DNA of 64,000 bases from NCBI GenBank assembly GCA_964570365.1, contig CAZMXT010000001.1, forward strand, positions 9,440 through 73,439, written 5' to 3'. The stretch's first letter is position 1. Every line of letters starts with the position of its first letter. Shown here in pieces: positions 1 to 64,000 of the stretch. The translations under genes and the position numbers were made by a program. The notes beneath the pieces are model-generated. The model saw only the letters and a program-made list of their open reading frames with translations. It was not told the DNA's origin and did not search any database. Origin of the DNA: an uncultured Pseudomonadales bacterium. GTDB lineage: Bacteria > Patescibacteriota > Microgenomatia > UBA1400 > PJMF01.

Positions 1-2043
1 TGCACCAGTGTACGTCTTGTAAAAACTAAAGATATTCCACCAGATCACAAAGATTTTTTTACGCAGCTCAGAAACATCTTTTTCGCTAAAGTTTAGATTA
101 TCAGCCTTCATCACCACCGAGCTCATCAAGTATAAGCGCAAACTATCTACTCCATACTTATTGATCAACAGCATTGGGTCAGGGTAATTTTTCTTGGACT
201 TACTCATCTTAGAGCCATCTTCAGCCAGAATTGTTCCCGTCGTTACTGCATTCTGGAAAGCTGGCGCCTCAAAGATTCCCACTGACAAGACGTGCATACA
301 GTAGAACCAAGCTCGAGTTTGGGCGATGTACTCTGAGATAAACTGCGCTGGGTAGCTACTTTCAAACTCTGACTTGTGCTCGAATGGATAGTGTCGAGAA
401 GCAAAAGGCATACTGCCACTCTCCACCCAACAGTCAAAAACTTCGGGCGTACGCTTCCCTTTAACAGTTTTTGCATCATCAATCCAGACTTCAATATCAT
501 CTAAGAATTCGCGATGAATATCCGTTAAGGACTCCACTTGTGACGGAACTACCGCCCATTTCTGTAACTCCTCAATTGAACTGACCACCCTATATTGAGT
601 GGACAGCCCGACACTCGACTTTTTCCCAGCAGCGACCCAAATTGGCATTGGCGTTCCCCAATACCGAGAGCGAGAAATATTCCAATCTGGAGCAGTCTCT
701 AGGCCCTTACCAAATCGCCCGTGCTTGAGGTGCTCTGGATACCAGTCAACACTTTCGTTACTCTTGATTAACTCGGGCTTGAGCTTTTGGACGTCAATAA
801 ACCACGCTGGTACCGCACTATAGTACAGTGGAGTGCTGCAACGATAACAAAATGGATACGAGTGGGTGTATTTTTCAGCCTTGAAAACAAGATTTAGCTT
901 TTCGAGTTCGTCTATTAGCGTCTGCTCAGCCTTTTTGTAGAACATGCCCGCCACTGGCGTCACAAACTTAAAGAACTTTCCTTCATCATCTAAAGTAGGC
1001 ACACATGGCAGATTTTTCTCTTGGGCCAACGCATAGTCATCCTCCCCATAAATAGCGGCGGTGTGTACGATGCCCGTTCCATCAGTCAGGCTAACAAAAT
1101 TTGCGGTGGTGACGTAGTGGGCTTTTTTAGCATCAAGTGGCATGTAGTTAAATAACGGTTCATACTCAATCTTCTCGAGGTCTTTTCCTTTTACCGTTTC
1201 TATAATCTCAGGGTGGTGAATTTCGCGCATCTTGGCAACTTCAGTGACTTTATCTTTAGCCACCCAGTAAAAATCACCTTCAATCTCTATCTTTGAGTAC
1301 TCGGCATCGGGTAAGACTGCTAAAGCCACATTCCCAGGTAAGGTCCATGGCGTCGTCGTCCAAGCCAGGAAGTACTCATTTTTAGTATCTTTCCGCCGGA
1401 ACTTGATGTACACCGAGTTGTCTTGCACATCCTTATAGGAGTTATCCATGGCAATCTCGAAGTTAGATAATGGCGTAGCACAACGCGGACAGTAAAGCAC
1501 CACTTTGCGGCCTTGGTATATAAGCTCCTTTTGATCAAGCTGAGCAAAGCCCCACCAGACAGACTCCATATAAGTCTTATCCATGGTTTTGTAGGAGTTC
1601 TTGAAGTCTACCCAGCGGCCAATTCGGCGAATGATTACTTCCCAATCTTTATCAAAGCGCAGAATTGCCGACCGACAAGCCTGGTTAAAGTTATCAATCC
1701 CAAAAGTTTCAATACCTTTTTTACCACCCTTTAGGTCGAGCTCCTTCTCGATCATGTTCTCGATTGGTAGGCCATGACAGTCCCAACCCCAAACTCGATC
1801 AACTCGATAGCCCTTCATGGTCCAGTAGCGAGGGATAACATCTTTAATTGTGGAGGCTAAGATATGACCGTAATGGGGCAAACCTGTCGCAAATGGAGGT
1901 CCATCGTAGAAAATGTAGGGTTTCGACTCAGGTCGCTGCTCTACCGACTTCTTAAATGTTTGATCTTGATCCCAAAACGCTAACACTTCCTCCTCTAGCT
2001 TTGGGAAGTCTGGTAATTGAGCTATATTTGCTAGTTTCGGCAT
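1..2043 (-). CDS. ileS: Isoleucyl-tRNA synthetase (class I aaRS), 5' part of the gene (N-terminal portion of the protein). The C-terminus lies beyond the window start, which is why no ORF appears in the track
   Basis: Minus-strand translation from the ATG at 2043 gives 'MPKLANIAQLPDFPKLEEEVLAFW...FYDGPPFATGLPHYGHIL' (IleRS-type HxGH motif). A 'DGSKMSKSKKN' KMSKS motif is encoded around 195-225. The reading frame stays open to position 1. Confidence 0.85.
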   Translation of the reverse strand, partial: MPKLANIAQLPDFPKLEEEVLAFWDQDQTFKKSVEQRPESKPYIFYDGPPFATGLPHYGHILASTIKDVIPRYWTMKGYRVDRVWGWDCHGLPIENMIEKELDLKGGKKGIETFGIDNFNQACRSAILRFDKDWEVIIRRIGRWVDFKNSYKTMDKTYMESVWWGFAQLDQKELIYQGRKVVLYCPRCATPLSNFEIAMDNSYKDVQDNSVYIKFRRKDTKNEYFLAWTTTPWTLPGNVALAVLPDAEYSKIEIEGDFYWVAKDKVTEVAKMREIHHPEIIETVKGKDLEKIEYEPLFNYMPLDAKKAHYVTTANFVSLTDGTGIVHTAAIYGEDDYALAQEKNLPCVPTLDDEGKFFKFVTPVAGMFYKKAEQTLIDELEKLNLVFKAEKYTHSYPFCYRCSTPLYYSAVPAWFIDVQKLKPELIKSNESVDWYPEHLKHGRFGKGLETAPDWNISRSRYWGTPMPIWVAAGKKSSVGLSTQYRVVSSIEELQKWAVVPSQVESLTDIHREFLDDIEVWIDDAKTVKGKRTPEVFDCWVESGSMPFASRHYPFEHKSEFESSYPAQFISEYIAQTRAWFYCMHVLSVGIFEAPAFQNAVTTGTILAEDGSKMSKSKKNYPDPMLLINKYGVDSLRLYLMSSVVMKADNLNFSEKDVSELRKKIFVIWWNIFSFYKTYTGA

Positions 2044-2300
2044 AAAAAAAGCCTTTCACTCCCACTACAATTAATGAGAACAAAAGGCTTTTCTTGAAAA
2101 TTTCAGCAGCTTTGCTGAGGTTCTCAAAGAAAAAGGTACCAACCTTTTTATACTTCGTTACTGCTGTTACGGGCGTACCCGGCTTGGTCTATTTTTTCTA
2201 GCTGATAGTGTTGACTTCAGACAGAAATTTCTTCAAGCGCCTTGCTCAGTGATGCTGAACTCAAACGGTTATGGATTTATTATATACCATCTTGGATCAA
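2044..2300 (-). promoter_or_regulatory. Structured 257-nt leader upstream of ileS. A 10-bp stem hairpin (2047-2056 / 2083-2092) followed by a U-run abuts the start codon and overlaps an AAAGG Shine-Dalgarno-like element. Candidate T-box-like or attenuator/sequestrator leader
   Basis: Inverted repeat aaaagccttt...aaaggctttt on the transcribed (minus) strand is followed directly by UUU-AUG. Minus-strand 'AGGUUGGUACC' (plus 2135-2144) partially matches the T-box core GGGUGGUACC. The call rests on the aaRS context. Confidence 0.3.
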
Positions 2301-3683
2301 TTAAGCCGGGACCATCTTCCCATCAAGCATTTGACTCATCGTTTGCCACAGATTTGTATGAGGCTCCGCTTTATCAGGAATTTGCTGTAATCTTTTTTCT
2401 AACTCACGTCTCATCTCGTCTGCAATTATTGTTAAGCCAGCATCTCTAAGATGTTCGATTCCTTGCAACATGAAGAGGACATTAATTCTGCCGGAAGTAT
2501 GTGGGTCTTCAAAGAATGTTGCACAGCTGGTAAGAGCAGCTAGCATTGAGGACTCAGCACTCAGTATCGACATTGTTACATTTGAGTAAATGCCGCCAGG
2601 GTTATTTAAAGCATCAGAAAAGTTTTCCTCCAACCAATGACGGTGCTCATTAGGTAGTTGTGAGTATGCTACTTGTTTTATCCAGCCATTCATATCTTTG
2701 CACAATTGGTAAAAGGGCTTCTTCCACTCGCTGTTAGGGCCGCAAGCACAAATGTCATTCCACCTCCGCAAGTCTCCACAGTGACAGCTCCATGCGCTTC
2801 TTTCAACTAGATGGCCATTATGGTGCCCATCGTGAATATTAAATCCCACTCGATCCCAAATTTGTTCAAGTTGATTAATAGAGATGATCGAAGTTCCTCT
2901 ATTTGGCAGTGCTATTGTAAGTAAGTAATGAAGGAACTCAGCTCCACCCTTCCAGTGGTGGCCAAAAGTTTCAGCATCTGTAAAAGTTACTAAAGGCAAA
3001 CCATCGACCACCCGCATAAATGCTGGAAGTAGTTGGTCAACAACAAAGTTGTTTGCATTATGTTTAGGCTCAAAAGCAAATGCATGAGAGGCCTGCTTAT
3101 CGAAAGGAATAGCCTGCAGAACTCTTCCACTGGGTAAGGTCAGTTTAGTTGGCCTGTTATCAGAAGCAACTCCGGCTTCATCTTGCCGAACTTGATGCGG
3201 AGCCAACATTAAGCCTTTGTATCCAGCAGCCGCTATTTCTTCTAGAACTAACGTGGAGAGAGCTGATTCGGGCGCCCAAAAAAATAGGGGGGCTACTCCT
3301 CCTGAATCTCTTGTAAATTGTATTTTTCCTGCTCTGATTAAAAGTTGTACATCATCATGTGGGAGGTCTGGCAAGATTGCATGAATAAAGGAATCTCCAA
3401 TACCATTATTTCCTAGATTCCGATTAATTTCAGCTCCAGTATTGGGATCTATTTCACTAACGCTGTGACGAACAGTTGCATATGCATCAAATGTTGCTAG
3501 AGCAAAAACCCCCAGATCAGCTAAAACTCTATAACATTCTGCATTTACTACAGCTGTCCAGTCCTCACCCATGGGGTCTGTACTAACATGACTAAATTGG
3601 TTGTGCTTGGGATGACGAGGAGGCTGATACTGATGAAAACCAGGTATGTAAGAGCTCTCATTCTTATCGCCTTGGAAAGCCAT
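2301..3683 (-). CDS. Glycoside hydrolase family 57-like protein (alpha-glucan-active enzyme family)
   Basis: N-terminal 'GFHQYQPPRHP' matches the GH57 HQP signature region. 'FTDAETFGHHW' and surrounding regions resemble GH57 conserved blocks. 460 aa. Confidence 0.5.
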   Translation of the reverse strand: MAFQGDKNESSYIPGFHQYQPPRHPKHNQFSHVSTDPMGEDWTAVVNAECYRVLADLGVFALATFDAYATVRHSVSEIDPNTGAEINRNLGNNGIGDSFIHAILPDLPHDDVQLLIRAGKIQFTRDSGGVAPLFFWAPESALSTLVLEEIAAAGYKGLMLAPHQVRQDEAGVASDNRPTKLTLPSGRVLQAIPFDKQASHAFAFEPKHNANNFVVDQLLPAFMRVVDGLPLVTFTDAETFGHHWKGGAEFLHYLLTIALPNRGTSIISINQLEQIWDRVGFNIHDGHHNGHLVERSAWSCHCGDLRRWNDICACGPNSEWKKPFYQLCKDMNGWIKQVAYSQLPNEHRHWLEENFSDALNNPGGIYSNVTMSILSAESSMLAALTSCATFFEDPHTSGRINVLFMLQGIEHLRDAGLTIIADEMRRELEKRLQQIPDKAEPHTNLWQTMSQMLDGKMVPA

Positions 3684-3740
3684 AAAACAGATAGTAGACT
3701 TCTAAAGTTCTACAGTCAATACATCAAGGATATGTTGGAA

Positions 3741-5144
3741 TTACTTCTTATTCCGTAGAAATGCGGGGATATCGAACTCATCCTCAAACTCATTAGCTCC
3801 ACCCACTTGAGAGACTGGTAGGGGGGTAGTTATTGCAGAGTGATCAGAAGAATCGTCGTTGGGAGCGCTATTATCTCCAGCTGAAGTAGTAGTAGTAGTA
3901 GTAGCGGCTGGCATGCCAAATGCATCTCCAAAGGCCTGAGATCGAACTAAAGGTGTCTGCATGGCTGCAGGTGGAGTGTTAAGGCTCGAAGCAATTTGAC
4001 TAGTAGTTTGAGGCTGGGTAAAGGAAGTGGGAGCCCGATCAATCCTCGGGCTGTCACTCGATATCGAGTCACTTGTAGAGGAACGATCTGCTGGCTTAGA
4101 AAGTCGTGATCCTGATTCCCTCCCAAAGGCACCAAAAAGTGGTCTGTTAGAAGATGAATATCCCATCTGCTTTTCATCAAAACCCGTTGCGATCACACTG
4201 ATTTTAATTGTTGATCCCATGTTCTCATCAATCGTTGCTCCAAAAATGATGTTGGCATCTGGTGCAGCGGCTGAGGCAATAATCGTGGATGCATCAGAAA
4301 CTTCACTCATCGACATGTCAGGGCCACCAATAATGTTATAGAGAATGCCCTTCGCCCCGTCTATTGATACCTCCAGCAATGGAGAAGAAACGGCCATTCG
4401 GGCTGCAGTCGCAGCTCGGTTTTCTCCGCTCGCTTGACCAATTCCCATTAAGGCTGAGCCTGATTCGGACATAATCGTCTTGACATCAGCAAAGTCGACG
4501 TTAATCAAGCCAGGAACTGTAATCAGATCTGAGATGCCTTGAACGCCTTGACCTAAAACGTTGTCAGCCAAGCGGAAAGCGTCGAGTAACGTCATTTTCT
4601 TATCAACTACATCCATCAAGCGTTGATTAGGAATGACAATCAACGTGTCAACATTATCTTTGAGCTGCTCAATCCCTTCTTCAGCTGATTGCATCCGTCG
4701 AATACCTTCAAAAGCAAATGGCTTCGTCACTACGGCTACTGTTAGAGCCCCAGATTCCTTGGCAATCTCAGCAATGACTGGAGAAGCACCAGTTCCGGTC
4801 CCACCACCCATGCCAGCCGTGATAAAGACCATATCGGAATCGTAGAGCAGATCTTTTAATTTTTCGCGGCTCTCTTCAGCGGCAGTATGCCCTACTTCAG
4901 GATCAGCGCCAGAACCCAAACCCTTTGTGAAGTTGCTGCCTATTTGAACTTTTGTTTCTGCCTTGGAGGAAAGAAGCGCTTGCGCATCAGTATTCACGGT
5001 GATGAACTCAACGCCTTGAATTTGGTTCGAGGTAATCATCGAGTTCACCGCATTTCCACCGCCACCACCAACTCCGACGACCTTAATCTTAGCGAAAGTG
5101 GTATTGCTTGGTTTAACGAGACCCATGAGTTCCTTGGAAATCAA
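3741..5144 (-). CDS. ftsZ: Cell division GTPase FtsZ with a long Thr/Ser-rich disordered C-terminal linker and conserved C-terminal peptide (DIPAFLR)
   Basis: '[13 protein letters not shown]' and '[18 protein letters not shown]' tubulin signature motifs. The (act/agt)n codon run at ~3880-3905 encodes poly-Thr in the linker. Confidence 0.97.
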
Positions 5145-5195
5145 GTAATGTTGCGCTGTATCTTATCATTTCTTTGCAAACATGGGAAAGGCATT

Positions 5196-6506
5196 TTATG
5201 GGAGCACCGACTTGATTAGCGCTACACCTTTTTGAATGATAGCTCCTACTTTAATTTTCTGAAACATTTGGCTGATTCGGAAGTTGCTAGCGTTGGGACG
5301 CCCTCCACCGCGCTTTGCTGCGTAGGTCAGTAAACCAATAGCGGTAGCATAAGAAGGCTTCTGAATATCATCGATCAAGCCTTTCAATTCGGTCGGTTGA
5401 CCTACTCGAGCTGGCAGGTTCAGTGTTCGCTTGGCTACTTCCACAATACCAACTGTTTCGGCACCGCCACCTGAAAGAACCAGCCCCGCGGGAACCAAGG
5501 GGACTAGGTGATGCTTTTGCAGATCTTGTAAGATCATAGTGAACATTTCTTTCATTCGAGGTACCATGATGCCTTCAACCAGCGTTCGCTTTGAGAGTGT
5601 GTCAACATTTTCGTAAATTCCCAGCTGGACTAAATCTAAGTTATCTTCGGCTTTTTGTCTTTTTCTAAAGTCTTCTTTAGATTCTTCAGAATGAGGCTTC
5701 AGATTCAGTAATTGGTCTTGAGAAAGTGAGAGCTTAATTTTTTCTGCCGCATCTAAGCTGATTCGGCAACCTAGAGCAATATCTTGGGTAATGTGGCGGG
5801 CACCAATAGGCAACACCCCTGAGTACGTCAGTGCTCCTTCTACATAGGCACAGACAGACGTTGAGCCAGCGCCAATATCGACTAAGACAACTCCCAGCTC
5901 TTTCTCTGTTTCTGAGACCATCACTTCAGCAGCTGCTAAGCCGGAAAACACAAAGCCATCTAGTTCCAAACCCAGATCTTGAACTATCTTGGCTAGATTC
6001 TTTAAGGCTGTAGTCTGGGCAGTAATAATGTGCGCTTCAGCTTCCAAGCGAACTCCCGTCATACCCACTGGGTCTTTAATGCCTTGCTGAGCATCAACGG
6101 CGAAATCTCGTGGAATAACATGAATAATCTCCCGCGCGGAGGGCAAAGAAATAGCTCGAGCCGCTTCTAATACTCGAGAGACGTCCTCAGCTGTAATCTC
6201 CTGAGTTGGCGCAGCTACTGCCACCACGCCTTTGGAGTTTTGGGAGAGGATATTCGGTCCAGACAGGGAAGCCGTCACTGATTTTGCCTCAACTCCCGCC
6301 ATTCTCTCAGCAGAATCTAAACTACTGGTCATTGTTTCCAGAACATCTTCTAAGTCAACAATCTGGCTTTTGCGCATTCCCTTAGAAGGAACTGCCGCTA
6401 CACCTAAGACCTGAATGCCTCTGTTCTCGGGGTCAACCGCACCAATCAGGGTAACACACTTGTCAGTGCCTAGGTCAATAATAGTAATGGTTGAGGTTCG
6501 CTGCAT
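5196..6506 (-). CDS. ftsA: Cell division protein FtsA (actin-like ATPase). The track ORF extends to 6587, but the likely start is the ATG at 6506
   Basis: 'ITIIDLGTDKCVTLIG' N-terminal phosphate-1 motif and 'VLVDIGAGSTSV' phosphate-2 motif. The first 27 codons of the ORF overlap the ftsQ 3' end and lack homology. Confidence 0.9.
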   Translation of the reverse strand: MQRTSTITIIDLGTDKCVTLIGAVDPENRGIQVLGVAAVPSKGMRKSQIVDLEDVLETMTSSLDSAERMAGVEAKSVTASLSGPNILSQNSKGVVAVAAPTQEITAEDVSRVLEAARAISLPSAREIIHVIPRDFAVDAQQGIKDPVGMTGVRLEAEAHIITAQTTALKNLAKIVQDLGLELDGFVFSGLAAAEVMVSETEKELGVVLVDIGAGSTSVCAYVEGALTYSGVLPIGARHITQDIALGCRISLDAAEKIKLSLSQDQLLNLKPHSEESKEDFRKRQKAEDNLDLVQLGIYENVDTLSKRTLVEGIMVPRMKEMFTMILQDLQKHHLVPLVPAGLVLSGGGAETVGIVEVAKRTLNLPARVGQPTELKGLIDDIQKPSYATAIGLLTYAAKRGGGRPNASNFRISQMFQKIKVGAIIQKGVALIKSVLP

Positions 6507-6564
6507 AAAGATAAGGACGTGAACTAGGATACCAAAATCTGAAGGTCTTGTGTACAGCTCTTTT

Positions 6565-7284
6565 TTAAAGTGAGTGTCGCAAAACAATGTGTTGGTACCG
6601 TAGATCTATTATTGTAATCGGTTCTTTGAGTTCTTGAAAGTCAAAAGAATTGAGCAAAAAACGCAGTTTCTCTAGCGAAATGAGTACTTCGTTTAGGTTT
6701 AAGATGGCTGTTCGCGACTCAGGCAGTGTCAGCTCCACTTCGTTTTCAGAGACTAGATTGACTCGACTGCCCTTTAAGCTATCTCTATCAATATTTTCAA
6801 TTAACTCTATGAGATTACTGTGCAACGATGAATTTATTCTCCCTCGTAGTTGCATTGGAGGTAAGAAAGTTTGCTGCTGATTAATCACTGGTAGCCCGCT
6901 TTGACTTGCTGCTTGTGAAATAATGTATCCTGCTTCATCAACCACCCAAAGCAGACCCGCTTTTTCTTGCAAGATATACTTTTCAACTGAAGGTATAAAC
7001 TCAATCTGAACTTCCTGAGGCAATTTTTTTTTGATCTGAAAACTCTGCAGGAACGGGGCATATTCAGTAATTTGTTGACCTATTTGATAAAAGTCAGTAA
7101 AAAAGATTGATTTTCCTTTATACGATTCTAACTCTGCAACGACATAGTCTGGACACACGTCTTGAGATACTTGGCAAGTAATCTGCCGGACGGTAAAAAG
7201 CTGAGTAACATGGGCATAGACCCCGGTAATTAGGAGTAAAAGTAGACAGAACAAGGCCAGCAGGGGCTGCCAGTTTTTTCTCAT
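6565..7284 (-). CDS. ftsQ: Cell division protein FtsQ/DivIB (single N-terminal TM helix plus POTRA domain)
   Basis: N-terminal hydrophobic segment 'LLALFCLLLLLITGVYA' is followed by a POTRA-like region. The position between murG and ftsA is canonical. Confidence 0.7.
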   Translation of the reverse strand: MRKNWQPLLALFCLLLLLITGVYAHVTQLFTVRQITCQVSQDVCPDYVVAELESYKGKSIFFTDFYQIGQQITEYAPFLQSFQIKKKLPQEVQIEFIPSVEKYILQEKAGLLWVVDEAGYIISQAASQSGLPVINQQQTFLPPMQLRGRINSSLHSNLIELIENIDRDSLKGSRVNLVSENEVELTLPESRTAILNLNEVLISLEKLRFLLNSFDFQELKEPITIIDLRYQHIVLRHSL

Positions 7285-7305
7285 TTTTACAGTATACGTA
7301 CTTCG

Positions 7306-8433
7306 CTAGGCCACTGAAAGACGAACTAGGTTGTAGAGCTCTTTGTCTCCATCTAGCTTCACGGTAGACTGAGCGACCTCCGCGTGAAGGTTCAAAGAGC
7401 CCAATTTTTTCTTTGCTCGGGTAATCGACGCTAGCAAGCTCTGAGGAGTAAGGTCTTTTTGAGGTAGAATTATCGCAGAGCCTACGCTTGCCATAACCTC
7501 GGCATTCTTGGATTGTTCATCCTGTGGAGCATGAAGCAGCGGAATCAAAATCGCGGGCTTCGCTAGGGCCATCAGCTCTTGAATCGTGTTCGCCCCTGCT
7601 CTGGAGACCACCAGTGAAGTCTTTCGATAAACCCAAGCCAATTCATTTTCAGTTAACCACTCTCGCACTACGTAATTCTTTTGCTGTTCCGGACTGAGCT
7701 GGTAATGCGCTCTTTCCAAAGTTTTTTGGTAGTCCATCACAACCGTTGGATTTCCACATTGATGAATAACAAACCAGTCTTTAGTGAGTTCAGATAAAAC
7801 TTGTGCCACCATGACGTTAATAATCTGGGAACCTTGATTTCCCCCAGTGATGTAAAGCATGGGCTTAGTTGGTGACTGTTTTAACCAGCTCGGGACTTTT
7901 CCTCTTGTCTCAATTATCTTACTGCGAAGAGGATTGCCTGTCAGAATTGTTTTATTCTGTGAAAATAAAGTCAATGAATCAGGATATGAAACAGCAATTT
8001 TTTTGGCTAACCGAGCAATAAATTGGTTGGCCACACCTGCCACCCGTGTTTGCTCATGAGTAATAATTGGGATGCCAAGCGTGAAGGCTGCGATGGCTAA
8101 TGGCACTGCTAAGTACCCCCCAAAGGATAAAAAAACATCAGGTTGCTCTTGTTTGAGAATCTGACGAGCCCGGACCAAAGAACTGCCAAACTGGATACCT
8201 TGTTTTACTAAAAGGAGGGGTCGAAAAGAGCTGGGTACTTTTCCAGCCCCAAACTCAACAAATGCAACTCCTCGCCGGCTAACTTCCTCTTTTTCCTGAC
8301 TTTGTTGCTTCAACTCAGTTTGGCTAAAGTTTCTCCCGACAAATACAAACTCATCTTTTGCAGGCAACGTTTGGGCATAGTCAATCAAGGCTAATGCTGG
8401 AGTAAGATGACCGCCAGATATAAGTACTTTCAT
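7306..8433 (-). CDS. murG: UDP-GlcNAc:lipid I GlcNAc transferase MurG
   Basis: 'MKVLISGGHLTPALAL', 'GGYLAVPLAIAAF...ITHEQ' and C-terminal GT28 motifs. dcw synteny. Confidence 0.92.
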   Translation of the reverse strand: MKVLISGGHLTPALALIDYAQTLPAKDEFVFVGRNFSQTELKQQSQEKEEVSRRGVAFVEFGAGKVPSSFRPLLLVKQGIQFGSSLVRARQILKQEQPDVFLSFGGYLAVPLAIAAFTLGIPIITHEQTRVAGVANQFIARLAKKIAVSYPDSLTLFSQNKTILTGNPLRSKIIETRGKVPSWLKQSPTKPMLYITGGNQGSQIINVMVAQVLSELTKDWFVIHQCGNPTVVMDYQKTLERAHYQLSPEQQKNYVVREWLTENELAWVYRKTSLVVSRAGANTIQELMALAKPAILIPLLHAPQDEQSKNAEVMASVGSAIILPQKDLTPQSLLASITRAKKKLGSLNLHAEVAQSTVKLDGDKELYNLVRLSVA

Positions 8434-9518
8434 ACGCGTGAATGTCGACGGCCTATCCCGATCAAGATGCCGGTAATCGATAATACCATTACCAATGCCG
8501 TTCCCCCGTAAGAAAAGAAAGGTAAAGGTACTCCTGTTAAGGGAACCAACGCTACAATTGACGCCAAATTTAAGACAATTTGCATTCCTATCCAGATCAT
8601 AATTCCCGCTGCCAGAAGGTGCTCGTACGAGCCTTCGACAGTTTTTTGGACAATTTTGTATGCTAACCTCAAGTATAAAGCAAACGAAGCAAAGACTAGC
8701 AGCGAACCTAAAAATCCCACCTCCTCGGCTACAATCGCAAAGATGGAGTCTGTACTCGCTTCAGGAATATAAGAAAATTTTTGACGCGACTTTCCAATTC
8801 CCTGGCCGAACAGTCCGCCATTTCCCAAAGCAATCGTAATTTGGCGGATGTGGAAACTTGCTCCTAATGGATCTGATTCCGGATTCAGAAAGGTGGTCAC
8901 CCGCTGGTATCGATAGGGTGATGTCACTACGAGCAGAATTAAGCAAAGAACTCCAGCTACTCCCGTAAATAAAAACGTTTTTAATGGTGCACCAGCCAAA
9001 AAATAGAGACCAAATGCAATAGCCAAAGTAATCAGAGCAGAACCCATATCAGGCTGAAGAAAAAGTAATCCGACTGGAATCAGAGTCAAAAAGAGAAAAG
9101 GACCTAATTTTTGATGCTTTTCCATCCAGCTAGCAAAAAAACAAATCATGGCAAACTTGACTAGTTCTACTGGCTGAAAACTAAATCCTAAAAAACCTAT
9201 CCACCTGCGCGCGCCATTCACCTCAAAGCCTATCCCTGGCACAAAAACCAGCAATAAGAGAAAGATACTCAGACCATATAGAAGTGGAGCACTCTTTTTC
9301 CAGACCTGACTGGGCACTATCACTCCAGCTATGAGACCCACCAGACCTACTATCAGCCAGAGGGCCTGTTGGCGCACAAAGTAAAATTGATTTCCAAATC
9401 GGGCAAAAGCTTCGGCGACTGAGGCCTCAAAAACAAAAAGCAGACCAACTACTGATAAAAGTAACGTTAATAAAAGTAGCGCTTTCTCTGGTGTTGGTAC
9501 AGGTTTTTTTAAGTTCAT
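8430..9518 (-). CDS. ftsW: SEDS-family peptidoglycan glycosyltransferase FtsW
   Basis: Polytopic membrane protein with the SEDS conserved C-terminal region 'PLPFFSYGGTALV'. Lies between murD and murG. Confidence 0.9.
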   Translation of the reverse strand: MNLKKPVPTPEKALLLLTLLLSVVGLLFVFEASVAEAFARFGNQFYFVRQQALWLIVGLVGLIAGVIVPSQVWKKSAPLLYGLSIFLLLLVFVPGIGFEVNGARRWIGFLGFSFQPVELVKFAMICFFASWMEKHQKLGPFLFLTLIPVGLLFLQPDMGSALITLAIAFGLYFLAGAPLKTFLFTGVAGVLCLILLVVTSPYRYQRVTTFLNPESDPLGASFHIRQITIALGNGGLFGQGIGKSRQKFSYIPEASTDSIFAIVAEEVGFLGSLLVFASFALYLRLAYKIVQKTVEGSYEHLLAAGIMIWIGMQIVLNLASIVALVPLTGVPLPFFSYGGTALVMVLSITGILIGIGRRHSRV

Positions 9519-12214
9519 GTCCTGGAACGATGAGTGACTGCTAATTTCTTAGCCCAATAAGCAAACTGTGCGGCTTTGTCCTCATAGTCTTTAAATTGGC
9601 CAAAGCTAGGTGAAGCTGGAGAAAGTAGTACTGTCCCAGAGGCAGGGCAGTGTTGGTAGGACATGTTTACCGCTTCCTCCATGGTGTTCGCAAACAGAAT
9701 AGTCGGCAGCTCATTCTCAGAGTAATTTTTTTTCATAATCCCAAACATTTTTTCTCCTGAAGGCTTGAAGAAAATCACTGTTGGAACTCTTTTTTCTATC
9801 ACCTTATCTACTATCTTGGTAAAATCTAAGCCCCGGTCATATCCGCCCAGCAGGATCACATCTACTCTCTCTAAAGTATCCAGAGCAATACAACTGGCTT
9901 CTGGAATGGTGGCCAACGTGTCATCAACAAAGACTCTAGTATCAAAAATCCCCACTTGCTCGAGACGATGAGGTAAAGGTTTAAAGGTGCTGAGCGCTTG
10001 TTGAATGATCGACTCATCTATTTTGAAGTGCTTTGCCACCAACGCGGCTGGCGGCAGGTTGTACTTTTGGATAATAGCGGAGGCAACTGGCTCAGCAGAA
10101 ACTAAATTGGCTGGAGAAAATGCCTGCTTCTGTGCAGTACTATTTGCCCAAATAGGCTGCAGTTCAGGTACTTCAGCGTTATAGATAAGTACATCGTCAG
10201 AGTTTTGCCAACGAGTAATATTTCCTTTCGCTTGAAGGTAGTTTTCAAATGAACCATGATAATTTAGGTGCTCGGGAAAGATATTTAGGAATACTGCCAA
10301 ATGCGGACTGAACATAACACTCTCTAGTTGGTAGCTAGACATCTCAATCACCGGAATAGTTTCTGGCTTAAGCTGCGAGTCAGACTCAAAAACTGGAGTG
10401 CCAATATTACCTGCCAGGATAGCTGGTCTACCGGCAGTCACTAGAATCTGGTGAATGAGCGCTGCAGTAGTACTCTTGCCTTTTGTGCCTGTGACACCTA
10501 CAACACTCTTTCTATACACCCTCAGGAACTCGTTGAGTTGAGAAGTAACCTCTCTATTTTGGCTCAAAAACTCCTGAAGAGCCGGCTCATGAATAGAGAT
10601 GGCGGGGGTTTTAAAAATTACGTCATAACTACTCAAGTTTTGCAGATAGGGTTCAACTTTTACGCGTACATCCTGCCCATACTTTTCAGAGACACTTGAG
10701 TCCTTATCTGAAATACCCAGCTGCTTATCAGGAAAAATTCTTCTTAAAAGTCCGTATGTGCTTTCTCCTTCCCGACCCATTCCTAGGATGAGCACTTGTT
10801 TCTGCCCAAACTGTTCGAGCAACGACTTCTGAAGGAGTGACTTTTCTTCAGTCACAGCGTTTCTAAGCACTTCAAAGAAAGCTCCGGGTAAAAAGTGAGT
10901 TGTTTGTAGAGTAGTTGTTACGTTTTTGCTGTGCGCTTCATTTCCGAGTTGAGCGGGCAGGACATGATCTTTGGCATACTGGAGTAAATGCGGAAGATGA
11001 CCAGGATTCTTCTGCAGGGTCAAGTCCAGCGCAATGAGCGTCTCTCCTCTGGTCCCGACGCATTCTAGTGACTTAATCTCCGTCATTCCAGTCAATTCAT
11101 CAAAGATTGGCTGCAGTGATTCCTTTTCTAGTAAGTTCTGTCCAAAAATATTCTCTAGCACTTGCTGTTCAACAAACGGCGATAAAATAATATAGACAAA
11201 TAGACACTTTGGGCACTCACCACACCACTTGCCAGTTTTCTGTCCCCGGTTACAACTTAGGAAGAAACTAAAATACTGAGGGTACTGACAAAATACTTTG
11301 GCAATCTGAATCTCATGCATAGGCCGTAAAAAACTAAAGTACTCTATCGCAGTAGAAACATATTTTTTGAGGTACTCTCGAAAATTACTTTCAAACTCCA
11401 AACTCTTGGAGTACTGGTGATTGATCTGCTGACCTAAGAAAGTGGTGTTTCCTTCATTGGCACTAAACTCATTAGAAACCGCAATGTACCTAATATCCAA
11501 AATATATGCTGCCAAGGTACTTGAAAAAGCGGCCATAGCAGAAAAAGGAGTATGGCCATTCAGGTACCCAGCAGTATTTAGCTCGAGTAACTGGGGATCT
11601 AAATGGCGAGAGATCTGAATATTTTCGCTGATACCAGTCATCTTTAGTAACTGCGACACCTGATCAGTAGCGTTAATCGTCAGCGTCAGACGAGGAAGCG
11701 AGAAATTTTTTAGTAACTCAATACTCACTAAAGAGTCTTTCCCTCCGCCAACTGGGATAATTACTTTTTCCAGGTGAGGTGTTTCATCAATGACAGATGA
11801 CTTTTCTGCACCCTCAACCTTAAATTTTACAAACCCTTCACTCCAGCCATCAATCTGATTGACAAAGAAAAACTCACTGAGACCTTTTTTAAGGAGCTCT
11901 TCCCAAAATTTTAATTGATCTGCTGATAAGTAGCCTGCTTGAATAACAAATTCAGAAGAGCAAGCAGCTTTCCAGTAAGAGAAACCCTCGACCATTCCCA
12001 GCTGGAAAATCCAGTTCTGTAGAACTTCCTCGTTTAGTTGTTCTAAATGCTCAGCAGTGACATGGTGATATATATATTTAGAGGTAAATGCAAGTTCGGG
12101 TTCAAGTGTATAAAAAAAAAGTAGCTCTAATCCCTCAGCTGTTAGTTGATAGGAAAATCGCTGATAAATAAAGCGCGGATGATTCTGCCGCAAGCTTTGT
12201 AAGCGATGAGACAT
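9515..12214 (-). CDS. murD: Fusion protein: N-terminal ~460-aa PP-loop ATP-pyrophosphatase-like domain with a Cys4 zinc-ribbon, joined to a C-terminal complete UDP-MurNAc-L-Ala:glutamate ligase MurD (899 aa)
   Basis: MurD part (approx. 9515-10800): 'KQVLILGMGREG' Rossmann N-domain and 'VVGVTGTKGKSTT' P-loop. N-terminal domain: 'VIIPVGGGKDSLVS' (approx. 11735-11770) resembles the SGGxDS PP-loop; 'CNRGQKTGKWCGECPKC' (approx. 11204-11254) is a C-x10-C-x2-C-x2-C motif. Confidence 0.85.
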   Translation of the reverse strand: MSHRLQSLRQNHPRFIYQRFSYQLTAEGLELLFFYTLEPELAFTSKYIYHHVTAEHLEQLNEEVLQNWIFQLGMVEGFSYWKAACSSEFVIQAGYLSADQLKFWEELLKKGLSEFFFVNQIDGWSEGFVKFKVEGAEKSSVIDETPHLEKVIIPVGGGKDSLVSIELLKNFSLPRLTLTINATDQVSQLLKMTGISENIQISRHLDPQLLELNTAGYLNGHTPFSAMAAFSSTLAAYILDIRYIAVSNEFSANEGNTTFLGQQINHQYSKSLEFESNFREYLKKYVSTAIEYFSFLRPMHEIQIAKVFCQYPQYFSFFLSCNRGQKTGKWCGECPKCLFVYIILSPFVEQQVLENIFGQNLLEKESLQPIFDELTGMTEIKSLECVGTRGETLIALDLTLQKNPGHLPHLLQYAKDHVLPAQLGNEAHSKNVTTTLQTTHFLPGAFFEVLRNAVTEEKSLLQKSLLEQFGQKQVLILGMGREGESTYGLLRRIFPDKQLGISDKDSSVSEKYGQDVRVKVEPYLQNLSSYDVIFKTPAISIHEPALQEFLSQNREVTSQLNEFLRVYRKSVVGVTGTKGKSTTAALIHQILVTAGRPAILAGNIGTPVFESDSQLKPETIPVIEMSSYQLESVMFSPHLAVFLNIFPEHLNYHGSFENYLQAKGNITRWQNSDDVLIYNAEVPELQPIWANSTAQKQAFSPANLVSAEPVASAIIQKYNLPPAALVAKHFKIDESIIQQALSTFKPLPHRLEQVGIFDTRVFVDDTLATIPEASCIALDTLERVDVILLGGYDRGLDFTKIVDKVIEKRVPTVIFFKPSGEKMFGIMKKNYSENELPTILFANTMEEAVNMSYQHCPASGTVLLSPASPSFGQFKDYEDKAAQFAYWAKKLAVTHRSRT

Positions 12215-12232
12215 ATGGTCACTTTCTTCCTT

Positions 12233-13273
12233 TTATAGCATCGCTAACCATACACCAAACAAGGTTAACATAATTTGAACGAGCCAGGCGCGTTGAACAA
12301 TTTTTGGCTCTTCCCAGCCATGATGCTGGAGCCAAAGATGAAATGGAGAAGCTGGAAAAAGTTTTTTCTTGCGCAGCCGTTTTGAGAGTAGCTGGCTTAG
12401 GGAAGTAAAAATCTCTAACACAAAGATAAATCCTATTACAACTAATGCAATCACCTTCCCCAATAAGAGTCCCACCACCGCCAGGGTGGCGCCAAAAGCC
12501 AGCGCCCCGACATCCCCCATGAATAATCGAGCCGGAAAAATATTGAAGTACAGGAAAGAAATCAACGATCCCAGCCACAGAGCCAGAAACATCGAAATAG
12601 GTACATCCAAAATTTGGGCTGAAAGGTACCAGAGTCCAAAGAACGAAATCATTAAGATCCCCCCAGCCAAACCATCCAAACCATCAGTCACATTTACAGC
12701 ATTTGTGAAAGCTAGAATTACAAAAGCGGCAAACGGAATATACAACCAACCGAGTTCAAACGTCCCAATAAAGGGAATGTTTACAAATGAAATTCCTAGC
12801 TCGTGGTAAAGCAACCACCCTATTATCAGAGAGAGAGCAACTTGTAAGGCCAATTTGTGCTTCAGGCGCAAACCAAAGAACTGCTCTTTCTTAAACTGAA
12901 AGAATTTCTTGACGTCATCATATAAACCCAACAAGCCAAATGACAAGAAAGTAAAGAAAAGAATGTTGATTTCTTTCTCCACATTATAGACCCCATTGAC
13001 TGGGATACCGGTATGTTTCAACAGCGGGAAAATCACTGCAAAAAGAGTCGTGACCACAAGAATAATTAACAAGCCTCCACCAACTGGCACGCCCGCTTTC
13101 TTGTTATGAAACTTGTCAAAAATAGGAGTGTGCTCCCCAAAAGCGTCTACTGTCCGCTGGTTGGCTCGTCGGAACCTCATACTATATAAGAGGTTGATAA
13201 ATGGAACGATCAAAATACTCGTCAGAATAAAAGAAAAAATTAGTAAGCCTAAAATAAAGACCATTGAGTTCAT
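12233..13273 (-). CDS. mraY: Phospho-MurNAc-pentapeptide transferase MraY
   Basis: 'NAVNVTDGLDGLAGG' MraY signature in a polytopic membrane protein. dcw synteny. Confidence 0.95.
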   Translation of the reverse strand: MNSMVFILGLLIFSFILTSILIVPFINLLYSMRFRRANQRTVDAFGEHTPIFDKFHNKKAGVPVGGGLLIILVVTTLFAVIFPLLKHTGIPVNGVYNVEKEINILFFTFLSFGLLGLYDDVKKFFQFKKEQFFGLRLKHKLALQVALSLIIGWLLYHELGISFVNIPFIGTFELGWLYIPFAAFVILAFTNAVNVTDGLDGLAGGILMISFFGLWYLSAQILDVPISMFLALWLGSLISFLYFNIFPARLFMGDVGALAFGATLAVVGLLLGKVIALVVIGFIFVLEIFTSLSQLLSKRLRKKKLFPASPFHLWLQHHGWEEPKIVQRAWLVQIMLTLFGVWLAML

Positions 13274-13279
13274 ACTATC

Positions 13280-14599
13280 CTAGTAACGTTGAATATTCGC
13301 GCCAAGTTTATGTAGTATCCGATCTAGCTTCTCATATCCTCGATCAATGTGATCCGTACTATCGTGTAATGTAGTTTCTCCTGTTGCCGTTAATCCTGCA
13401 ATCATTAAAGTTGCGCCATGCCGTAAGTCTTGGACGTCAAACTCCCCACCATGGAGTGCAGAGGGCCCGACAATCCGAGCTGCGTGAAAAAACTCTGGAC
13501 GGTCATTTTCTAAGTTAAAGTTATATAGCTTATCTGGATTATCTACTTCTGGATTAAAGAGCTGTATGCTGGCTCCCATTTCATTAAGCGCTTTTACGTA
13601 CGCAAATCGATTTTCTAACACTGTTTCATGCAGAACACTCACCCCCGTAGCTTGCGTCATCATCGTCACCCAAAGCGGCTGCCAGTCAGTCTTGAAGCCA
13701 GGGTGAATACCTGTAGCAATGACTGCTCCTTGAAGTGGTCCTTTATAAAAGAACCGTACCCCAAAGTTACCAACTTGATACCCTGCATGGGCTTGATCAA
13801 GTGCGGTAAGAAAAGCGGTTAAGTCACTTGGCCGAGCATTCTCTACAATTACATCACCTTTCGTAGCTATGGCTGCACAAGCAAACGAGACCACCTGATT
13901 ATGATCGGGCATAATTTGGTGAATAGCTCCATGGAGATGTTCAACGCCTTCTATTTTGATCACTCTATTTGGCAGACGCTCAATCTTGGCCCCCATCGTA
14001 TTTAGGAACTCAATTAAGTCATCAATTTCTGTTTCTAAAGCCGCATTCTGCAAAAGTGTTACGCCTTTAGCCTTTACTGCCGTCATAATTAATGTCTCAG
14101 TTCCAGTATGGGTGCTTTTTGGAAAACAGTACGTGGCTCCATGCAGACCTTTCGTCTTCGCATGGATTAACTCATTCTCAAACTTCACTTCCACACCTAA
14201 AGCTGCTAAACCATCAAAGTGACGATCCAAAGGTCTGGCTCCTATTTTATCTCCGCCTGGAAATGGCACACTTACTTCTCCGAACCTAGACAATAGAGCA
14301 GGAATAAAAAGAGATGATGCTCGAGAAATTCTTCCATATTTCTCTGCAATGTCGTGACTACTCAAAGAAGTTGGATCAACCATATATGCTCGTTCGCCAA
14401 CCAGCTGAGCTTTTGCACCCAAGGAATTAATTATTTCAGCCACCATCTGAACATCACTGATGTGACTGAAGTTTAGCAAACGAGAAGGTGCATCACCCAG
14501 TAGTGCCGCAATCATTAATTTGTAGGAAGCATTTTTTGCCCCACCTACCCGTACGCTTCCGAAGAGAGGATTGCCGCCGATGATTTTGAAGTGAGACAT
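13280..14599 (-). CDS. murA: UDP-GlcNAc 1-carboxyvinyltransferase MurA
   Basis: 'KIIGGNPLFGSVRVGGAKNASYKLMIAALL' N-terminus and EPSP-synthase-like fold motifs. 439 aa. Confidence 0.95.
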   Translation of the reverse strand: MSHFKIIGGNPLFGSVRVGGAKNASYKLMIAALLGDAPSRLLNFSHISDVQMVAEIINSLGAKAQLVGERAYMVDPTSLSSHDIAEKYGRISRASSLFIPALLSRFGEVSVPFPGGDKIGARPLDRHFDGLAALGVEVKFENELIHAKTKGLHGATYCFPKSTHTGTETLIMTAVKAKGVTLLQNAALETEIDDLIEFLNTMGAKIERLPNRVIKIEGVEHLHGAIHQIMPDHNQVVSFACAAIATKGDVIVENARPSDLTAFLTALDQAHAGYQVGNFGVRFFYKGPLQGAVIATGIHPGFKTDWQPLWVTMMTQATGVSVLHETVLENRFAYVKALNEMGASIQLFNPEVDNPDKLYNFNLENDRPEFFHAARIVGPSALHGGEFDVQDLRHGATLMIAGLTATGETTLHDSTDHIDRGYEKLDRILHKLGANIQRY

Positions 14600-14611
14600 A
14601 TTTTTAGCGCG

Positions 14612-17059
14612 TTATTCCAGAAAAAAAACTTCTTCTTCTAATTCTACTCCATATAGTTCTAGAACTCTCTGCTTGACAATTTTGGCGAGTTCTTTTACTT
14701 CTTGGCTGGTTCCCTGACCAAGATTGATGAAAAAAGCCGCATGTTTTGCACTCACTTGAATACCACCGACTCTAGTCCCTTTTAAGCCTGCTTGGTCAAT
14801 TAAAAAAGCCGTGGGAAACTCAGCTCTTTGTGCAAATTGGGGGAAGAGCCCTGCCAAATTGGGAGTCATCGGTGTGTTGCGAAAGTAACAGCCCGAGCTG
14901 GGCTCGCCTAGAGGTTGAGTTTGTGCGCGATAAATCGTCGCTTCCTTCACCTTAGTCATCGATTCTTCTTGGTTGCCTTCAGCTAACTTGAACTCAGCCT
15001 GCAGAATTATCTCCTTGGTGTGATGAAACCTAGAAAAATCATACTTAAAGTCACACTCTTGTGTAGAGAGCCACTTAACTTTTGAGTCATCAGTAATAAC
15101 TTCAACGCGGTGAATATGCTCTCCGATCAAGTCTCTTAAGTAGTGGGCATTGTTGTAAACTGCACCCCCAACTTTCCCCGGTACCCCTAGGAAGTACTCC
15201 AGGCCTTGTAGGCCTTCATCAATTGTCTTGCGAACAAAAAGAGCAGTCTTGTACCCAGCGCCAACTCTGACTATCTTCTTACCATCTCCACTATCAGCAG
15301 ATTCTAAAGAGTACTCCTCATTACTTGCGCGAATGACTACCCCTACCAAACCTTTATCACTAACAACTACATTGCTGGCTCCCGCCAAAATAGTCATGGG
15401 AAACTGCTGCTCCTGACAATGTTTCACTACCGCAATAATATCTTGGCGAGACTTCAAATCGAGAAATACTTCAGCTGGTCCCCCAATCTTAAAGTATGTT
15501 AAAGGGGCTAAAACATAGTTAAATTCTGGACTGAGATGAGAAAAATGATGATGAATGGATTCTTGGAGTGGAGTACGGGGAGTCATGGATTTATTGTGCA
15601 TCGCTCCCTCATCGGTAATGAGGTCATGAATTTTATAAATATCACCAGCTCCAATAGTTAGTAACACATTACCCGGTCTCAGATTTTTCTGAGAATAACA
15701 AGCTAGGTCATTCAAATTTTCTAAGTTCCGAGCCGGAATCTCAGGGAATCTCTCCTGAATAGCAGTACACAACATATCGCTCGTAATACTCATGTCGACT
15801 GCTTCTCTGGCAGACGGAAAGATATCCATCATCCAAACCTCACTGGCGTCTTTGAATGCTGTCACAAAATCAGCAAAAAGAGATTTGGTACGTGAATACG
15901 TGTGGGATTGGAAGGCCACCACTAATCGCTGAGTAGGAAACCACTCTCGGTAGGCAGCAATAACTTTTTGAACTTCATGAGGGTGATGAGCGTAGTCATC
16001 ATAGTACTTCACTTGATTTTTTTCACCGATAAATTGGCACCTTCGTAAGGTTGATCTGAAAGTTGCCAGTGCGGTTGCAGCCTTTTGAGCAGGAACTCCA
16101 ATGCAGCTGCACGCTGCAATTGCTGCCACTGCATTTTCCAAGTTATAGTACCCAGGAATCTGAAGTTTTAACGAAATAGCACCTCTGACTAAAGGTGAAA
16201 AAAAGTTGCAGCTATTACTACCCAGTTCTGCTTGGATAGAGGCTGGATCAATCCAGAAGTCAGAACCTTTTTTTGAACCAAAAGAGTATGTAGTAATTCC
16301 TACATTGTGGTAAAAAACCCCAAGTTCTTCATCTGCTTTATTAAAGATTAAAAAACCACCTGACTGAACCTGATTAAAGAAAGTTTCAAACGTCTTGACT
16401 GTATGGTCTAAATCTTTATATACATCGGGGTGATCAAACTTTAAGTTAGTACACACCGTCAGGAATGGGTGGAAAAAAGAAAAGCGTGGTGTACTCTCCA
16501 CACCTCGACTGGGAGCTGTCGGATCAATCACATACTCATCAGCTTCTGCAACAAAGTATTGACTCTCCTCAGACCATTTTCCAGTTTTTTTCATGCCTGG
16601 AATATCACCTACACCAACTGAAAATGAAGGGTTGCACCCTGTCTTCTCTAAGATCCAGCTAATCATTGCCGATGTGGTCGATTTTCCTCCTACCCCACAG
16701 ACTGCAATACCTTTTTTTTGGTTAAAGAGCGCTGCAATGGCTTCTGCCTGAGAGTAAACTGGTAAACGTCTTTTTTGGGCTTGAATTACCTGAGGATTTT
16801 GTTGAGCTTGATGAGCTGCTGTGTAAATAAGGCAGTCAACCTCTGCGGGAATCTCAGTCTCAAAACTGAGATCTATTTTAATATTTTCACTTTTTAGTAG
16901 CGGTTGCGTTACAAACTCTTCTGCCAAATCAGAACCAGTAACTTTTTTGCCAGCATCAAGTAAGCATTGGGCCAAAGAAGTCATTGCGACACCTTTAACG
17001 CCAACTAAATAAAAGAAATCATACTGGAGTAGATCGGTGAGTTGCGAGTGAGCGTTCAT
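14612..17059 (-). CDS. murC-murB: Bifunctional fusion: UDP-MurNAc:L-alanine ligase MurC (N-terminal ~485 aa) joined to UDP-N-acetylenolpyruvoylglucosamine reductase MurB (C-terminal ~320 aa)
   Basis: MurC motifs: 'FFYLVGVKGVAMTSLAQCLLDAGKKVTGSD' and 'GVGGKSTTSAMI'. MurB FAD-binding region: 'YFKIGGPAEVF...ILAGASNVVVSD'. A single uninterrupted 815-aa ORF. Confidence 0.9.
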   Translation of the reverse strand: MNAHSQLTDLLQYDFFYLVGVKGVAMTSLAQCLLDAGKKVTGSDLAEEFVTQPLLKSENIKIDLSFETEIPAEVDCLIYTAAHQAQQNPQVIQAQKRRLPVYSQAEAIAALFNQKKGIAVCGVGGKSTTSAMISWILEKTGCNPSFSVGVGDIPGMKKTGKWSEESQYFVAEADEYVIDPTAPSRGVESTPRFSFFHPFLTVCTNLKFDHPDVYKDLDHTVKTFETFFNQVQSGGFLIFNKADEELGVFYHNVGITTYSFGSKKGSDFWIDPASIQAELGSNSCNFFSPLVRGAISLKLQIPGYYNLENAVAAIAACSCIGVPAQKAATALATFRSTLRRCQFIGEKNQVKYYDDYAHHPHEVQKVIAAYREWFPTQRLVVAFQSHTYSRTKSLFADFVTAFKDASEVWMMDIFPSAREAVDMSITSDMLCTAIQERFPEIPARNLENLNDLACYSQKNLRPGNVLLTIGAGDIYKIHDLITDEGAMHNKSMTPRTPLQESIHHHFSHLSPEFNYVLAPLTYFKIGGPAEVFLDLKSRQDIIAVVKHCQEQQFPMTILAGASNVVVSDKGLVGVVIRASNEEYSLESADSGDGKKIVRVGAGYKTALFVRKTIDEGLQGLEYFLGVPGKVGGAVYNNAHYLRDLIGEHIHRVEVITDDSKVKWLSTQECDFKYDFSRFHHTKEIILQAEFKLAEGNQEESMTKVKEATIYRAQTQPLGEPSSGCYFRNTPMTPNLAGLFPQFAQRAEFPTAFLIDQAGLKGTRVGGIQVSAKHAAFFINLGQGTSQEVKELAKIVKQRVLELYGVELEEEVFFLE

Positions 17060-17071
17060 AGAAAACTTATC

Positions 17072-18055
17072 TTAAATAGAGTCCTGCAGAATTTGAGCCA
17101 GGACAGCTTGAAGCTTTTCCGGATCATGGCGTAAGAGTGAGCGATGTGCTGTATCGTTACTGCTTTTTTCGAAAATCTGTGGGCTTAATAAAGGGTGTCG
17201 GATAACCCGAACATCATTCAAGTCATCCACTACCGGATACTCACGGTCTGCAGCATAAAGTGCTAACATCTCATCTTGAATGGCCTCATTATTTAGCACT
17301 ACTTTATCCACTGGGCGACCGATCAGCTCTTCAATTCCCGTCAAATGATCTGCAGCTGACATCTCATGCGTTTGAGTGAAGCGCGTCATTAAGTTAATAA
17401 AGTAGACGATGGTTGCTTTTGTTTGAGCAAAAGCTGACTTAGTGCCATCAGGCAACAACGCTGCGAAGAGACTGGCGTAGTAATCACCGGGCCCGATCAC
17501 AATCACATTTGCTTCCTTGATTGCTCGTGCAGCCTGATCGTTGATTTTCGCCTTATCGACCAATTTAACCTGTTTAATTTTCTTTACCTCAGTAAGTTTC
17601 CCGTCCAGTACGTGCTCACCAATCGCCATGTCCCCATCAGCATACTCTATTTGGAGATGAACGTTGTCTTTTGTAGCTGGTATGACTTCCCCTTGAATTC
17701 GAAATATTTTTTCCGCAATCAGTAAGGCCTCAGTCGTATCCCCAGTCATATCTTGGAGTGCCGTTAACAATAAGTTTCCAAGATTATGGCCTTTTAGGCC
17801 TTCACCTTTTTCAAACCTGTAGAGAAGTATCTTCCTAATCCACTCTTCTCCTTCCAGCTCTGCCAAAGCTGCTAGTGCTTGTCTCAGATCACCAACGGGT
17901 TGAAAACCGAACTCGTCTCTTAACTTTCCTGTGGAGCCACCGGAATCAGAAACTGCAATGATACTCGCGATCTCAACACCTTGATGTTTCAGGCTCGAAA
18001 TAACTGGAAAAGTACCAGTACCACCGCCGATAACTACAACTTTACGTTTCACCAT
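17072..18055 (-). CDS. YvcK/CofD-like (UPF0052, gluconeogenesis-factor family) protein. The ATG at 18055 is the likely start (the track ORF runs to 18121)
   Basis: 'KVVVIGGGTGTFPVISSLK...IIAVSDSGGSTGKLRDEFG' is characteristic of the YvcK/CofD family. Confidence 0.8.
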   Translation of the reverse strand: MVKRKVVVIGGGTGTFPVISSLKHQGVEIASIIAVSDSGGSTGKLRDEFGFQPVGDLRQALAALAELEGEEWIRKILLYRFEKGEGLKGHNLGNLLLTALQDMTGDTTEALLIAEKIFRIQGEVIPATKDNVHLQIEYADGDMAIGEHVLDGKLTEVKKIKQVKLVDKAKINDQAARAIKEANVIVIGPGDYYASLFAALLPDGTKSAFAQTKATIVYFINLMTRFTQTHEMSAADHLTGIEELIGRPVDKVVLNNEAIQDEMLALYAADREYPVVDDLNDVRVIRHPLLSPQIFEKSSNDTAHRSLLRHDPEKLQAVLAQILQDSI

Positions 18056-18056
18056 A

Positions 18057-19310
18057 CTACTTCCTTTGTTTTTGCTGAGCACGCCCCCGAATAGTAATAG
18101 CTTCTTGGGCCACTTTCGCATCGCTCCAGGGATATTCTTTTTTTCCGTAACACATACTTTGCTCGTGACCTTTACCTAGGAGAGCCACGATATCTCCAGG
18201 TTCTGCAAGTTGTTGAACTGCAAAGTTAATCGCTTCCCCTCTATCACAAATAGAAAGTACTTTTGCGTGGAATGGGCGTAGATCTTGTTTCATTTGTCGA
18301 ATAATTGACCAAACATCTTCAGTTCTGGGGTCCTCAGCTGTGAAGATAACAATATCTGCTAACTCAGCTCCTATCCTACCCATCTTGGGCCGCTTTTGCC
18401 AATCCCGTAAACCCGCGCAACCAAATACAGCGATTAATCTATTCAGCTTCTCTGCGCTGATTCTTTGTCTTAGTGCAGTCAAAACTGCTCGGACGGCATT
18501 TGGCGTGTGAGCAAAATCCACAACTACCTCGATGTTCTTTTTCTTCACAACGGTCTGCATTCTTCCTACCACACTGGGAAAAGCAGCAACTGCCTTCACA
18601 AAGCTGGCCGGGTCAATTCCAAGCTTTTGGCTCATCGCATAGACCAACCGCGCATTCATTTGATTATAGGCTTGAGGAAAACGTCTTATAATAGCTTCCC
18701 GGACGGTATTCGGCAAACTATCTGCTTGTGAGTAGGTAGTAATCTGAGTTGAGGAGGACTGGAGAACTTTTCTTAGTTTATTATATGAGAGCTCATCATC
18801 AGCATTGAGCACTGCAATCTGTGAATCTTTAATCAGGATTGCTTTGGCAGCTAAATAGGCATCATAGGTAACATGATAATCCAGGTGCTCAAAAGAAATA
18901 TTTGTTACCCCCACCAAAAATGGATGAATTCCCCATAAGCGATGCTGATAGATTCCATGGGAGGTCGCCTCTAAAACTAGGTCTTGATATCCTCCAGACA
19001 CCATCCGAGCTAAAAAAGCCTGCAATTGCCGAGGGTCAGGAGTAGTAACATGGAAACCTGTGCCTATTGATTGATCACCAATGTAGGCAGCAACAGTCGT
19101 TAAGAGGGCGACTTTGCGACCAGCTTTTTTTAGCACATGATAAAGTAGTGTGCTTGAGGTGGTTTTTCCATCCGTTCCAGTAATACAAATAATACGGAGT
19201 TTTCGAGCAGGAAAATGATACTTTATTTCAGCTGGTAGTCCGCGGAGTAGTCCGGTTTTTACCAAGTGAAAGGGTCGTTTGAAACGGTAAATCAATTCTT
19301 TAATCATCAA
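18057..19310 (-). CDS. murE: Mur ligase, most likely UDP-MurNAc-L-Ala-D-Glu:diamino-acid ligase MurE (compact, 417 aa)
   Basis: 'ICITGTDGKTTSSTLLYHVL' P-loop, Mur ligase middle and C domains, and 'EDPR' near the C-terminus (DNPR-like MurE motif). Lies between ftsI and yvcK, as expected for murE. Confidence 0.75.
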   Translation of the reverse strand: MMIKELIYRFKRPFHLVKTGLLRGLPAEIKYHFPARKLRIICITGTDGKTTSSTLLYHVLKKAGRKVALLTTVAAYIGDQSIGTGFHVTTPDPRQLQAFLARMVSGGYQDLVLEATSHGIYQHRLWGIHPFLVGVTNISFEHLDYHVTYDAYLAAKAILIKDSQIAVLNADDELSYNKLRKVLQSSSTQITTYSQADSLPNTVREAIIRRFPQAYNQMNARLVYAMSQKLGIDPASFVKAVAAFPSVVGRMQTVVKKKNIEVVVDFAHTPNAVRAVLTALRQRISAEKLNRLIAVFGCAGLRDWQKRPKMGRIGAELADIVIFTAEDPRTEDVWSIIRQMKQDLRPFHAKVLSICDRGEAINFAVQQLAEPGDIVALLGKGHEQSMCYGKKEYPWSDAKVAQEAITIRGRAQQKQRK

Positions 19311-19330
19311 AGTCCATTATACCGTAAAGT

Positions 19331-21154
19331 TTACCTATCTGGAGGAATATTCAGTAGTAAATACAGTTTGCTGGCAATGTCATACCAGAGAGGAGCTGCT
19401 GTTTCCGAGGCCCAGGGGGAACTACTTGGTTCACGTAGTTTTACAATCATAATAAAGCGCGGATTGTCTGCTGGAGCAAAGCCAATAAAGCTTGCAATCG
19501 TTTTTTTGGCGTCATAGTGACCATCGATAGGAATCTGGGCAGTGCCTGTCTTACCAGCGACTGAGTGAGTTTTAGAACTTATCCATTTTGCTTCACCCTG
19601 ACTAGCTGCATAGACCATCATCTCACTAACTGTCTTGGCAGTTTGTTCCGAGACCACTTGCCGTTCTTCAATCGGCTCCACTACCAACTTACTGCCTTGC
19701 TGGTGATCAATAACCTTTTCCACAATCGTAGGTCGCATCATTTTGCCGTGATTAGCAATTGCGCCCACTGCACGAACCATCTGCATCGCTGTAGTGGCTA
19801 CCCCCTGGCCAAATGAACTAGTAGCCACATCAATCTGCTTCCATTCCTTTCGTACTGGTGTGGCGGTATCTTCTTGGAGCTCAACTTTTATTTCTTCGCC
19901 AATTCCAAATTTCTTTATGTACTCTGGAAATTTTTCCTCCCCCATTAACTCAGCAATAAAGATCATGGCAATGTTATCTGACTTCGCAAGAGCATCCTTA
20001 ATCGTAATGTTTGGGTGATACTCATCATTCCAAGTCCGGATGGTGTATTGGTTAATTTTCCGAGGTTGATCACAGTTGGTGCAGATTGTATCTTCCTTAA
20101 TTAGACCCAGATCTATTGCCGCTGCAACAGTCAGGACTTTAAAAGTGGAGCCTGGTTCATACGTTTCTGCTAAAACAGGATTCTTATGACTGGTAGACTC
20201 AAAGTCATAGAAGTTTTCTGGATTATAATTTGGAAAGGCAGCTAGAGCTAAGATTTTCCCTGTGCTCGGCTCCATCACAATGACCTCACCACTAGCAGCG
20301 CCGTACTTTTCCATCCCTTTCTTGAGGGTTTCTTCTACTGCGTTCTGAACATCTCTGCGAATTGTCAGCACAATGTCTCTGCCATTAAGCTGAGCTTTTT
20401 TTTCACTAGTATCAAAAAGTAAGTGAAGGCCTAGCGCATCTTTAAGAAAAGTATTTTTCTGAGCATAGCCGTGTAGTTCCTTATCCAAAGCCCCTTCCAC
20501 TCCAAAGTATCCTTGGTCATTTCCCTCTGCATCTTTGCCCACAAATCCCAACGCATGAGCTGAAAGTGAAGCTTCCGGATAAACTCTGGTCTGATATCGC
20601 TCAAAACCTAAACCAAAAAAATTGAGGCTCTCAACTTGTTGCTTTACATTTCCGTCCAAACGTTGCTTCAGAGTAACCCACTTAGCGCTTGGGTCACTCA
20701 GTTTTTCTGTAATTCTTTGCCTGAGTTCCTCTTTTTGTAGAGCAACAATAGCTGCATCTGTGGCCAGTACAGGGTCAAGCTCGAGTAACAGTGGTGCTAA
20801 CTTATCAGCAATCAGTACAGGATCTTCTTTGAGCAAATGTGGCTGAGCAAAGAGCCGATAGACATTTTTATTGCCGGCCAAAGTATAGCCATCACTAGTA
20901 AAGATTTTTCCCCGCTGAGCAGGTAGGGTGACTGTACGAGTATATTGACTCTCTGCTTGAGCCTGCAGCACTGAGCTATGAAAGACTTGCCAGTAAAATA
21001 GCCGAACTCCGATCCCAAATAAAAAAAGGTACAGGGTCAATAAAACAATTTTTGAACGTTGAAACGTATGCCGGCTTACTTTAGATGTAGAGTGGTCAAA
21101 CGAGGACCTTTTCTCAGGGGTGCGTGAAACATAGTCGTTGAAAGGTTTGGGCAT
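19331..21154 (-). CDS. ftsI: Class B penicillin-binding protein / septal transpeptidase FtsI
   Basis: N-terminal TM helix. Transpeptidase motifs 'STFK' (in STFKVLTVAAAI), 'SDN' (KSDNIAMIF) and 'KTGT' (AGKTGTAQI). Confidence 0.92.
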   Translation of the reverse strand: MPKPFNDYVSRTPEKRSSFDHSTSKVSRHTFQRSKIVLLTLYLFLFGIGVRLFYWQVFHSSVLQAQAESQYTRTVTLPAQRGKIFTSDGYTLAGNKNVYRLFAQPHLLKEDPVLIADKLAPLLLELDPVLATDAAIVALQKEELRQRITEKLSDPSAKWVTLKQRLDGNVKQQVESLNFFGLGFERYQTRVYPEASLSAHALGFVGKDAEGNDQGYFGVEGALDKELHGYAQKNTFLKDALGLHLLFDTSEKKAQLNGRDIVLTIRRDVQNAVEETLKKGMEKYGAASGEVIVMEPSTGKILALAAFPNYNPENFYDFESTSHKNPVLAETYEPGSTFKVLTVAAAIDLGLIKEDTICTNCDQPRKINQYTIRTWNDEYHPNITIKDALAKSDNIAMIFIAELMGEEKFPEYIKKFGIGEEIKVELQEDTATPVRKEWKQIDVATSSFGQGVATTAMQMVRAVGAIANHGKMMRPTIVEKVIDHQQGSKLVVEPIEERQVVSEQTAKTVSEMMVYAASQGEAKWISSKTHSVAGKTGTAQIPIDGHYDAKKTIASFIGFAPADNPRFIMIVKLREPSSSPWASETAAPLWYDIASKLYLLLNIPPDR

Positions 21155-21189
21155 TCGTATACTTTCACGTAGTATGTATCAAAAACGGC

Positions 21190-21483
21190 TTAGCGAGAAG
21201 CGACTGCTGCGTGAGTCTTAACCTGGGTAATTTTGGAGATAGACAAGAAACCACTGCGACTCGCATCCTCTGCCAACTCTGATAAGGAGAGCTCCAGAGT
21301 AGTAGCCAGCTCTAGTTCATACTTTTTTTCAGCTAATACTGCCCTCTGCCTGTCTAATCCGGCTATTTGCTGTCCATATGAAACATGAGTACTGCCTACA
21401 GCAATAGTCCAGGCAATCATACTTAAGGTGATCGTGACTAATGAAAAGTAGTAGATGGTTGAAAAATGCGTATTCATATTCAT
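21190..21483 (-). CDS. ftsL: FtsL-like small bitopic division protein (TM helix plus coiled coil)
   Basis: 97 aa with one hydrophobic helix and a Leu/Glu-rich coiled-coil segment. The position between rsmH and ftsI is canonical. Confidence 0.5.
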   Translation of the reverse strand: MNMNTHFSTIYYFSLVTITLSMIAWTIAVGSTHVSYGQQIAGLDRQRAVLAEKKYELELATTLELSLSELAEDASRSGFLSISKITQVKTHAAVASR

Positions 21484-22376
21484 ATTCTTTTCTCGAAAAT
21501 TCTCATTTTTGCACTACGCGAACGGTTGTTGCGTTCTATTTCTTCTATCTGTGGCGTTATGACCTTGTGAGTTATGTGGGTTCCTTTATTTGCTCCTTCC
21601 CAATCTCGAAAGAGCAACTTTACGATTCGATCTTCCCCTTCATGGAAGCTAATGGTGATGATCCTACCTCCGGCTTTTACCGCCTCATATGCCAGCGGGA
21701 GGGCTGTTTCTATACTGTCCAGCTCTGAGTTCACAATGATTCGTAAAGCTTGAAACACTTTCGTGGCAGGATGGAGATGTGCCCCTCGGTAAGTCTGCGC
21801 TTGCTCAATAATCTGCACTAGCTGTCCGACCATGTTGATTGGTTGACGCTGACGACTCATCACAATTACGTGTGCAATCTTTTTGCTGGCTCTTTCCCCA
21901 CCGTACTTCCAAAATGTCTCAGTGAGCTGTTGCTCAGACAGAAGATTAATTAAATCCTTTGCCTTTACCCCTAACCGATCGTCCATCCTCATATCTAGCT
22001 GCGCATCATGCTGAAAGCTAAAACCTCGGTGAGTGCTCTCAAGTTGGGGACTGCTGACTCCAAAATCAAAGAAAACCCCAGCAAACTCTAGAATCTGATG
22101 TTGGGTACGAACTTGATCTATCACTTTTTTTAATTGATCAAAGTTTTCTCTAATCAGAACAAGCTTTCCTCGTTCTAGCTCGCTTTTGAAGTTTTGCTGA
22201 CCAAACTCGATAGCTTCCTGATCACAATCGAGAGCCACAACTTGGCCTCCCTTCTCCAAAATCAGGCGTGTATGCCCGCCACGACCAAATGTCGCATCTA
22301 GGTACCAGCTGCCTGATTGAATCTGCAGCGCAGCAATCACCTCCTGAGGTAAAACTGATGTGTGACCACTATTCAT
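21480..22376 (-). CDS. rsmH: 16S rRNA (cytosine1402-N4)-methyltransferase RsmH/MraW
   Basis: 'DATFGRGGHT' SAM-binding signature of RsmH. dcw position after mraZ. Confidence 0.95.
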   Translation of the reverse strand: MNSGHTSVLPQEVIAALQIQSGSWYLDATFGRGGHTRLILEKGGQVVALDCDQEAIEFGQQNFKSELERGKLVLIRENFDQLKKVIDQVRTQHQILEFAGVFFDFGVSSPQLESTHRGFSFQHDAQLDMRMDDRLGVKAKDLINLLSEQQLTETFWKYGGERASKKIAHVIVMSRQRQPINMVGQLVQIIEQAQTYRGAHLHPATKVFQALRIIVNSELDSIETALPLAYEAVKAGGRIITISFHEGEDRIVKLLFRDWEGANKGTHITHKVITPQIEEIERNNRSRSAKMRIFEKRI

Positions 22377-22384
22377 AACTTCCT

Positions 22385-22816
22385 TTAATATCCAGCTACT
22401 GTTTCCACTTGCTCAGCAATGCTTTCTGCCTGCTGAATAAGTTGGTCTAGGTATTGGTGATAGATCTTTACGTCCCAAATCTCGATTCGTTGGAGACTTC
22501 CAACTACAACGAGTTCTTTTGTGAGCTGGGCAGATGCTCGCAAAAATTCGGGAATTAAGATTCTACCGCCAGTGTCAACTTCAACCTCAGCTGCATCATT
22601 TGTCATTAACCGCACAAAATCGCGCTGAGCTTTTTTCGTAAAGGTGTAGCTACTGATCTTGGTCATCTGTTTTTCAAAGTCATGCTTTGGAAAAAGGAAT
22701 AAACCTCCATCGAGTCCTCGGGTTATAACCCACAGTTTTTCCAGCTCACGGAATGATTTAGGTAGGGAGAGCCGCCCTTTCTCTTCTAGATTGTGGTAAT
22801 ATCTTCCGATAAACAT
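22385..22816 (-). CDS. mraZ: Transcriptional regulator MraZ
   Basis: 143 aa, duplicated MraZ fold, 'MFIGRYYHNLEEKGRLSLP'. First gene of the dcw cluster. Confidence 0.9.
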   Translation of the reverse strand: MFIGRYYHNLEEKGRLSLPKSFRELEKLWVITRGLDGGLFLFPKHDFEKQMTKISSYTFTKKAQRDFVRLMTNDAAEVEVDTGGRILIPEFLRASAQLTKELVVVGSLQRIEIWDVKIYHQYLDQLIQQAESIAEQVETVAGY

Positions 22817-22927
22817 TTATAAGATACTTTACCATAGTTCACCACTTCTAATAACAGTAACTATTGCACACCTTATTTAGCCTGTAAAGACCAAGGAAAT
22901 CCGAAACATCTCAGTGGGTAATAATTA

Positions 22928-22958
22928 CAAAAAAGGCCACCATTTATTGGTAGCCTTT
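22928..22958 (-). terminator. Rho-independent terminator downstream of the 22981-23817 gene and upstream of the mraZ promoter region
   Basis: On the minus strand: aaaggctacc-aataaat-ggtggccttt followed by UUUUUUG. Confidence 0.5.
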
Positions 22959-22980
22959 GAGGTCTTTATAACAAGATGGG

Positions 22981-23817
22981 TTATTTTTTCAATACTAAGT
23001 AGAGTGGTAACAAATCAACTTCGGCTGTGAAACTCTTGCCGTCGCCCTTTGCAGGAAATTCTTGCCAACTTCGGCCATTCCAAGCTGAAATCACGGCAGT
23101 TGTTGCTGCTTCGCTTGCTCTGATGATAATGCTGGCCTTACCCTTTAATGGGCTACTGGTGGTCAATGAGTAGACTTCAGAAATAACAGTGCCCGTTGGA
23201 GATTTTGGATACCCGGGAGAGTTAAAGATAACCAAGTGTCGCTGTGTAGCTAAATCTTTACTCTCAATCTGGAACTTAGCATCTTTTGAACTGTACTCAG
23301 TCTCACGGGTAGTATTTTCAAAATACTTCCACTCTGATTTGAGCGCGTAGTTTTCAGGACCAGTGTAACGAGTTAACAAACTGCCCCCCTTGACATCTCT
23401 ATGATATGTACAGGCTCCACCCGCACTACAGCTTCCAAATAAAATATCTTTGGTCACTGGCAAAGCAGAAAGTGCCAACTCACCAAAAGCTCCTTGCAAC
23501 AGTTCTCCGGCTTGATACTCTAGCTCATACTCTACCTGATCAGCCGGCTTTTTTACTTCATTAAAGCTGATCAGTACATTTCGACCACTACTTTGGGGAA
23601 TGATCTCAATAAAGGGTCGTTCACTGACAGGAATAATGTTCAATGAGTCAGCTTTGCGTTTCTTTTTTGGTTCAGTTTGAGCCTGCTCAGCTGGTTTGGA
23701 ACGAACTCTAGTAAAAGCAAAAATTCCTCCGCCTACTAGAAGCAGCGCTACTATAATTCCAATGATAGTCATGTTTCGTTTATTCATATTGATCCCTGAA
23801 GATAAGTTTCTGATCAA
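22981..23817 (-). CDS. Hypothetical membrane-anchored protein (N-terminal TM helix, extracytoplasmic domain, no recognised family)
   Basis: 278-aa ORF with hydrophobic 'IIGIIVALLLVGGGIFAF' and a long clean frame. Confidence 0.5.
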   Translation of the reverse strand: MIRNLSSGINMNKRNMTIIGIIVALLLVGGGIFAFTRVRSKPAEQAQTEPKKKRKADSLNIIPVSERPFIEIIPQSSGRNVLISFNEVKKPADQVEYELEYQAGELLQGAFGELALSALPVTKDILFGSCSAGGACTYHRDVKGGSLLTRYTGPENYALKSEWKYFENTTRETEYSSKDAKFQIESKDLATQRHLVIFNSPGYPKSPTGTVISEVYSLTTSSPLKGKASIIIRASEAATTAVISAWNGRSWQEFPAKGDGKSFTAEVDLLPLYLVLKK

Positions 23818-23840
23818 GTGTAGGAAATAAGTGTACCATA

Positions 23841-24392
23841 TCAGGTAGGTCTAATGGTCAAATAATCATAACTACGAAGTGGGCGCTCTGCTACACTGGC
23901 TGCATACTCTAAAACTGAAGTGTATGGTGTGTCATGAAGATTTTGATATCCAAGTTGAACCAAAATTTCTATGAGCTTGTTTTGGATAGAGGAAAAAGAA
24001 GCAGTATCACCACTTAACTCTTCCAAGATACTTAGGACCTGAACAAAGATTTCTTCTTCTGCCGAATCTTCTGAAAAAAGTACGTCTATAATTTCTAAAA
24101 TCTCGACCAGCTTCTTCATACTCATCAAATTCTTTTTCGATTCTGAAAAATCATTAATCAGGCTGGTTTGAGTAAGGATGGGCAAAGACTTGGTGTACTG
24201 TAGATACACTTTGACATAATTTCCCGGTTCCAGGTATGCTCTTTGGCTAGAGCTCATCTTTCTGACCCCTTTAGCAATGCAGACCAACTTACCTTGGCCA
24301 GGCGTAAAAAGTGTTACTACCCGATCAGTTTCACCGGTATTTACGCGCTTAATAATAAGTGCTTCTGTTGAGAGGCTGTGTACGGACATCAA
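23841..24392 (-). CDS. recO: DNA repair protein RecO (short form lacking the C-terminal Cys4 zinc motif)
   Basis: N-terminal OB-fold region 'ALIIKRVNTGETDRVVTLFTPGQGKLVCIAKGVRK' resembles RecO. 183 aa. Confidence 0.7.
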   Translation of the reverse strand: MMSVHSLSTEALIIKRVNTGETDRVVTLFTPGQGKLVCIAKGVRKMSSSQRAYLEPGNYVKVYLQYTKSLPILTQTSLINDFSESKKNLMSMKKLVEILEIIDVLFSEDSAEEEIFVQVLSILEELSGDTASFSSIQNKLIEILVQLGYQNLHDTPYTSVLEYAASVAERPLRSYDYLTIRPT

Positions 24393-26419
24393 TTAAAAGG
24401 GGCGGTAAAGACAATATCTTTATCCATGGTGACAAATCCTTCTTCACCATTTACATCAATCGTTACTGGTACAGGACTAATTCCACCCTGTTTCCACATT
24501 TTTATTTTATATTCCTGGGTATTACTGTAAGGTATTGTGTAGTCAATCTGAATTTTGGCCTGACTTAATGGCTCGAGTATGAACTCACCATCAATGACCG
24601 TAAATTCACCTTGGTCATACTGTTTGACGCTTCCTTGGCGGAATCCTTGGGAGTTCGTTAACTTGGCGCCCTTAGGCAAGTAGATTCTATTCCAGTCTCT
24701 GAGCGTTGAGTTCAAACAAAGTAAGCCAGCTTCTAAGTTACAATTATCGCCACGTCTGGAGTTCTTGTAGGTGACAGTTACTTTCTTCGTTAACTCACCA
24801 TTACTTGGCACCCCTACTTCTTGGGCAACTTCATACGTCACAAAGAGATTTGACTTCGCACCACCCAAGTTGGCATCAACAATCGCTAAGAAGTCTTCAG
24901 CATCGGGATCTTTCTCCAAACGACCAGCTGCATGAACTTTTTGGGCAGCTGCTTGCGCCGCTTCATCAAAGAAGTACATTTGCGCATGTCTACCTTGGAC
25001 ATTCTTCCAGCCAATATCGAAGAGTTGTGGCCACTGAGTCTTAGGCGCTGAGTAGGCCTTATCTAAGATTGCCCTCATCATTGGGCCTAAAATACCTTTT
25101 CTATCTGTACGCAAGTATGGAGTGGGTCGAGTGATGATCTCTGACAATGCATAAATAATTTGTGGACAATCACATTTAGGAGAGTTCTCAGCACTAAAGG
25201 TCCCATAGCCAGGGATCTCAATCGGACCAAGCACTTTGACTAGATCAGTTAACACTTGAGTATCGACCGCAATAATACCATCCAAGTCTTTGGGCTCCCC
25301 TGGCAAGTCTTTATAGTAGGTCAAGAACTGATCCATTGACTCTTTAAAGTCTGGGGAGGTGTTCATGTCTCGGAGGTTCCAGTACTTTTCAGTGGTTAAG
25401 TATTTTCCTAACACTTCTGGAATTGGCACGCGCTTAGTGAACTTTTTATCAAGTTCGTAGATGTCATCTGATTTCTCTGGAGTAACTTTGCCATTTTCCA
25501 CAAAAATAACTGAGTAAGCAGTTAAAAAGCCACCAGTGGGACGGAGCTCGTTATCATTCTGGAATAAAATAAAGTACTTCTTTCGCTTTCCATCTCCACC
25601 CAATACCGCTGGGATTCTCTCAATCACTGGCCTAAACTCAGTTAAAGCTGAAGCCGCGCCCGCACTGACACTTTGCGCTTGTACAACTTGAGCTCTCACC
25701 TCACGACCTCTAAAGGTCTCTGGATATCTTTTGGCATCAATGAGCGCTAATTCAGTCTTCACCTTTTCTAAATCTCCACCAATATCGTCCAGAACTGGGG
25801 TAATTTTTTCAAGGGTTTGCAAAATTAACTTCAAACGATCTTCTGCCGTTCCTCCGGTAAAGGTACCTTCTCCAGAGAAACCTAGCACATCTGCATATGG
25901 CGTAATGGCTGCCAGTGTCTTTAAACCTCCAGAAACACCAGCGTCAGCGGCATTCAGTCCATGCACGCCATCAAGGTAGTAGGCTCGAGCAATTGGGATA
26001 GTCTGATAAAAGCTGAGTCTATTGTAGGTAGTACGAACGTCTTTCAACTTTCCTTCGACATCTTTTAGCGCCTGTTCAGCAGCCGGTAAGTTCTGAGCCT
26101 TAAATTGGTCATAGGCTCCACGACCAAGGACTTGCGCCTCACTCGCTTGTACTTGTAACTGACGGGCTATACTCATGGTGTAGATGCCTACAGCCCCTAC
26201 TAAACTGCCTAGCACTATAGATACCACTAATACTCCAGCTCCAACTTTTTGCCACTTCTTCGACAGGAGCCTCCTTCGTGAGTTACTAGCCTGGATGGTG
26301 GAGGTTCCTAGATCCGGAGCAAAATTCCTTAGCAGGGTCGGGTTGGGCGTAGTGTCTGCCAAACTAGGACTCACTACTGAGTTCGGTTGAGGTTGAGCTG
26401 AAAGCTGAGAATCTACCAT
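24389..26419 (-). CDS. DUF4012 domain membrane-anchored protein
   Basis: N-terminal TM helix. 'FQNDNELRPTGGFLTAYSVIFVENGKV' is the DUF4012 core signature. 676 aa. ATGA overlap with recO. Confidence 0.8.
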   Translation of the reverse strand: MVDSQLSAQPQPNSVVSPSLADTTPNPTLLRNFAPDLGTSTIQASNSRRRLLSKKWQKVGAGVLVVSIVLGSLVGAVGIYTMSIARQLQVQASEAQVLGRGAYDQFKAQNLPAAEQALKDVEGKLKDVRTTYNRLSFYQTIPIARAYYLDGVHGLNAADAGVSGGLKTLAAITPYADVLGFSGEGTFTGGTAEDRLKLILQTLEKITPVLDDIGGDLEKVKTELALIDAKRYPETFRGREVRAQVVQAQSVSAGAASALTEFRPVIERIPAVLGGDGKRKKYFILFQNDNELRPTGGFLTAYSVIFVENGKVTPEKSDDIYELDKKFTKRVPIPEVLGKYLTTEKYWNLRDMNTSPDFKESMDQFLTYYKDLPGEPKDLDGIIAVDTQVLTDLVKVLGPIEIPGYGTFSAENSPKCDCPQIIYALSEIITRPTPYLRTDRKGILGPMMRAILDKAYSAPKTQWPQLFDIGWKNVQGRHAQMYFFDEAAQAAAQKVHAAGRLEKDPDAEDFLAIVDANLGGAKSNLFVTYEVAQEVGVPSNGELTKKVTVTYKNSRRGDNCNLEAGLLCLNSTLRDWNRIYLPKGAKLTNSQGFRQGSVKQYDQGEFTVIDGEFILEPLSQAKIQIDYTIPYSNTQEYKIKMWKQGGISPVPVTIDVNGEEGFVTMDKDIVFTAPFN

Positions 26420-26488
26420 AAGAAATAAGTATAAGAAAAAAGTAGTCTTTTTGTAACTATTACAATAAATATCAAAAGCTATGGTATT

Positions 26489-27136
26489 TTACCATTTTGA
26501 GATCATCGCACGGGGAGTACGATACAAAATTTGAATATCCTTCAGCAAAGAGGCTTGGGTTGCATACTCTGCATCCATCTTGGCTCGTTGAGCAAAAGGG
26601 ATTTCATTTCGCCCACTAGTCTGCCATGGTCCAGTAATACCAGGCTTTACGGACAGAATTGCATCAGTATATTGCTGAGTCTCTGGGTACCTCTTCGCTT
26701 GCTCTTCTAGCTCTTTCCTAACATAAGCCCGAGGACCCACCATGCTCATCTCTCCCCTAAGCACATTAAATAACTGAGGAAATTCATCGATCGTAAGTGA
26801 GCGAATCACCTTACCTAATCGGGTGATACGAGGGTCGTCTTCAAGCTTCCAGTCGCTACTTTTAAACTTCTCTAACAGAGCTTTATTTTGACGATGCAGA
26901 ATATCATCAGCATCTTGGACCATGGAGCGAAATTTATAGAGAGAAAAATCTTTGCCACCTTTTCCCACCCGGCGATGCTTAAAAAGGACTGGCCGGCCAG
27001 AGTCAAAGTAAATCAGCAAAGGGACAATAAACCAGATCGGCAAGAAAATAATACTGAGCATGAGCGCCACAATAATATCTAAAATTCTTTTTTGTTGCTC
27101 GTAGGACATCATGGGAAGACCATTAAATATTTTCAC
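26489..27136 (-). CDS. Small polyprenyl-phosphate sugar-1-phosphate transferase (Bac_transf / WbaP C-terminal domain type initiating phosphoglycosyltransferase)
   Basis: N-terminal re-entrant hydrophobic segment, 'FSLYKFRSM' and 'PGITGPWQ' motifs. Confidence 0.9.
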   Translation of the reverse strand: MKIFNGLPMMSYEQQKRILDIIVALMLSIIFLPIWFIVPLLIYFDSGRPVLFKHRRVGKGGKDFSLYKFRSMVQDADDILHRQNKALLEKFKSSDWKLEDDPRITRLGKVIRSLTIDEFPQLFNVLRGEMSMVGPRAYVRKELEEQAKRYPETQQYTDAILSVKPGITGPWQTSGRNEIPFAQRAKMDAEYATQASLLKDIQILYRTPRAMISKW

Positions 27137-27156
27137 TCATTAATTTATAATGAAAG

Positions 27157-28260
27157 TTATAAGAATTCTTTTTTGCCTTCTTCCTTGAGGCGTTCCACCA
27201 TTTTTTTGACGTCTTGGCTGCGGGCTTTTGGAGCAATCAGTAAGATTTCGTCAGTATCAACAATAATCATATCATTTAAACCTATTAAACCTATGAGGCG
27301 ACCGTTTCCATGAATTAGATTACCATGGGAGTTTAGAGCTATGGTATTGTCAGTCTCCCCATCTCCGACGACCACATTTCCCTGATGGTCTTTCTTGCCT
27401 AAGTCGTACACCACTTTCCAATCACCGACGTCATTCCAACCAAAGTCACCTGGAATGAGCACTAAATTATTGGCCTTTTCTGAGATGGCGTAATCAATTG
27501 AAATAGCTGATGATTCAGCATAAATTTTTACTAGTTCCTGTTGAAAGTCACCATTGGCTAGTGTTGGAAGTTTTTCAGTCAGCTTATAAAGATCAGGCAT
27601 AAAAGCTTCGAAAGCTTGTTGGAGCGCCGTTGCTGACCAAACATACATATTGGCATTCCAAAAGTACCGTCCCGTGGAGAGGAAAGCTCGAGCAGTCGTT
27701 TCATTGGGTTTTTCAGTAAAACTATCTACCTTAAAGAGTGGCAACCCGGAGCTGGTGTTTTGTAAATGTTCCCCACTTTTAATATAGCCAAAAGCAGTAT
27801 CTGGTCTGGTAGGTGTAATCCCGACTGCAACCAAGTACTTGCCAGAGCTCGCAATTTGGACAGCGGCTTCCATGACTCTAGTAAACTCTGCTTCATCGCC
27901 AATTACATGGTCAGAAGCCCCATTCATGACTATTGCATCTGGATCTTTAGACATAGCAAAAAGAGCGCCCGTTAGCATGGCGAGAGCTGTATCTTTTTTT
28001 TCTGGCTCTGCAATCACATTCTCTTGAGAGATCTGTGGAAGCTGAGCTTTAATATCTTCTACATAGTTTTTATTCGTGACGACAATAATTCTCTCCCAAG
28101 GCACAATTTTGAGTAAGCGGCCAGCTGCAACCTGAACCATGCTATCTTTGCCCGTTAACTTGAGAAATTGCTTAGGGGTTTTGTTCCTCGACTTTGGCCA
28201 AAGTCTGGTCCCACCTCCACCTGCCAAGATTACTCCATATACGTGCGCTGTGTCGATCAT
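27157..28260 (-). CDS. manC: Mannose-1-phosphate guanylyltransferase (GDP-mannose pyrophosphorylase). The track ORF extends to 28278
   Basis: 'VILAGGGGTRLWPKSR' nucleotidyltransferase motif plus a C-terminal ManC-type domain. Confidence 0.85.
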   Translation of the reverse strand: MIDTAHVYGVILAGGGGTRLWPKSRNKTPKQFLKLTGKDSMVQVAAGRLLKIVPWERIIVVTNKNYVEDIKAQLPQISQENVIAEPEKKDTALAMLTGALFAMSKDPDAIVMNGASDHVIGDEAEFTRVMEAAVQIASSGKYLVAVGITPTRPDTAFGYIKSGEHLQNTSSGLPLFKVDSFTEKPNETTARAFLSTGRYFWNANMYVWSATALQQAFEAFMPDLYKLTEKLPTLANGDFQQELVKIYAESSAISIDYAISEKANNLVLIPGDFGWNDVGDWKVVYDLGKKDHQGNVVVGDGETDNTIALNSHGNLIHGNGRLIGLIGLNDMIIVDTDEILLIAPKARSQDVKKMVERLKEEGKKEFL

Positions 28261-29405
28261 AACTTCCTTTCTTTCCATGCCCTCTCTACTGCTTGCTTAA
28301 ACTGAGCTTGAAACTGCTTTTTTGTGTACTTCGCGCTGTTCTGCTGGATAGCTTCAATATCCCATCTAATTGTTTGACTTCGCTTTATTGCTTGACTCAA
28401 AGACTCAGGTGTTTGAGCTAGAAAGTGAACACCATGCTGACCATCTTCAATCAGCTCAGCGGCACCACTTTTTCCAAAAATAATCACTGGTTTGCCATAT
28501 GCTTGAGCTTCAATCGCCGTAATACCAAAGTCTTCTTCTCCAGGAGCCAGAAAGGCTTTGCAGCTGGTGTAGTATCCCCCAATATCACCTAATTGTACAG
28601 CTTCAGTAAAGATAACTTTAGAGACTGATCTCGCCTTGGAGGCTAACTTCTGGAGTCTCTTTAAATCTGGTCCTGCACCTACCACCACCAAGTTCCAGCC
28701 TTCTCTTTGGCAAACTTCTATCGCCAAGTCTATCCGTTTGTATGGAACTATACGCGCAATTATCAGGTAAAACTCATTCTTTTGAATCGCAAGAGCTTTA
28801 AGGCGCTGCGGCAACTCAGATGTTTTATCAATCTGCAACGAGACGGGGGGGTATATTACCTCAGCAGTTTGACGCTGATAATATTCTTCGCAGCGCTGTT
28901 TGACCAACTTGGAGATCGGAATTAGTGCATCTGGCCTGAGTGCCGCAGCCGTGTCCCACCACTGGAGATACTTAAAAACTAGCTGCCTGAGCCAACCTGT
29001 CAGCCAATCAGCTTGATACTCATCTCGATGACTCCAGAGATACCGAGTAGGGGTCAGCAAGTAACAAATATGAAGTTGCTGGGGCAAGCTTAAAATTCCT
29101 TTTGCCTCAGCACTGGTCACTGAAATAATAATGTCAAAGTTTTTTAAGTTGTGCGACTCAAAAGCTATAGGCATTAAAGCTGCTAAAAGACGATGGCGTT
29201 GTTTTGCCCAGGGTATTTTCTGTAAAAAACTCGGCTTTACCTGAAAGGAATTTGCCCACTGAGCAGCTTGAGCGTCATGTAGAGCCGTAAAAAGTGGCGC
29301 TTTAGGAAAAAGCTCGTGCAGGGCAAGCAAAATATTCTCAGCTCCACCGTATCGAGTATTAACTCGGTCATAGACCAGGGCGACTGTAGGGGGGGAACTT
29401 GGCAT
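28257..29405 (-). CDS. GT4-family glycosyltransferase
   Basis: C-terminal GT-B retaining-type motif region 'EDFGITAIEAQAYGKPVI'. 382 aa. Confidence 0.85.
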   Translation of the reverse strand: MPSSPPTVALVYDRVNTRYGGAENILLALHELFPKAPLFTALHDAQAAQWANSFQVKPSFLQKIPWAKQRHRLLAALMPIAFESHNLKNFDIIISVTSAEAKGILSLPQQLHICYLLTPTRYLWSHRDEYQADWLTGWLRQLVFKYLQWWDTAAALRPDALIPISKLVKQRCEEYYQRQTAEVIYPPVSLQIDKTSELPQRLKALAIQKNEFYLIIARIVPYKRIDLAIEVCQREGWNLVVVGAGPDLKRLQKLASKARSVSKVIFTEAVQLGDIGGYYTSCKAFLAPGEEDFGITAIEAQAYGKPVIIFGKSGAAELIEDGQHGVHFLAQTPESLSQAIKRSQTIRWDIEAIQQNSAKYTKKQFQAQFKQAVERAWKERKL

Positions 29406-29413
29406 AAGAAAGA

Positions 29414-30550
29414 TTATGCGAGTAGCTGCTGGTAGGCAGCTAGGGTTTGCTCAACCATTTTGGACCAGCTATATTGAGCAGCAACTTTTTTTCCACTCAA
29501 GATTAACTTTTGCCTATCCAGAACAACTAAACTTTTTACAGCTTTAATTAAGGATTCTGTAGACTTTGGGTCAAAGAATATGGCAGCATCTTGGTAAATT
29601 TCTTCAAAGATCGGGATTCTAGAAGCCAAAACTGGCACACCCGAGGCCATGGCTTCTATTCCAGTCAAGCCAAATCCTTCAGAAAGAGAAGGCTGAACCA
29701 GGGCCGTCACGTTGGGAAAAACTTCCGCCAGCTCTGAGTCGCTTAAATGACCCAGGAAAAAAACCCGCCTACTTAAGCCTTTTTCGCTGACATACTTTTC
29801 CACTTCTTCCTGAAATACATTCCTACTGCCAACCAACATCAGTGTATAACCAGATAGTTGGTGGAGCGCATCAATGACTAAACGAATGTTTTTATGAGGG
29901 TAAAGAGATCCAACGTATAAGATATTTTTTCCTTTTTTCAGACCTCTCAGGGAAGCTTGAGAACGACCAACAAGGAAAATGTCAGTGTCTACGCCTTCTG
30001 GAGTCACAATAATTTTTCTCTTGGCAACTGGATATTGTTTGCCAACTGTTTTGCGAATAGTCTCAGCAGGTACTAAAACAGTTTGGGCTCGACTAATGGC
30101 TGAATTTACCGTGTACCGATATAGTCCATACTTCAGCCTATACTTCCAAGCAGGCAAGGTTGTAACGTGATTTCCTTTATACTCGTGCCACAACAAGTCG
30201 TGAATCGTAATGATCATTTTGCCGCGGTAAAAAATTGGGACATTAAAGTGTGGCACATGAAGCAAGTCAAGTTTTTTTTGACCAAAAACCCGAGGCAAAA
30301 GTAACTGTTCTTGTACTGTGTAGTGCCGAACTGGCACATACACCAGCTCAACATTTTTTTGCTTCCAACCAGAAATTTCTGCTGCTTGCTCCGCATCATG
30401 GAAAAAGTAGATCCAGTCAATCTCGGGAGCCAACGCTGGCAGCCGTGAGATCAAGTTCTCCACATACCGCCCTATTCCAGCATGACGTTGGCCAGCCAAG
30501 CGGCAATCAACTCCAATACGCTGGCGGCGCGAAGTTTTGTGAGGAGTCAC
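29414..30550 (-). CDS. GT4-family glycosyltransferase
   Basis: 'SEGFGLTGIEAMASGVPVLAS' E-x7-E GT4 motif. Confidence 0.85.
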   Translation of the reverse strand: MTPHKTSRRQRIGVDCRLAGQRHAGIGRYVENLISRLPALAPEIDWIYFFHDAEQAAEISGWKQKNVELVYVPVRHYTVQEQLLLPRVFGQKKLDLLHVPHFNVPIFYRGKMIITIHDLLWHEYKGNHVTTLPAWKYRLKYGLYRYTVNSAISRAQTVLVPAETIRKTVGKQYPVAKRKIIVTPEGVDTDIFLVGRSQASLRGLKKGKNILYVGSLYPHKNIRLVIDALHQLSGYTLMLVGSRNVFQEEVEKYVSEKGLSRRVFFLGHLSDSELAEVFPNVTALVQPSLSEGFGLTGIEAMASGVPVLASRIPIFEEIYQDAAIFFDPKSTESLIKAVKSLVVLDRQKLILSGKKVAAQYSWSKMVEQTLAAYQQLLA

Positions 30551-31024
30551 TTACTTTCGCTTTGATGCAGATTTCTTCACTTTACTGGTTTGCTTCATCT
30601 TTTCTGCCAATAAGCCAATGCTTTTTGGTGAAGTGACTTCTATCACCTCGTCGCAACCACAATCACAGCTTCCGTGGTCACTGCACTCGCAACCTTCACA
30701 GTCAGTGCAACATACTACATCCGTTGACAGAGCAGCTAACTGCTTCTCTAAGTTTCGTACTTTCAACATTCTTAAGAAATTGCCAGCCATCGAAAATAGA
30801 AAGAATCCAACTCCAATTACAAAAGAAGCTACAGGAATGTACTCAAGAACTTTTGGCGCCTCAGTCAATTGCTGGTTTGCAAAGACGTACTGAAACAACA
30901 AGTTTGGTAAAAAGACAGAAAGGAAGAGCGAAAATATAAAGACTGCAACAGACTCTACTGCGTAAATCATCTTTTCTTGACGAAGTTGCTCAATTTGAAA
31001 TTGAAGTGATGTGCGATTGGTCAT
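30551..31024 (-). CDS. Small membrane protein with two TM helices and a Cys-rich acidic C-terminal tail
   Basis: 157 aa with hydrophobic segments 'VAVFIFSLFLSVFLPNLLF' and 'VASFVIGVGFFLFSM'. Tail 'VVCCTDCEGCECSDHGSCDCGCDE' holds 10 Cys in 22 residues. Confidence 0.5.
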   Translation of the reverse strand: MTNRTSLQFQIEQLRQEKMIYAVESVAVFIFSLFLSVFLPNLLFQYVFANQQLTEAPKVLEYIPVASFVIGVGFFLFSMAGNFLRMLKVRNLEKQLAALSTDVVCCTDCEGCECSDHGSCDCGCDEVIEVTSPKSIGLLAEKMKQTSKVKKSASKRK

Positions 31025-31896
31025 ATGGACCCTCCCTTTGTTTTTAAGTGAACAAATAATTTTATTCCCTGCCGAAGCAGTTCTGGATACTTTGTTCGAT
31101 AATACTTATCATAGTATTGTAGCATCGTCAGGTAAAAATAACGGGAAGTTTTTTCCGCAGTTTTTTGATCCCCACTTGCCATTCCAGACTGATACTTATG
31201 GTGAAGAATTTTTACTGCTGGAAAGAAAATAACTGAGTAGCCTTTTTCTCGAAATCTCCTGCACCAATCAAGATCTTCTGCATACATAAAAAAAGACTCA
31301 TCTAAGTATCCCACCTCTTTCATCGCACTACTTCTGACTACCATGGCAGCACCACTACAAGCATCTATCGCATGAGTTTGAGTTATGTCTTGATACGTTT
31401 GGTGGTATTGAGCCAAGAATTTACTTTTAGGCAGTGATTTGGCTAAACCACTAAAGTAGCAAAAAGAAGCCCAAGGAGTAGGCTCTCCTCGGTGACTCGC
31501 CGGATCAAGCTCACCAGTATTCAGCTCCAAACGAGGGGTTAGTACAGCAACTTGAGAATTTTTATCTAAGTACTCAATTACTATATCTAACTGAGAATCA
31601 GCAGTGAACTCGGTATCAGAGTTTAGTAGCATCACATACCGGCTCTCAGCCTGTCTCAGTGCCAGATTATTGCCATCAGCGAAACCATTGTTCTGTTTTG
31701 CTTCAATAATCTTCACCCATGGAAACGCTTTTTTTATGCTGTGGACTGAATCGTCTGTGCTGGCATTATCGACCATGATGACTTCCACTTTGTACGCTGT
31801 GGAACTAAGATAATTCTTTTGAATAGATTGCAGCAGTTGCAGCATCAACACTCGGGTGTTGTAGTTCAAGATAACTATGCTTAAGTCTAGCTTCAT
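31021..31896 (-). CDS. GT2-family glycosyltransferase
   Basis: 'LSIVILNYNT...VIMVDNASTDDS' GT-A DxD-type N-terminal region. Confidence 0.85.
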   Translation of the reverse strand: MKLDLSIVILNYNTRVLMLQLLQSIQKNYLSSTAYKVEVIMVDNASTDDSVHSIKKAFPWVKIIEAKQNNGFADGNNLALRQAESRYVMLLNSDTEFTADSQLDIVIEYLDKNSQVAVLTPRLELNTGELDPASHRGEPTPWASFCYFSGLAKSLPKSKFLAQYHQTYQDITQTHAIDACSGAAMVVRSSAMKEVGYLDESFFMYAEDLDWCRRFREKGYSVIFFPAVKILHHKYQSGMASGDQKTAEKTSRYFYLTMLQYYDKYYRTKYPELLRQGIKLFVHLKTKGGSI

Positions 31897-31897
31897 A

Positions 31898-33112
31898 TTA
31901 GGGAGTATTTTTCTTAGCTTGGATTGCTAGATCATCGTAAATGCTGTCCAGCTTCTCAGCAATCAGACCCCAGTCGTATTGAGTTTTGACAAATTTTTTA
32001 CCTTTTTCAGCCAGTCGTTCTTGAAGCTGAGGGTCTAGCAATACTTCTACCACCAACTCTGCAATCTCTTCAGCAGTATTCCCAATCAATACTTCTTTGG
32101 CATGCTGCACCCCCAGCCCTTCTACTGCCAGCTGCGAAGCAACAATCGGTGTCCCTGAAGCCATCGCCTCCAGAATTTTATATCGAGTTCCTTTCCCACT
32201 AAACACGGGAGCTACTAAGACATGTGCATTGGTAAAGGCATCGCGAATATCGGGGATGCCCCCGGTAATCGTAATTGAAGTATCCTTTTTTTGAAAGTTA
32301 AAGATCTCTGAAGTAGGAGCATTTCCGACAATCCAAAGCTTCGTTTGGGGTAATTTTTGTTTAACAATTGGCCAAACTTTCTCAACTAAGAACTTGACTG
32401 CTTCTACATTGGGCAACCAGTTAAATGTGCCAACCGATAGAATCGTCAAATCAGCTGGAACTTTGCGCTTCTTTTCTTCAAACCAGCCCACATCTACACC
32501 GTTTGAGACAACCGCAATTTTCTGCGGATCCTGGACTGTTTGATTAATATACTCTTTATCCTCTTGGCTCATCGTAATCAGCTTGGTACAACTTCTCCAG
32601 TAATACTCTTCCCATTGTCGGATCTTGCGAATGTCCAACTTTAACAACCAACGAATAGGTGCCAACTTTACTTTGTCGGTGTAGCTTTCATATCCGAGAT
32701 ACTCAATCGTCTGCTCTACCAAGATAATCGGAATTTCAGTCTTAGGAATGTTGGGCATCATGTAAAATGTTTCGGCATGAATCAAGTCATACTTGGTACT
32801 CTTTAATTCTTTTTCGACTGCCCGAATTGTTTCTGGAACGTGATTCCGAATAACCAAAAAGGGGAATGAGGAAAAGCCTGTTTGAAGAATATTTCTCAAA
32901 GTAAAAGGCTTTTTAGAACGTTTGAAAACCCTCACTTTGGCACAGTATTTTTCCAGCTCGGAAATATGCTGCCTCTCACTTTCTTCTTTAATTAAAGCAA
33001 AGAGGGTCACTTCATATTTTTGCGCCAACTTTTTTAGCAAGTTGTAGGTCCGAATTTGCCCCCCAGAAAGCAAGGGATACGGTAGATACGGCGTCAGCAT
33101 TAAAATTTTCAT
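31898..33112 (-). CDS. GT4-family glycosyltransferase
   Basis: 'MKILMLTPYLPYPLLSGGQ' N-terminus and 'GKGTRYKILEAMASGTPIVAS' C-terminal motif. Confidence 0.85.
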   Translation of the reverse strand: MKILMLTPYLPYPLLSGGQIRTYNLLKKLAQKYEVTLFALIKEESERQHISELEKYCAKVRVFKRSKKPFTLRNILQTGFSSFPFLVIRNHVPETIRAVEKELKSTKYDLIHAETFYMMPNIPKTEIPIILVEQTIEYLGYESYTDKVKLAPIRWLLKLDIRKIRQWEEYYWRSCTKLITMSQEDKEYINQTVQDPQKIAVVSNGVDVGWFEEKKRKVPADLTILSVGTFNWLPNVEAVKFLVEKVWPIVKQKLPQTKLWIVGNAPTSEIFNFQKKDTSITITGGIPDIRDAFTNAHVLVAPVFSGKGTRYKILEAMASGTPIVASQLAVEGLGVQHAKEVLIGNTAEEIAELVVEVLLDPQLQERLAEKGKKFVKTQYDWGLIAEKLDSIYDDLAIQAKKNTP

Positions 33113-33133
33113 AATTGAGAAATTTTAGCAGCT

Positions 33134-34582
33134 CTACTGCAGTTTTATAATGATGTGGTTACTCGTTTTTTCTAAAACTTGATACTTCTTTTCTAACTCT
33201 CGCGCTTCGTCATCATAGGCTGTGCTAACGTAGTACTCAGCACCCTTAGCGATTTTGTCCTCTATATCAAAACCTATGGGCCAACCAGTCCGATTCGTTT
33301 GAAAAAGAAATGCAGTGTCCCCAAATGCCGGTGCAATCACTTTTGCATCTAGAGGAAGTAGCTGATCAACAGCCTGACCAGCAGTTTCCCAATCAAGTCT
33401 AGTTCCATAGTACCCACGAACCTGGCGATCACTGAACCAGACCATAACTCCAACAAAAAAAATGATGAGCGAGAGACTGGTGACCACTCCTTTTTGTCCC
33501 CACTTCAAGCCTTGCTGATAGGTCAACCAAACTCCCCTGCCAATACTTAAACAAATGATGGGTAAGACAAACACCTGATAGTAATCGTGCCGCACATTTC
33601 CGGTGGCAATCACGATAAAGTAGGCCAAAATACCGAGCCACCAACTCAGATACGGAATCCACTCTTTAGCCTTGACGATCCAATCAGCCCGAGATTTAAA
33701 AGTAAGCGGTGGAAGCAAACCCATTGCTAATAACTCCAACCCAGTGACTCCCAAAATTAGCTTGGTCAACCTTTCCCAAATTAGCCAACGAAACCAAGCA
33801 GGCCGCAAACGAATTCCATCCCCATTAAATAACCAGTCTGAGGCCGGAATTCCAGACGGGAACTGCAAGATCCAGTGACGCCAAGCGTATAAAGGTACGA
33901 CAGCCAAAACACCAAACAATACCAGCTCGATATGCTTAATAGACCTCCAGCCAAACTCTCGAAGCGTCATCACTGCAAAGACTGGCACTAAAAAAAGTCC
34001 AAATGGCTTCAACAGTAACGCCAGTGACATGGTGATTAAAGACAGCAAGTAGTACGCCCAACTTCTCTTCCGCAACCAAACTTGAAAAAATGCCACAGAC
34101 GCCGTAATAAAACAGAGAAAAGCTGGCTCTGGTAGAACTACGCGTGAGTAAAAAATTGAGTACGGCAAAATGGCAAACGCTAAAGCAGCGAGTAAACCCA
34201 CTGCCTCACCCGACCACTCTTTCCCAATCCAGTAAATAGCCAGCAAAGTTCCTAATGAGAAGAGTACGGAGACCAAGCGAGAAAATACAACCAGATCAAG
34301 GAAAGGCAGTGCTCTTACTGCGTAAGCAATCACCCCATTGATCAGCGGAAACTCCACCATCCGATAGCCTGCTAAGTTATCTTTCCCTGACTGAATATTC
34401 GACAGATCATGGTAGTGAGGATGCAGGAAATCCACGCCATGCTTGACATACTCACGGGTCACTGACGCAGTGTCTGCCTGCCGAAATGCATGCCAATCAG
34501 TGGCAGAATTTTGGAGACCACGAGTGCGCAGAGCAATGGCCAGGAGGAAAATAAGGGCTAAAAAAGCGACCTTCATCTTCAT
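33134..34582 (-). CDS. GT-C fold membrane glycosyltransferase, ArnT/PMT-like (GT39/GT83-type)
   Basis: Polytopic 482-aa protein. An N-terminal TM helix is followed by a first-loop acidic motif region ('FRQADTASV') and 'VEFPLINGVIAY'-type ArnT-like segments. Confidence 0.55.
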   Translation of the reverse strand: MKMKVAFLALIFLLAIALRTRGLQNSATDWHAFRQADTASVTREYVKHGVDFLHPHYHDLSNIQSGKDNLAGYRMVEFPLINGVIAYAVRALPFLDLVVFSRLVSVLFSLGTLLAIYWIGKEWSGEAVGLLAALAFAILPYSIFYSRVVLPEPAFLCFITASVAFFQVWLRKRSWAYYLLSLITMSLALLLKPFGLFLVPVFAVMTLREFGWRSIKHIELVLFGVLAVVPLYAWRHWILQFPSGIPASDWLFNGDGIRLRPAWFRWLIWERLTKLILGVTGLELLAMGLLPPLTFKSRADWIVKAKEWIPYLSWWLGILAYFIVIATGNVRHDYYQVFVLPIICLSIGRGVWLTYQQGLKWGQKGVVTSLSLIIFFVGVMVWFSDRQVRGYYGTRLDWETAGQAVDQLLPLDAKVIAPAFGDTAFLFQTNRTGWPIGFDIEDKIAKGAEYYVSTAYDDEARELEKKYQVLEKTSNHIIIKLQ

Positions 34583-36357
34583 TTGGTCTTTTTTCTGGGC
34601 TGTGGTACATCAAGGGACGTCTTTACCTCTCTCACCCCAGTTCCCTTTTTCTGCTGATCTAATGCAAGGTAGCCAAAGAATACCCCAGCCAAAGCCCAGT
34701 ACGTTTGCGCCACCTTTGAAGCTGCAAAGACATCGATATAGACTGCATTCAAGAGTAACCCAATGCTGCCACAGAACATACCAACACTAAATGCGCTGCA
34801 CAACCAATCTTTGCTCGTAATATTGCGTACTGCAAAGAATAAGATCAGCACTACTGCTCCGTAGAAACTCACAAATCCTAGGATTCCTGTTTCCCCCAAA
34901 GTTCTTAAGAAGTTATTGTCTGTACTATCAGCCTCTGTAAATTGCTCAATACTTTCTTTGGTTAAAGTGGCGTAACCGCTCCCTGTAATAGGATTAGTTA
35001 AGAAGCCTTCCATTGCCCGAGGCCAGAGCGTTTCTTGTCTGATGCAGAGTGATAACTCTTTTTTCAATGCACACTCTGAGTAGACACGCTTGCGTTTCTG
35101 TTGGATCATCACTGTCTCCCCCGTCGCAGACACAGTTGCAACTTCAATTAGATCTGGCACATCTACATAGACACCAGCTGGTAAGACACTTGGAGCAGGT
35201 GTGGGTTTGGGTGGTGCGGTTGGATTAATTGGACTGGGAGGTTGGTCACTTTTACTGGCCACTTCCTGGGCTGCTGCAGCGGCTGCCGCAACGTCATCAG
35301 TTGAGATGCCAGTCTGGGGAGGGCGACTTTTTGGCAATGCTGCGTTCAACTCTTCTGTGGTGGGCAACATTGAGAGCCATGAGTCAGGCAAGATCATTTT
35401 CCGTTGAGAATCAAACTCAGTGATAATTTGATTAGTGATGGGATTACTCTTGGCCACAAAGCTTAAGCGCTCAATCATGTCTGCCCCAAAGTAATAGAAA
35501 ATGAACGTCAACATCACCATCAGGAGTACGGTACGCGTCACTACAAAACGGATTCGCTCTAGCCAATTCTTTTGAAGTAGACCCGTTATACCAATCACCA
35601 GTAGCACTGCCGCAAAGTAGGCTGCAAACGGGGTCCTGGAAGCACTCAGAATCAGCAACCACGTGCCAACCCAGAAAATAAGGTGGAGGACCAAGCTCAC
35701 TCTGCGGCGCTTTACCCGGTAAGCAAGTGCCAAAATTAGGGGCAAAGTAATCACTAAAAAGGCAGACATGTCATAGTGTCCAGCAAAAGTGGACTGCACT
35801 CTGGCGTGTTCAGTTAAATAGAGACGAATTCCTTTGCTAAACTCACGATTCATCGTGGAGTACACCGGCCAGAAATAATAACGTTGTCCATACCCGTATA
35901 AAGAAACTGCCAAGACCGTAAAGCTAAAGATCCCCAAAGCCAGCACCACCTGACTGCGTTTCTTAATCGCAGAAAACAAAATAAAGAAAAGTGAAAAGTA
36001 CTCTAAGTAGCGGAAGTAATGAAGAAAAGTCTTTCCCACATGCAGTGGCTCGAGAGGTACTGTCTTAATCACAAACATTGCCACTAAACTGGAAACCAAG
36101 CCCACCACTCCGTAGGCAGCAACCACCCAAAACATGGGCGAGCGCCAGGCTACTTTGCGACGAAGCACTTGCACCAGCCAGATTCCTACAGCCAGTAAAA
36201 TAAAAATATCCTCTAAACGGACTCTGACAATATACTGTTCAATTGGACTCCAAAGGGGAATTTTGGGGTACAGCGGAACAAAAGCAAGCAAAAAAGTACC
36301 TAATAGGATTAAGATATTCTCGTCCAACCAGGTAAGGAATCGGGAGAAAGATTTCAT
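34579..36357 (-). CDS. O-antigen ligase / Wzy-like polymerase family membrane protein with a Pro/Ala-rich extracytoplasmic insertion
   Basis: About 10 TM helices. C-terminal 'NNFLRTLGETGILGF' matches the Wzy_C/O-antigen-ligase motif. Insert 'PPSPINPTAPPKPTPAPSV'. Confidence 0.6.
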   Translation of the reverse strand: MKSFSRFLTWLDENILILLGTFLLAFVPLYPKIPLWSPIEQYIVRVRLEDIFILLAVGIWLVQVLRRKVAWRSPMFWVVAAYGVVGLVSSLVAMFVIKTVPLEPLHVGKTFLHYFRYLEYFSLFFILFSAIKKRSQVVLALGIFSFTVLAVSLYGYGQRYYFWPVYSTMNREFSKGIRLYLTEHARVQSTFAGHYDMSAFLVITLPLILALAYRVKRRRVSLVLHLIFWVGTWLLILSASRTPFAAYFAAVLLVIGITGLLQKNWLERIRFVVTRTVLLMVMLTFIFYYFGADMIERLSFVAKSNPITNQIITEFDSQRKMILPDSWLSMLPTTEELNAALPKSRPPQTGISTDDVAAAAAAAQEVASKSDQPPSPINPTAPPKPTPAPSVLPAGVYVDVPDLIEVATVSATGETVMIQQKRKRVYSECALKKELSLCIRQETLWPRAMEGFLTNPITGSGYATLTKESIEQFTEADSTDNNFLRTLGETGILGFVSFYGAVVLILFFAVRNITSKDWLCSAFSVGMFCGSIGLLLNAVYIDVFAASKVAQTYWALAGVFFGYLALDQQKKGTGVREVKTSLDVPQPRKKTK

Positions 36358-36358
36358 A

Positions 36359-37336
36359 TTAAATACTTTTCAGTAAGTGACGATATGGCTCAGCTCTTTT
36401 CGCATCTCGGAATATTGTACCAAATAAGAGGACACGAAGTAATGCTCCAGCTCGTAAGATCACTTTAACCAGTGGCCTTTGCCAGAGTGGTTTATGCTTT
36501 GCCCAGATATATACGTATCCTTTGAACTCATTAATAATCGCATTGGCAGAAGATGAACTAGCACTTTTCAAGTGAATCACTGCTGAGCTGGGGTCAATTG
36601 CCACGTCCCAGTGATGATCTTTAGCTCGCATACAAAACTCAATATCCTCTCCATACATAAAGATATTTTCATCGAGAAACCCAATTTCACCCAACATCAG
36701 ACGCCGAATCATAACTGCGGTAGCTCCCACCCAATCACTTTGAATTAGCAGTCGATCATTGCCTCTGCTAATAGCGTGGCGGCCAGTGTGCTGAGTTGCT
36801 GGTAGCCAACTTAGACCTGGCAGGTCATCAAGCAAGCTCATATGAATCGAAAGCGATAACAAAGTTGGAAAAGAACCGCCTTGTGGCTGGGGTGACTTAT
36901 CCGGGTTCAGTAATGAGGCTGCTAGGATGCCGAGTCTGTCGAGCTGGCCTTTGGCCGATTCCAAATTAGCCGTCACTTCATTCACAGGATTGGCTTGAAA
37001 GCTTTTTACTAAGTTAGTCAATGAATTAGGCTGAACAATTGTGTCTGAGTTCAGCAGCAAAATATACTCGCCGTCAGATTTCTTGATTGCTTTATTGTTG
37101 GCTTTTGCAAACCCAACATTCTCAGCATTTTGCAGAAAGTGAAGTAAAGGTGAGTGCTTTTTTTCCAGCTCCTGGATCATTTCCGCTGACCCATCACTTG
37201 AATCGTTATCCACTACCCAAATGTCAGTCTGCCCTTTAAGCAATGCTGAACTCTCGATTTCTGCGAACACTGAGCGTAAAGTTTGCTCAGTCAAAACTTT
37301 GGTGTTGTAGGAAATGACGACAATGGATAGAAGCAT
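36359..37336 (-). CDS. GT2-family glycosyltransferase
   Basis: 'LSIVVISYNT...WVVDNDSSDGS' motif. Confidence 0.85.
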   Translation of the reverse strand: MLLSIVVISYNTKVLTEQTLRSVFAEIESSALLKGQTDIWVVDNDSSDGSAEMIQELEKKHSPLLHFLQNAENVGFAKANNKAIKKSDGEYILLLNSDTIVQPNSLTNLVKSFQANPVNEVTANLESAKGQLDRLGILAASLLNPDKSPQPQGGSFPTLLSLSIHMSLLDDLPGLSWLPATQHTGRHAISRGNDRLLIQSDWVGATAVMIRRLMLGEIGFLDENIFMYGEDIEFCMRAKDHHWDVAIDPSSAVIHLKSASSSSANAIINEFKGYVYIWAKHKPLWQRPLVKVILRAGALLRVLLFGTIFRDAKRAEPYRHLLKSI

Positions 37337-37339
37337 AAA

Positions 37340-37972
37340 TTATTGAAACCAGCGTGCTCGACCTAACACGTAGTTTAGTTCGGCAACTTGTCGTTTGCCA
37401 ATTTCTTTGGCAGGAACTCCGCCCACAATGGTTAATGGTTCAACATCTTTAGTTACTACCGCTCCTGCACCTACCACAGCCCCTTTCCCAATTTTCACTC
37501 CCGGCAGAATAATCGCATTGGGTCCAATAAAAACATAGTCTTCAATAGTATTTTTGAGCTCAATCGGGCCAAAAGTCGGATCATGAATATCATGGTGAGA
37601 GTTAAAAATCATGGCACCAGTAGCAATATCGACGTGATTGCCAATAGTTAAAGTATCTCGACCATCCAAAACCACTCGCTCACCAATCAGAGTGTCTTCT
37701 CCAATAGAAATATTGCGGGGGTCATACACACGAGCTCGCATATGCAGAGTAGAATTTTTGCCAATCTTCATTCCAGCTAAACGGTAAAAAAAGCGGCGAA
37801 AGTGGTGAAAGGGCATTTCACCTACTCCCCACCAGAGAAAGCCAGTCACAAACTCTAACCAAATAGCGGCCAGTCGTCGCTCTAGCTTGCCCATTGCAGC
37901 TTCAGTTGTGAGGGTTGCACCGTACTTGTCTTTGAGTCCAATAGCCATATTTTCAGTATAGCAGAACTTCAT
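37340..37972 (-). CDS. Hexapeptide-repeat (left-handed beta-helix) O-acetyltransferase, WcaF/MAT-like
   Basis: Tandem [LIV]G-x4 hexapeptide repeats 'IGKGAVVGAGAVVTKDV...IVGGVPAK'. Confidence 0.8.
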   Translation of the reverse strand: MKFCYTENMAIGLKDKYGATLTTEAAMGKLERRLAAIWLEFVTGFLWWGVGEMPFHHFRRFFYRLAGMKIGKNSTLHMRARVYDPRNISIGEDTLIGERVVLDGRDTLTIGNHVDIATGAMIFNSHHDIHDPTFGPIELKNTIEDYVFIGPNAIILPGVKIGKGAVVGAGAVVTKDVEPLTIVGGVPAKEIGKRQVAELNYVLGRARWFQ

Positions 37973-38156
37973 AGTTTAATTGAAAAATGCTCTTTTACAA
38001 TAATTACTAGATCAATATCACTCCTTTTAGGATCGAAGTCTCTACATAATGGAGAACCAAAAAGATAGATACCCAGCAGCTCCTCATCAAGAATTTTAGT
38101 AACTCCGTTTTTTAGATCACTAAGAAGCTAGTTAATGTCTGCAAAGGGAGTGAGCT

Positions 38157-39173
38157 TCATAAAAAAAGTACGTCTTGCTCGGGCACTGGCAGACCCAAGT
38201 GCTGATAGGCTAATACAGAGATAACTCGTCCTTTGGGAGTGCGTTTAATAAAACCCATCTGGATCAAGTACGGCTCCAAGACTTCTTCGATGGTGCCAGG
38301 ATCTTCACTTAAAGTTGCTGCAATCGTAGTTAGGCCGACTGGTCCACCTTGGTGCTTTTCAATAATCAGTTGGAGGAAACGGCGATCTGCATCATCGAGA
38401 CCTGCATCATCAACTGCCATCAGTACGAGTGCTTGCTTGACGGTCTCCAGGTTAATCTTCCCCGCTGCTCTCACCTGAGTGAAATCTCTGACCCGCTTGA
38501 GCAGCTTTAGGGCAATGCGAGGCGTGCCTCGGGCACGCCGAGCAATCTCATGAGCGCTGGGTTGATCTAGCTCGAGTCCTAATTTTTCGGCAGCTTTAAA
38601 CAGAATTATCTCCAGCTGGGGCGCCTGATAGTACTGCATTCGATGAATCACTCCAAAGCGATCTCGAAATGGTCCAGTTAATGCCCCGAACCGAGTGGTG
38701 GCCCCAACCAAAGTAAATCTCGGCAAGTCTAGACGAATGGTCCTCGCCGATGGCCCCTTGCCAATTACAATGTCTAGTGCAAAGTCTTCCATGGCTGGAT
38801 AAAGAGTTTCTTCAACTGCACTGGGTAAGCGATGGATCTCGTCAATAAAAAGCACATCACCAGGCTGAAGGTTGGTCAGAATTGCCGCCAAGTCGCCAGT
38901 TTTCGCCAGCGCCGTACCCGAAGTCACTTTAATATTTGTACCCATCTCTTTGGCAATTAAGTGGGAGAGCGTCGTCTTTCCCAATCCTGGCGGTCCGTAC
39001 AACAGGACGTGATCAATCACGTCGCTTCGTTCTTTGGCAGCCTGAATCAAAATACGCAGTGATTCTTTGACATTCTCTTGACCATGAAACTCATTCCAAT
39101 TTGCAGCTCGTAGGGAACTAAAAAGTGCCTCTTCTTCGGGAGCATCTGGAGCAATGAAAGAAAAATCAGTCAT
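38157..39173 (-). CDS. ruvB: Holliday junction branch-migration ATPase RuvB
   Basis: '[18 protein letters not shown]' Walker A and an AAA+ RuvB-specific C-terminal winged helix. Confidence 0.97.
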
Positions 39174-39183
39174 ATATGGCTAT

Positions 39184-39753
39184 CTACTTCTTTCCTAGCT
39201 CTCGAATTGCAAGTGTGATCGCTTCAGAAATCGTCAACTTTTCGACCGGCACTTGGTTCATGACTTGGTGAATTGAGCTATCTGCAAACCCCAAACTTTG
39301 GAGGGCTTCAAAGACAGCTTGTCTATCTGGGGTAAGTGGTGTCAGGTCTAACTCTTTTAAGGCACCCAGTTGAGTCCGTAAATCAATAATAATTTTTTGC
39401 GCCAACTTCTTCCCTACTCTAGGTACGCTGGTGAAAAGAGCCGTATCTGCTTGCTGGACAGCTTCAATAATCTGACTGGTGGGGAAGTTTAAGATTCCCA
39501 ACGCTGTCTTTGGACCAATCCCAGAAACACTGAGTAAAAGCAAAAATAACTCTCGCTCTGATTTTTCTCGAAAGCCATACAGCTCTAGGGCTTCTTCTTT
39601 AACATGGGTGTAAATATACAACTCCACCTCAGACAGCTCTAGTAAACTGCTGAGGGTCTTGGCAGTCGCCCGCACCCCATACCCAACTCCATGCGTCAGA
39701 ATAGTGACGGAGTCTTTTTCTAAAAGTGGTTTTCCAATTAAGTAAGAAATCAT
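39184..39753 (-). CDS. ruvA: Holliday junction DNA-binding protein RuvA. The likely start is the ATG at 39753 (the track ORF runs to 39780)
   Basis: 'MISYLIGKP...' OB-fold N-terminus and HhH motifs 'GIGPKTALGIL'. Confidence 0.9.
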   Translation of the reverse strand: MISYLIGKPLLEKDSVTILTHGVGYGVRATAKTLSSLLELSEVELYIYTHVKEEALELYGFREKSERELFLLLLSVSGIGPKTALGILNFPTSQIIEAVQQADTALFTSVPRVGKKLAQKIIIDLRTQLGALKELDLTPLTPDRQAVFEALQSLGFADSSIHQVMNQVPVEKLTISEAITLAIRELGKK

Positions 39754-39824
39754 ATTTTTACTATACACAAATCCGTACAAAAGGCAAAACCCGAACTCTA
39801 GTCTTTTTGGCGTAAGTAGCTGAT

Positions 39825-40367
39825 TTACTTACTACTCGTTTCGGTCTGTTTCCACAATTTTGGTCTTAGAGCGGTGTGAGCGATCGCAATGGCGATCGCA
39901 TCTAGAGTATCGTCTAGCTGAGAACTGACTTTCTGCTTGAGTTCAGCACTCAGTCGCAGCTGAAGTAAGACCATTTGCTGAATCGCTCTCTTATCTGCTC
40001 GTCCATTTCCCGTCACCGCCACTTTAATTTGATTTGGGGTGTACTCAAAAAACTTGACTTTATTTTGGAAAAGGGCAGTCATAATCACGCCGCGGGCCTC
40101 GCTGACTGGCAAGGCGGTGCTGACATTCTTGGAGAAAAAAAGTGACTCTACAGCAGCCTCTGTTGGAAGAAACTTGGCAACGATGCCTCCCAGTTGTTCA
40201 TAAATTTGTTGGTAACGCGCAACTTTGGTCAGTTTTTTGTCAGTCAAGATACAGCCACAATCTACCAGCATCAGCTGATTTCCAGCTACTTGACCGACAG
40301 ACCAACCAATCCGGTCATAGCCAGGATCAATTCCTAATATAGTAACGTCACTAGGAGGACTTATCAC
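39825..40367 (-). CDS. ruvC: Crossover junction endodeoxyribonuclease RuvC
   Basis: 'ILGIDPGYDRIGWSV' RNase-H-like catalytic N-terminus. 180 aa. Confidence 0.9.
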   Translation of the reverse strand: MISPPSDVTILGIDPGYDRIGWSVGQVAGNQLMLVDCGCILTDKKLTKVARYQQIYEQLGGIVAKFLPTEAAVESLFFSKNVSTALPVSEARGVIMTALFQNKVKFFEYTPNQIKVAVTGNGRADKRAIQQMVLLQLRLSAELKQKVSSQLDDTLDAIAIAIAHTALRPKLWKQTETSSK

Positions 40368-41541
40368 GTTTAGCCACCTTTTCTAGCGTTTCCAATACGA
40401 CTTTGGCTGACTCAGCCCAACTAAAATTCTCTACTTGCTCCCGACCTAAGCGAAGAAACTGCGCTCTCTCTTTTGCTGGTAGACCAATAATCTCTTTGAG
40501 TTTCTTCACAATTGCGGTCACATTACCAGGATCAACTTGAAACCCAGCTTTCTCCACGACTTCAGGCAAGCTGGTAGTGGCCGAAACTAGGGGGACTGTG
40601 CCAAAAGCCATTGCTTCCAAAGCCGGAATGCCAAACCCTTCATAAAAACCAATCAGCACTGATGTGATTGAGTTACGATACAAGACTTCTTTCTCAGCTT
40701 CGGTGACGTAACCGGTCAAAATAATTCGCTTAGTGAAGCGAGAGTTCTTGATTTTTTCCAGTAACGGCTCCGCTAACCACCCTACTTTCCCAGCTATAAC
40801 CAACTGGAGTTGGGCTGGGTTCCTATCGGGATGACAATCAGACACTACTTTTTCAAAAGCCTCTACTAAATTGAGCAGATTTTTGCGCGGCTGCAGAGTT
40901 CCAACATACAAAATGTATTGATCAAAAATCTTAAACTTGGACAGAACTCTGCTCGACTGATCTTTGATTTCTGAGGGTTTCGCAGAAAGCAGGGCCGGGT
41001 AGGCCACCACAATGTCTTTTTTATCTCTCCCATATCTTTTGACAATGTCTGCCTTAGTAAACTGGCTAATTGCAACAAGCTTGGCAGCATGTTTCACACT
41101 GTATCTAGTCCATTCTCTGAGTTGCAGATAATCTTTGCGCTTAAACTGGTTTGGATACTCTAAAAAACTCAGGTCCATGACCGAGGAAACGTACGGAATG
41201 GTACTCACTCTGGGCCCATAATGACCTGGTGTGAAAAAGACATCATAGTCCTGTCGGTGGAGAAAAAGATGGATGGGTAGACCAATCTGTGTCCAGAGAG
41301 GACCTGGCTGAACGACTTGATAGCTCCAGCCCTGGCGCTTGGCCGGCAGATCTGCTTGAGGGGGCTGGGCAAGCAAGATTGTGCAGTTGATGTTTCCACG
41401 CTGCTCAGTGAGCTTCTCGAGCGCAATGAGCAGCTCATAGGCGTAGGCGTTGCTCCCCACGCGTTGGCTGATATTAGCTTCATTGCCATCGATGGCAATA
41501 CGGAGGGTTGGCGAAGATGACATCTCTTTATTGTAGGACAA
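40351..41541 (-). CDS. GT4-family glycosyltransferase
   Basis: 'YEGFGIPALEAMAFGTVPLVS' motif. Confidence 0.85.
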   Translation of the reverse strand: MSYNKEMSSSPTLRIAIDGNEANISQRVGSNAYAYELLIALEKLTEQRGNINCTILLAQPPQADLPAKRQGWSYQVVQPGPLWTQIGLPIHLFLHRQDYDVFFTPGHYGPRVSTIPYVSSVMDLSFLEYPNQFKRKDYLQLREWTRYSVKHAAKLVAISQFTKADIVKRYGRDKKDIVVAYPALLSAKPSEIKDQSSRVLSKFKIFDQYILYVGTLQPRKNLLNLVEAFEKVVSDCHPDRNPAQLQLVIAGKVGWLAEPLLEKIKNSRFTKRIILTGYVTEAEKEVLYRNSITSVLIGFYEGFGIPALEAMAFGTVPLVSATTSLPEVVEKAGFQVDPGNVTAIVKKLKEIIGLPAKERAQFLRLGREQVENFSWAESAKVVLETLEKVAKRDKSS

Positions 41542-41913
41542 AAATGCAGAAGAAGCTGAGCGGAGTTTTATGAAAAGTGAAGCTGAATGAGTATTGACTA
41601 TGTACCAGCGAAGCAGATAATCGGGCGTTGTCCAAAGTATGAGAGAAGGAAAGAATGACTGAAAAAGACCCGAAATCCCAACGCACTCATGAAATAAAAA
41701 AGATCATTCGAAGTCCATTCACTGGAAGCTTGCTTGAAGGTGTAAGCGTTGTTTGAATGCTAACTAACCCAGAACAGCTAGCACTTTTTGGACTTCTTTT
41801 TGCTATTGCAGGCGGAGCCAATCTGCTTGTAGCAGCAAGAAGAGAGGGGCAGAAAAATCCCTAAACTTCCACGAGCTGAGTAATACGATCCCAACCCTAC
41901 AGCACGAGGTCAG

Positions 41914-43080
41914 CTACGCGTGTGACTCAATTGCTCGCTGATATACCTTCACCGTCTCTTCAGCAACTCGATCCCAGCTAAACTGGTGCAATCGAATAAT
42001 CATTTTTTGAAGTCGTTGTCGTTGCTGCTCTGGCGTTTCTCCTAGGACCTTCTCAATTCCTTTACGAATGCTTTCCACTGACTGCGGATCAATCAACTCG
42101 GCCGCATTCCCTGCCACCTCTGGCATCGAAGAAATGTCTGACGTCAAAACTGGCGTTCCATGATGAAAGGCTTCCAAAATTGGCAAACCAAAACCTTCGT
42201 AGATGCTTGGGTAGGCAAAAAGCTCTGCTTCGCCGTATAACACGGCTAGCTCAACGTCACTTACTTTACCTAAGAATCTCAAGTTCTTATGATTCACTGT
42301 TTTGGCCAGTCCATCACTCTCGTCCCAGCCACTTTCACCCGCAATAACTAGCTGAAAATCCTTTGCCAACGGTATCCAAGCCTCAATCAATCTCTTTAAG
42401 TTTTTACGTGGCTCTCTAGTTCCCACAAACAAAATGTAGGGCTGATCTAAGTGCAGCTTCTGCCTAAGCTGCTCATACTCTTCTTCAGTGACGTTCTTAC
42501 TGCTCTGAATTGTCTCGATGGGTAAGCTTTCATAAATAACGTGCACTCGATGGCTGGGAATCTCCAGGAGCTTGACGATATCTTGCTTGGTCGCCTGACT
42601 GACCGCTATGATCTGGGCTTCTCGCTCCTTCAGCACCTTCCACGCTTGTTGGTGCATCTTCAGAATTTTGGGATGTGCAGTCTCAGGGAACTTTAAGATT
42701 GCCAGGTCATGAATCGTGGAGACGAGTGGTAGCTCCCGATCTGGTGGCTGGAGCCAGTCCCAGGAGTGAAAAACGTCTAGTTTAGGAAACAAACGCTTCA
42801 CTGGATTGAGATGCAACTTGTTCCACAGGATTTCTTGCAATCGAGGTGGGTAGGGCTGAATCACCGAACTTACATTGGCCCGAGTACGCTGGGCAGAAAT
42901 TCGCTTGACAAAGTTCTCTAGCTCCGCCTGCTGTCGCAGGCTTGATCCATACAGAGCCAGTGATAACTCAGCACGCTGAGTTAAGGCAGTCACCAGGTTG
43001 GCCGTGTACCGCGAAACTCCTCGCCCATAAATAATAGAAGTGATATCAATTCCGAGTTGCATAAATGTCTGGCCGAGCAT
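41914..43080 (-). CDS. GT4-family glycosyltransferase. The start is ambiguous: the track ORF runs to 43149, with alternative ATGs at 43080 and 43062
   Basis: 'YEGFGLPILEAFHHGTPVLTS' motif. The first 23 codons of the ORF overlap the upstream gene without homology. Confidence 0.8.
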   Translation of the reverse strand: MLGQTFMQLGIDITSIIYGRGVSRYTANLVTALTQRAELSLALYGSSLRQQAELENFVKRISAQRTRANVSSVIQPYPPRLQEILWNKLHLNPVKRLFPKLDVFHSWDWLQPPDRELPLVSTIHDLAILKFPETAHPKILKMHQQAWKVLKEREAQIIAVSQATKQDIVKLLEIPSHRVHVIYESLPIETIQSSKNVTEEEYEQLRQKLHLDQPYILFVGTREPRKNLKRLIEAWIPLAKDFQLVIAGESGWDESDGLAKTVNHKNLRFLGKVSDVELAVLYGEAELFAYPSIYEGFGLPILEAFHHGTPVLTSDISSMPEVAGNAAELIDPQSVESIRKGIEKVLGETPEQQRQRLQKMIIRLHQFSWDRVAEETVKVYQRAIESHA

Positions 43081-44593
43081 ACACACGTACCACTCCAATT
43101 GGCGTGGACGGCGTAATTCTGTCCACCTCACGATACCCGTATCGCTCAATTTCGGAAAGTAAGAGATTCTGGGAGTCAGTTAAATCCCGCAGATACTCAA
43201 ACGCTAGGACGTATTGATAATTGGAGATCTCTTTGAGATTCGTGAGCTGTTCAGCTGAGTTAATACTTATTACTCCACTGGCCAGAGACGGAAAATTATC
43301 CGTGTTGTACCAAACCCAACTGGCAAATGGCGCGGTAAACGCAAATACCGCTACTGATTCTTCGGCATTGTATTGTTGGGTGATTTCAGCATGTAGACTC
43401 CGCCAATCTTCGCGGTGGTACTTTGGCTGTATGTAGTAGGAGAAAGTGGAAAAAATATTAATAAATAGGATCAATACCACAAAGCTGCCGGCAATGTACC
43501 GAGAGAGCTGGTGCTTCTTGCCCAACTCAAATCCAGAAAGGATGAGCGCGCTTAAGATTAAGTAAAAGGCTGGCAAACTAAACAAAACTCTTTTGGGTTG
43601 GAGCACTGGTACAAAAAAAGAAGCTAGCCAGGCAGTTAAGATTGGTACTACCAACCAACAGAATCCCATTCCGTACTGACTCCAGAGTTCGCTTGATCTG
43701 GTTTTTTTGACACTAAAGTAAATGAGAGTTCCTAGTAGGGCTATGAAAAGACCAGATAGAAGAAAATATCCAACACTGGGTTCCAAATCCAGCACTCCAA
43801 AAATAAACTTTCCGGCGGTGAGCGGCAAAGATCTGAGTTGGGAAAAACTCACTACATTTTCCCAGCCACTCAGCTGCACCCTCAGCAACTGCCCGGCTCG
43901 AAGTTGAGCCAAAAATAGTGGTATCCAGGGCAAGAAAAAAATGCAACTTGCCAGGCTTGAAAGAAGAATTGGTCGCCGGAATTGCTGACGAAATGCTACC
44001 GCATAGACCAACTGACCTGCCAGTACAAATGGATAAAGGTAGGAAGAGTACAGACCCATCGTCGTATCAAAAATAAAGACTAACCACCAAAACTGTGGTC
44101 TAGAGAAAATTGAGTTCCCCCTGCTCTTGCTACTCAGTCTTTCCAGATAGACCAAATTAAACCAGCTCAAGGTTGCCCACATCAACGGTAATGCATAGGG
44201 TCGCAGTTCTTGGGAGTAGAAAATATGAAAAGATGAAGTTGCTAAGAAAAGACCAGTCAGCAACCCTGCTTTCCGACTAATTTTCCAGGAAGCAATGTAG
44301 TAGGTCGCCGCAATACTAATTAACGCTGGAATGAGCGCAGCCCCAGTGCGCAGCCAAGCTTCACTTCGGGAGACACGTAGCAAAAGGTGGACTAAGAGAT
44401 GAATCTGCGGGGGCTGAAAGTCAGGCACAATTTGCAACTGCTCTGCCCACGGTCGAGAGCTTTCCAAAGCTTGGGCTGCTTCATCCAACCACAACGAGCC
44501 ACTGAGTAAAGGCAACCGTAGAACCACTGCCAACAGCAGAATCAAGAGAATTGGCCAAAAGCGCAGAATCAGTGCTTTCATGAAGATACTCAT
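43046..44593 (-). CDS. GT-C fold membrane glycosyltransferase, ArnT/PMT-like
   Basis: Polytopic 515-aa protein with first-loop 'LWLDEAAQ' (DE motif typical of the GT-C ArnT/PMT family). Confidence 0.55.
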   Translation of the reverse strand: MSIFMKALILRFWPILLILLLAVVLRLPLLSGSLWLDEAAQALESSRPWAEQLQIVPDFQPPQIHLLVHLLLRVSRSEAWLRTGAALIPALISIAATYYIASWKISRKAGLLTGLFLATSSFHIFYSQELRPYALPLMWATLSWFNLVYLERLSSKSRGNSIFSRPQFWWLVFIFDTTMGLYSSYLYPFVLAGQLVYAVAFRQQFRRPILLSSLASCIFFLPWIPLFLAQLRAGQLLRVQLSGWENVVSFSQLRSLPLTAGKFIFGVLDLEPSVGYFLLSGLFIALLGTLIYFSVKKTRSSELWSQYGMGFCWLVVPILTAWLASFFVPVLQPKRVLFSLPAFYLILSALILSGFELGKKHQLSRYIAGSFVVLILFINIFSTFSYYIQPKYHREDWRSLHAEITQQYNAEESVAVFAFTAPFASWVWYNTDNFPSLASGVISINSAEQLTNLKEISNYQYVLAFEYLRDLTDSQNLLLSEIERYGYREVDRITPSTPIGVVRVYARPDIYATRN

Positions 44594-44622
44594 TATCGCG
44601 TGTTTTGGGTAAAGTTGCTAGA

Positions 44623-45279
44623 ATGAGGTCAGTGCCTACTTCACCCCCTCGTCTCATTATTTTCGACTTTGACGGTACGCTAGTGGATAGCCTGCAAGCT
44701 GGCTTTCAACTTTTACAAAAACTGCAAGAGCAATACAAGTTTCGCAAAATCAACACTTTTAAGGATTACCAGGACTTGAATAAGTTATCTCTACCTCGCA
44801 TTTTTCTAAAACTCAGGATTTCTCCCTTTACCCTTTTTCGGCTGTTAGTCACTGACTATAAAATGGGGATTGAGATGCTGCGAGACTGCCATCCATACCA
44901 TGGAGTAGAAGAAAGCGTTACTCAACTGGCTAAAAATCATACTCTAGCAATTGTGACTTCTAACATTGGTAAGGCTGTTGAGTCATATCTAGAAGAGAGA
45001 AACTTACGCCATCACTTTGGTCTAGTTCTTGGTGCAGAACACAATCGCGAAAAGGTTCCTAAGATTCATAAATGTCTAGAACATTTCGAAGTGGAAGCAC
45101 ATGAAGCAGTTTTCATTGGCGACTCAGTTCGAGATATTCGAGACTCCAAAAAAGTTCCAATTCGCTCAATCGCCGTCACTTACGGAATTCATTCTGAGTA
45201 TGAATTAAAGAAGGAGAAGCCCAACCTCATCGTAGAAACAGCTCTAAAAATTCCAGCTGCGATTCTCCAATTGGCCTAG
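44623..45279 (+). CDS. HAD-superfamily hydrolase (phosphatase, subfamily IA). The track ORF starts at a TTG at 44605
   Basis: 'LIIFDFDGTLVDS' motif I, plus downstream motif II/III residues 'VFIGDSVRDI'. Confidence 0.8.
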   Translation: MRSVPTSPPRLIIFDFDGTLVDSLQAGFQLLQKLQEQYKFRKINTFKDYQDLNKLSLPRIFLKLRISPFTLFRLLVTDYKMGIEMLRDCHPYHGVEESVTQLAKNHTLAIVTSNIGKAVESYLEERNLRHHFGLVLGAEHNREKVPKIHKCLEHFEVEAHEAVFIGDSVRDIRDSKKVPIRSIAVTYGIHSEYELKKEKPNLIVETALKIPAAILQLA

Positions 45280-45291
45280 TATACTGTTCAG

Positions 45292-46326
45292 ATGACTAAT
45301 CGCCCTTTCTATCAAAATAAAACAGTCATGGTGACCGGTGGGGCAGGCTTTATCGGTTCCCATCTCTGTGAAGAACTACTCGATTCAGGGGCAAAGGTCA
45401 TCGCGGTTGATAATTTTCTCACTGGCTCTCAGGAAAATATTCAGCATCTTCAAAAACAATTTCCTGATCGCTTTTCGCTCATCGTTGCTGACGTCAGCAT
45501 GCCCGTCTCAGAGTACTTACCTGCGGAAGTACAGCTTGATGCTGTTTTCCACTTTGCTTCACCTGCTAGCCCACCCTACTATCAAGCTCATCCAGTTGAA
45601 ACATATTTGGTGAACAGTTTGGGAACTCATCAGCTACTACAACATCTGTTAGCCTATTCACCGCGGACGCGCTTCCTCTTTGCCAGCACCTCAGAAGTCT
45701 ACGGTGACCCTCAAGAACATCCTCAAAAAGAAAGTTATTGGGGAAACGTCAACCCAAATGGTCCCCGCTCATGCTATGACGAAGCCAAACGACTCGGTGA
45801 AGCAATCTGTGGCGTACACGCCCGAGATTTTAAGATGGATGTGCGCATAGTACGAATCTTCAATACCTACGGACCACGGATGGACCTGGATGATGGGAGG
45901 GTTATCCCTGACTTTATTAAGCAAAGTTTGCATCGCCAACCCTTCACTATTCACGGCGATGGATCTCAAACTCGTTCGTATTGTTATGTGAGCGACCTAG
46001 TCAATGGCGTACTCACTTTTGCAGAGAAAGATGAGTTGAGCGGAGAAACCTTTAATTTAGGCAATCCAGATGAGTACACGATTATGGAGACAGCGCAGAG
46101 TGTGGTAAAAGCTACTACCAGTATTCTGAACAGGGAAGAAAATAAAGTTGATGCCTCTCCGCAAATGCAGTTCAAAGAACTTCCGCAGGACGACCCACTG
46201 CGCAGGAAACCAGACATCTCTAAAGCTATGCAGCTACTTAATTGGCAGCCTCAGGTATCTTTTGAAGAAGGCTTGAAAAAAACAATAGTATTTTTCCATA
46301 ATCAACAGAAATCTTCTTTAACATAG
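45292..46326 (+). CDS. NAD-dependent nucleotide-sugar epimerase/dehydratase (extended SDR), UDP-glucuronate decarboxylase (UXS)-like
   Basis: 'VMVTGGAGFIGSHLCEELL' Rossmann motif and 'YDEAKRLGE' catalytic YxxxK region typical of the UXS/ArnA decarboxylase clade. Confidence 0.7.
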   Translation: MTNRPFYQNKTVMVTGGAGFIGSHLCEELLDSGAKVIAVDNFLTGSQENIQHLQKQFPDRFSLIVADVSMPVSEYLPAEVQLDAVFHFASPASPPYYQAHPVETYLVNSLGTHQLLQHLLAYSPRTRFLFASTSEVYGDPQEHPQKESYWGNVNPNGPRSCYDEAKRLGEAICGVHARDFKMDVRIVRIFNTYGPRMDLDDGRVIPDFIKQSLHRQPFTIHGDGSQTRSYCYVSDLVNGVLTFAEKDELSGETFNLGNPDEYTIMETAQSVVKATTSILNREENKVDASPQMQFKELPQDDPLRRKPDISKAMQLLNWQPQVSFEEGLKKTIVFFHNQQKSSLT

Positions 46327-46337
46327 GCTTTGCTTCT

Positions 46338-47615
46338 ATGCTAAAAAAAGTTTGGCAGAACGCTTTTTTCCAAGGGAGTATTTTAATTACCATTACCACC
46401 TTTTTGGTTAGCTTCCTCAATTATGTCTTTAACTTATTAATTGCCCGAGGCGTCACTTTAGAGACATACGGTGAATACTTTTCCTCTTTATCCTACGCAA
46501 CTTTACTCACAATTCCTTTTGGTGCATTTGGCACGATCTTAATTAAAAAAATTGGCGCTCTAGACCCAGAGAAACGTCATGAGTATGCTCACAGCATAGA
46601 GTACTGGCTCTATGAAAAAATGCTGAAGTTATCCCCGGTCATTTTACTAGCAGGTGCCGCGATCTATTTCTTACTTGGAGAATCGGCAAATCTACAGAGT
46701 GCTAGCATACTTTTTATACTTGCTCTCACTTTATTTTCTCTAATGCAAACCTTTTATTCTGCTACGTTCCACGGCTTTCAAGCTTTTTTTCTTTTTGGGG
46801 TGTTAATGGTTTCTGGCTCACTGCTCAAAGTTCTTGGCGGAATAGCGATTACACTTCTTCGCTCTGAACTGATATTTCTTTACCTCGTCATCTCTCTCAC
46901 TGCTCTGTTCCAGTTAATTGTGGGGCACTTCTTGATTAAGCATAAGTCAACCAAGTCCCGTCAACAGCTTCGTTTTCCCAAGCTCCACACCTATTTCCTT
47001 CGTAAAGAAGTACTAATTCCTTTAATTACTACCTTGGGTTTTGTCGGAATAGCCAACATGGATATCATCTTGGTTAAGAAATTTTTGAGTGGAAGCGATG
47101 CTGGTCTCTACAGTGCCCTCACGCTCTTATCCAAAATTATTTTTTTCTTGGCCGCTCCGATTGCTTCTGTAGGTTACATCTTTTTTACTGGCAAAGAACA
47201 TAAGCACAAGGCGGACCTGCTTCTGTTAACGATCTCAGGCTTGATTAGTCTCTTTGGCTTGGCAGCGATAGTTTTTTATCATCTTTTTTCTGAATTTGTG
47301 ATTCACTTTTTCTTTGACCAGCGGTACGACTCGTTGCAAGGGATCCTATGGCTAGGTGGAGTCTATGGCTTACTCTACTCTTTGATTCTACTGTATTCAC
47401 AATACTTTATGGCCAAAAACTCGATCATCAGCACTTTTACCTTTGCAACATTGCTTTTACAAATGGTTCTCTTGACTTTCTCCCATCAATCGCTTACACA
47501 AGTAATGACAATAAATGTGGGAGTGATGACGGTCCTGTTAGCAGCGTACTTCCTTTCTTTTTGTTATTATTTTTATCAGAACCGGACAACCCATGAGTCC
47601 TCAACCTCTCAATAA
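46338..47615 (+). CDS. Polysaccharide biosynthesis flippase, Wzx/MOP-superfamily-like
   Basis: 425 aa with about 12 TM helices. The N-terminal 'ILITITTFLVSFLNYVFNLLIARGVTLETYGEY' pattern is typical of the Wzx/RfbX family. Confidence 0.65.
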   Translation: MLKKVWQNAFFQGSILITITTFLVSFLNYVFNLLIARGVTLETYGEYFSSLSYATLLTIPFGAFGTILIKKIGALDPEKRHEYAHSIEYWLYEKMLKLSPVILLAGAAIYFLLGESANLQSASILFILALTLFSLMQTFYSATFHGFQAFFLFGVLMVSGSLLKVLGGIAITLLRSELIFLYLVISLTALFQLIVGHFLIKHKSTKSRQQLRFPKLHTYFLRKEVLIPLITTLGFVGIANMDIILVKKFLSGSDAGLYSALTLLSKIIFFLAAPIASVGYIFFTGKEHKHKADLLLLTISGLISLFGLAAIVFYHLFSEFVIHFFFDQRYDSLQGILWLGGVYGLLYSLILLYSQYFMAKNSIISTFTFATLLLQMVLLTFSHQSLTQVMTINVGVMTVLLAAYFLSFCYYFYQNRTTHESSTSQ

Positions 47616-48396
47616 AGAACACTTTCTGAGCCTTATTGTTCCCGCATACAAGCAAGAGAAAATCATTCTGGAAAATCTCAAGCAGCTAAAAGGGGCTTTA
47701 GACCAGATCCGCTATGACTATGAAATTATTGTCGTTGTAGATGGCATGATTGATAAGACGTTTAACAAGATAAAAAAAGCCAAAATTCCTAAAGTCACCT
47801 GCATTGCTTATAAACAAAACTACGGGAAGTCATTTGCTATCCGGCTAGGTATGAGTCATGCTAAAGGCGACTACGTGATGTTCATTGATTCGGGAATGGA
47901 AATTGACCCAAATGGTATCTCGATGCTTGTAGAGCATATGGAATGGTATAACGCTGATATTATTGTTGGTTCGAAGCGACATCCAGCATCTATCATTAAC
48001 TACTCGTTTACCCGTAAATTGCTCAGTTATGGTTACTACTACTTTGTCCGTCTAATTTTTGGTTTAAATATTCGTGATACTCAGGCTGGAATTAAGATCT
48101 TTAAGAAAAAAGTACTTGAAAAAGTGTTACCCCGTTTGGTAGAAAAAAAGTTTGCTGGAGATCTGGAAATGTTAGTGGTCTCTCAAAGTCTGGGATTCAA
48201 ACGGATCTTTGAAGCTCCCATTAAGCTTGATTACCAATTAAGTGACATCACCTCGGCCGCTACCTGGCGGTCCATTATCGGCATTGTCATAGACACTTTA
48301 GCTATTTTTTATCGTAACAACATACTTAACTACTATCACCGCAGTAACCTACCCTTACCTCCACATCAAATCTTTCAAATTGTAAAACACAGATGA
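47593..48396 (+). CDS. GT2-family glycosyltransferase (polyprenol-phosphate hexosyltransferase-like)
   Basis: 'LSLIVPAYKQEKII...YEIIVVVDGMID' GT-A N-terminus. Confidence 0.8.
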   Translation: MSPQPLNKEHFLSLIVPAYKQEKIILENLKQLKGALDQIRYDYEIIVVVDGMIDKTFNKIKKAKIPKVTCIAYKQNYGKSFAIRLGMSHAKGDYVMFIDSGMEIDPNGISMLVEHMEWYNADIIVGSKRHPASIINYSFTRKLLSYGYYYFVRLIFGLNIRDTQAGIKIFKKKVLEKVLPRLVEKKFAGDLEMLVVSQSLGFKRIFEAPIKLDYQLSDITSAATWRSIIGIVIDTLAIFYRNNILNYYHRSNLPLPPHQIFQIVKHR

Positions 48397-49523
48397 ATAT
48401 TCTGATACTAAACTGGAAAGATATTCGGAATCCCGAAGCCGGGGGAGCTGAGGTAGTCACATCACAATTTGCTCGCAACTTAGTCCAGGAGGGTCATCAG
48501 GTAACTCTCTTTTGCAGAACGTTTCCCCATTGTTTACCTAGCGAAGAGCTTGATGGGGTGCAGATTATTCGCCAGGGCGGAAAGTTGAGTACATACTGGA
48601 AAGCTTTCCTTTACTACAGAAGCTTAGCTATCAAGCCAGATATTGTAGTTGATATGGTGAATACCATATGCTGGCAAACTCCTTTATACGTTCCTCTAGA
48701 AAAGAGAGTTGCATATGTAAATCAGCTAGCAAGAGAAGTGCTTTTTTATGAGCTACCATTTCCTGTCTCGGTCATTTTCTATTTTTCAGAACGTCTTCAG
48801 TACTTACCTTACACCAACACGCCCATTTTATGTTTTTCTAAAAGTACTCAACAAGACTTAACGCTCTTTGGCATTCCTAAAAAAAATACTCATCTCTTTT
48901 CTCTTGGCTTAGATCATTCCTCATATTTCCAAGGCACACAAAAAACAAAACACCCGCTCTTTTTATTTGTGGCAAGATTAGTCAGAATGAAGAATACCGA
49001 TCTCTGCATTCGGGCGATGAAATCTGTGATCAAAAAACATCCAACCGCAAAGCTGGTAATTCTCGGAAATGGACCCGATAGGAAACGACTTCAACAAATT
49101 GTTGGTGCTGCTAACTTGGGTAATCATGTTGTTTTTATAGATAAAGATATTCCTTTTTTCGGCCCTCAAGTAAAAAATGCTAAAGTATCTTTGATGCAGC
49201 AAGCTTGGGCGTTACTTTTGCCATCAGTGAAAGAGGGTTGGGGAATGGTGGTCACTGAGGCTGCGGCTTGTGGCACCCCAGCCATTGTTAGTGATGTAAC
49301 GGGTCTACGTGACTCGGTAGTACATAATAAAACTGGCATCATGCTCTCAAAGTCTCCTAATCCAGAGGAAATGGAAGTTGCGATGCTTAAAATTATTGAA
49401 GATACTCAACTACGTCAAAGACTTTCTCAAGGTGCGCTACAATGGAGTAAGAACTTTAGCTGGGAAAAGAGTTACATCGAGTTTAAAAAGGCACTCGGTC
49501 AAGCTTTAAATAAGAAACTGTGA
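48393..49523 (+). CDS. GT4-family glycosyltransferase
   Basis: 'MNILILNWKDIRNPEAGGAE' and C-terminal 'KEGWGMVVTEAAACGTPAIVS'. Confidence 0.8.
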   Translation: MNILILNWKDIRNPEAGGAEVVTSQFARNLVQEGHQVTLFCRTFPHCLPSEELDGVQIIRQGGKLSTYWKAFLYYRSLAIKPDIVVDMVNTICWQTPLYVPLEKRVAYVNQLAREVLFYELPFPVSVIFYFSERLQYLPYTNTPILCFSKSTQQDLTLFGIPKKNTHLFSLGLDHSSYFQGTQKTKHPLFLFVARLVRMKNTDLCIRAMKSVIKKHPTAKLVILGNGPDRKRLQQIVGAANLGNHVVFIDKDIPFFGPQVKNAKVSLMQQAWALLLPSVKEGWGMVVTEAAACGTPAIVSDVTGLRDSVVHNKTGIMLSKSPNPEEMEVAMLKIIEDTQLRQRLSQGALQWSKNFSWEKSYIEFKKALGQALNKKL

Positions 49524-50344
49524 AAAAAACTTCCGTTCCACTGATATCAGTAACCATAGCTACTCATAACTCGCTCCGAACGATTGAGAAATGTCTCAGG
49601 TCAATCCAAGGACAGACCTACCCAAACCTTGAAGTGATTGTGGTGGATAGCCTCCAGTACGACTCAGTTCAACAATCCAAGTGCAAGAAAGTTATCTCTA
49701 AGTATGGTCGCTACATTCAGGATGGCCCTGAACGCAGCATTCAACGAAATCGAGGCATCAAAGCAGCGAAAGGTGAGTATGTTTTGGTTATCGACCAAGA
49801 TATGTACTTAACGCCAGAAGTTATCGCTGAGTGCTATCAAACCCTCACCCAAAACAAATATATTGCTTTGAATATCCCTGAGATTTCTATTGGAGAAGGG
49901 TTTTGGACCACTGTCGTTTCACTAGAAAGATATGTCAGTATTTATCTGGAGGATGGTGCCAATGAGTGCTGTCGCTTTTTCCGAAAGAAAGATGCGCTAG
50001 AACTTGGTGGGTATGATCCCAGCATCGTGGGTGCTGAGGACTCTGATTTTCATTACCGAATGCTTGCCAAAGGAAAAATTGGGAAGATAACCCATCACAT
50101 TTTGCATGATGAAGGCAAAACGAAATTTTGGAACCGCATCAAGAAAAAGTACTACTATAGCCAAGCATTTCGTGAGTATGTGAAGCGAAGACCAAACGTA
50201 GCAATAACTCAATTTTTTCCAATAAAGCCCGCATATTTTAAACACTGGAAAGTGTTAGCCAAACAGCCGATTGTGACACTAGGCATCGTAGCACTGCGTA
50301 CTGGAGAAGTACTGGCTGGAGGGATGGGAATTCTAATCAAATGA
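49520..50344 (+). CDS. GT2-family glycosyltransferase
   Basis: 'LISVTIATHNS...LEVIVVDSL' and 'VIDQDMYL' DxD region. Confidence 0.8.
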   Translation: MKKTSVPLISVTIATHNSLRTIEKCLRSIQGQTYPNLEVIVVDSLQYDSVQQSKCKKVISKYGRYIQDGPERSIQRNRGIKAAKGEYVLVIDQDMYLTPEVIAECYQTLTQNKYIALNIPEISIGEGFWTTVVSLERYVSIYLEDGANECCRFFRKKDALELGGYDPSIVGAEDSDFHYRMLAKGKIGKITHHILHDEGKTKFWNRIKKKYYYSQAFREYVKRRPNVAITQFFPIKPAYFKHWKVLAKQPIVTLGIVALRTGEVLAGGMGILIK

Positions 50345-51276
50345 CAAACCTAAAAAATAAAAAAGTATTAATTACTGGAATTACCGGATTTATCGGTGCT
50401 CATCTAGAAAAAAAACTCGCTAAGCTGGGGGCCGAAGTATTTGGTGTTTCTACTACTAAGGCGGGAAAGAATATCTTAACTGCAAATATCGCAGATTTTT
50501 CTCCCTTAAGCGAGTTTATTGCGAAACATAAGATCGATATCTGCTTTCACTTAGCAGGCGAATCTTTAGTTGAGTCAGGCCAAAAAGACCCATACCATAC
50601 CTTTAAAACGAATGTACTCGGCACCTTAAATGTTCTCGAATCAGCTAGGTTGCATTGTTTAGAAAAGATTGTTATTGCTTCGACCTCTCATGTGTATGGC
50701 AATAGCGTAGTTCCCTATTTGGAAGAATATCCGCCACGTCCCTCCCGACCGTATGAAACTTCCAAGACTGCTACTGACTTAATCACTCAGTCATATGCAA
50801 CTACTTTTAGCCTACCAGTTTTTATCCCTCGATTTACTAACATTTATGGACCAGGTGATCTGAATTTTAGCCGATTAATTCCTAAGATCATGAAAAATAT
50901 TGCTCTCAATGAAGCTGTATCGATGTGGGGTGGGGCAGCCAAACGAAGCTTTCTCTACATCGACGATGCGATTGAAGCCTACATTAAGTTAGCATTAGCT
51001 GACCCACAAAAGGTGGGCCACAACCGAATTTTTAACTTTGGACACGCCGAACTGGTTTCGATTAAGGAGCTGATTCAAAAAGCAATTCAGCTTTCAGGTA
51101 AAAAGATTCCTATTGAGGAATCAAATCAAGAACGACCCCTAGAAATTCCCGAACAATATGTCTCTTTCCAAAAAGCTCAAAATACTCTAGATTGGAGTCC
51201 GGAAGTGAGTTTAGAGCTAGGCTTACAAAAAACATATTCATGGTATTCTCAGTACTTGAGTCACAAGAAGGAGTAA
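50341..51276 (+). CDS. NAD-dependent nucleotide-sugar epimerase/dehydratase/reductase (extended SDR)
   Basis: 'KVLITGITGFIGAHLEKKL' Rossmann motif and 'YETSKTATD' YxxxK catalytic region. Confidence 0.8.
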   Translation: MTNLKNKKVLITGITGFIGAHLEKKLAKLGAEVFGVSTTKAGKNILTANIADFSPLSEFIAKHKIDICFHLAGESLVESGQKDPYHTFKTNVLGTLNVLESARLHCLEKIVIASTSHVYGNSVVPYLEEYPPRPSRPYETSKTATDLITQSYATTFSLPVFIPRFTNIYGPGDLNFSRLIPKIMKNIALNEAVSMWGGAAKRSFLYIDDAIEAYIKLALADPQKVGHNRIFNFGHAELVSIKELIQKAIQLSGKKIPIEESNQERPLEIPEQYVSFQKAQNTLDWSPEVSLELGLQKTYSWYSQYLSHKKE

Positions 51277-51284
51277 CTTTCAGC

Positions 51285-52376
51285 ATGAAATCATTAGCAA
51301 AATACTTTAAAAACAAAAAGGTCTTGATTTTTGGTGGCACTGGCTCCTGGGGAAGTGAGTTAGTCCGTCAGATGGTAAATGACTTTGAGTTGAGCGAGCT
51401 CAGGATTGTTAGTCGTGGCGAGCATAAACAGGTAGAAATGAGACACAGGTATCAAGGTGTCAAAAACTTGCGCTTTATTATTGGAGATGTTCGAGATCCA
51501 GAAGCAGTTGACTCAGCCATGAAGGGCGTTGATATTGTTTTTAACTTAGCTGCCCTGAAGCACGTGCCTGTTTGCGAAGAAAATTCTTGGGAATCAATCC
51601 TGACTAATATTCATGGCCCCCAAAACATAGTCACTGCAGCATTCAAGCACGAACCAGAAGCGGTGATCCAAGTCTCTACTGATAAAGCAGTTGATCCTTT
51701 AAATACTTATGGTTTTACCAAGGGCGTAGCTGAGCGAATCATGGTTGGTGCGAACTTTTCACCTGCCAAAGGAGCCAGAACCAAGTTTGTCTGTGTCAGG
51801 GGCGGAAATGTCTTAGGCACAAACGGCAGTGTTGTTCCCCTTTTTAAGCAGCTCATCCAGAACTTTAATAGAGTGCCAGTAACTCACAAGGACATGTCTC
51901 GTTTTTTAATGAGGGTTGAGGAAGCAATTTGTTTAGTGTTGGAAGCCACCTTAGAGTCGCAAGGTGGAGAAGTTTTTGTAATGCGCATGCCTGGAGCAAA
52001 GATCACGGACTTAGCTGCTGTTATGGTCAAAGAGCTCGGAAATGCAAAAACCAAGATTGAGTTTACGGGCATTCGCCCTGGGGAGAAAATGTATGAAGTT
52101 TTAGTTTCTCGAAATGAAGCACCGCGTACGTATCAAAAGGGCCAATACTACGTCATCCTGCCAGAAGTGGTGCACGCAGCATTTAAACGAGATAAGTTCT
52201 TAAAGTTACCATCTCTGGGCATGGAGGAATATAACTCTCAGAATACTCATCAACTTGATCAAAAAAGCTTAATCAAACTTCTGAAAACTGATGGTTGGTT
52301 AAAGCCTGATACTACTACCCCTTTTAGTACTATCTTTTCTCCTTACAAGGAAAAGGCAAACAAAGGATTAGTATGA
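51285..52376 (+). CDS. UDP-GlcNAc 4,6-dehydratase family protein (CapD/PseB/FnlA-type). ATG at 51285 is preceded by AAGGAG; the track ORF starts at 51192
   Basis: 'KKVLIFGGTGSWGSELVRQM' and 'VSTDKAVDPLNTYGFTKG' are signatures of Polysacc_synt_2 dehydratases. Confidence 0.75.
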   Translation: MKSLAKYFKNKKVLIFGGTGSWGSELVRQMVNDFELSELRIVSRGEHKQVEMRHRYQGVKNLRFIIGDVRDPEAVDSAMKGVDIVFNLAALKHVPVCEENSWESILTNIHGPQNIVTAAFKHEPEAVIQVSTDKAVDPLNTYGFTKGVAERIMVGANFSPAKGARTKFVCVRGGNVLGTNGSVVPLFKQLIQNFNRVPVTHKDMSRFLMRVEEAICLVLEATLESQGGEVFVMRMPGAKITDLAAVMVKELGNAKTKIEFTGIRPGEKMYEVLVSRNEAPRTYQKGQYYVILPEVVHAAFKRDKFLKLPSLGMEEYNSQNTHQLDQKSLIKLLKTDGWLKPDTTTPFSTIFSPYKEKANKGLV

Positions 52377-53488
52377 GTAAGTCTAAAAAATTAATTGAAA
52401 TTTCTAAACCAATCATAGAAAAAGAAGAGATTAATGCGGTGGTGAAGGTTTTGAAAAATCGACAACTTTCCCAGGGTCCCATCGTTAAAAACTTAGAAGA
52501 GATTTTTGCACGGTACTGCGGCACGAAGTATGCAGTCGCAGTCTGCAATGGTACTGCAACCCTGCACTGCGCGCTGCACGCGCTGAAAGTTACTGATCAA
52601 GATCAAGTAATTACCACTCCCTTCACTTTCGTTGCTACTGCCAATGCAATTTTGATGGAAAGAGCCAAAGTCGTCTTCAGTGACATTGAAGAGGAAACTT
52701 TTAATTTAGATCCTAAAAAGCTAGAAAGTAAAATCACCAAAAGAACCAAAGTTATCATGCCAGTAGATTTGTTTGGTCACATTTACGACGTTCAACAAAT
52801 TAACTCAATCGCTAAAAGACATCATCTCAGTATTGTAGAAGACGCTGCTCAGTCGGTCGCAGCGGAGTATAAAAATAAGAAAGCCGGGAACTTAGCAGAG
52901 GTAGCCAGCTTTTCACTATATGCAACCAAGAATATTACTTCCGGTGTGGGCGGCATGCTCACCACAAATAGTAAAGAAATTATGGAAAAGTGTAAACTTT
53001 TCCGTCACCACGGTCAGGACGAAAGCAAAGTCTATGAGTATATTGAGTTTGGCTACAACTACCGAATGATGGATATGATTGCTGTCATTGCCATTGAACA
53101 GATGAAAAAAATAGAGGACTTCACCAGCAAGCGCCGAGCAAATGCTGCTCTCTTTAACGAGGGCTTAAAAGATATTCAGGGCTTAATCACGCCGATTGAA
53201 AAACCAGGCTACAAGCACGTTTACCACCAGTATACGTTGCGAATTACCCCCGAATTTAAGCTCTCCAGAGATAAATTCATTGAGAAGCTCGCTGACAGAG
53301 GCATTATGGCTAAGATTTTTTATCCCAAGCCACTGCACTTATACCCACACTTTTTGGAGATGGGTTATAAAAAAGGTGACTTTCCAGTCGCTGAACGCTT
53401 AGCTAACGAAGTTGTTTCGATTCCAGTGCATCCTTTAGTTACTCCTAAACAGGCTGAGTTTATTATTCAAAGCATCAAAAAGATCTAG
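52373..53488 (+). CDS. PLP-dependent nucleotide-sugar aminotransferase (DegT/DnrJ/EryC1/StrS family)
   Basis: 'CGTKYAVAVCNGTATLHCAL' and the Lys-containing region 'SFSLYATKNITSGVGGML'. Confidence 0.9.
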   Translation: MSKSKKLIEISKPIIEKEEINAVVKVLKNRQLSQGPIVKNLEEIFARYCGTKYAVAVCNGTATLHCALHALKVTDQDQVITTPFTFVATANAILMERAKVVFSDIEEETFNLDPKKLESKITKRTKVIMPVDLFGHIYDVQQINSIAKRHHLSIVEDAAQSVAAEYKNKKAGNLAEVASFSLYATKNITSGVGGMLTTNSKEIMEKCKLFRHHGQDESKVYEYIEFGYNYRMMDMIAVIAIEQMKKIEDFTSKRRANAALFNEGLKDIQGLITPIEKPGYKHVYHQYTLRITPEFKLSRDKFIEKLADRGIMAKIFYPKPLHLYPHFLEMGYKKGDFPVAERLANEVVSIPVHPLVTPKQAEFIIQSIKKI

Positions 53489-53492
53489 TTCT

Positions 53493-53882
53493 ATGACGCT
53501 AACCAGGTTACCACTGCAAAAGCACCAGGACTCACGAGGCCTATTAATTCAGAATGATTATCCTGAAATTTTTGAGGAAATGAAACACTTCTTGGTCTCA
53601 TTTTCCGAACCCGGAGTAATCAGAGGGAATCACTATCACTTGCGAAAAAAGGAATGGTTTTTAGTCATTCAAGGAACAGCAGAACTACATCTGACAAACA
53701 CTAAGACTCACGAGCAAAGTACCTATGTGATTCAAGGCAGTCAGCCCGAGTTATTTCTGATGGAACCCTCTATTGCTCATGCCTTTAAAAACATTGGCTC
53801 AGATCAGTTGGTTTTTTTAGGTCTAGTAAATGAAGCTTTTGACGAGTCAGATCCCGATACAATTTCCTACCAGGTAATCTGA
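53493..53882 (+). CDS. WxcM/FdtA-like cupin (nucleotide-sugar 3,4-ketoisomerase family)
   Basis: 'QKHQDSRGLL' and 'GVIRGNHYH' match the FdtA/WxcM C-terminal-domain cupin motifs. 129 aa. Confidence 0.6.
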   Translation: MTLTRLPLQKHQDSRGLLIQNDYPEIFEEMKHFLVSFSEPGVIRGNHYHLRKKEWFLVIQGTAELHLTNTKTHEQSTYVIQGSQPELFLMEPSIAHAFKNIGSDQLVFLGLVNEAFDESDPDTISYQVI

Positions 53883-53896
53883 AAGTAAACACCTAC

Positions 53897-54277
53897 ATGC
53901 TTAACCGTGCTCTCAATACTCAGCTGACTGTCGGGGTCGATATTTGCGAAGTCGCTCGCTTCACTGAGTTTGAAGTGAACAGCGCTTTTACACAGAAAGT
54001 TTTCACCACTGCCGAATTAAATCAATGTCAAGCAAAGCCTAATTTAGCAGAAAGCTTAGCGGTCAGATTTGCGGGTAAAGAAGCAATCCAAAAATCTTTG
54101 GCGGAAAACATTCCCTACAATCAAATTGAGATCCTGACAGACGCACACGGTAAACCTAAAGCCAGCTTACTTGATCCCACTCTCAAAACCAAATATGATA
54201 TAGAAGTCAGTTTAAGTCACACCAAGACACTTGCCCAAGCTTTTTGCCTGACTCAATCCTTAGTAACTCAATCATAA
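53897..54277 (+). CDS. acpS: 4'-phosphopantetheinyl transferase, AcpS-type (holo-carrier-protein synthase)
   Basis: 'VGVDICEVARF', 'RFAGKEAIQKSL' and 'EVSLSHTKTLAQAF' parallel the AcpS motifs. 126 aa. Confidence 0.7.
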   Translation: MLNRALNTQLTVGVDICEVARFTEFEVNSAFTQKVFTTAELNQCQAKPNLAESLAVRFAGKEAIQKSLAENIPYNQIEILTDAHGKPKASLLDPTLKTKYDIEVSLSHTKTLAQAFCLTQSLVTQS

Positions 54278-54285
54278 AGGACCTT

Positions 54286-54546
54286 ATGACCCAACAAAAC
54301 CTAGATGCTAATCAAACTAAATTGGTGGAACTCTTTAGCAATGTTTTCCCAAGCCTAACCAAAGATAGTTTTAATCTAGATCAAGATCGAACTACGTTTG
54401 AGAACTGGGACTCTCTGAGTCATATGCAGCTAGTCTCAGAAATTGAACAAAGCTTTAATGTGTCATTTGAGATGGAGGAGATTGTCGACATTAGCAAGCC
54501 TGCTGACTTCCTTGCCTTAATTACTAAGAAGAAAGCTCAAGCATGA
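54286..54546 (+). CDS. Acyl/aminoacyl carrier protein (phosphopantetheine-binding). ATG at 54286 is preceded by AAAGGA
   Basis: 'FENWDSLSHMQLVSEIEQSF' matches the carrier-protein DSL serine attachment motif. 86 aa, acidic. Confidence 0.75.
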   Translation: MTQQNLDANQTKLVELFSNVFPSLTKDSFNLDQDRTTFENWDSLSHMQLVSEIEQSFNVSFEMEEIVDISKPADFLALITKKKAQA

Positions 54547-56051
54547 TGGTGGATTTCTCCAAGATGAATACCATACCCGACTTCTTAGAGAAAAATGCTC
54601 AGCAATTTCCCGACAAACCAGCGCTTGTTTTTGATAAAAAGTCATTTAGTTATCAAGAATTAAACTCTCAAAGTGAGTTAGTTGCCAATTTTTTGCTTTC
54701 CAAAACCAAGCCGCAAGACGTGGTTGCAATTCTTCTTCCAAATAGTGCAGATTTTGTAATCAGTTACTTTGGCGTTTTAAAAGCTGGGTGTATTGCACTA
54801 CTTATTCCTCCTAATATTTCTGATGACAAGCTCAAGTTCCAGGTAGCAAAAACCCAGCCAAACCTTATCCTAACTGAATCCAAGTACAGCGCTAAAATTG
54901 AACGTGCCAATTTAGGTCCCAAACTTGAAGTGATCGACACCCAGACGCTCTTAGGCATTCAGCTCTCAACCGACCAACAACCTAGAACAATTGCCCCCAC
55001 AGACACCTCGACTATTATCTTTACTTCTGGGACTACTTCTGAACCGAAGGGCGTTCAGCTTCAACACACAAATGTGGTAAATGCCACCAAAAACATTGTA
55101 GAGTTCCTCAACCTAACTCCCCAAGAAATAGATGTAAATATTTCTGCTCTTTCTCATTCTTTTGGTCTTGGCCACTTGCACTGCTTCTTGGCTGTTGGCG
55201 GAACTACAGTATTGTTCCGGGATGCAATCAACTTAAAAGAAATTCTCAATGCCATCTCTGCAAATCATGCTACTACTTTGGGTGCAGTGCCGGCTATTCT
55301 TCGCTTACTGCTCAACAATTTTCGAACAGAATTTCAGGAACATGGTAAAAGTTTACGCATTGTCCAAACCAATACCTCTCCTTTAGAAAAAGAGCTCATT
55401 GAGGGAATTCTCAATACTTTACCAAGTACAAACTTTTCTTATTACTATGGCTTAACCGAAGCATCACGCTCCACCTTCATTACCTTTAACCAACATGCTG
55501 ACAAACTCTCGAGCATCGGCCAAGCTTCCCCAAATGTTCAAGTGGAAGTACGAGACGCACGTGATCAGGTCTGCTCTCCTGGCGAGCTGGGCGAAATTTG
55601 TATCAAAGGTAAAATGGTGATTCAGGAGTACTGGCAAAATCCCAGTGCTTCAGAAAAAGTAAAAGCTGGCTGGTTTCACTCAGGAGACGTCGGCTATATG
55701 GATCCTGAAGGGTTCCTGTACTACAAAGGTAGGTATAATGATCTCATTAATGTTTCTGGAGAAAAAGTTTCACCTGAAGAAGTAGAGGATTTAATTAAGA
55801 AAGTTCCGGGTGTAACTGATGCTGCTGTAATTGGAATTCCAGATAAAATACTTGGGGAAGTTATCAAAGCTTTTATCTCGGTTTCTGATAAGGAGTTTGA
55901 CGTTCATCTAGTCACACAACTCTGTCGGCAAAAACTAGAAAGCTATAAGGTTCCCCGAGAAGTTGAGATTATTAAAGAAATTCCGCGAACCGATAATGGC
56001 AAGCTCCAGCGCAATAAACTCAAAAAAAGCTACACAGAATTAATTTACTAG
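54543..56051 (+). CDS. AMP-dependent synthetase/ligase (ANL adenylating enzyme, acyl-carrier-protein ligase-like)
   Basis: 'IIFTSGTTSEPKGV' AMP-binding motif, 'YGLTEA' and 'GWFHSGDVGYMDPEGFLYYKGR' core motifs. Confidence 0.9.
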   Translation: MMVDFSKMNTIPDFLEKNAQQFPDKPALVFDKKSFSYQELNSQSELVANFLLSKTKPQDVVAILLPNSADFVISYFGVLKAGCIALLIPPNISDDKLKFQVAKTQPNLILTESKYSAKIERANLGPKLEVIDTQTLLGIQLSTDQQPRTIAPTDTSTIIFTSGTTSEPKGVQLQHTNVVNATKNIVEFLNLTPQEIDVNISALSHSFGLGHLHCFLAVGGTTVLFRDAINLKEILNAISANHATTLGAVPAILRLLLNNFRTEFQEHGKSLRIVQTNTSPLEKELIEGILNTLPSTNFSYYYGLTEASRSTFITFNQHADKLSSIGQASPNVQVEVRDARDQVCSPGELGEICIKGKMVIQEYWQNPSASEKVKAGWFHSGDVGYMDPEGFLYYKGRYNDLINVSGEKVSPEEVEDLIKKVPGVTDAAVIGIPDKILGEVIKAFISVSDKEFDVHLVTQLCRQKLESYKVPREVEIIKEIPRTDNGKLQRNKLKKSYTELIY

Positions 56052-56056
56052 GATCT

Positions 56057-57109
56057 ATGGACATTCTCAACTTTCTACCTAAAGCTTACTTTCCAAATCG
56101 AGTTTTCTTTGGCGAAAAATCTACTCTATTCCTGAGAACCATTCAAACAGAAAAAAGATTATTTGTAATATCTCAATCCTTTAACTTTGCTAGCCCTCAG
56201 CTTGTTGTTGAGCTGGGTGCTACCCCCGAAAATACATGGACCCACAGTGGGGAACCGAGCCGAGAAGATGTTCAGGCATTAGAAATGAAAGTTGCAGAGC
56301 AATCGCCTACTTGGATCATTGCAGTAGGTGGTGGCTCAATTCTTGACTTGGTCAAAGTTGTCAAGAAAAGGCACCCGATTCAGATGCTAGCCATACCGAC
56401 TACGTTAGGCTCTGGCACTGAGGTTAGTCAGCACGTAGTCTATGTCGAAGAAAATCGTAAAAAAGTAGAAAGTGACTACAAGTTCCTGCCTGAGGTCGTC
56501 TTACTTACCCCCAAGTACCTCAACTCATTAAGTAGTGAACAGATCGTTTATCAGTCAATTGATGCCTTAGCACATGGCTTAGAAAGCCTAGTCTCTAAGA
56601 TGGCCAACCCTTTCTCTGATTTATTTGCCACCTCTAGTATTAAGCTGATTCATGAACAATTGATGAGCATACCTACAACTGAGCTGCCCTCATTAGCCCA
56701 ACTCCATCAACTCCAACTAGGTGGTTTTATGGCGGGATTAGCGCAAAGCAGTGCAGCCACCGGCCTTACCCACTCCTTTGCCCACCACTTTGGTCCCAAG
56801 TTGAAACTGCCTCATGCTCAAGCTGTCGCCAGCTTTCTGATTGATGTTGTAAAACTTAATACTGCCCACACCGATAAATATCAAAAATTAAAAGCAGCTC
56901 AAAGCTTCGGAAATCAAGATCCTGTCACTGCATTAGAAAAGTTGTTTGAAAAACTGAAGATTCAAGTTACTTCTTTTACTTTAGCTGATGATATTGATGA
57001 ATCAGCTCTGGCTATTCAAAAAGATGTCTGCAGCTTAACTAACCCCTACCCTCCGTCTCTAGAAGAGATCACAGCAATCATCCAACAGCACAGAACGGTG
57101 CTAGGATAA
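56057..57109 (+). CDS. Iron-containing (group III) alcohol dehydrogenase family protein
   Basis: 'IIAVGGGSILDLVK' GGGSxxD motif and metal-binding His cluster region 'LTHSFAHHFG'. Confidence 0.8.
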   Translation: MDILNFLPKAYFPNRVFFGEKSTLFLRTIQTEKRLFVISQSFNFASPQLVVELGATPENTWTHSGEPSREDVQALEMKVAEQSPTWIIAVGGGSILDLVKVVKKRHPIQMLAIPTTLGSGTEVSQHVVYVEENRKKVESDYKFLPEVVLLTPKYLNSLSSEQIVYQSIDALAHGLESLVSKMANPFSDLFATSSIKLIHEQLMSIPTTELPSLAQLHQLQLGGFMAGLAQSSAATGLTHSFAHHFGPKLKLPHAQAVASFLIDVVKLNTAHTDKYQKLKAAQSFGNQDPVTALEKLFEKLKIQVTSFTLADDIDESALAIQKDVCSLTNPYPPSLEEITAIIQQHRTVLG

Positions 57110-57113
57110 GGAT

Positions 57114-58211
57114 ATGTCAGCAGTACTTAATGAGTTATTAGCATGCTCACCATATGAACTTTCCCAAGCTGAGAAAGAGCGAGTTTTTATGCCAGCTCTG
57201 AGAGAAGCAGCTCTGTGGCACTATCAGGCATCTCCAGAGTTTAAAAAAATCTGCCAAGGAAAAAATTTTGATCCTGCACAAGAGTTTGAGATCATTGATT
57301 TACCATATATCCCAGTACCCATTTTTAAAAAATTTGACCTGCGCAGCGTGCCTGATTTAGAAATCATTAAAACTTTATACTCCAGCGGCACCTCAGGAAA
57401 TCCCAGTAAGGTTTTTATTGATCAAGCAACAGCAGATGCTCAGGGAAAAGCCTTAACTAAAATCTTGACCAGTTTTTTGGGAAAAGAGCGACGACACTTT
57501 CTGATTTTTGACTCACCAAACTCAGTTTCCAGTCGCTCTGGCGAGCTCTCTTCTCGAGGTACTGCTATTCGCGGTATTCTTACTATGGCTAAACGCTTTA
57601 CTTTTTTACTAGATGATGAGCTAAAGCTAGATCAAGAAAAGTTAGAAAAAACCCTGAATGAGCTCAATCCCGAAGAGCCTGTCTGCTTTTTTGGTTTTAC
57701 CTGGTTAATCTACAACGTTTATCTGCAGTATGGTAAACAGCTTGCCGAGGCGCTCAGCAAAGTAAAGAATTCTGATACTGTCATCCTTCATATTGGTGGC
57801 TGGAAGAAACTTCAAGACCGGGCAGTTTCTAAAGCGCAGTTCAATCAGGATCTGAGCACTACATTTGCTCTTCCTAAGTCCTCAGTGATTGACTTCTACG
57901 GGATGACTGAGCAGCTCGGCACAGTCTACCCAGATTGTTCGGCAGGACACAAACATGCACCCGCTTACGCAGAGATCATTATCAGAAATCCAGAAACTCT
58001 TCTTACTCAACCAAATAACCAACTAGGATTTATTCAGCTGGTCAGTCCGATACCCCATAGTTATCCCGGGATTAGCATCTTATCTGAAGACATGGGCATT
58101 CTACTGGGTACAGATGACTGTCCTTGCGGACGAAAAGGGAAGTACTTTGAGTTTAAGAAACGCTCCGAGGGAGCAGAAGTCAAAGGCTGTGGTGATGCCT
58201 TAGATCTATAA
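57114..58211 (+). CDS. LuxE-like acyl-protein synthetase
   Basis: 'IPVPIFKKFDLRS...LYSSGTSGNPSKV' parallels LuxE 'IPVFPTSVFKFTRL...FTSSGTNGLKSQV'. 365 aa. Confidence 0.7.
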   Translation: MSAVLNELLACSPYELSQAEKERVFMPALREAALWHYQASPEFKKICQGKNFDPAQEFEIIDLPYIPVPIFKKFDLRSVPDLEIIKTLYSSGTSGNPSKVFIDQATADAQGKALTKILTSFLGKERRHFLIFDSPNSVSSRSGELSSRGTAIRGILTMAKRFTFLLDDELKLDQEKLEKTLNELNPEEPVCFFGFTWLIYNVYLQYGKQLAEALSKVKNSDTVILHIGGWKKLQDRAVSKAQFNQDLSTTFALPKSSVIDFYGMTEQLGTVYPDCSAGHKHAPAYAEIIIRNPETLLTQPNNQLGFIQLVSPIPHSYPGISILSEDMGILLGTDDCPCGRKGKYFEFKKRSEGAEVKGCGDALDL

Positions 58212-58215
58212 GTAT

Positions 58216-59502
58216 ATGACTCCACCAAGCCTCATCTTCCAAGGTAGTATCAAAAATGAAGCAAATGTAGACCTACAATCTGTTATCGTCCAACTTCGTC
58301 AACAGCTTGACCAACTGCATAGCTACCCTATTGAAGAAATTCTGCTGTTCTTTGACCAATTGGTGGAGCAGTGGCAGTCCTCAGGTCTAGCCAAAAAGAA
58401 TCCCTACCTCAAGAATATCTCAGAGTTTTTAGTTAAACAACATTTAGTTACTACTTTGCAGACTGCATTGCGTGGCAAGGTTTCAGTCTTAGATCAATTT
58501 GAGGATCTTGGCGACTATAAAATGATTTTTCATGCCCAACCTCGAGGATTGACTGTTCATTGGTTGGCAGGCAATGTGACAGTATTGGGTTTATTTTCGA
58601 TCTTCTCTGCACTAATAACCAAAAATGTCTGTTTAGTCAAAGCCTCATCACGAGGTCATGAGAACTTGGTGGCTATATTAGACACACTTAGGGAAGTAAA
58701 AACTGGACAGATTAATGGCCAAGACTTTGCCAATGCCATTGCCGTCGTCCTCGTTGATCGCCAGGATCAAGCCAGTCATCAAGTTCTCTCTGAGAATGCA
58801 GATATCAGAATTGCCTGGGGTGGCAAAGAAGCCGTCGAAACTATTATGCAGCTAAGTAAGAGCCCATTTTGCGAAGATTTAATTTTTGGTCCGAAATACT
58901 CATACGCCTTAATCGATAACACTTCTCTAGTCACTAAGCAAAAGCTGCTAGCCCAGCGTTTAGCTGTGGATGTCTCTGTGTTTGATCAGTATGCCTGTTC
59001 CTCGCCCCATACTGTCTTTATTGAAGAAAAAAATGAGGGTGAATCTCTGGCCTTTGCACAGGAATTAGCTAAACAGTTGGAACTAGTGGAGAGAGCGTTT
59101 TTACCTAAAGAAGCAATAGATTCTGGCAAAGCTGCTCAGATTATTAGTTTGCGCAGTGAGTATCAAATCACTGGAACGGTTATATGCTCACAAGATACCA
59201 AGTGGACTGTCATTCACACTACAGAGAAGGGCTTAGCTGATAGCTGTTTTTCTCGAGTCATCTTTGTCAAACCAGTAAAGAATATCGATGAGCTACATGC
59301 GTATAATAATCGACAGAAGCAGACTTTGAGCTGTGCTTTATCTTATGAGAATAAGTTGAAGTACCTGGATAAGCTCACCTTAAGTGGCATTGACCGATGT
59401 CCTGACCTGGGGTACGCCACCTACTTTGAGTCACCTTGGGATGGCATGTTTATTTTTGATCGTTTGGTTCGGTGGGTAAGCACTTATAAGGAGGCTGTAT
59501 GA
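58216..59502 (+). CDS. LuxC-like acyl-CoA/acyl-ACP reductase (aldehyde-forming)
   Basis: Its length (428 aa) and overall region conservation with the LuxC family are consistent with the call. It is immediately downstream of, and translationally coupled to, the LuxE-like gene. Confidence 0.6.
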   Translation: MTPPSLIFQGSIKNEANVDLQSVIVQLRQQLDQLHSYPIEEILLFFDQLVEQWQSSGLAKKNPYLKNISEFLVKQHLVTTLQTALRGKVSVLDQFEDLGDYKMIFHAQPRGLTVHWLAGNVTVLGLFSIFSALITKNVCLVKASSRGHENLVAILDTLREVKTGQINGQDFANAIAVVLVDRQDQASHQVLSENADIRIAWGGKEAVETIMQLSKSPFCEDLIFGPKYSYALIDNTSLVTKQKLLAQRLAVDVSVFDQYACSSPHTVFIEEKNEGESLAFAQELAKQLELVERAFLPKEAIDSGKAAQIISLRSEYQITGTVICSQDTKWTVIHTTEKGLADSCFSRVIFVKPVKNIDELHAYNNRQKQTLSCALSYENKLKYLDKLTLSGIDRCPDLGYATYFESPWDGMFIFDRLVRWVSTYKEAV

Positions 59503-59906
59503 CACTCTCTGTTCATCACCTTGCCAAGGTTGTAGAGAGTATTGAGCAAGCATATGCCCAGTATCAACAGCTCGGATATCAAACAGCAGCAGGATTTTTA
59601 GAACCTCAGGATGATCTGGAACAGAAAGTCAAAGTCGGTGTAATGGTGAGTGGCAACTTGACACTAGAGTTGCTAGAACCTTTATCTGAAACTAGTCCTG
59701 TTTACAATTTTTTAAGCAGCGGGGGCGGTTTTCACCACTTGTGCTATCAGACTGAAGATTTGCAAGCGAGCATAACTGAAATTGAACATAAAAAACTGGC
59801 GAAACGAGTTACGGCTGTTACCACTTCAGTTTGGGATGGGCGCCCTGTCGTTTTTTTTCTTACTGCTAACCAAGAGTTATTTGAAATTATTGGACCAAAA
59901 TTATGA
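59499..59906 (+). CDS. VOC/glyoxalase-family protein, methylmalonyl-CoA epimerase-like
   Basis: 'VHHLAKVVESIEQAY...GGGFHHLCYQTED' paired His/Glu metal-site pattern. 135 aa. Confidence 0.6.
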   Translation: MTLSVHHLAKVVESIEQAYAQYQQLGYQTAAGFLEPQDDLEQKVKVGVMVSGNLTLELLEPLSETSPVYNFLSSGGGFHHLCYQTEDLQASITEIEHKKLAKRVTAVTTSVWDGRPVVFFLTANQELFEIIGPKL

Positions 59907-60634
59907 ACAAAAACCCATATATACATCCATCAGTCCAGATGGGTGATAATTTTCAACATGAATTTAATCTTGTCATCTATGAAGGTGTCCAAATTGGTAA
60001 CAATGTTTCTTTAGGAAATAACGTCATTATTTATCCTCATACAGTGATTCGTGATAACGTGGTGATCCTAGATAACTGCGTGATTGGAAAACCATTACGA
60101 CTGAGCGCTAGGAGTAATCGTAAACCGCCTTTATTACCTGGTTTGCAGATAGGCAGCGATGTAACGATAAGTACCGGCAGCATTCTTTATACTGGCTCTG
60201 TGATTAGCGAAGACGTCTACATTGCCGATAACGTCAATATTCGAGAGGAATGCTCGATTGGTGCAAGTTCAACAATCGGTAAAATGGTTTCCATTGAGTT
60301 CAAAGTCACAGTTGGACATCATACTCGGATTATGGACTGTTCACAGATCACTGAGTACACTGAGATTGGCAATCAAGTTTTTATTGGTCCAGATGTTTCG
60401 TTCTGTGTTGATGCCTCCTTTGGACGAATTTCTAACGCCAGTAATAAAGTTGTTATTAAAGATAAAGCCATGATTGGCGGCAACGCAACCATCGGTCCAG
60501 GTGTGACTGTAGAAGAAAATGCTCTGGTTGCAATGGGCGCAGTGGTAATAAAAAATGTTCCGACTCAAAAAGTCGTCTTAGGCAATCCAGCTCGTGTGCT
60601 TTGGAATGTAGATCAAAAGTTAATTTTGGAATAA
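59903..60634 (+). CDS. Hexapeptide-repeat (LbH) acyltransferase, LpxA/PglD-like
   Basis: Continuous hexapeptide repeats 'VQIGNNVSLGNNVIIYPHTVIRDNVVILDNCVIG' and a C-terminal 'VVLGNPARV'. Confidence 0.8.
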   Translation: MNKNPYIHPSVQMGDNFQHEFNLVIYEGVQIGNNVSLGNNVIIYPHTVIRDNVVILDNCVIGKPLRLSARSNRKPPLLPGLQIGSDVTISTGSILYTGSVISEDVYIADNVNIREECSIGASSTIGKMVSIEFKVTVGHHTRIMDCSQITEYTEIGNQVFIGPDVSFCVDASFGRISNASNKVVIKDKAMIGGNATIGPGVTVEENALVAMGAVVIKNVPTQKVVLGNPARVLWNVDQKLILE

Positions 60635-60635
60635 G

Positions 60636-61790
60636 ATGCAGTTCCCCAAAAACTATCAGGTTTTACTCGTTTCTCATTATACTGAAACTGCCGGTTTAGT
60701 GCATAAATTCCAGCAGTATTTTGAGAAGAAAAAAATTCATCCGACGATGTTACTTCATCCACTTTTTCCTGGTAGTGCATTACCCAGTCTGGTGAGAGTT
60801 AAAGAGCAAGAAATTACGTATAAAGTTCATTCTGTACTCCAGTACCCTCTTGAGATGTTCTTTAGCTTAGGATTGTTGCAAAAAATCAAGTTTGGCCGCT
60901 CATCAACTGATTTAGCAGTTTGCTTTGATCCACTTTCATTTGTCCACACCTATTTTTTAAGAATTTTTTTCAAGATAGATAAAATTATTTACTATAATCT
61001 TGACTACTCTAAAAGCCGCTTTGCCAATCCTCTCGCCAACTTTATCTACCAACGAGTGAATGTTTTTGCTTTTCAGAGAAGTGATTACTTCTTCTCAGCC
61101 ACTGAGCAATTTATGATAGACCTTGATCCAGAGCAAAAACTTCAGCATCGGAGTTTCTTTCTTAAACACGTCGTAGATACTTCAGCAGTTAAGCTGCGTC
61201 AAAAAAAGGAATCTCAAACTTTTGTCTATGCAGGAAGCTTTGGTGAAACCACTAACTTCACTTCCCTGCTAAAGGCCCTCCAGAAACTCTCGCAGGAAAA
61301 GTATACATTTTCATTTGATCTTTATGGTGGCGGCAAGCACCTTGAAGAAGTTGTCCAAGCAGTCAAAAGATTGAAGCTCAAAAACAATGTCCATTTCAAA
61401 GGGCCAGTCAGCAACCTTGAATTGGTGAATACTATTTTGCCGAAGTACAGTTTTGGTGTCTGTCCCTACAAGATCAAGGGTGAACCAGGTGCTCCAGATC
61501 ACATGTTCTACGGTAATGAGCTCACCTCTAAGCTAATCGAGTACCTAGCTGCTGGACTGCCTATCCTTAGTACCCCCTTGCTAGATGCTTTCGAAGTCAT
61601 TGAGAAAGAAAAAATTGGTTTCTTAGTTCAGAGCAGTCAAGACTGGTACTTGGTGATTAAAAAATTGCTTCACCAACCTAAAATACTCATCTCTTATCAA
61701 CAAAAAGCCCTCAAATATTCGTCAAACTACGATATGGAGAAGGTACTTGATCCCCTTTTCAGTCACATTGTCTCTGAAAGACGAGTATGA
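60636..61790 (+). CDS. Putative divergent GT-B glycosyltransferase (GT4-like C-terminal half)
   Basis: C-terminal 'YAGSFGETTNFTSLL...KLIEYLAAGLPILSTP' resembles the GT-B donor-binding domain. The N-terminal half is not recognisable. Confidence 0.4.
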   Translation: MQFPKNYQVLLVSHYTETAGLVHKFQQYFEKKKIHPTMLLHPLFPGSALPSLVRVKEQEITYKVHSVLQYPLEMFFSLGLLQKIKFGRSSTDLAVCFDPLSFVHTYFLRIFFKIDKIIYYNLDYSKSRFANPLANFIYQRVNVFAFQRSDYFFSATEQFMIDLDPEQKLQHRSFFLKHVVDTSAVKLRQKKESQTFVYAGSFGETTNFTSLLKALQKLSQEKYTFSFDLYGGGKHLEEVVQAVKRLKLKNNVHFKGPVSNLELVNTILPKYSFGVCPYKIKGEPGAPDHMFYGNELTSKLIEYLAAGLPILSTPLLDAFEVIEKEKIGFLVQSSQDWYLVIKKLLHQPKILISYQQKALKYSSNYDMEKVLDPLFSHIVSERRV

Positions 61791-62803
61791 CAGAGCCGCT
61801 AATCTCAGTCATCATAGTCAACCACAACGGGAAAGAATGGTTAAAAGCGTGCTTGGGTTCAGTCTTTAGCCAAGACTACCCGTCTTTTGAAGTGATTTTA
61901 ATAGATAATGCTTCTGATGACGAGAGTGTTTCATTTACTCAGGCGCATTTCCCCAAGGTAAAAATTATTTCTGAGAAAACGAACCACGGCTTTGCGCAAG
62001 GAAATAACATTGGCTTTGCTCACGCTAAAGGTGAGTATATTTTTCTGTTAAATAACGACACTGTTGTCGAGAAGAATTGCCTTACAAAACTCAAGCAGGC
62101 CTTTGTCGAGATTCCTAAGTTAGGAATAGTCCAACCTAAAATTATTTTATTGGATGAACCTGAGCTTTTAGACCAAGTTGGCTCCTACTGGACCAATACT
62201 ACATACCTCTACCACTTTGGGTTTAGAAAACCTCACCACCTAGCTATTTATAATCACTCTAGACAAGTTTTCTCAAGTATGGGTGCTGCCATTATGATCA
62301 GCAGAGAAGTGATTGAAAAGGTTGGTCTTTTTGATGCCCGGTTTTGGTGTTACTACGAAGAAACTGACTTCTGCCACCGAGCCTGGATGCTTGGCTACGA
62401 GAGCTGGTACTATCCACATACCGTTGTTCTCCATTCTAAAGGCGCAACTTCTACTAGTTTTCGCCGATCATTTGTAATTTTTCATAGCTATAAGAATAAA
62501 TTGCGAAGTTTCATAAAAAACTTTGAGGTTAAGAACTTGATACTTATTTTACCCACCTTTTTCCTGCTCAGTCTGAGCCTTGAGTCATACCTCCTATTAA
62601 CCACAGGATCCTGGCAGACTTTTAGAGGTTTTTGGAGCTCTCTTTTTTGGAATGTGGCGAACATTAGAGAAACCCTAGCTGAAAGAAAAATTATTCAGAC
62701 TACCCGGAGAGTTTCAGACAAAGAGATTTTAAGTAAAGTTACCAAGAATCCAAGATTTTCTTATTACAACTTAGCTATTGGGCCTGCGAAGTATCAAGAT
62801 TAG
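61787..62803 (+). CDS. GT2-family glycosyltransferase with C-terminal TM segments
   Basis: 'LISVIIVNHNGKEWL...FEVILIDNASDDES' and 'LLNNDTVV' DxD region. Confidence 0.85.
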   Translation: MTEPLISVIIVNHNGKEWLKACLGSVFSQDYPSFEVILIDNASDDESVSFTQAHFPKVKIISEKTNHGFAQGNNIGFAHAKGEYIFLLNNDTVVEKNCLTKLKQAFVEIPKLGIVQPKIILLDEPELLDQVGSYWTNTTYLYHFGFRKPHHLAIYNHSRQVFSSMGAAIMISREVIEKVGLFDARFWCYYEETDFCHRAWMLGYESWYYPHTVVLHSKGATSTSFRRSFVIFHSYKNKLRSFIKNFEVKNLILILPTFFLLSLSLESYLLLTTGSWQTFRGFWSSLFWNVANIRETLAERKIIQTTRRVSDKEILSKVTKNPRFSYYNLAIGPAKYQD

Positions 62804-63600
62804 TTTTTTGATTTCTTCTTTTTTCTCATGACTACGTGGTAACGCTCAGCAAATCTATCATCATTGTCTAGGCTATCAATTACAAAATCAATTGTATTAG
62901 TAGTGAAGAAAATGAATGGAGCAGCTACTGAAAGAATAACTTTTGCAACTAAGTTTCCTTCCATAATTTTGCGAATCAGATACTGATTAGTCATACTCGC
63001 CATGGTGGTTCCAAAACAACAATAAGAAAAGACACGCTCAACTTCCATACCAGTTTGGCGAGCTAGCTTAGCATAGCCTCCCCTGGTGAAGCGTTGAAAA
63101 TCATACTCTGTTCCTCCGTGTTCACGGTACAGAAAGGGCATAGTAGTCACACACAAGCCACCATTTTTTAAAACTCTACTGGCCTCTTTGAAAAATTTAA
63201 GTGGATCATGAATATGCTCCAATACCTCTGCACTGTAGTAGACGTCAAAGGTATTATCTTTAAAAGGCAAATTCATGGCATCGCAAACTTTATCAATTTT
63301 ACTAGAGTCTTTAGCTCTACCATACAAAATTTCAGTAATTCTTCCCAAGGAGTTAATATACTTCGTTTGCTTAGCAAAAAGCTCATCCCAATTAGAATAG
63401 TCAGTAGCCACGTACTTTTTTATTCGAGGGTTGGTACGCATGGCCAACTCTTTTTTTGTGCAGTTCCCTGCTCCAGTTTCGAGAACTTTCCCTTTGAATA
63501 AGGGAATTAATTCTGCACTTGCTCGCTGTTCATTACGAATATCCAACCAGTGGGGGTAAAAAGGAGTATGCGTTAGAAGTTCAATAACAGAAAAGAACAT
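62800..63600 (-). CDS. Class I SAM-dependent methyltransferase
   Basis: 'VLETGAGNC' SAM motif I and 'FDVYYSAEVLEHIHDP' motif II/post-II. Confidence 0.8.
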   Translation of the reverse strand: MFFSVIELLTHTPFYPHWLDIRNEQRASAELIPLFKGKVLETGAGNCTKKELAMRTNPRIKKYVATDYSNWDELFAKQTKYINSLGRITEILYGRAKDSSKIDKVCDAMNLPFKDNTFDVYYSAEVLEHIHDPLKFFKEASRVLKNGGLCVTTMPFLYREHGGTEYDFQRFTRGGYAKLARQTGMEVERVFSYCCFGTTMASMTNQYLIRKIMEGNLVAKVILSVAAPFIFFTTNTIDFVIDSLDNDDRFAERYHVVMRKKKKSKN

Positions 63601-63636
63601 AGTACCTATTTTGATATTCTGAGGGCTCTCTTTTTC

Positions 63637-64000
63637 TTAGATTTCTGACTGTAAAATTTTTTGCTCTTTTCTGGTTACTATATAGCTGCCAATAGCTAGA
63701 GCATCAACGCAACCCCACAGCAAGTGCTCCACTGCATCAGCAGGCTCGTACACAATAGGTAATCCATGCTTATTAAAGCTGGTATTGAGAACCATCGGAA
63801 CGCCAGTTTGTTTTTCAAACTCAGCAATTAAGTCATAATAAAGTGGATTGACTTTCTTGTCCACGAACTGAGGTCGGCAGGTATTGTCTACATGTATCAC
63901 CGCCGGAATTTTCTTTGCTTTTTTAGGAAAAACAAAGTCAGCCAAGATCATAAAAGGGGAGTCCTTAAGATTCATGAAATACTCTGAAGCTCGATCCTTC
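63637..64000 (-). CDS. Carbamoyltransferase (NodU/CmcH family). Only the C-terminal domain is in the window; the N-terminal domain lies beyond the window end
   Basis: 'AVIHVDNTCRPQFVDKKVNPLYYDLIAEFEKQTGVPMVLNTSFNKHGLPIV' matches the Carbam_trans_C signature (HVDGTARPQ...NTSFN). The minus-strand frame stays open to 64000. Confidence 0.7.
   Translation of the reverse strand, partial: KDRASEYFMNLKDSPFMILADFVFPKKAKKIPAVIHVDNTCRPQFVDKKVNPLYYDLIAEFEKQTGVPMVLNTSFNKHGLPIVYEPADAVEHLLWGCVDALAIGSYIVTRKEQKILQSEI

Follow-up and report, generated by a model that had tools for sequence, protein, structure and literature searches.

The window, as the whole 64 kb stretch of DNA analysed is termed here, contains on its minus strand a reading frame of 899 codons that runs uninterrupted from an ATG at 12214 to a TGA at 9515-9517 (Table 1). 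A Shine Dalgarno-like AAGGAAG is located ~10 nt 5' of the start, and the stop overlaps the start codon of ftsW as ATGA. The original prediction of a single ORF at this position, for which no strand had been given, is borne out, and so is its placement in the dcw cluster: the order is mraY (12233-13273), the fusion gene and ftsW (8430-9518), with the fusion gene at the canonical murD slot and no other MurD homologue in the window.

Table 1. Features of the fusion gene and its product (window positions; residues numbered from the ATG)
Feature	Residues	Position	Strand	Remarks
Putative murL-murD2 fusion gene	1-899	9515..12214	-	899 codons and TGA stop; from ORF list and translation
MurL N-terminal subdomain	1-147	11774..12214	-	PF26299; confidently modelled; three-stranded sheet and helices
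QueC-like PP-loop ATP-pyrophosphatase core of MurL	148-377	11084..11773	-	
PP-loop motif VIIPVGGGKDSLVS	151-164	11723..11764	-	SGGxDS type, first Ser replaced by Gly
Cys4 ribbon CNRGQKTGKWCGECPKC	321-337	11204..11254	-	C321-x9-C331-x2-C334-x2-C337
MurL C-terminal helical region	378-452	10859..11083	-	Contains ECVGT; NF041275 match extends to position 445 of 447
ECVGT motif	384-388	11051..11065	-	C385, V386, G387 invariant and E384, T388 at least 90% conserved (66 MurL-family sequences)
Fusion linker AVTEEKSLLQKSLLEQFGQK	453-472	10799..10858	-	From alignment with unfused MurL and MurD of L004; modelled helix at 460-469
MurD2-type Mur ligase half	473-899	9518..10798	-	ATP P-loop GTKGKST at 576-582
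E648	648	10271..10273	-	E. coli MurD Asp182, X. oryzae MurD2 Glu197; L-Glu specificity determinant
L767	767	9914..9916	-	E. coli MurD Lys319
R794	794	9833..9835	-	E. coli MurD Lys348, X. oryzae MurD2 Arg358; L-Glu specificity determinant
P869-S870-F871	869-871	9602..9610	-	P869, F871 equal E. coli Ala414, Leu416 and X. oryzae MurD2 Pro433, Phe435

As had been proposed, the N-terminal half has no similarity to Mur ligases in Pfam and NCBIfam profile searches. What it matches is MurL, with the NCBIfam model NF041275 aligning over profile positions 45-445 of 447 (E about 1e-83 to 1.4e-82) and with precomputed Pfam records on the exact fusion protein giving PF26299 MurL_N and MurL_epimerase_C (E ≤ 1e-5). 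The NF041275 score of 278-280 bits is below the equivalog cut-off of 700, and since the model is Xanthomonadales-specific, the N-half is to be regarded as a MurL-family member rather than, by the NCBI rule, an equivalog. Judged from these profiles, it is a full-length MurL-family domain remote from the Xanthomonadales enzyme, and the suggestion that profile searches against PP-loop and MurL families would place it has led to the latter (E 1e-83). Its N-terminal subdomain, in which S79, Y80, W81 and K82 of an SYWK motif are invariant among 66 MurL-family sequences, presumably binds the UDP-MurNAc-dipeptide substrate. The core that follows is the proposed site of adenylation of the glutamate α-carboxylate (ATP to AMP and PPi), and helices are modelled at residues 389-454 beyond it.

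The PP-loop-like motif and the QueC-like Cys4 ribbon reported in the original prediction are both present exactly as quoted. Within the PP-loop none of the 66 MurL-family sequences departs from G158, K159 and D160, and conservation is 90% or more at G156, G157 and S161; the four cysteines C321, C331, C334 and C337 are without exception in 66 stand-alone and 38 fused MurL sequences, among which there is also little or no variation in the GGGKDS of the PP-loop or at C385. Such near-invariance across the 66 family sequences argues that neither motif is a chance feature. In structure prediction with AlphaFold, a kind of check that had been asked for, the N-half (pLDDT 95, pTM 0.93) has the PP-loop ATP pyrophosphatase fold, matching QueC and other enzymes of that type, and has the loop P154-V-G-G-G-K-D-S161 after the strand at residues 148-154 of a Rossmann-like fold; such a modelled fold is consistent with AMP formation. 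The closest solved folds in structure comparison are QueC and NAD synthetase.

How close is the relationship to QueC? The PP-loop aligns with FSGGQDS of the E. coli enzyme (HHalign) and the ribbon with its C-x8-C-x2-C-x2-C. The corresponding four cysteines of QueC bind Zn, and by analogy the MurL ribbon is probably a structural Zn site too. A significant sequence-profile match to QueC is lacking (Pfam QueC, E 0.2 and 11.5 bits against a cut-off of 22), and HHalign of MurL against QueC gives an alignment in register at a probability of 7% and E 0.005. Identification of the N-half as QueC itself is rejected; it resembles a QueC-type adenylating enzyme in mode of action, but the sequence similarity is marginal. 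MurL differs from QueC, and from the QueC-like Cap9 and QatC, in having an extra N-terminal domain of ~147 residues and a helical tail of ~75 residues, and while QueC forms an amide or nitrile, MurL, to go by the chemistry of its homologues, acts on another substrate with epimerization and hydrolysis.

The murD model TIGR01087 matches the C-terminal half at residues 473-887 with 276 bits, the curated cut-off being 212, and takes in profile positions 1-438 of 441; this near-complete coverage above the cut-off identifies the half as the complete MurD that had been predicted, a Mur ligase of three domains. Pfam Mur_ligase_M and Mur_ligase_C also match, MurD entries in the PDB match down to E 1e-42, and none of the conserved residues E624, H649 and K663 is missing. 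As to which enantiomer of glutamate such a ligase would use, guidance comes from mutagenesis: E. coli MurD with K319T accepts L-Glu, a double mutant of Glu197 and Arg358 in Xanthomonas oryzae MurD2 has its stereospecificity switched to D-Glu, and mutation of its Pro433 and Phe435 leaves specificity unchanged (PMC8788868). By these criteria, which derive from one mutagenesis study with one MurD2, the C-half has all four published MurD2 residues (E648, R794, P869 and F871) and in addition Leu at the position of the canonical Lys319.

Comparison of 188 MurL-linked MurDs with canonical ones, the control set being E. coli MurD and four distinct solved MurDs only, extends the signature beyond the window. 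At E. coli position 319 every MurL-linked sequence has Ile or Leu, against Lys in all five canonical D-Glu enzymes compared. Position 348 is Arg in all MurL-linked sequences except one (187 of 188); among solved MurDs it is Lys in those of E. coli, T. maritima and two others, and Arg in the streptococcal D-Glu enzyme. At position 182 there is Glu in 169 of the 188, with Asp or Thr in canonical solved MurDs, and positions 414 (A, S, P or T) and 416 (always F or Y) vary more. The near-universality of the changes at 319 and 348 points to co-evolution of the ligase and epimerase activities, and most likely, to judge by these residues, the ligase half of the window protein adds L-Glu to the peptidoglycan precursor.

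An L-Glu-adding ligase next to a MurL is what is known from the alternative D-glutamate route of peptidoglycan precursor synthesis, which was first described in Xanthomonas oryzae with MurL (XOO_1319) and MurD2 (XOO_1320); Micromonospora and Salinispora orthologues of these have been tested too (Feng et al. 2017, reviewed in PMC8788868 and PMC5808125). The two protein families and their order, murL then murD, are the same as in the fusion, Glu, Arg, Pro and Phe are shared at E. coli positions 182, 348, 414 and 416, and by analogy the chemistry would be shared also. The X. oryzae proteins are, however, two polypeptides, whereas the window has one, encoded where murD belongs in the dcw cluster, and the window genome is probably of the Patescibacteria, a group missing from the published MurL/MurD2 distribution.

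Of the two functions offered in the original prediction, one was that the PP-loop domain amidates the glutamate α-carboxylate to iso-glutamine at the nucleotide-precursor stage. Free ammonia would then be used, as by QueC in turning an adenylated carboxylate into an amide. Amidation needs the same first step, carboxylate adenylation, and QueC and NAD synthetase, whose solved folds come closest, both amidate by way of an adenylate. Yet the N-half belongs over its full length to a family whose Xanthomonas, Micromonospora and Salinispora members are ATP-dependent epimerases in vitro without ammonia (PMC8788868), with release of AMP (PMC8788868, PMC5808125), and the L-Glu-type residues of the partner ligase are sensible only with later correction of the stereocentre. 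Neither within the fusion protein nor adjoining it is there a glutaminase or GatD-like domain. Known iso-glutamine formation is by MurT/GatD, which act on lipid II and are of another family, and in the window ORFs scanned the NCBIfam MurT model matches only MurE, weakly, with no GatD-like gene being found. Amidation is accordingly set aside as highly improbable. The other option, L-to-D epimerization of the MurD2/MurL kind on a single polypeptide, is well supported from both halves, the N-half being of the MurL family and the C-half having the MurD2 determinants for L-Glu.

The nearest relatives found, L004 (GCA_034680565.1) and a contig designated P0121 (JGI 3300050046), have murL and murD at the same place, adjacent but separate. 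Their gene order, yvcK, murC, murB, murA, mraY, murL, murD, ftsW, murG, ftsQ, ftsA, ftsZ, is that of the window, identity to the respective halves is 57-60% for their MurL and 53% for their MurD, and the ELRPF signature is the same. The differences are that they have a murL stop codon, a spacer of 20-50 nt and a separate murD start, and that their murC and murB are separate, whereas in the window these too are fused. In the window the linker replaces the relatives' murL stop codon, the spacer and the first ~16 murD codons. The fusion arose when the stop codon of murL was lost and the short spacer was read through into murD. Since the nearest relatives keep two genes, the event is recent and independent, and in a 23-leaf clade every MurL except that of the window stands alone.

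Fusion of these two genes has arisen repeatedly across lineages. Among the 80 best species-representative loci about half, 37 clearly so, are fused (Patescibacteria, Bacteroidales, Clostridia and TM6), with databases labelling them just ‘MurD’, and ~40 are split into adjacent genes; at 90% identity there are >120 clusters of MurL-MurD fusions. The fused proteins of Bacteroidales, Clostridia, TM6, Daviesbacteria, Falkowbacteria, Peribacteria and others (for example P0002-P0120, and L031 in CP011212.1) have the same domain order and motifs as that of the window and are 36-42% identical to it over ~98% of the length, but they represent separate fusion events with linkers unlike the window's in length and sequence. 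Recurrence of the same fusion in so many lineages argues that it is functional. Other fusions, MurC-Ddl and MurE-MurF (NCBIfam NF011171, NF008896) and the MurC-MurB of the window, likewise make one polypeptide of cytoplasmic peptidoglycan enzymes that act one after the other and have adjacent genes in the dcw cluster; what differs here is that the partner is a PP-loop epimerase that is not a Mur ligase, and that the steps linked are both those of the alternative route.

With two genes in the nearest relatives, could the fusion be an artefact of assembly or sequencing, or a very recent inactivating read-through, with two separate proteins really being made or needed? In ~15 of the ~40 split loci murL and murD share a frame with a single stop between them, so that one base error could mimic a fusion. 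Four assemblies made from different samples, that of the window and ENA ERZ505514, JGI 3300020596 and Logan SRR6448209, nevertheless all retain the 899-codon frame. Between the window and the three further ones there are differences of 1-2 nt within the gene and of 7-10 nt over 8-12 kb, with no internal stop and nothing that splits the halves, and the four assemblies, with their different pipelines, agree across the junction while having SNPs elsewhere. The linker is 20 residues in frame without a stop and is modelled as a helix, no obvious internal Shine Dalgarno sequence with a start codon is seen by eye ahead of the MurD Rossmann motif, and equivalent fusions are kept in dozens of other lineages. 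An artefactual or inactive fusion is scarcely credible.

A further reading takes the MurD half for an ordinary D-Glu ligase fed by a glutamate racemase, MurI, encoded elsewhere in the genome, with the MurL half being redundant, having another substrate or serving salvage or proof-reading of mis-incorporated L-Glu. The MurD half does pass the generic murD equivalog model. There is no MurI homologue in the 64 kb window by phmmer with the E. coli MurI query, nor any Pfam or NCBIfam match to murI or a D-amino-acid aminotransferase among the window ORFs scanned, but murI may be outside the window, and MurI is reportedly active in at least one member of the Patescibacteria (Penalver 2024, cited in PMC11974145). 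Against such a reading are the four MurD2-type residues and the replacement of the canonical Lys319 by Leu, the essentially universal K319 to Ile/Leu and K348 to Arg changes in the 188 MurL-linked MurDs, and repeated independent fusion of exactly murL and murD, which argues for an obligate functional couple. We consider an ordinary D-Glu ligase unlikely.

Very probably, then, the gene specifies a bifunctional MurL-MurD2 enzyme with both steps of the alternative D-glutamate route on one polypeptide. The MurD2-type half (residues 473-899) would activate UDP-MurNAc-L-Ala as an acyl phosphate, with ATP going to ADP and Pi, and the MurL half (residues 1-452) would then adenylate the α-carboxylate of the terminal L-Glu, with ATP going to AMP and PPi. 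The activated α-carbon would be deprotonated and then reprotonated from the opposite face, with C385 or another conserved residue as the base; C385 as catalytic acid/base for α-proton exchange is a speculative candidate. The chemistry (L-Glu use, AMP release and one-way L-to-D conversion) is taken from the literature on homologues and would be the same in the fusion, for which the present analysis provides the domain identities, fold, motifs, MurD2-type residues, gene position, ORF integrity and independent origin. The core of the earlier proposal, that the glutamate just added by MurD is the target of an adenylating enzyme of the PP-loop type joined to it, is supported. Fusion may give stoichiometric expression or hand-over of the intermediate; the full-length model (pTM 0.63) predicts no defined interface between the halves, leaving channelling unsupported.

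The architecture had also been considered undescribed. In the literature accessible to search no description of a MurL-MurD fusion was found; the claim is nevertheless overstated, the fusion being common in public genomes and Pfam already having MurL models. The pathway is known as two genes that are here fused, and novelty is limited.

The pathway is far commoner in public genomes than the accessible literature states. A wider proposition, put forward tentatively as a possibility that may well fail, is that MurL/MurD2 rather than glutamate racemase is the sole source of peptidoglycan D-Glu in the host and the usual one in many gut Bacteroidales and Clostridia as well as in a large part of the Patescibacteria, with recurrent fusion having been selected for direct hand-over of the L-Glu intermediate from ligase to epimerase. 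If true, the published confinement of the pathway to a few genera would be wrong, as would the idea of it as a narrow-spectrum antibiotic target, and the fused enzymes would be a handy single-protein system for finding out how a QueC-like PP-loop scaffold supports ATP-driven, one-way epimerization of a peptide.

The ORF listing bore out the single, uninterrupted 899-codon frame that the original prediction had described, and placed it on the minus strand. Its ATG at 12214 lies ~10 nt 3' of a Shine-Dalgarno-like AAGGAAG, and its terminal TGA shares bases with the ATG of ftsW, as ATGA. The gene is part of a long dcw cluster on the minus strand (mraZ, rsmH, ftsI, murE, yvcK-like, murC-murB, murA, mraY, fusion gene, ftsW, murG, ftsQ, ftsA, ftsZ), where it takes the canonical murD slot, and no other MurD homologue is encoded in the 64 kb window. 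Three assemblies of other samples, made by other pipelines (ENA ERZ505514, JGI 3300020596 and the Logan assembly of SRR6448209), have contigs with the same gene; compared with the window, these show changes of 1-2 nt in the gene (A8T, giving H3L, and the silent G534T) and of 7-10 nt across 8-12 kb of flanking sequence. In all three the 899-codon frame is open, and since these assemblies keep the frame despite their nucleotide differences, a hidden stop or frameshift at the junction is very unlikely; with four assemblies concordant, it is scarcely credible that the fusion is an artefact. No convincing Shine-Dalgarno sequence with start codon for an internal MurD start was seen, as judged by eye, upstream of the Rossmann motif.

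Features of the window considered here
Feature	Position	Strand	Product	Matches
murL-murD fusion gene	9515-12214	-	899 aa	MurL, aa 1-452; MurD2-type, aa 473-899
murC-murB	14612-17059	-	815 aa, one ORF	TIGR01082 murC, aa 16-479; TIGR00179 murB, aa 517-814
YvcK/CofD-related gene	17072-18121	-		TIGR01826, 265 bits; UDP-GlcNAc-binding protein family
murE	18057-19310	-	417 aa as called from TTG start	MurE model
Four-gene run	54543-59502	+		AMP-binding (acyl-adenylate) enzyme, Fe-type alcohol dehydrogenase, LuxE-like acyl-protein synthetase, LuxC-like acyl-CoA reductase
ORF	2301-3683	-	460 aa	none in NCBIfam (E <= 1e-5)
ORF	22981-23817	-	278 aa	none in NCBIfam (E <= 1e-5) or Pfam (E <= 1e-3)
ORF	43046-44593	-	515 aa	none in NCBIfam (E <= 1e-5) or Pfam (E <= 1e-3)
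ORF	60636-61790	+	384 aa	none in NCBIfam (E <= 1e-5)

That the N-terminal half is without Mur-ligase similarity, as first noted, held in profile searches, and both motifs quoted at the outset are in the protein, VIIPVGGGKDSLVS at aa 151-164 and CNRGQKTGKWCGECPKC at aa 321-337. Against NF041275, the Xanthomonadales-specific NCBIfam model of MurL, this half scores 278 bits and, that being well under the equivalog cut-off of 700, it is a member of the MurL family and not a close orthologue. The Pfam matches precomputed for the exact protein are PF26299 (MurL_N) and PF26298 (MurL_epimerase_C); our own Pfam scan of this half returned DUF6395 and QueC alone, both sub-threshold, a near-empty result because the Pfam copy scanned had no MurL models. 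According to two reviews (PMC8788868, PMC5808125), MurL 'lacks known conserved domains'. HHalign pairs the N-half with Escherichia coli QueC at low significance (probability 7%, E 0.005) but in register end to end, with QueC FSGGQDS opposite PVGGGKDS, and QueC C-x8-C-x2-C-x2-C opposite C321-x9-C331-x2-C334-x2-C337. Residues that do not vary across the MurL family are G158, K159 and D160, all four cysteines of the ribbon and also C385, a fifth cysteine, which lies in ECVGT. The reading of the two motifs as PP-loop and Cys4 ribbon was thus correct, given the QueC-register alignment and the invariance of PP-loop residues and cysteines, and a confident structural model puts the core of MurL among the QueC-like PP-loop enzymes. 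Searching the PDB by sequence with this half gave only chance matches, to Mediator Med31, so that by this route there is no solved MurL structure there.

The prediction of a complete MurD in the C-terminal half also proved sound: aa 473-887 cover the full length of the murD equivalog model, scoring 276 bits where the cut-off is 212, and MurD structures in the PDB are matched with E-values as low as 1e-42. Which glutamate enantiomer such a ligase would use is illuminated by the Xanthomonas oryzae enzyme, MurD2, whose substrate is L-Glu (reviewed in PMC8788868). Its E197D/R358K double mutant acquires D-Glu specificity, and E. coli MurD with K319T accepts L-Glu (PMC8788868). The window protein has the MurD2-type residue at all four positions of difference near the glutamate site, and the canonical Lys is absent, as aligned to E. 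coli MurD; these four residues and the missing Lys are good but indirect evidence for use of L-Glu by the ligase half.

Residues near the glutamate site. Comparison is through the E. coli MurD numbering of PMC8788868 (alignment numbering is literature numbering + 1) in place of direct alignment with the X. oryzae MurL/MurD2 sequences; MurL-linked MurDs are fused or adjacent (n=188); canonical D-Glu enzymes (n=5) are E. coli MurD and solved 3lk7, 4buc, 7sir and 8dp2
E. coli MurD	X. oryzae MurD2 (PMC8788868)	Window protein	MurL-linked	Canonical
Asp182	Glu197	E648	Glu 169, Asp 18, Gly 1	Asp; Streptococcus Thr
Lys319		L767	Ile or Leu 188/188, Lys 0	Lys 5/5
Lys348	Arg358	R794	Arg 187/188	Lys; Streptococcus Arg
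Ala414	Pro433	P869	Ala 92, Ser 64, Pro 21, Thr 10	Ala 5/5
Leu416	Phe435	F871	Tyr 129, Phe 58	Leu, Phe or Trp

An ordinary D-Glu-using MurD accompanied by a redundant MurL would fit with the active MurI reported, according to a citation in PMC11974145 (Penalver 2024), for one member of the Patescibacteria; however, the MurD2-type specificity signature and the repeated co-fusion of both genes make that arrangement unlikely here. Of the two activities suggested at the start for the N-half, amidation to iso-glutamine, while chemically conceivable for a QueC-like enzyme, is rejected as highly improbable on the grounds that this half is of the MurL family, that there is no glutaminase in the protein or next to it and that the partner ligase is of the L-Glu type. 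The other, L-to-D epimerisation on one polypeptide, is supported by the same family membership and ligase residues. With the fusion, a known pathway of two enzymes takes a single-polypeptide form; it is not a new kind of system.

Family membership, fold, conserved residues and genetic coupling are what the present analysis establishes; the chemistry we propose is that of the characterised homologues. The ligase half would make an acyl phosphate from UDP-MurNAc-L-Ala (ATP to ADP and Pi) and then add L-Glu, after which the PP-loop of the MurL half would adenylate the alpha-carboxylate of that L-Glu (ATP to AMP and PPi), with inversion at the alpha-carbon and hydrolysis of the adenylate to follow. 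C385 is a candidate catalytic base, and the ribbon cysteines are putative Zn ligands. Both halves are well folded in the full-length model (pLDDT 90.8), with the linker as a short helix; at a pTM of 0.63 it predicts no interface between them with confidence. The intermediate might be channelled from one half to the other.

As to how the fusion arose, the N-half has its closest relatives among stand-alone MurLs, which are 434-499 aa long and at most 60% identical to it. In one public contig (P0121) and in the unfused relative L004 (GCA_034680565.1) the order is mraY, murL (456-461 aa), a spacer of 20-50 nt, murD (442-446 aa) and then ftsW, and the MurL and MurD of the latter are 57% and 53% identical to the respective halves of the window protein. 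Where these relatives have a stop codon to murL, then the spacer and the opening codons of murD, the window protein has its 20-residue linker. When 159 MurL domains were placed in a neighbour-joining tree, the window protein was the one fused member of a 23-leaf clade. By Fitch parsimony the fused/split state changes at least 21 times, an approximate figure from a distance-based tree; murL and murD have been fused many times independently, and in both orders. About 15 of the roughly 40 unfused loci could be fused by a one-base change, since only one stop separates their same-frame murL and murD (L009, L013, L014, L015, L017, L018, L028, L039, L041, L055, L057, L061, L071, L072 and L074). Programmed read-through or other recoding at these single in-frame stops was considered and rejected, because with short spacers about a third of gene pairs would share a frame by chance.

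The reviews confine the MurL/MurD2 route to a few genera, and from that distribution derive its promise as a narrow-spectrum drug target (PMC8788868, PMC5808125). A pattern scan of species-representative genomes yielded at least 596 stretches confirmed as relatives, in several phyla and with gut commensals among them; the best 80 of these comprise 37 unambiguous single ORFs (812-1046 aa), two probable fusions and ~40 pairs of adjacent genes. Fused forms occur in Bacteroidales, Marinilabiliales, Lentimicrobiaceae, Erysipelotrichaceae, Clostridia (Oscillospiraceae, Lachnospirales, Eubacteriales), Falkowbacteria, Peribacteria, Pacebacteria and the complete TM6 genome CP011212.1, while the complete genomes CP011210.1 and CP179889.1 have split genes. 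In a HMMER run over all 1.84 billion cluster representatives, the MurL family has 1,202 clusters at 50% identity if E <= 1e-30 is required and 2,570 if the limit is E <= 1e-3, and the architecture of the window protein accounts for more than 120 clusters at 90% identity. Further architectures are MurD-MurL, Mur ligase-MurL, MurB-MurL and MurL-MurD-peptidase M20. Five public proteins (P0271, P0337, P0274, P0320 and P0367) carry MurL C-terminal to a MurD-like ligase (reverse order), to a three-domain Mur ligase or to MurB, and include a 1247-aa MurL-Mur ligase-peptidase M20 protein. The architecture had been thought undescribed, which stands for the searchable literature, where no paper found, in searches that also covered glutamate racemase in Patescibacteria or CPR, describes a MurL/MurD2 fusion (the original JACS 2017 paper lay outside that scope), and does not stand for public databases, which hold many such fusions, incompletely named. 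There the fused proteins are called 'UDP-MurNAc-L-Ala--D-glutamate ligase'; JGI already names many stand-alone Patescibacteria MurL homologues as the epimerase.

The cluster has a second fusion, murC-murB. In the nearest relatives these genes are unfused, with a 116-aa ORF between them in L004; some 20 other MurC-MurB fusions, at 38-52% identity, are in public data. The YvcK/CofD-related gene sits between murE and murC-murB, and is also in L004. The murE product appears to be without the N-terminal Mur-ligase domain, as the MurE model is matched only from profile position 74. Across the 64 kb we saw neither murF, ddl, alr or murI nor a gene for a D-amino-acid aminotransferase; since the dcw genes here run murE, yvcK, murC/B, murA, mraY, murL/D, ftsW, murF is encoded elsewhere. 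The four-gene run, which we place within a large glycosyltransferase/NDP-sugar region (~26.5-53.5 kb), may be a fatty aldehyde/alcohol module that modifies a surface glycan. An Rfam scan of the window had zero matches, and rRNA and tRNA genes are absent from it.

For the MurL domain as for MurC-MurB, the closest relatives with a name are from Patescibacteria (Woesebacteria, Pacebacteria, 'Patescibacteria group'), which makes it probable that the window comes from a Microgenomates-like member of the Patescibacteria. Judged by their proteins, the taxonomic labels of four other MAGs look doubtful: one 'Vitreimonas sp.' (L018, DASPLQ010000012.1) and three 'Pseudomonadales' (L008, L073, L079). MurL/MurD of L018, L008 and L073 is 36-38% identical to the window protein, and that of L079 34%; the 'Vitreimonas' MurC (P0399) is 59% identical to that of the window, on a par with Woesebacteria and Pacebacteria proteins.

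Since an annotation is corrected, the route is shown to be widespread and MurL is given a catalytic scaffold, the interest of these findings is moderate. The fused proteins are probably bifunctional, with a ligase half that probably acts on L-Glu, and for that reason their database label leaves out one activity and probably gives the wrong substrate for the other. Where a metabolic reconstruction finds no murI, it would wrongly flag a gap in D-Glu supply, and the MurL route is far commoner than reviews state. MurL gains a recognisable catalytic scaffold of PP-loop core, Cys4 ribbon and invariant fifth Cys, which are concrete residues to mutate, and the repeated fusion of murL with murD is a clear example of selection for the coupling of consecutive steps.

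Follow-up and report, generated by a model that had tools for sequence, protein, structure and literature searches.

A putative acyl-building, glycan-tailoring gene cassette with a phosphopantetheinyl transferase gene in an uncultured bacterium

Introduction

What might relatives of the bioluminescence enzymes LuxE and LuxC be making in the middle of a surface glycan locus? The question is raised by a 64-kb window (the whole stretch of DNA analysed, 64,000 nucleotides) from an uncultured bacterium, probably of the Patescibacteria (CPR); named matches to its RuvB, at about 70% identity, were taxonomically mixed. The original prediction, made from the sequence of this window, was of a six-gene module co-linear with the rfbKLMNO (wbeK-O) tetronate genes of Vibrio cholerae O1, which would build a short, probably hydroxylated, acyl group on a dedicated carrier protein and attach it to an amino sugar. 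In V. cholerae the tetronate set corresponds to VC0248-VC0252 (PMC3441752), and the O1 antigen is lost or altered in wbeL, wbeM and wbeN mutants (PMC3441752, PMC9915646). The tetronate pathway is itself a sequence-based proposal of 1995, with the knock-out phenotypes as its sole support; hence any analogy to it carries over a hypothesis and not a fact. We found no biochemically characterised enzyme of this cassette type in the literature that we searched. Here, we examine the locus gene by gene, compare it with its relatives and weigh several explanations of what it does.

Results

Extent and layout of the locus

The six predicted ORFs are all present at 53897-59502 on the + strand, which also carries the neighbouring genes described below, and each of the six scores over the threshold of its expected Pfam family. 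They form part of a run of 15 genes (49520-62803) in which the intergenic distances range from -4 to +14 nt and six junctions are 4-nt overlaps of the ATGA type. The tight packing that had been predicted is thus a plain observation, and from this spacing the accompanying claim of translational coupling can be put forward as probable. Eight or more contigs, drawn from several samples, contain independent assemblies of the same locus, which is therefore not an assembly artefact. The predicted right boundary at 59502 proved to be too short: directly 3' of the LuxC-like gene, and joined by 4-nt overlaps, are a VOC gene and a left-handed beta-helix (LbH) N-acyltransferase gene that ends at 60634. 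In the reading that we favour, and hold to be somewhat better than an even bet, the unit is an RfbKLMNO-type glycan-tailoring cassette extending from 53897 to 60634; the acceptor-sugar genes (50341-53882), the cassette and the glycosyltransferases (60636-62803) would together make up one operon.

Correspondence with the tetronate genes

A direct BLASTP comparison with the locus of V. cholerae ATCC 14035 (O1) revealed the same gene order, carrier, ligase, Fe-ADH, LuxE-like and LuxC-like, as in RfbK, RfbL, RfbM and RfbN. RfbN is an 825-aa protein encoded by a 2478-nt gene (PMC9915646). The BLASTP alignments identify it as a LuxE-LuxC fusion: the LuxE-like protein of the window matches RfbN residues 8-370, in its N-terminal half (38% identity over 371 aa, E 5e-84), and the LuxC-like protein matches residues 405-635 of the C-terminal half (31% identity over 236 aa, E 5e-34, with RfbN cut by the locus end). 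The predicted co-linearity consequently stands for K, L, M and N, but the two Lux-like proteins are the halves of one RfbN and not the equivalents of N and O. Morona et al. 1995 reportedly regarded RfbO as acetyltransferase-like, not as LuxE.

The two loci thus share families, order, identities of 28-38% and the WDSL carrier motif, and both are surface-glycan loci in which the set lies beside an aminotransferase for a 4-amino-6-deoxy sugar and is closed by a transferase (RfbO there, the LbH gene here). They differ in that LuxE and LuxC are separate here and fused in RfbN, in the additional PPTase and VOC proteins, and in the acceptor pathway, which here is of the UDP-HexNAc (PseB/PseC-like) type and there leads to GDP-perosamine.

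The phosphopantetheinyl transferase and the carrier protein

The first gene (53897..54277) encodes a 126-aa AcpS-type 4'-phosphopantetheinyl transferase (ACPS PF01648, 52.6 bits against a cut-off of 25) that exceeds the cut-off of TIGR00556 (67.9 versus 45.35 bits). It resembles the housekeeping AcpS in its length of about 120 aa, its PF01648 domain and its conserved Mg/CoA-binding motifs; G13-V-D15...E18..RF, FT..E, R57-FAGKEA..K66 and S105-LSH108 are kept in both bacterial and archaeal cassette PPTases. It differs in falling below the cut-off of every holo-ACP synthase equivalog model and in its extreme divergence, only 3 word-sharing relatives having been found among 5.8 billion proteins. 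Moreover, it lies in a glycan cassette beside a non-FAS carrier gene, whereas AcpS has fatty-acid or pdxJ-type neighbours. It would be dedicated to the adjacent carrier protein, the RfbK homologue (54286..54546; ORF 54244/54286-54546), for which the ATG at 54286 gives 86 aa, as does the JGI call. The carrier scores 22.8 bits against PP-binding PF00550 (cut-off 20.8) and aligns with RfbK at 31% identity over 36 aa, including WDSLSHM versus WDSLAHM. The serine of its W41-D42-S43-L44 motif, S43, is the phosphopantetheine-attachment residue, and the motif WDS[LF] with this serine is kept in 76/78 homologous carriers, so that the modifiable serine on which the original prediction depended is in place.

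Among loci in which the carrier gene was captured, the PPTase accompanies the cassette in 9/10 and 40/45 members of the two closer groups (49/55 together) and in 0/11 members of the distant group (RfbN-like or SDR-containing, V. cholerae included), where no match was obtained even at E <= 10; the metagenome loci that lack the PPTase carry no taxon assignment. The Aeromonas and Enterobacteriaceae cassettes were likewise described without a PPTase. The enzyme that had been singled out as notable is therefore real, but its occurrence in the cassette correlates with lineage and is not a one-off.

The ligase and the alcohol dehydrogenase

The RfbL homologue (54543..56051, 502 aa) is an ANL-superfamily adenylating ligase with AMP-binding PF00501 (252.6 bits) and AMP-binding_C domains, the motifs TSGTTSEPKG (161-170) and GK (486-487), and 29% identity to RfbL over 481 aa (E 2e-56). 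It presumably charges the carrier with an acid. Its top solved match is an NRPS A-domain, followed by MenE, oxalate-CoA ligase and malonyl-CoA synthetase; the nearest free-standing solved relatives thus include dicarboxylate activators. Next comes the RfbM homologue (56057..57109, 350 aa), a group III iron-dependent alcohol dehydrogenase with ADH_Fe_C (PF25137, 90.9 bits) and Fe-ADH (PF00465, 63.8 bits) domains and 28% identity to RfbM over 315 aa (E 1.5e-29). By inspection it has GGGS at 91-94 and metal ligands of the D169/H173/H239/H253 type, and the solved enzymes nearest to it have C1-C4 substrates. Its role would be to turn the aldehyde product of LuxE and LuxC into an alcohol.

The LuxE-like and LuxC-like proteins

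Membership of the two Lux families, which had been proposed from the sequence, is well supported by the profile scores. The LuxE-like ATP-dependent acyl-protein synthetase (57114..58211, 365 aa) scores 232.7 bits against PF04443 (E 9e-69) and matches PDB 7xc6_E (E 5.8e-23); its K231, R350 and C359 align with the catalytic Lys238 and Arg355 and the acylation site Cys364 of LuxE, and are invariant in our alignment A1. The LuxC-like acyl-thioester reductase (58216..59502, 428 aa) scores 253.3 bits against PF05893 (E 5e-75) and matches PDB 7xc6_A (E 1.6e-29); its C261, Q369 and D409 align with Cys296, Gln402 and Asp443 of LuxC and do not vary across 60 cassette homologues. Like the LuxC-LuxE fatty acid reductase of bioluminescence (PDB 7xc6), the pair therefore has the same catalytic residues in the same two families, and the ATP-dependent acid-to-aldehyde chemistry is probably the same.

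The differences are nonetheless substantial. The two proteins come nowhere near the cut-offs of the NCBIfam equivalog models (88.8 versus 550; 142.6 versus 750), and luxA, luxB and luxD are absent here. The LuxC-like protein of the window is some 50 aa shorter than LuxC and, like cassette LuxC-like proteins in general (median 429 aa), lacks the C-terminal element P460-P488, which in LuxC serves oligomerisation and lines the distal myristoyl cleft. The cleft entry also differs, the subfamily residues L124, F127, S262 and W408 standing in place of Ser166, Thr169, Phe297 and His442; these include bulkier, invariant residues at the sites where S166F and H442R block the LuxC of P. phosphoreum. The shortened protein and its altered cleft entry make myristate an unlikely substrate of the cassette.

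The VOC protein and the LbH transferase

The VOC-fold protein (59499..59906, 135 aa) is glyoxalase I / methylmalonyl-CoA epimerase-like (PF13669, 55.7 bits; TIGR03081, E 9.5e-17, below cut-off), and its PDB matches to glyoxalase I and human methylmalonyl-CoA epimerase range from E 1e-14 to 1e-11. Its gene lies directly 3' of LuxC in an Uhrbacteria locus as well, and also occurs in 11 tabulated non-redundant related loci. We regard it, speculatively, as an accessory member of the cassette that might epimerise the alpha-carbon of a thioester-bound acyl group.

The LbH (hexapeptide) protein (59903..60634, 243 aa), a nucleotide-sugar N-acyltransferase, would be the enzyme that the predicted attachment to an amino sugar called for. 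It scores 93.6 bits against Hexapep and 99 bits against the NeuD/PglB/VioB family (below the cut-off of 160.8); among solved structures it is closest to QdtC (3fs8, E 1.3e-21 over residues 23-236) and then to the WxcM-like, WlbB and VioB sugar N-acetyltransferases. It likely performs the transfer onto the amino sugar, and we expect it to be the functional counterpart of RfbO (our sequence comparison covered RfbK to RfbN). With the QdtC/WlbB/PglD-type N-acetyltransferases it shares the fold, and its gene comes after a sugar pathway that includes an aminotransferase, which is also the arrangement of the Qdt, Fdt and Pgl systems. It differs from those enzymes in being genetically tied to a carrier-protein acyl-building set, and this linkage suggests a non-acetyl, possibly ACP-borne, donor. 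The solved LbH sugar N-acyltransferases use acyl-CoA, not acyl-ACP, an observation that counts against our preferred explanation.

The acceptor sugar and the glycosyltransferases

Upstream of the cassette are four genes of a putative acceptor-sugar branch. The first (50341..51276, 311 aa), which overlaps an upstream GT2 gene by 4 nt and is separated from the next gene by 8 nt, encodes an SDR-family NAD-dependent sugar epimerase/dehydratase/reductase whose NCBIfam matches (CDP-glucose 4,6-dehydratase-like, 158 bits; LegB-like, 135 bits) are all below cut-off; it seems to belong to this branch. The second (51285..52376, 363 aa) encodes a PseB/FnlA-like UDP-GlcNAc 4,6-dehydratase (TIGR03589 PseB, 296 bits, cut-off 408; FnlA, 241 bits; the identical gene in locus L004 matches Pfam Polysacc_synt_2) that would yield a 4-keto-6-deoxy-HexNAc intermediate. 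A PseC-like PLP aminotransferase (52373..53488, 371 aa; DegT_DnrJ_EryC1, 395 bits; TIGR03588 PseC, 340 bits, cut-off 423.5) would then place the amino group that is subsequently acylated. The fourth product, a 129-aa cupin (53493..53882), resembles the C-terminal domain of WbcJ/CapF (PF14667, 88 bits; aligned with NF047837 WbcJ residues 251-368, E 5e-18) and, more weakly, FdtA (PF05523, 31 bits); its probable activity, that of a keto-sugar epimerase or 3,4-ketoisomerase, would determine the stereochemistry or the site of amination. Downstream, a GT4-family (384 aa) and a GT2-family (338 aa) glycosyltransferase (60636..62803; Pfam on the identical L004 genes, NCBIfam GT2 matches), with junctions of a 1-nt gap and a 4-nt overlap, end the operon and mark the context as a glycan-assembly locus. 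No perosamine (GDP-mannose) genes occur within the 64-kb window; hence the acceptor is not that of V. cholerae, and the acyl group probably differs too.

Distribution of the cassette

Records of Beckwithbacteria, Uhrbacteria, Micrarchaeota, Nanoarchaeota and Nitrosarchaeum contain the cassette too, as do 80 metagenome loci, and amino-sugar genes usually stand alongside it. The linkage to sugar genes that the original prediction implied for orthologous loci was indeed found: of 27 related loci whose flank reaches 5 kb or more, 23 have linked sugar-nucleotide genes, and in 32/41 the LuxC end is no more than 1.5 kb away from an LbH gene. Linkage to DegT, PseB, NeuB, GFO and LbH genes repeats across phyla and domains, and in Nanoarchaeota there is a locus with STT3. 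Fe-ADH is missing from the Nitrosopumilaceae-type version, and not every form of the cassette would therefore end in a hydroxyl product.

Discussion

On balance we favour, with moderate confidence, the view that a small acyl group is assembled by the cassette on the carrier that it encodes and is then joined to an amino sugar in a surface glycan. The PPTase would first convert the apo-carrier to the holo form at Ser43, and the ligase would then adenylate a small carboxylic acid and thioesterify it to the carrier; a dicarboxylate is the most plausible choice of acid. The free second carboxylate could be activated with ATP by the LuxE-like enzyme, held on its C-terminal Cys359 and handed to Cys261 of the LuxC-like reductase, where reduction by NAD(P)H would give an aldehyde. 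The Fe-ADH would turn this into an alcohol, leaving an omega-hydroxyacyl thioester whose alpha-carbon configuration may be adjusted by the VOC protein. Finally, the QdtC-like transferase would put the acyl group on the amino group of a UDP-linked amino-6-deoxy-HexNAc supplied by the PseB-like, cupin and PseC-like enzymes, and the N-acylated sugar would join the glycan. The order of steps, the acyl-ACP donor, the nature of the acid and the position acylated on the acceptor are all inferred. A short, hydroxylated acyl group accordingly keeps the standing that it had in the original prediction, although shortness has gained some hints, namely the LuxC cleft with its missing distal lining and bulkier residues, the C1-C4 relatives of the Fe-ADH and the dicarboxylate-activating relatives of the ligase.

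Could the acyl group be long instead? A scavenged fatty acid might pass through ligase and carrier to the LbH enzyme, which would N-acylate the amino sugar in the manner of LpxD and produce a lipid-anchored or lipidated glycan, while LuxE, LuxC and Fe-ADH separately made a fatty aldehyde or alcohol. Papers on Aeromonas and Enterobacteriaceae do read such cassettes as "fatty acid synthesis", with a possible lipid on the flagellin glycan; the best NCBIfam match of the ligase is a "long-chain-fatty-acid--CoA ligase" subfamily model, below its cut-off; LpxD and LpxA are among the secondary LbH matches; and recycling of host lipids is thought to occur in Patescibacteria. We nevertheless consider this rather unlikely. 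The O1 antigen, the sole glycan chemically tied to this cassette type, bears a four-carbon (C4) dihydroxy acid and lacks fatty acids (PMC3441752), the LuxC cleft and the short-chain kinship of the Fe-ADH both speak for small substrates, and the LbH protein matches sugar N-acetyltransferases (QdtC, E 1e-21) far better than LpxD (about 5e-6). Two unconnected branches would, moreover, be left in one tightly coupled operon.

The two-carboxylate logic of our preferred scheme is not the only possible wiring, since LuxC-family enzymes can directly reduce acyl-ACP or acyl-CoA: TabE, of a LuxC cluster, is a stand-alone reductase of this kind, and LuxC reduces acyl-CoA in vitro (bioRxiv 10.1101/2025.08.11.669332). 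The LuxC-like protein might thus release the acyl group from its carrier, with the Fe-ADH giving an alcohol, and the free aldehyde, alcohol or hydroxy-acid might serve in some other way, an ether, acetal or alkyl substituent being examples; the LbH enzyme would then merely N-acetylate with the acetyl-CoA that its solved relatives use, and the archaeal form without Fe-ADH would end at the aldehyde. Such a release would render the LuxE-like protein redundant, yet its adenylation Lys and Arg and its acyl-carrying Cys are invariant and it is fused to LuxC in V. cholerae, where the product is amide-linked to an amino sugar (PMC3441752). The LbH gene, too, accompanies the cassette even where other sugar genes vary, and we judge this wiring to be unlikely. 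A carrier-dependent secondary-metabolite or signalling pathway merely lying beside glycan genes, for which one might cite the NRPS match of the ligase and the inclusion of LuxE-family genes from marine ammonia-oxidising archaea in a list of candidates for DSF quorum sensing (PMC11442133), is very improbable, given that overlapping stop and start codons set the cassette between the aminotransferase/cupin pair and the LbH and glycosyltransferase genes, that the sugar-gene linkage repeats across phyla and domains, that the V. cholerae homologues are needed for O antigen (PMC3441752, PMC9915646) and that condensation, ketosynthase and thioesterase genes are lacking.

The kind of cassette is already known from V. 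cholerae, and the window holds a variant with a PPTase. The PPTase is confined to cassette versions from microbes presumed to lack fatty-acid synthesis (64 kb is too short a stretch to judge the absence of fab and acpS genes). We propose that it is there because the host lineage presumably has no housekeeping AcpS/ACP system; if true, a PPTase of its own would make the cassette self-sufficient and allow its transfer between the bacterial and archaeal domains. The flagellin glycosylation islands (FGIs) of Aeromonas (group II) and of Enterobacteriaceae, for which the authors speculated on a lipid product, likewise hold carrier, ligase, LuxE and LuxC among pse (PseB/PseC...) genes, in a layout that is the same as that of the distant group C metagenome loci. 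They differ in having SDR (FabG-like) reductases instead of the Fe-ADH and in the absence of PPTase and VOC, and the LuxE of the group C loci is only about 39-42% identical to the LuxE-like protein of the window.

Gene Content and Operon Structure

The N-acyl substituents of amino sugars determine serotype, phage receptors and recognition by the immune system, and the tetronate of the cholera O1 antigen is the classic case; to our knowledge, its pathway has been a sequence-based proposal since 1995. The original prediction placed a six-gene module of this kind at 53897-59502. Six plus-strand ORFs are indeed found there and their Pfam families were confirmed by hmmscan, NCBIfam concurring as far as the families go, starting with a 126-aa PPTase (ACPS/PF01648, 52.6 bits against a cut-off of 25); all five of the RfbKLMNO-type functions (carrier protein, ANL ligase, Fe-ADH, LuxE-like and LuxC-like proteins) are encoded together in the window. 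The right boundary at 59502 did not hold, since two overlapping plus-strand genes extend the cassette to 60634. The first (59499-59906) encodes a VOC-fold protein (Glyoxalase_4, 55.7 bits) with a methylmalonyl-CoA-epimerase-like match (E 9.5e-17) that lies below its cut-off, and the second (59903-60634) encodes a hexapeptide-repeat (left-handed beta-helix, LbH) transferase of 243 aa, whose best solved relative is QdtC (E 1.3e-21).

Upstream of the cassette are four genes of an acceptor branch: an SDR, a PseB/FnlA-like 4,6-dehydratase (296 bits to PseB), a PseC-like aminotransferase (340 bits) and a cupin of 129 aa. The cupin resembles the C-terminal domain of WbcJ/CapF-type enzymes and has a weaker match to FdtA, and GT4 and GT2 glycosyltransferase genes are located downstream. 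Fifteen consecutive genes between 49520 and 62803 are separated by only -4 to +14 nt, with ATGA-type overlaps at six junctions, and for this reason we treat the segment as one operon, along which translational coupling may reasonably be supposed. Assembly of different samples gave the identical arrangement on at least eight contigs. The G+C content of the glycan locus (46001-64000) is 0.39-0.42 versus 0.42-0.47 elsewhere in the window, a pattern typical of horizontally exchanged surface-polysaccharide loci.

The PPTase and Its Carrier Protein

The PPTase also passes TIGR00556 (67.9 bits; cut-off 45.35) and is thus a member of the AcpS-type family. It falls short of the housekeeping holo-ACP synthase equivalog (TIGR00516, 51.6; cut-off 59.8) and scores far below the cut-offs of all the NF0008xx and NF0112xx models of NCBIfam. 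It has the AcpS motifs G-x-D...E..RF, FT..E, RFA-x-KEA..K and S-L/I-S-H, which are common to the bacterial and archaeal cassette PPTases (13 aligned). The 126-aa protein is fast-evolving; a homologue search with a word prefilter gave just 3 proteins, and the PPTases of the other cassettes that we fetched were recovered by iterated HMMs. The PPTase of the Uhrbacteria cassette (12836-13678 of that locus) is a protein of 280 aa, in which the AcpS-type domain is followed by a C-terminal extension of about 150 aa without assignment.

The carrier protein matches PF00550 (PP-binding, 22.8 bits; cut-off 20.8). The ATG at 54286 is favoured as its start, giving a product of 86 aa; the JGI call agrees, and the homologues have 74-87 aa. 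The serine anticipated in its DSL motif is present, S43 within WDSL; this serine is retained in 76 of 78 homologues and is the predicted attachment site.

The Reductive Enzymes and the Ligase

The assignment of the last two genes of the predicted module to the LuxE and LuxC families proved correct, with scores well over the cut-offs: 232.7 bits for PF04443 (cut-off 24.9) and 253.3 bits for PF05893 (cut-off 21). In the alignment to structure 7xc6, residues K231, R350 and C359 of the LuxE-like protein correspond to Lys238, Arg355 and Cys364 of Photobacterium phosphoreum LuxE, the Lys/Arg adenylation pair and the acyl-carrying Cys, and the three are invariant in eleven aligned homologues that include RfbN. 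Similarly, C261, Q369 and D409 of the LuxC-like protein are equivalent to Cys296, Gln402 and Asp443 and are invariant in 60 cassette LuxC-like proteins (median length 429 aa). Neither protein is an orthologue of its lux-operon namesake, since the LuxE-like protein scored 88.8 bits (NF052244, cut-off 550) and the LuxC-like protein 142.6 bits (NF052251, cut-off 750); these failed equivalog scores, together with the absence of luxABD genes, rule out a true lux fatty-acid reductase.

[quoted passage not shown] In the alignment of the LuxC-like protein, chain residue 446 is the last one matched and only five more residues of the protein follow, so that P460-P488 have no counterpart. Positions at the entry of the cleft are also changed (Ser166 to Leu, Thr169 to Phe, Phe297 to Ser or Asn, His442 to Trp), and consistently so over the 60 cassette proteins. 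In P. phosphoreum LuxC the substitutions S166F and H442R abolish activity, in the authors' view by hindering the binding of the substrate (PMC9157457). From these differences we infer that the LuxC-like protein probably performs the same chemistry as LuxC within a smaller pocket.

The Fe-ADH belongs to the group III family (PF00465, 63.8 bits; PF25137, 90.9 bits); inspection located its motifs GGGS (91-94) and DALAH (169-173) as well as H239 and H253, and its relatives act on C1-C4 substrates. The ANL ligase matches AMP-binding with 252.6 bits, AMP-binding_C being matched as well; among its closest free-standing relatives of solved structure are MenE, oxalate-CoA ligase and malonyl-CoA synthetase.

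Comparison with the Vibrio cholerae O1 Cassette

An 8-kb segment of V. cholerae ATCC 14035 was fetched with GTTTCACTGAACAGATGGG, the standard O1-rfb primer according to the literature. On its minus strand we located rfbK (4450-4692, 80 aa), rfbL (3029-4444, 471 aa), rfbM (1896-3020, 374 aa) and rfbN, which runs from 1905 downwards with its LuxE part first and its LuxC part second and whose frame stays open for 635 aa to the end of the locus; the comparison thus covers RfbK, RfbL, RfbM and the first 635 aa of RfbN, all but its last 190. In V. cholerae the tetronate group comprises VC0248-VC0252 (PMC3441752). By BLASTP, the carrier protein is 31% identical to RfbK over 36 aa (WDSLSHM vs WDSLAHM, E 2.8e-7), the ligase 29% to RfbL over 481 aa (E 2e-56), the Fe-ADH 28% to RfbM over 315 aa (E 1.5e-29), the LuxE-like protein 38% to RfbN 8-370 over 371 aa (E 5e-84) and the LuxC-like protein 31% to RfbN 405-635 over 236 aa (E 5e-34). 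All five similarities are reciprocal. Since the LuxE-like and LuxC-like proteins match successive parts of it, RfbN is a LuxE-LuxC fusion; the co-linearity with rfbKLMNO that had been proposed is borne out for the gene order, K-L-M-N(E,C), and is slightly off in the mapping of one gene to each function from K to O. The genes follow each other as carrier protein, ligase, Fe-ADH, LuxE, LuxC, (VOC) and LbH in the window and as K-L-M-N[LuxE/LuxC]-O in V. cholerae, the LbH transferase being a putative counterpart of RfbO. RfbO, the product of the fifth tetronate gene, was reportedly described as acetyltransferase-like by Morona et al. in 1995; no biochemical description of RfbO or of the tetronate pathway was found in the literature searched.

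It is unlikely that the product of the cassette is identical to that of V. cholerae, 3-deoxy-L-glycero-tetronate amide-linked to perosamine, because the sugar genes of the window are PseB/PseC-like and genes of the GDP-perosamine pathway are missing from it. There is no PPTase gene in the 3.3 kb upstream of rfbK, and none is listed for the published cassettes of the Aeromonas and Enterobacteriaceae flagellin glycosylation islands, which consist of ACP, FabG, ligase, LuxE and LuxC. Cassettes of this type have been known from sequence since 1995 and are annotated in those islands, so that neither a novel class of system nor categorically new biology is at hand. Three points are new with respect to the literature searched: a version that has a PPTase and a VOC protein built in, its wide occurrence in the CPR, the DPANN and the ammonia-oxidising archaea, and the fact that the PPTase cleanly goes with the closer cassettes, those of CPR and archaeal type.

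Related Loci and the Distribution of the PPTase

The closest relatives of the cassette are in the CPR: LuxE-like homologues with 53-59% identity are found in Patescibacteria records (Shapirobacteria, Beckwithbacteria, Uhrbacteria) and others with about 50% in Micrarchaeota, Nanoarchaeota and Nitrosarchaeum. On this ground the host of the window is probably a CPR bacterium; its RuvB gives a mixed picture, with matches of 79-82% identity and, among the named ones at about 70%, Woesebacteria, Pacebacteria and Saccharimonadia beside two MAGs labelled as proteobacterial, and the window has no tRNA or Rfam match that helps to place it. The Beckwithbacteria cassette (GCA_001776045.1; PPTase-ACP-ligase-FeADH-LuxE-LuxC) lies within a NeuB/CMP-transferase/DegT locus, and that of Uhrbacteria reads ACP-FeADH-ligase-LuxE-LuxC-VOC-PPTase-NeuB. 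The order in Micrarchaeota (locus L017, 445-6757) is that of the window, with an LbH gene as well. In Nanoarchaeota (locus L016, 10001-15852) it is LuxE-LuxC-LbH-PPTase-ACP-ligase-FeADH, the LbH being a 216-aa gene between LuxC and PPTase that was assigned by HMM, and GFO/DegT genes and an STT3 oligosaccharyltransferase adjoin. In Nitrosarchaeum (MAG GCA_018333495.1, locus L015, 7936-13059) a divergently transcribed PPTase is followed by ACP-ligase-LuxE-LuxC and a PglD-like LbH, with DegT and an epimerase alongside and the Fe-ADH missing.

Metagenome contigs were scanned with the LuxE alignment and the best 80 of 461 confirmed relatives were analysed, their ORFs being classified by iterated HMMs (best-scoring family per ORF) and checked against the precomputed Pfam annotation; the iterated LuxE and DegT models absorbed the partners of fused proteins (LuxE-LuxC in L085 and L090, DegT-SDR in the Uhrbacteria locus). 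We sorted the loci into three groups by their LuxE identity to the window protein, and counted the PPTase only where the carrier gene had been captured. In group A (at least 51% identity), with the layout of the window, the PPTase is present in 9 of 10 loci; in group B (44-51%), with the layout of Nitrosarchaeum, in 40 of 45; and in group C (below 44%; ACP, SDRs, ligase, LuxE, LuxC) in none of the 11, V. cholerae included, without a match even at E <= 10. Among the best 80 of 461, the LuxE of 35 metagenome loci of group B is 55-86% identical to that of Nitrosarchaeum. Closest to RfbN, with 48% identity, are the two LuxE-LuxC fusions of group C, L085 and L090.

The sugar genes stay linked in the related loci, as the original prediction would have it: sugar-nucleotide genes were found in 23 of the 27 group A and B loci whose flanks extend over at least 5 kb, and 32 of 41 loci of these groups have an LbH gene within 1.5 kb of the end of LuxC.

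Several features of these loci deserve mention. The archaeal contigs (L015, L016, L017 and about 35 marine loci among L030-L089) have both an AcpS-type PPTase and a carrier protein with the WDS motif inside the cassette. The Nitrosopumilaceae-type cassette (L015 and group B loci such as L036, L053, L058 and L076) has no Fe-ADH and its PPTase is divergently transcribed; the product may stop at the aldehyde or another reductase may be used. Some group C loci (L090, 4791-19045; L087, L092, L095) have two or three ACP-SDR-SDR copies around the ligase, LuxE and LuxC, and LbH precedes some of them.

Proposed Pathway and Acceptor Sugar

In the pathway that we propose from gene content, the PPTase would prime the carrier protein and the ANL ligase would load a small acid onto it. 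The LuxE-like and LuxC-like proteins would then convert a free carboxylate to an aldehyde, which the Fe-ADH would reduce to an alcohol; the VOC protein might epimerise the alpha-carbon, and the LbH enzyme would transfer the acyl group to an amino sugar. The starting acid would have two carboxylates, since otherwise a thioester-forming ligase and a carboxylate reductase would not both be called for on one chain. The same two-carboxylate logic is said to underlie the proposal by Morona in 1995 that tetronate (2,4-dihydroxybutyrate) derives from a C4 dicarboxylate. The original interpretation, a short acyl group built on a dedicated carrier protein for a surface glycan, is essentially right, its chemistry being still a proposal.

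A rival reading, offered for the Aeromonas and Enterobacteriaceae cassettes, is that the product is a liposugar with a long-chain acyl group; the relatives of the ligase, the C1-C4 substrates of the Fe-ADH relatives and the apparently smaller LuxC pocket are compatible hints of a small acid, none of which identifies it. Another is that the LuxC-like enzyme reduces the acyl-ACP directly and the LbH enzyme simply N-acetylates. QdtC, the best solved relative of the LbH enzyme, is a nucleotide-sugar N-acetyltransferase, and it is followed by WxcM-like, WlbB and VioB, whereas the matches to LpxD and LpxA do not go beyond about 1e-5 to 1e-7. For archaeal LuxE homologues a signalling role outside glycans has been suggested; here both the structure of the operon and the recurrence of a sugar context contradict it. 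In marine ammonia oxidisers, LuxE-family genes have been listed as candidates for DSF quorum sensing (PMC11442133); the context of these genes argues for glycan tailoring instead.

The VOC protein is a VOC-fold relative only of methylmalonyl-CoA epimerase (61.8 bits against the TIGR03081 cut-off of 114.95), and glyoxalase I structures score slightly above those of the epimerase.

As to the acceptor in our proposed pathway, the full pseudaminic acid set (PseB, C, H, G, I, F) is represented in the window only by the PseB-like and PseC-like proteins, both below the equivalog cut-offs, and no homologue of NeuB or of a CMP-sugar synthetase is encoded anywhere in the 64 kb. We therefore reject a nonulosonic acid for the window, and the predicted acceptor is an amino-6-deoxy-HexNAc. 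The PseC-like match suggests that its amine is at C4; C3 is possible if the cupin is a ketoisomerase. NeuB and CMP-transferase genes are present in the related Beckwithbacteria and Uhrbacteria loci.

Why the Cassette Has Its Own PPTase

The PPTase accompanies the versions of the cassette from lineages that are believed to be without ACP-dependent fatty-acid synthesis (CPR, DPANN, Thaumarchaeota) and is missing from the RfbN-like and SDR-containing versions. Fatty-acid biosynthesis is reported missing from the Patescibacteria, in which acpP is among the few horizontally acquired genes (PMC12455944), and in archaea "no ACPs are known" (PMC6138646, citing Lombard et al. 2012). Because of these reports and the absence of the PPTase from the proteobacterial cassettes, the simplest reading of this correlation across the fetched loci is that the cassette must supply its own PPTase wherever the host is without AcpS. 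The pattern would then be a simple example of a pathway that packs its own cofactor-loading enzyme on entering hosts without one, and it points to a carrier-protein system in archaea, none such being described in the literature searched. We tentatively raise a further possibility, which we stop just short of calling probable: that the PPTase-carrier pair is a self-sufficient phosphopantetheine module that has moved between the CPR, the DPANN and the ammonia-oxidising Nitrosopumilaceae, and is there the sole carrier-protein pathway, serving only the surface glycan. If so, the textbook view of archaea without ACP would be contradicted, CoA would still be required, for a function at the cell surface, by symbionts without fatty-acid synthesis, and glycan tailoring rather than quorum sensing would be the role of the "LuxE" genes in marine ammonia oxidisers. 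All the components for a reconstitution in Escherichia coli, the PPTase included, lie within about 6.7 kb, so that the LuxE/LuxC logic of "carboxylate to alcohol on a carrier protein" would become directly testable.

Other Genes of the Window

Two minus-strand genes are convergent on the operon end: a class I methyltransferase (62800-63600) and a carbamoyltransferase of 585 aa (63637-64000, running past the window; Carbam_trans_N/C in L004, a contig with identical window genes). Their presence hints that the same glycan is further decorated with O-methyl or O-carbamoyl groups; the cassettes of the Uhrbacteria locus and of locus L061 likewise have a carbamoyltransferase nearby. A second, unrelated hexapeptide acetyltransferase (37340-37972, minus strand, 210 aa) is located outside the cassette, between RuvB and a GT2 gene.

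The cell surface is the business of much of the window. Envelope genes upstream, all on the minus strand (24389-26419, 33134-36357 and 43046-44593), include a DUF4012 protein, a PMT-family GT-C glycosyltransferase, a Wzy_C/O-antigen-ligase-like protein (a weak match) and a multi-pass membrane protein of 515 aa matching no family. Within a peptidoglycan and division cluster that also has MurA and a PBP, a minus-strand gene (14612-17059) encodes an 815-aa fusion of a complete MurC-type ligase (Mur_ligase, _M, _C) to MurB (FAD_binding_4 and MurB_C). Its neighbour in this cluster (9515-12214, minus strand) encodes a protein of 899 aa in which a long N-terminal part without assignment precedes a Mur-ligase middle domain starting at residue 574.
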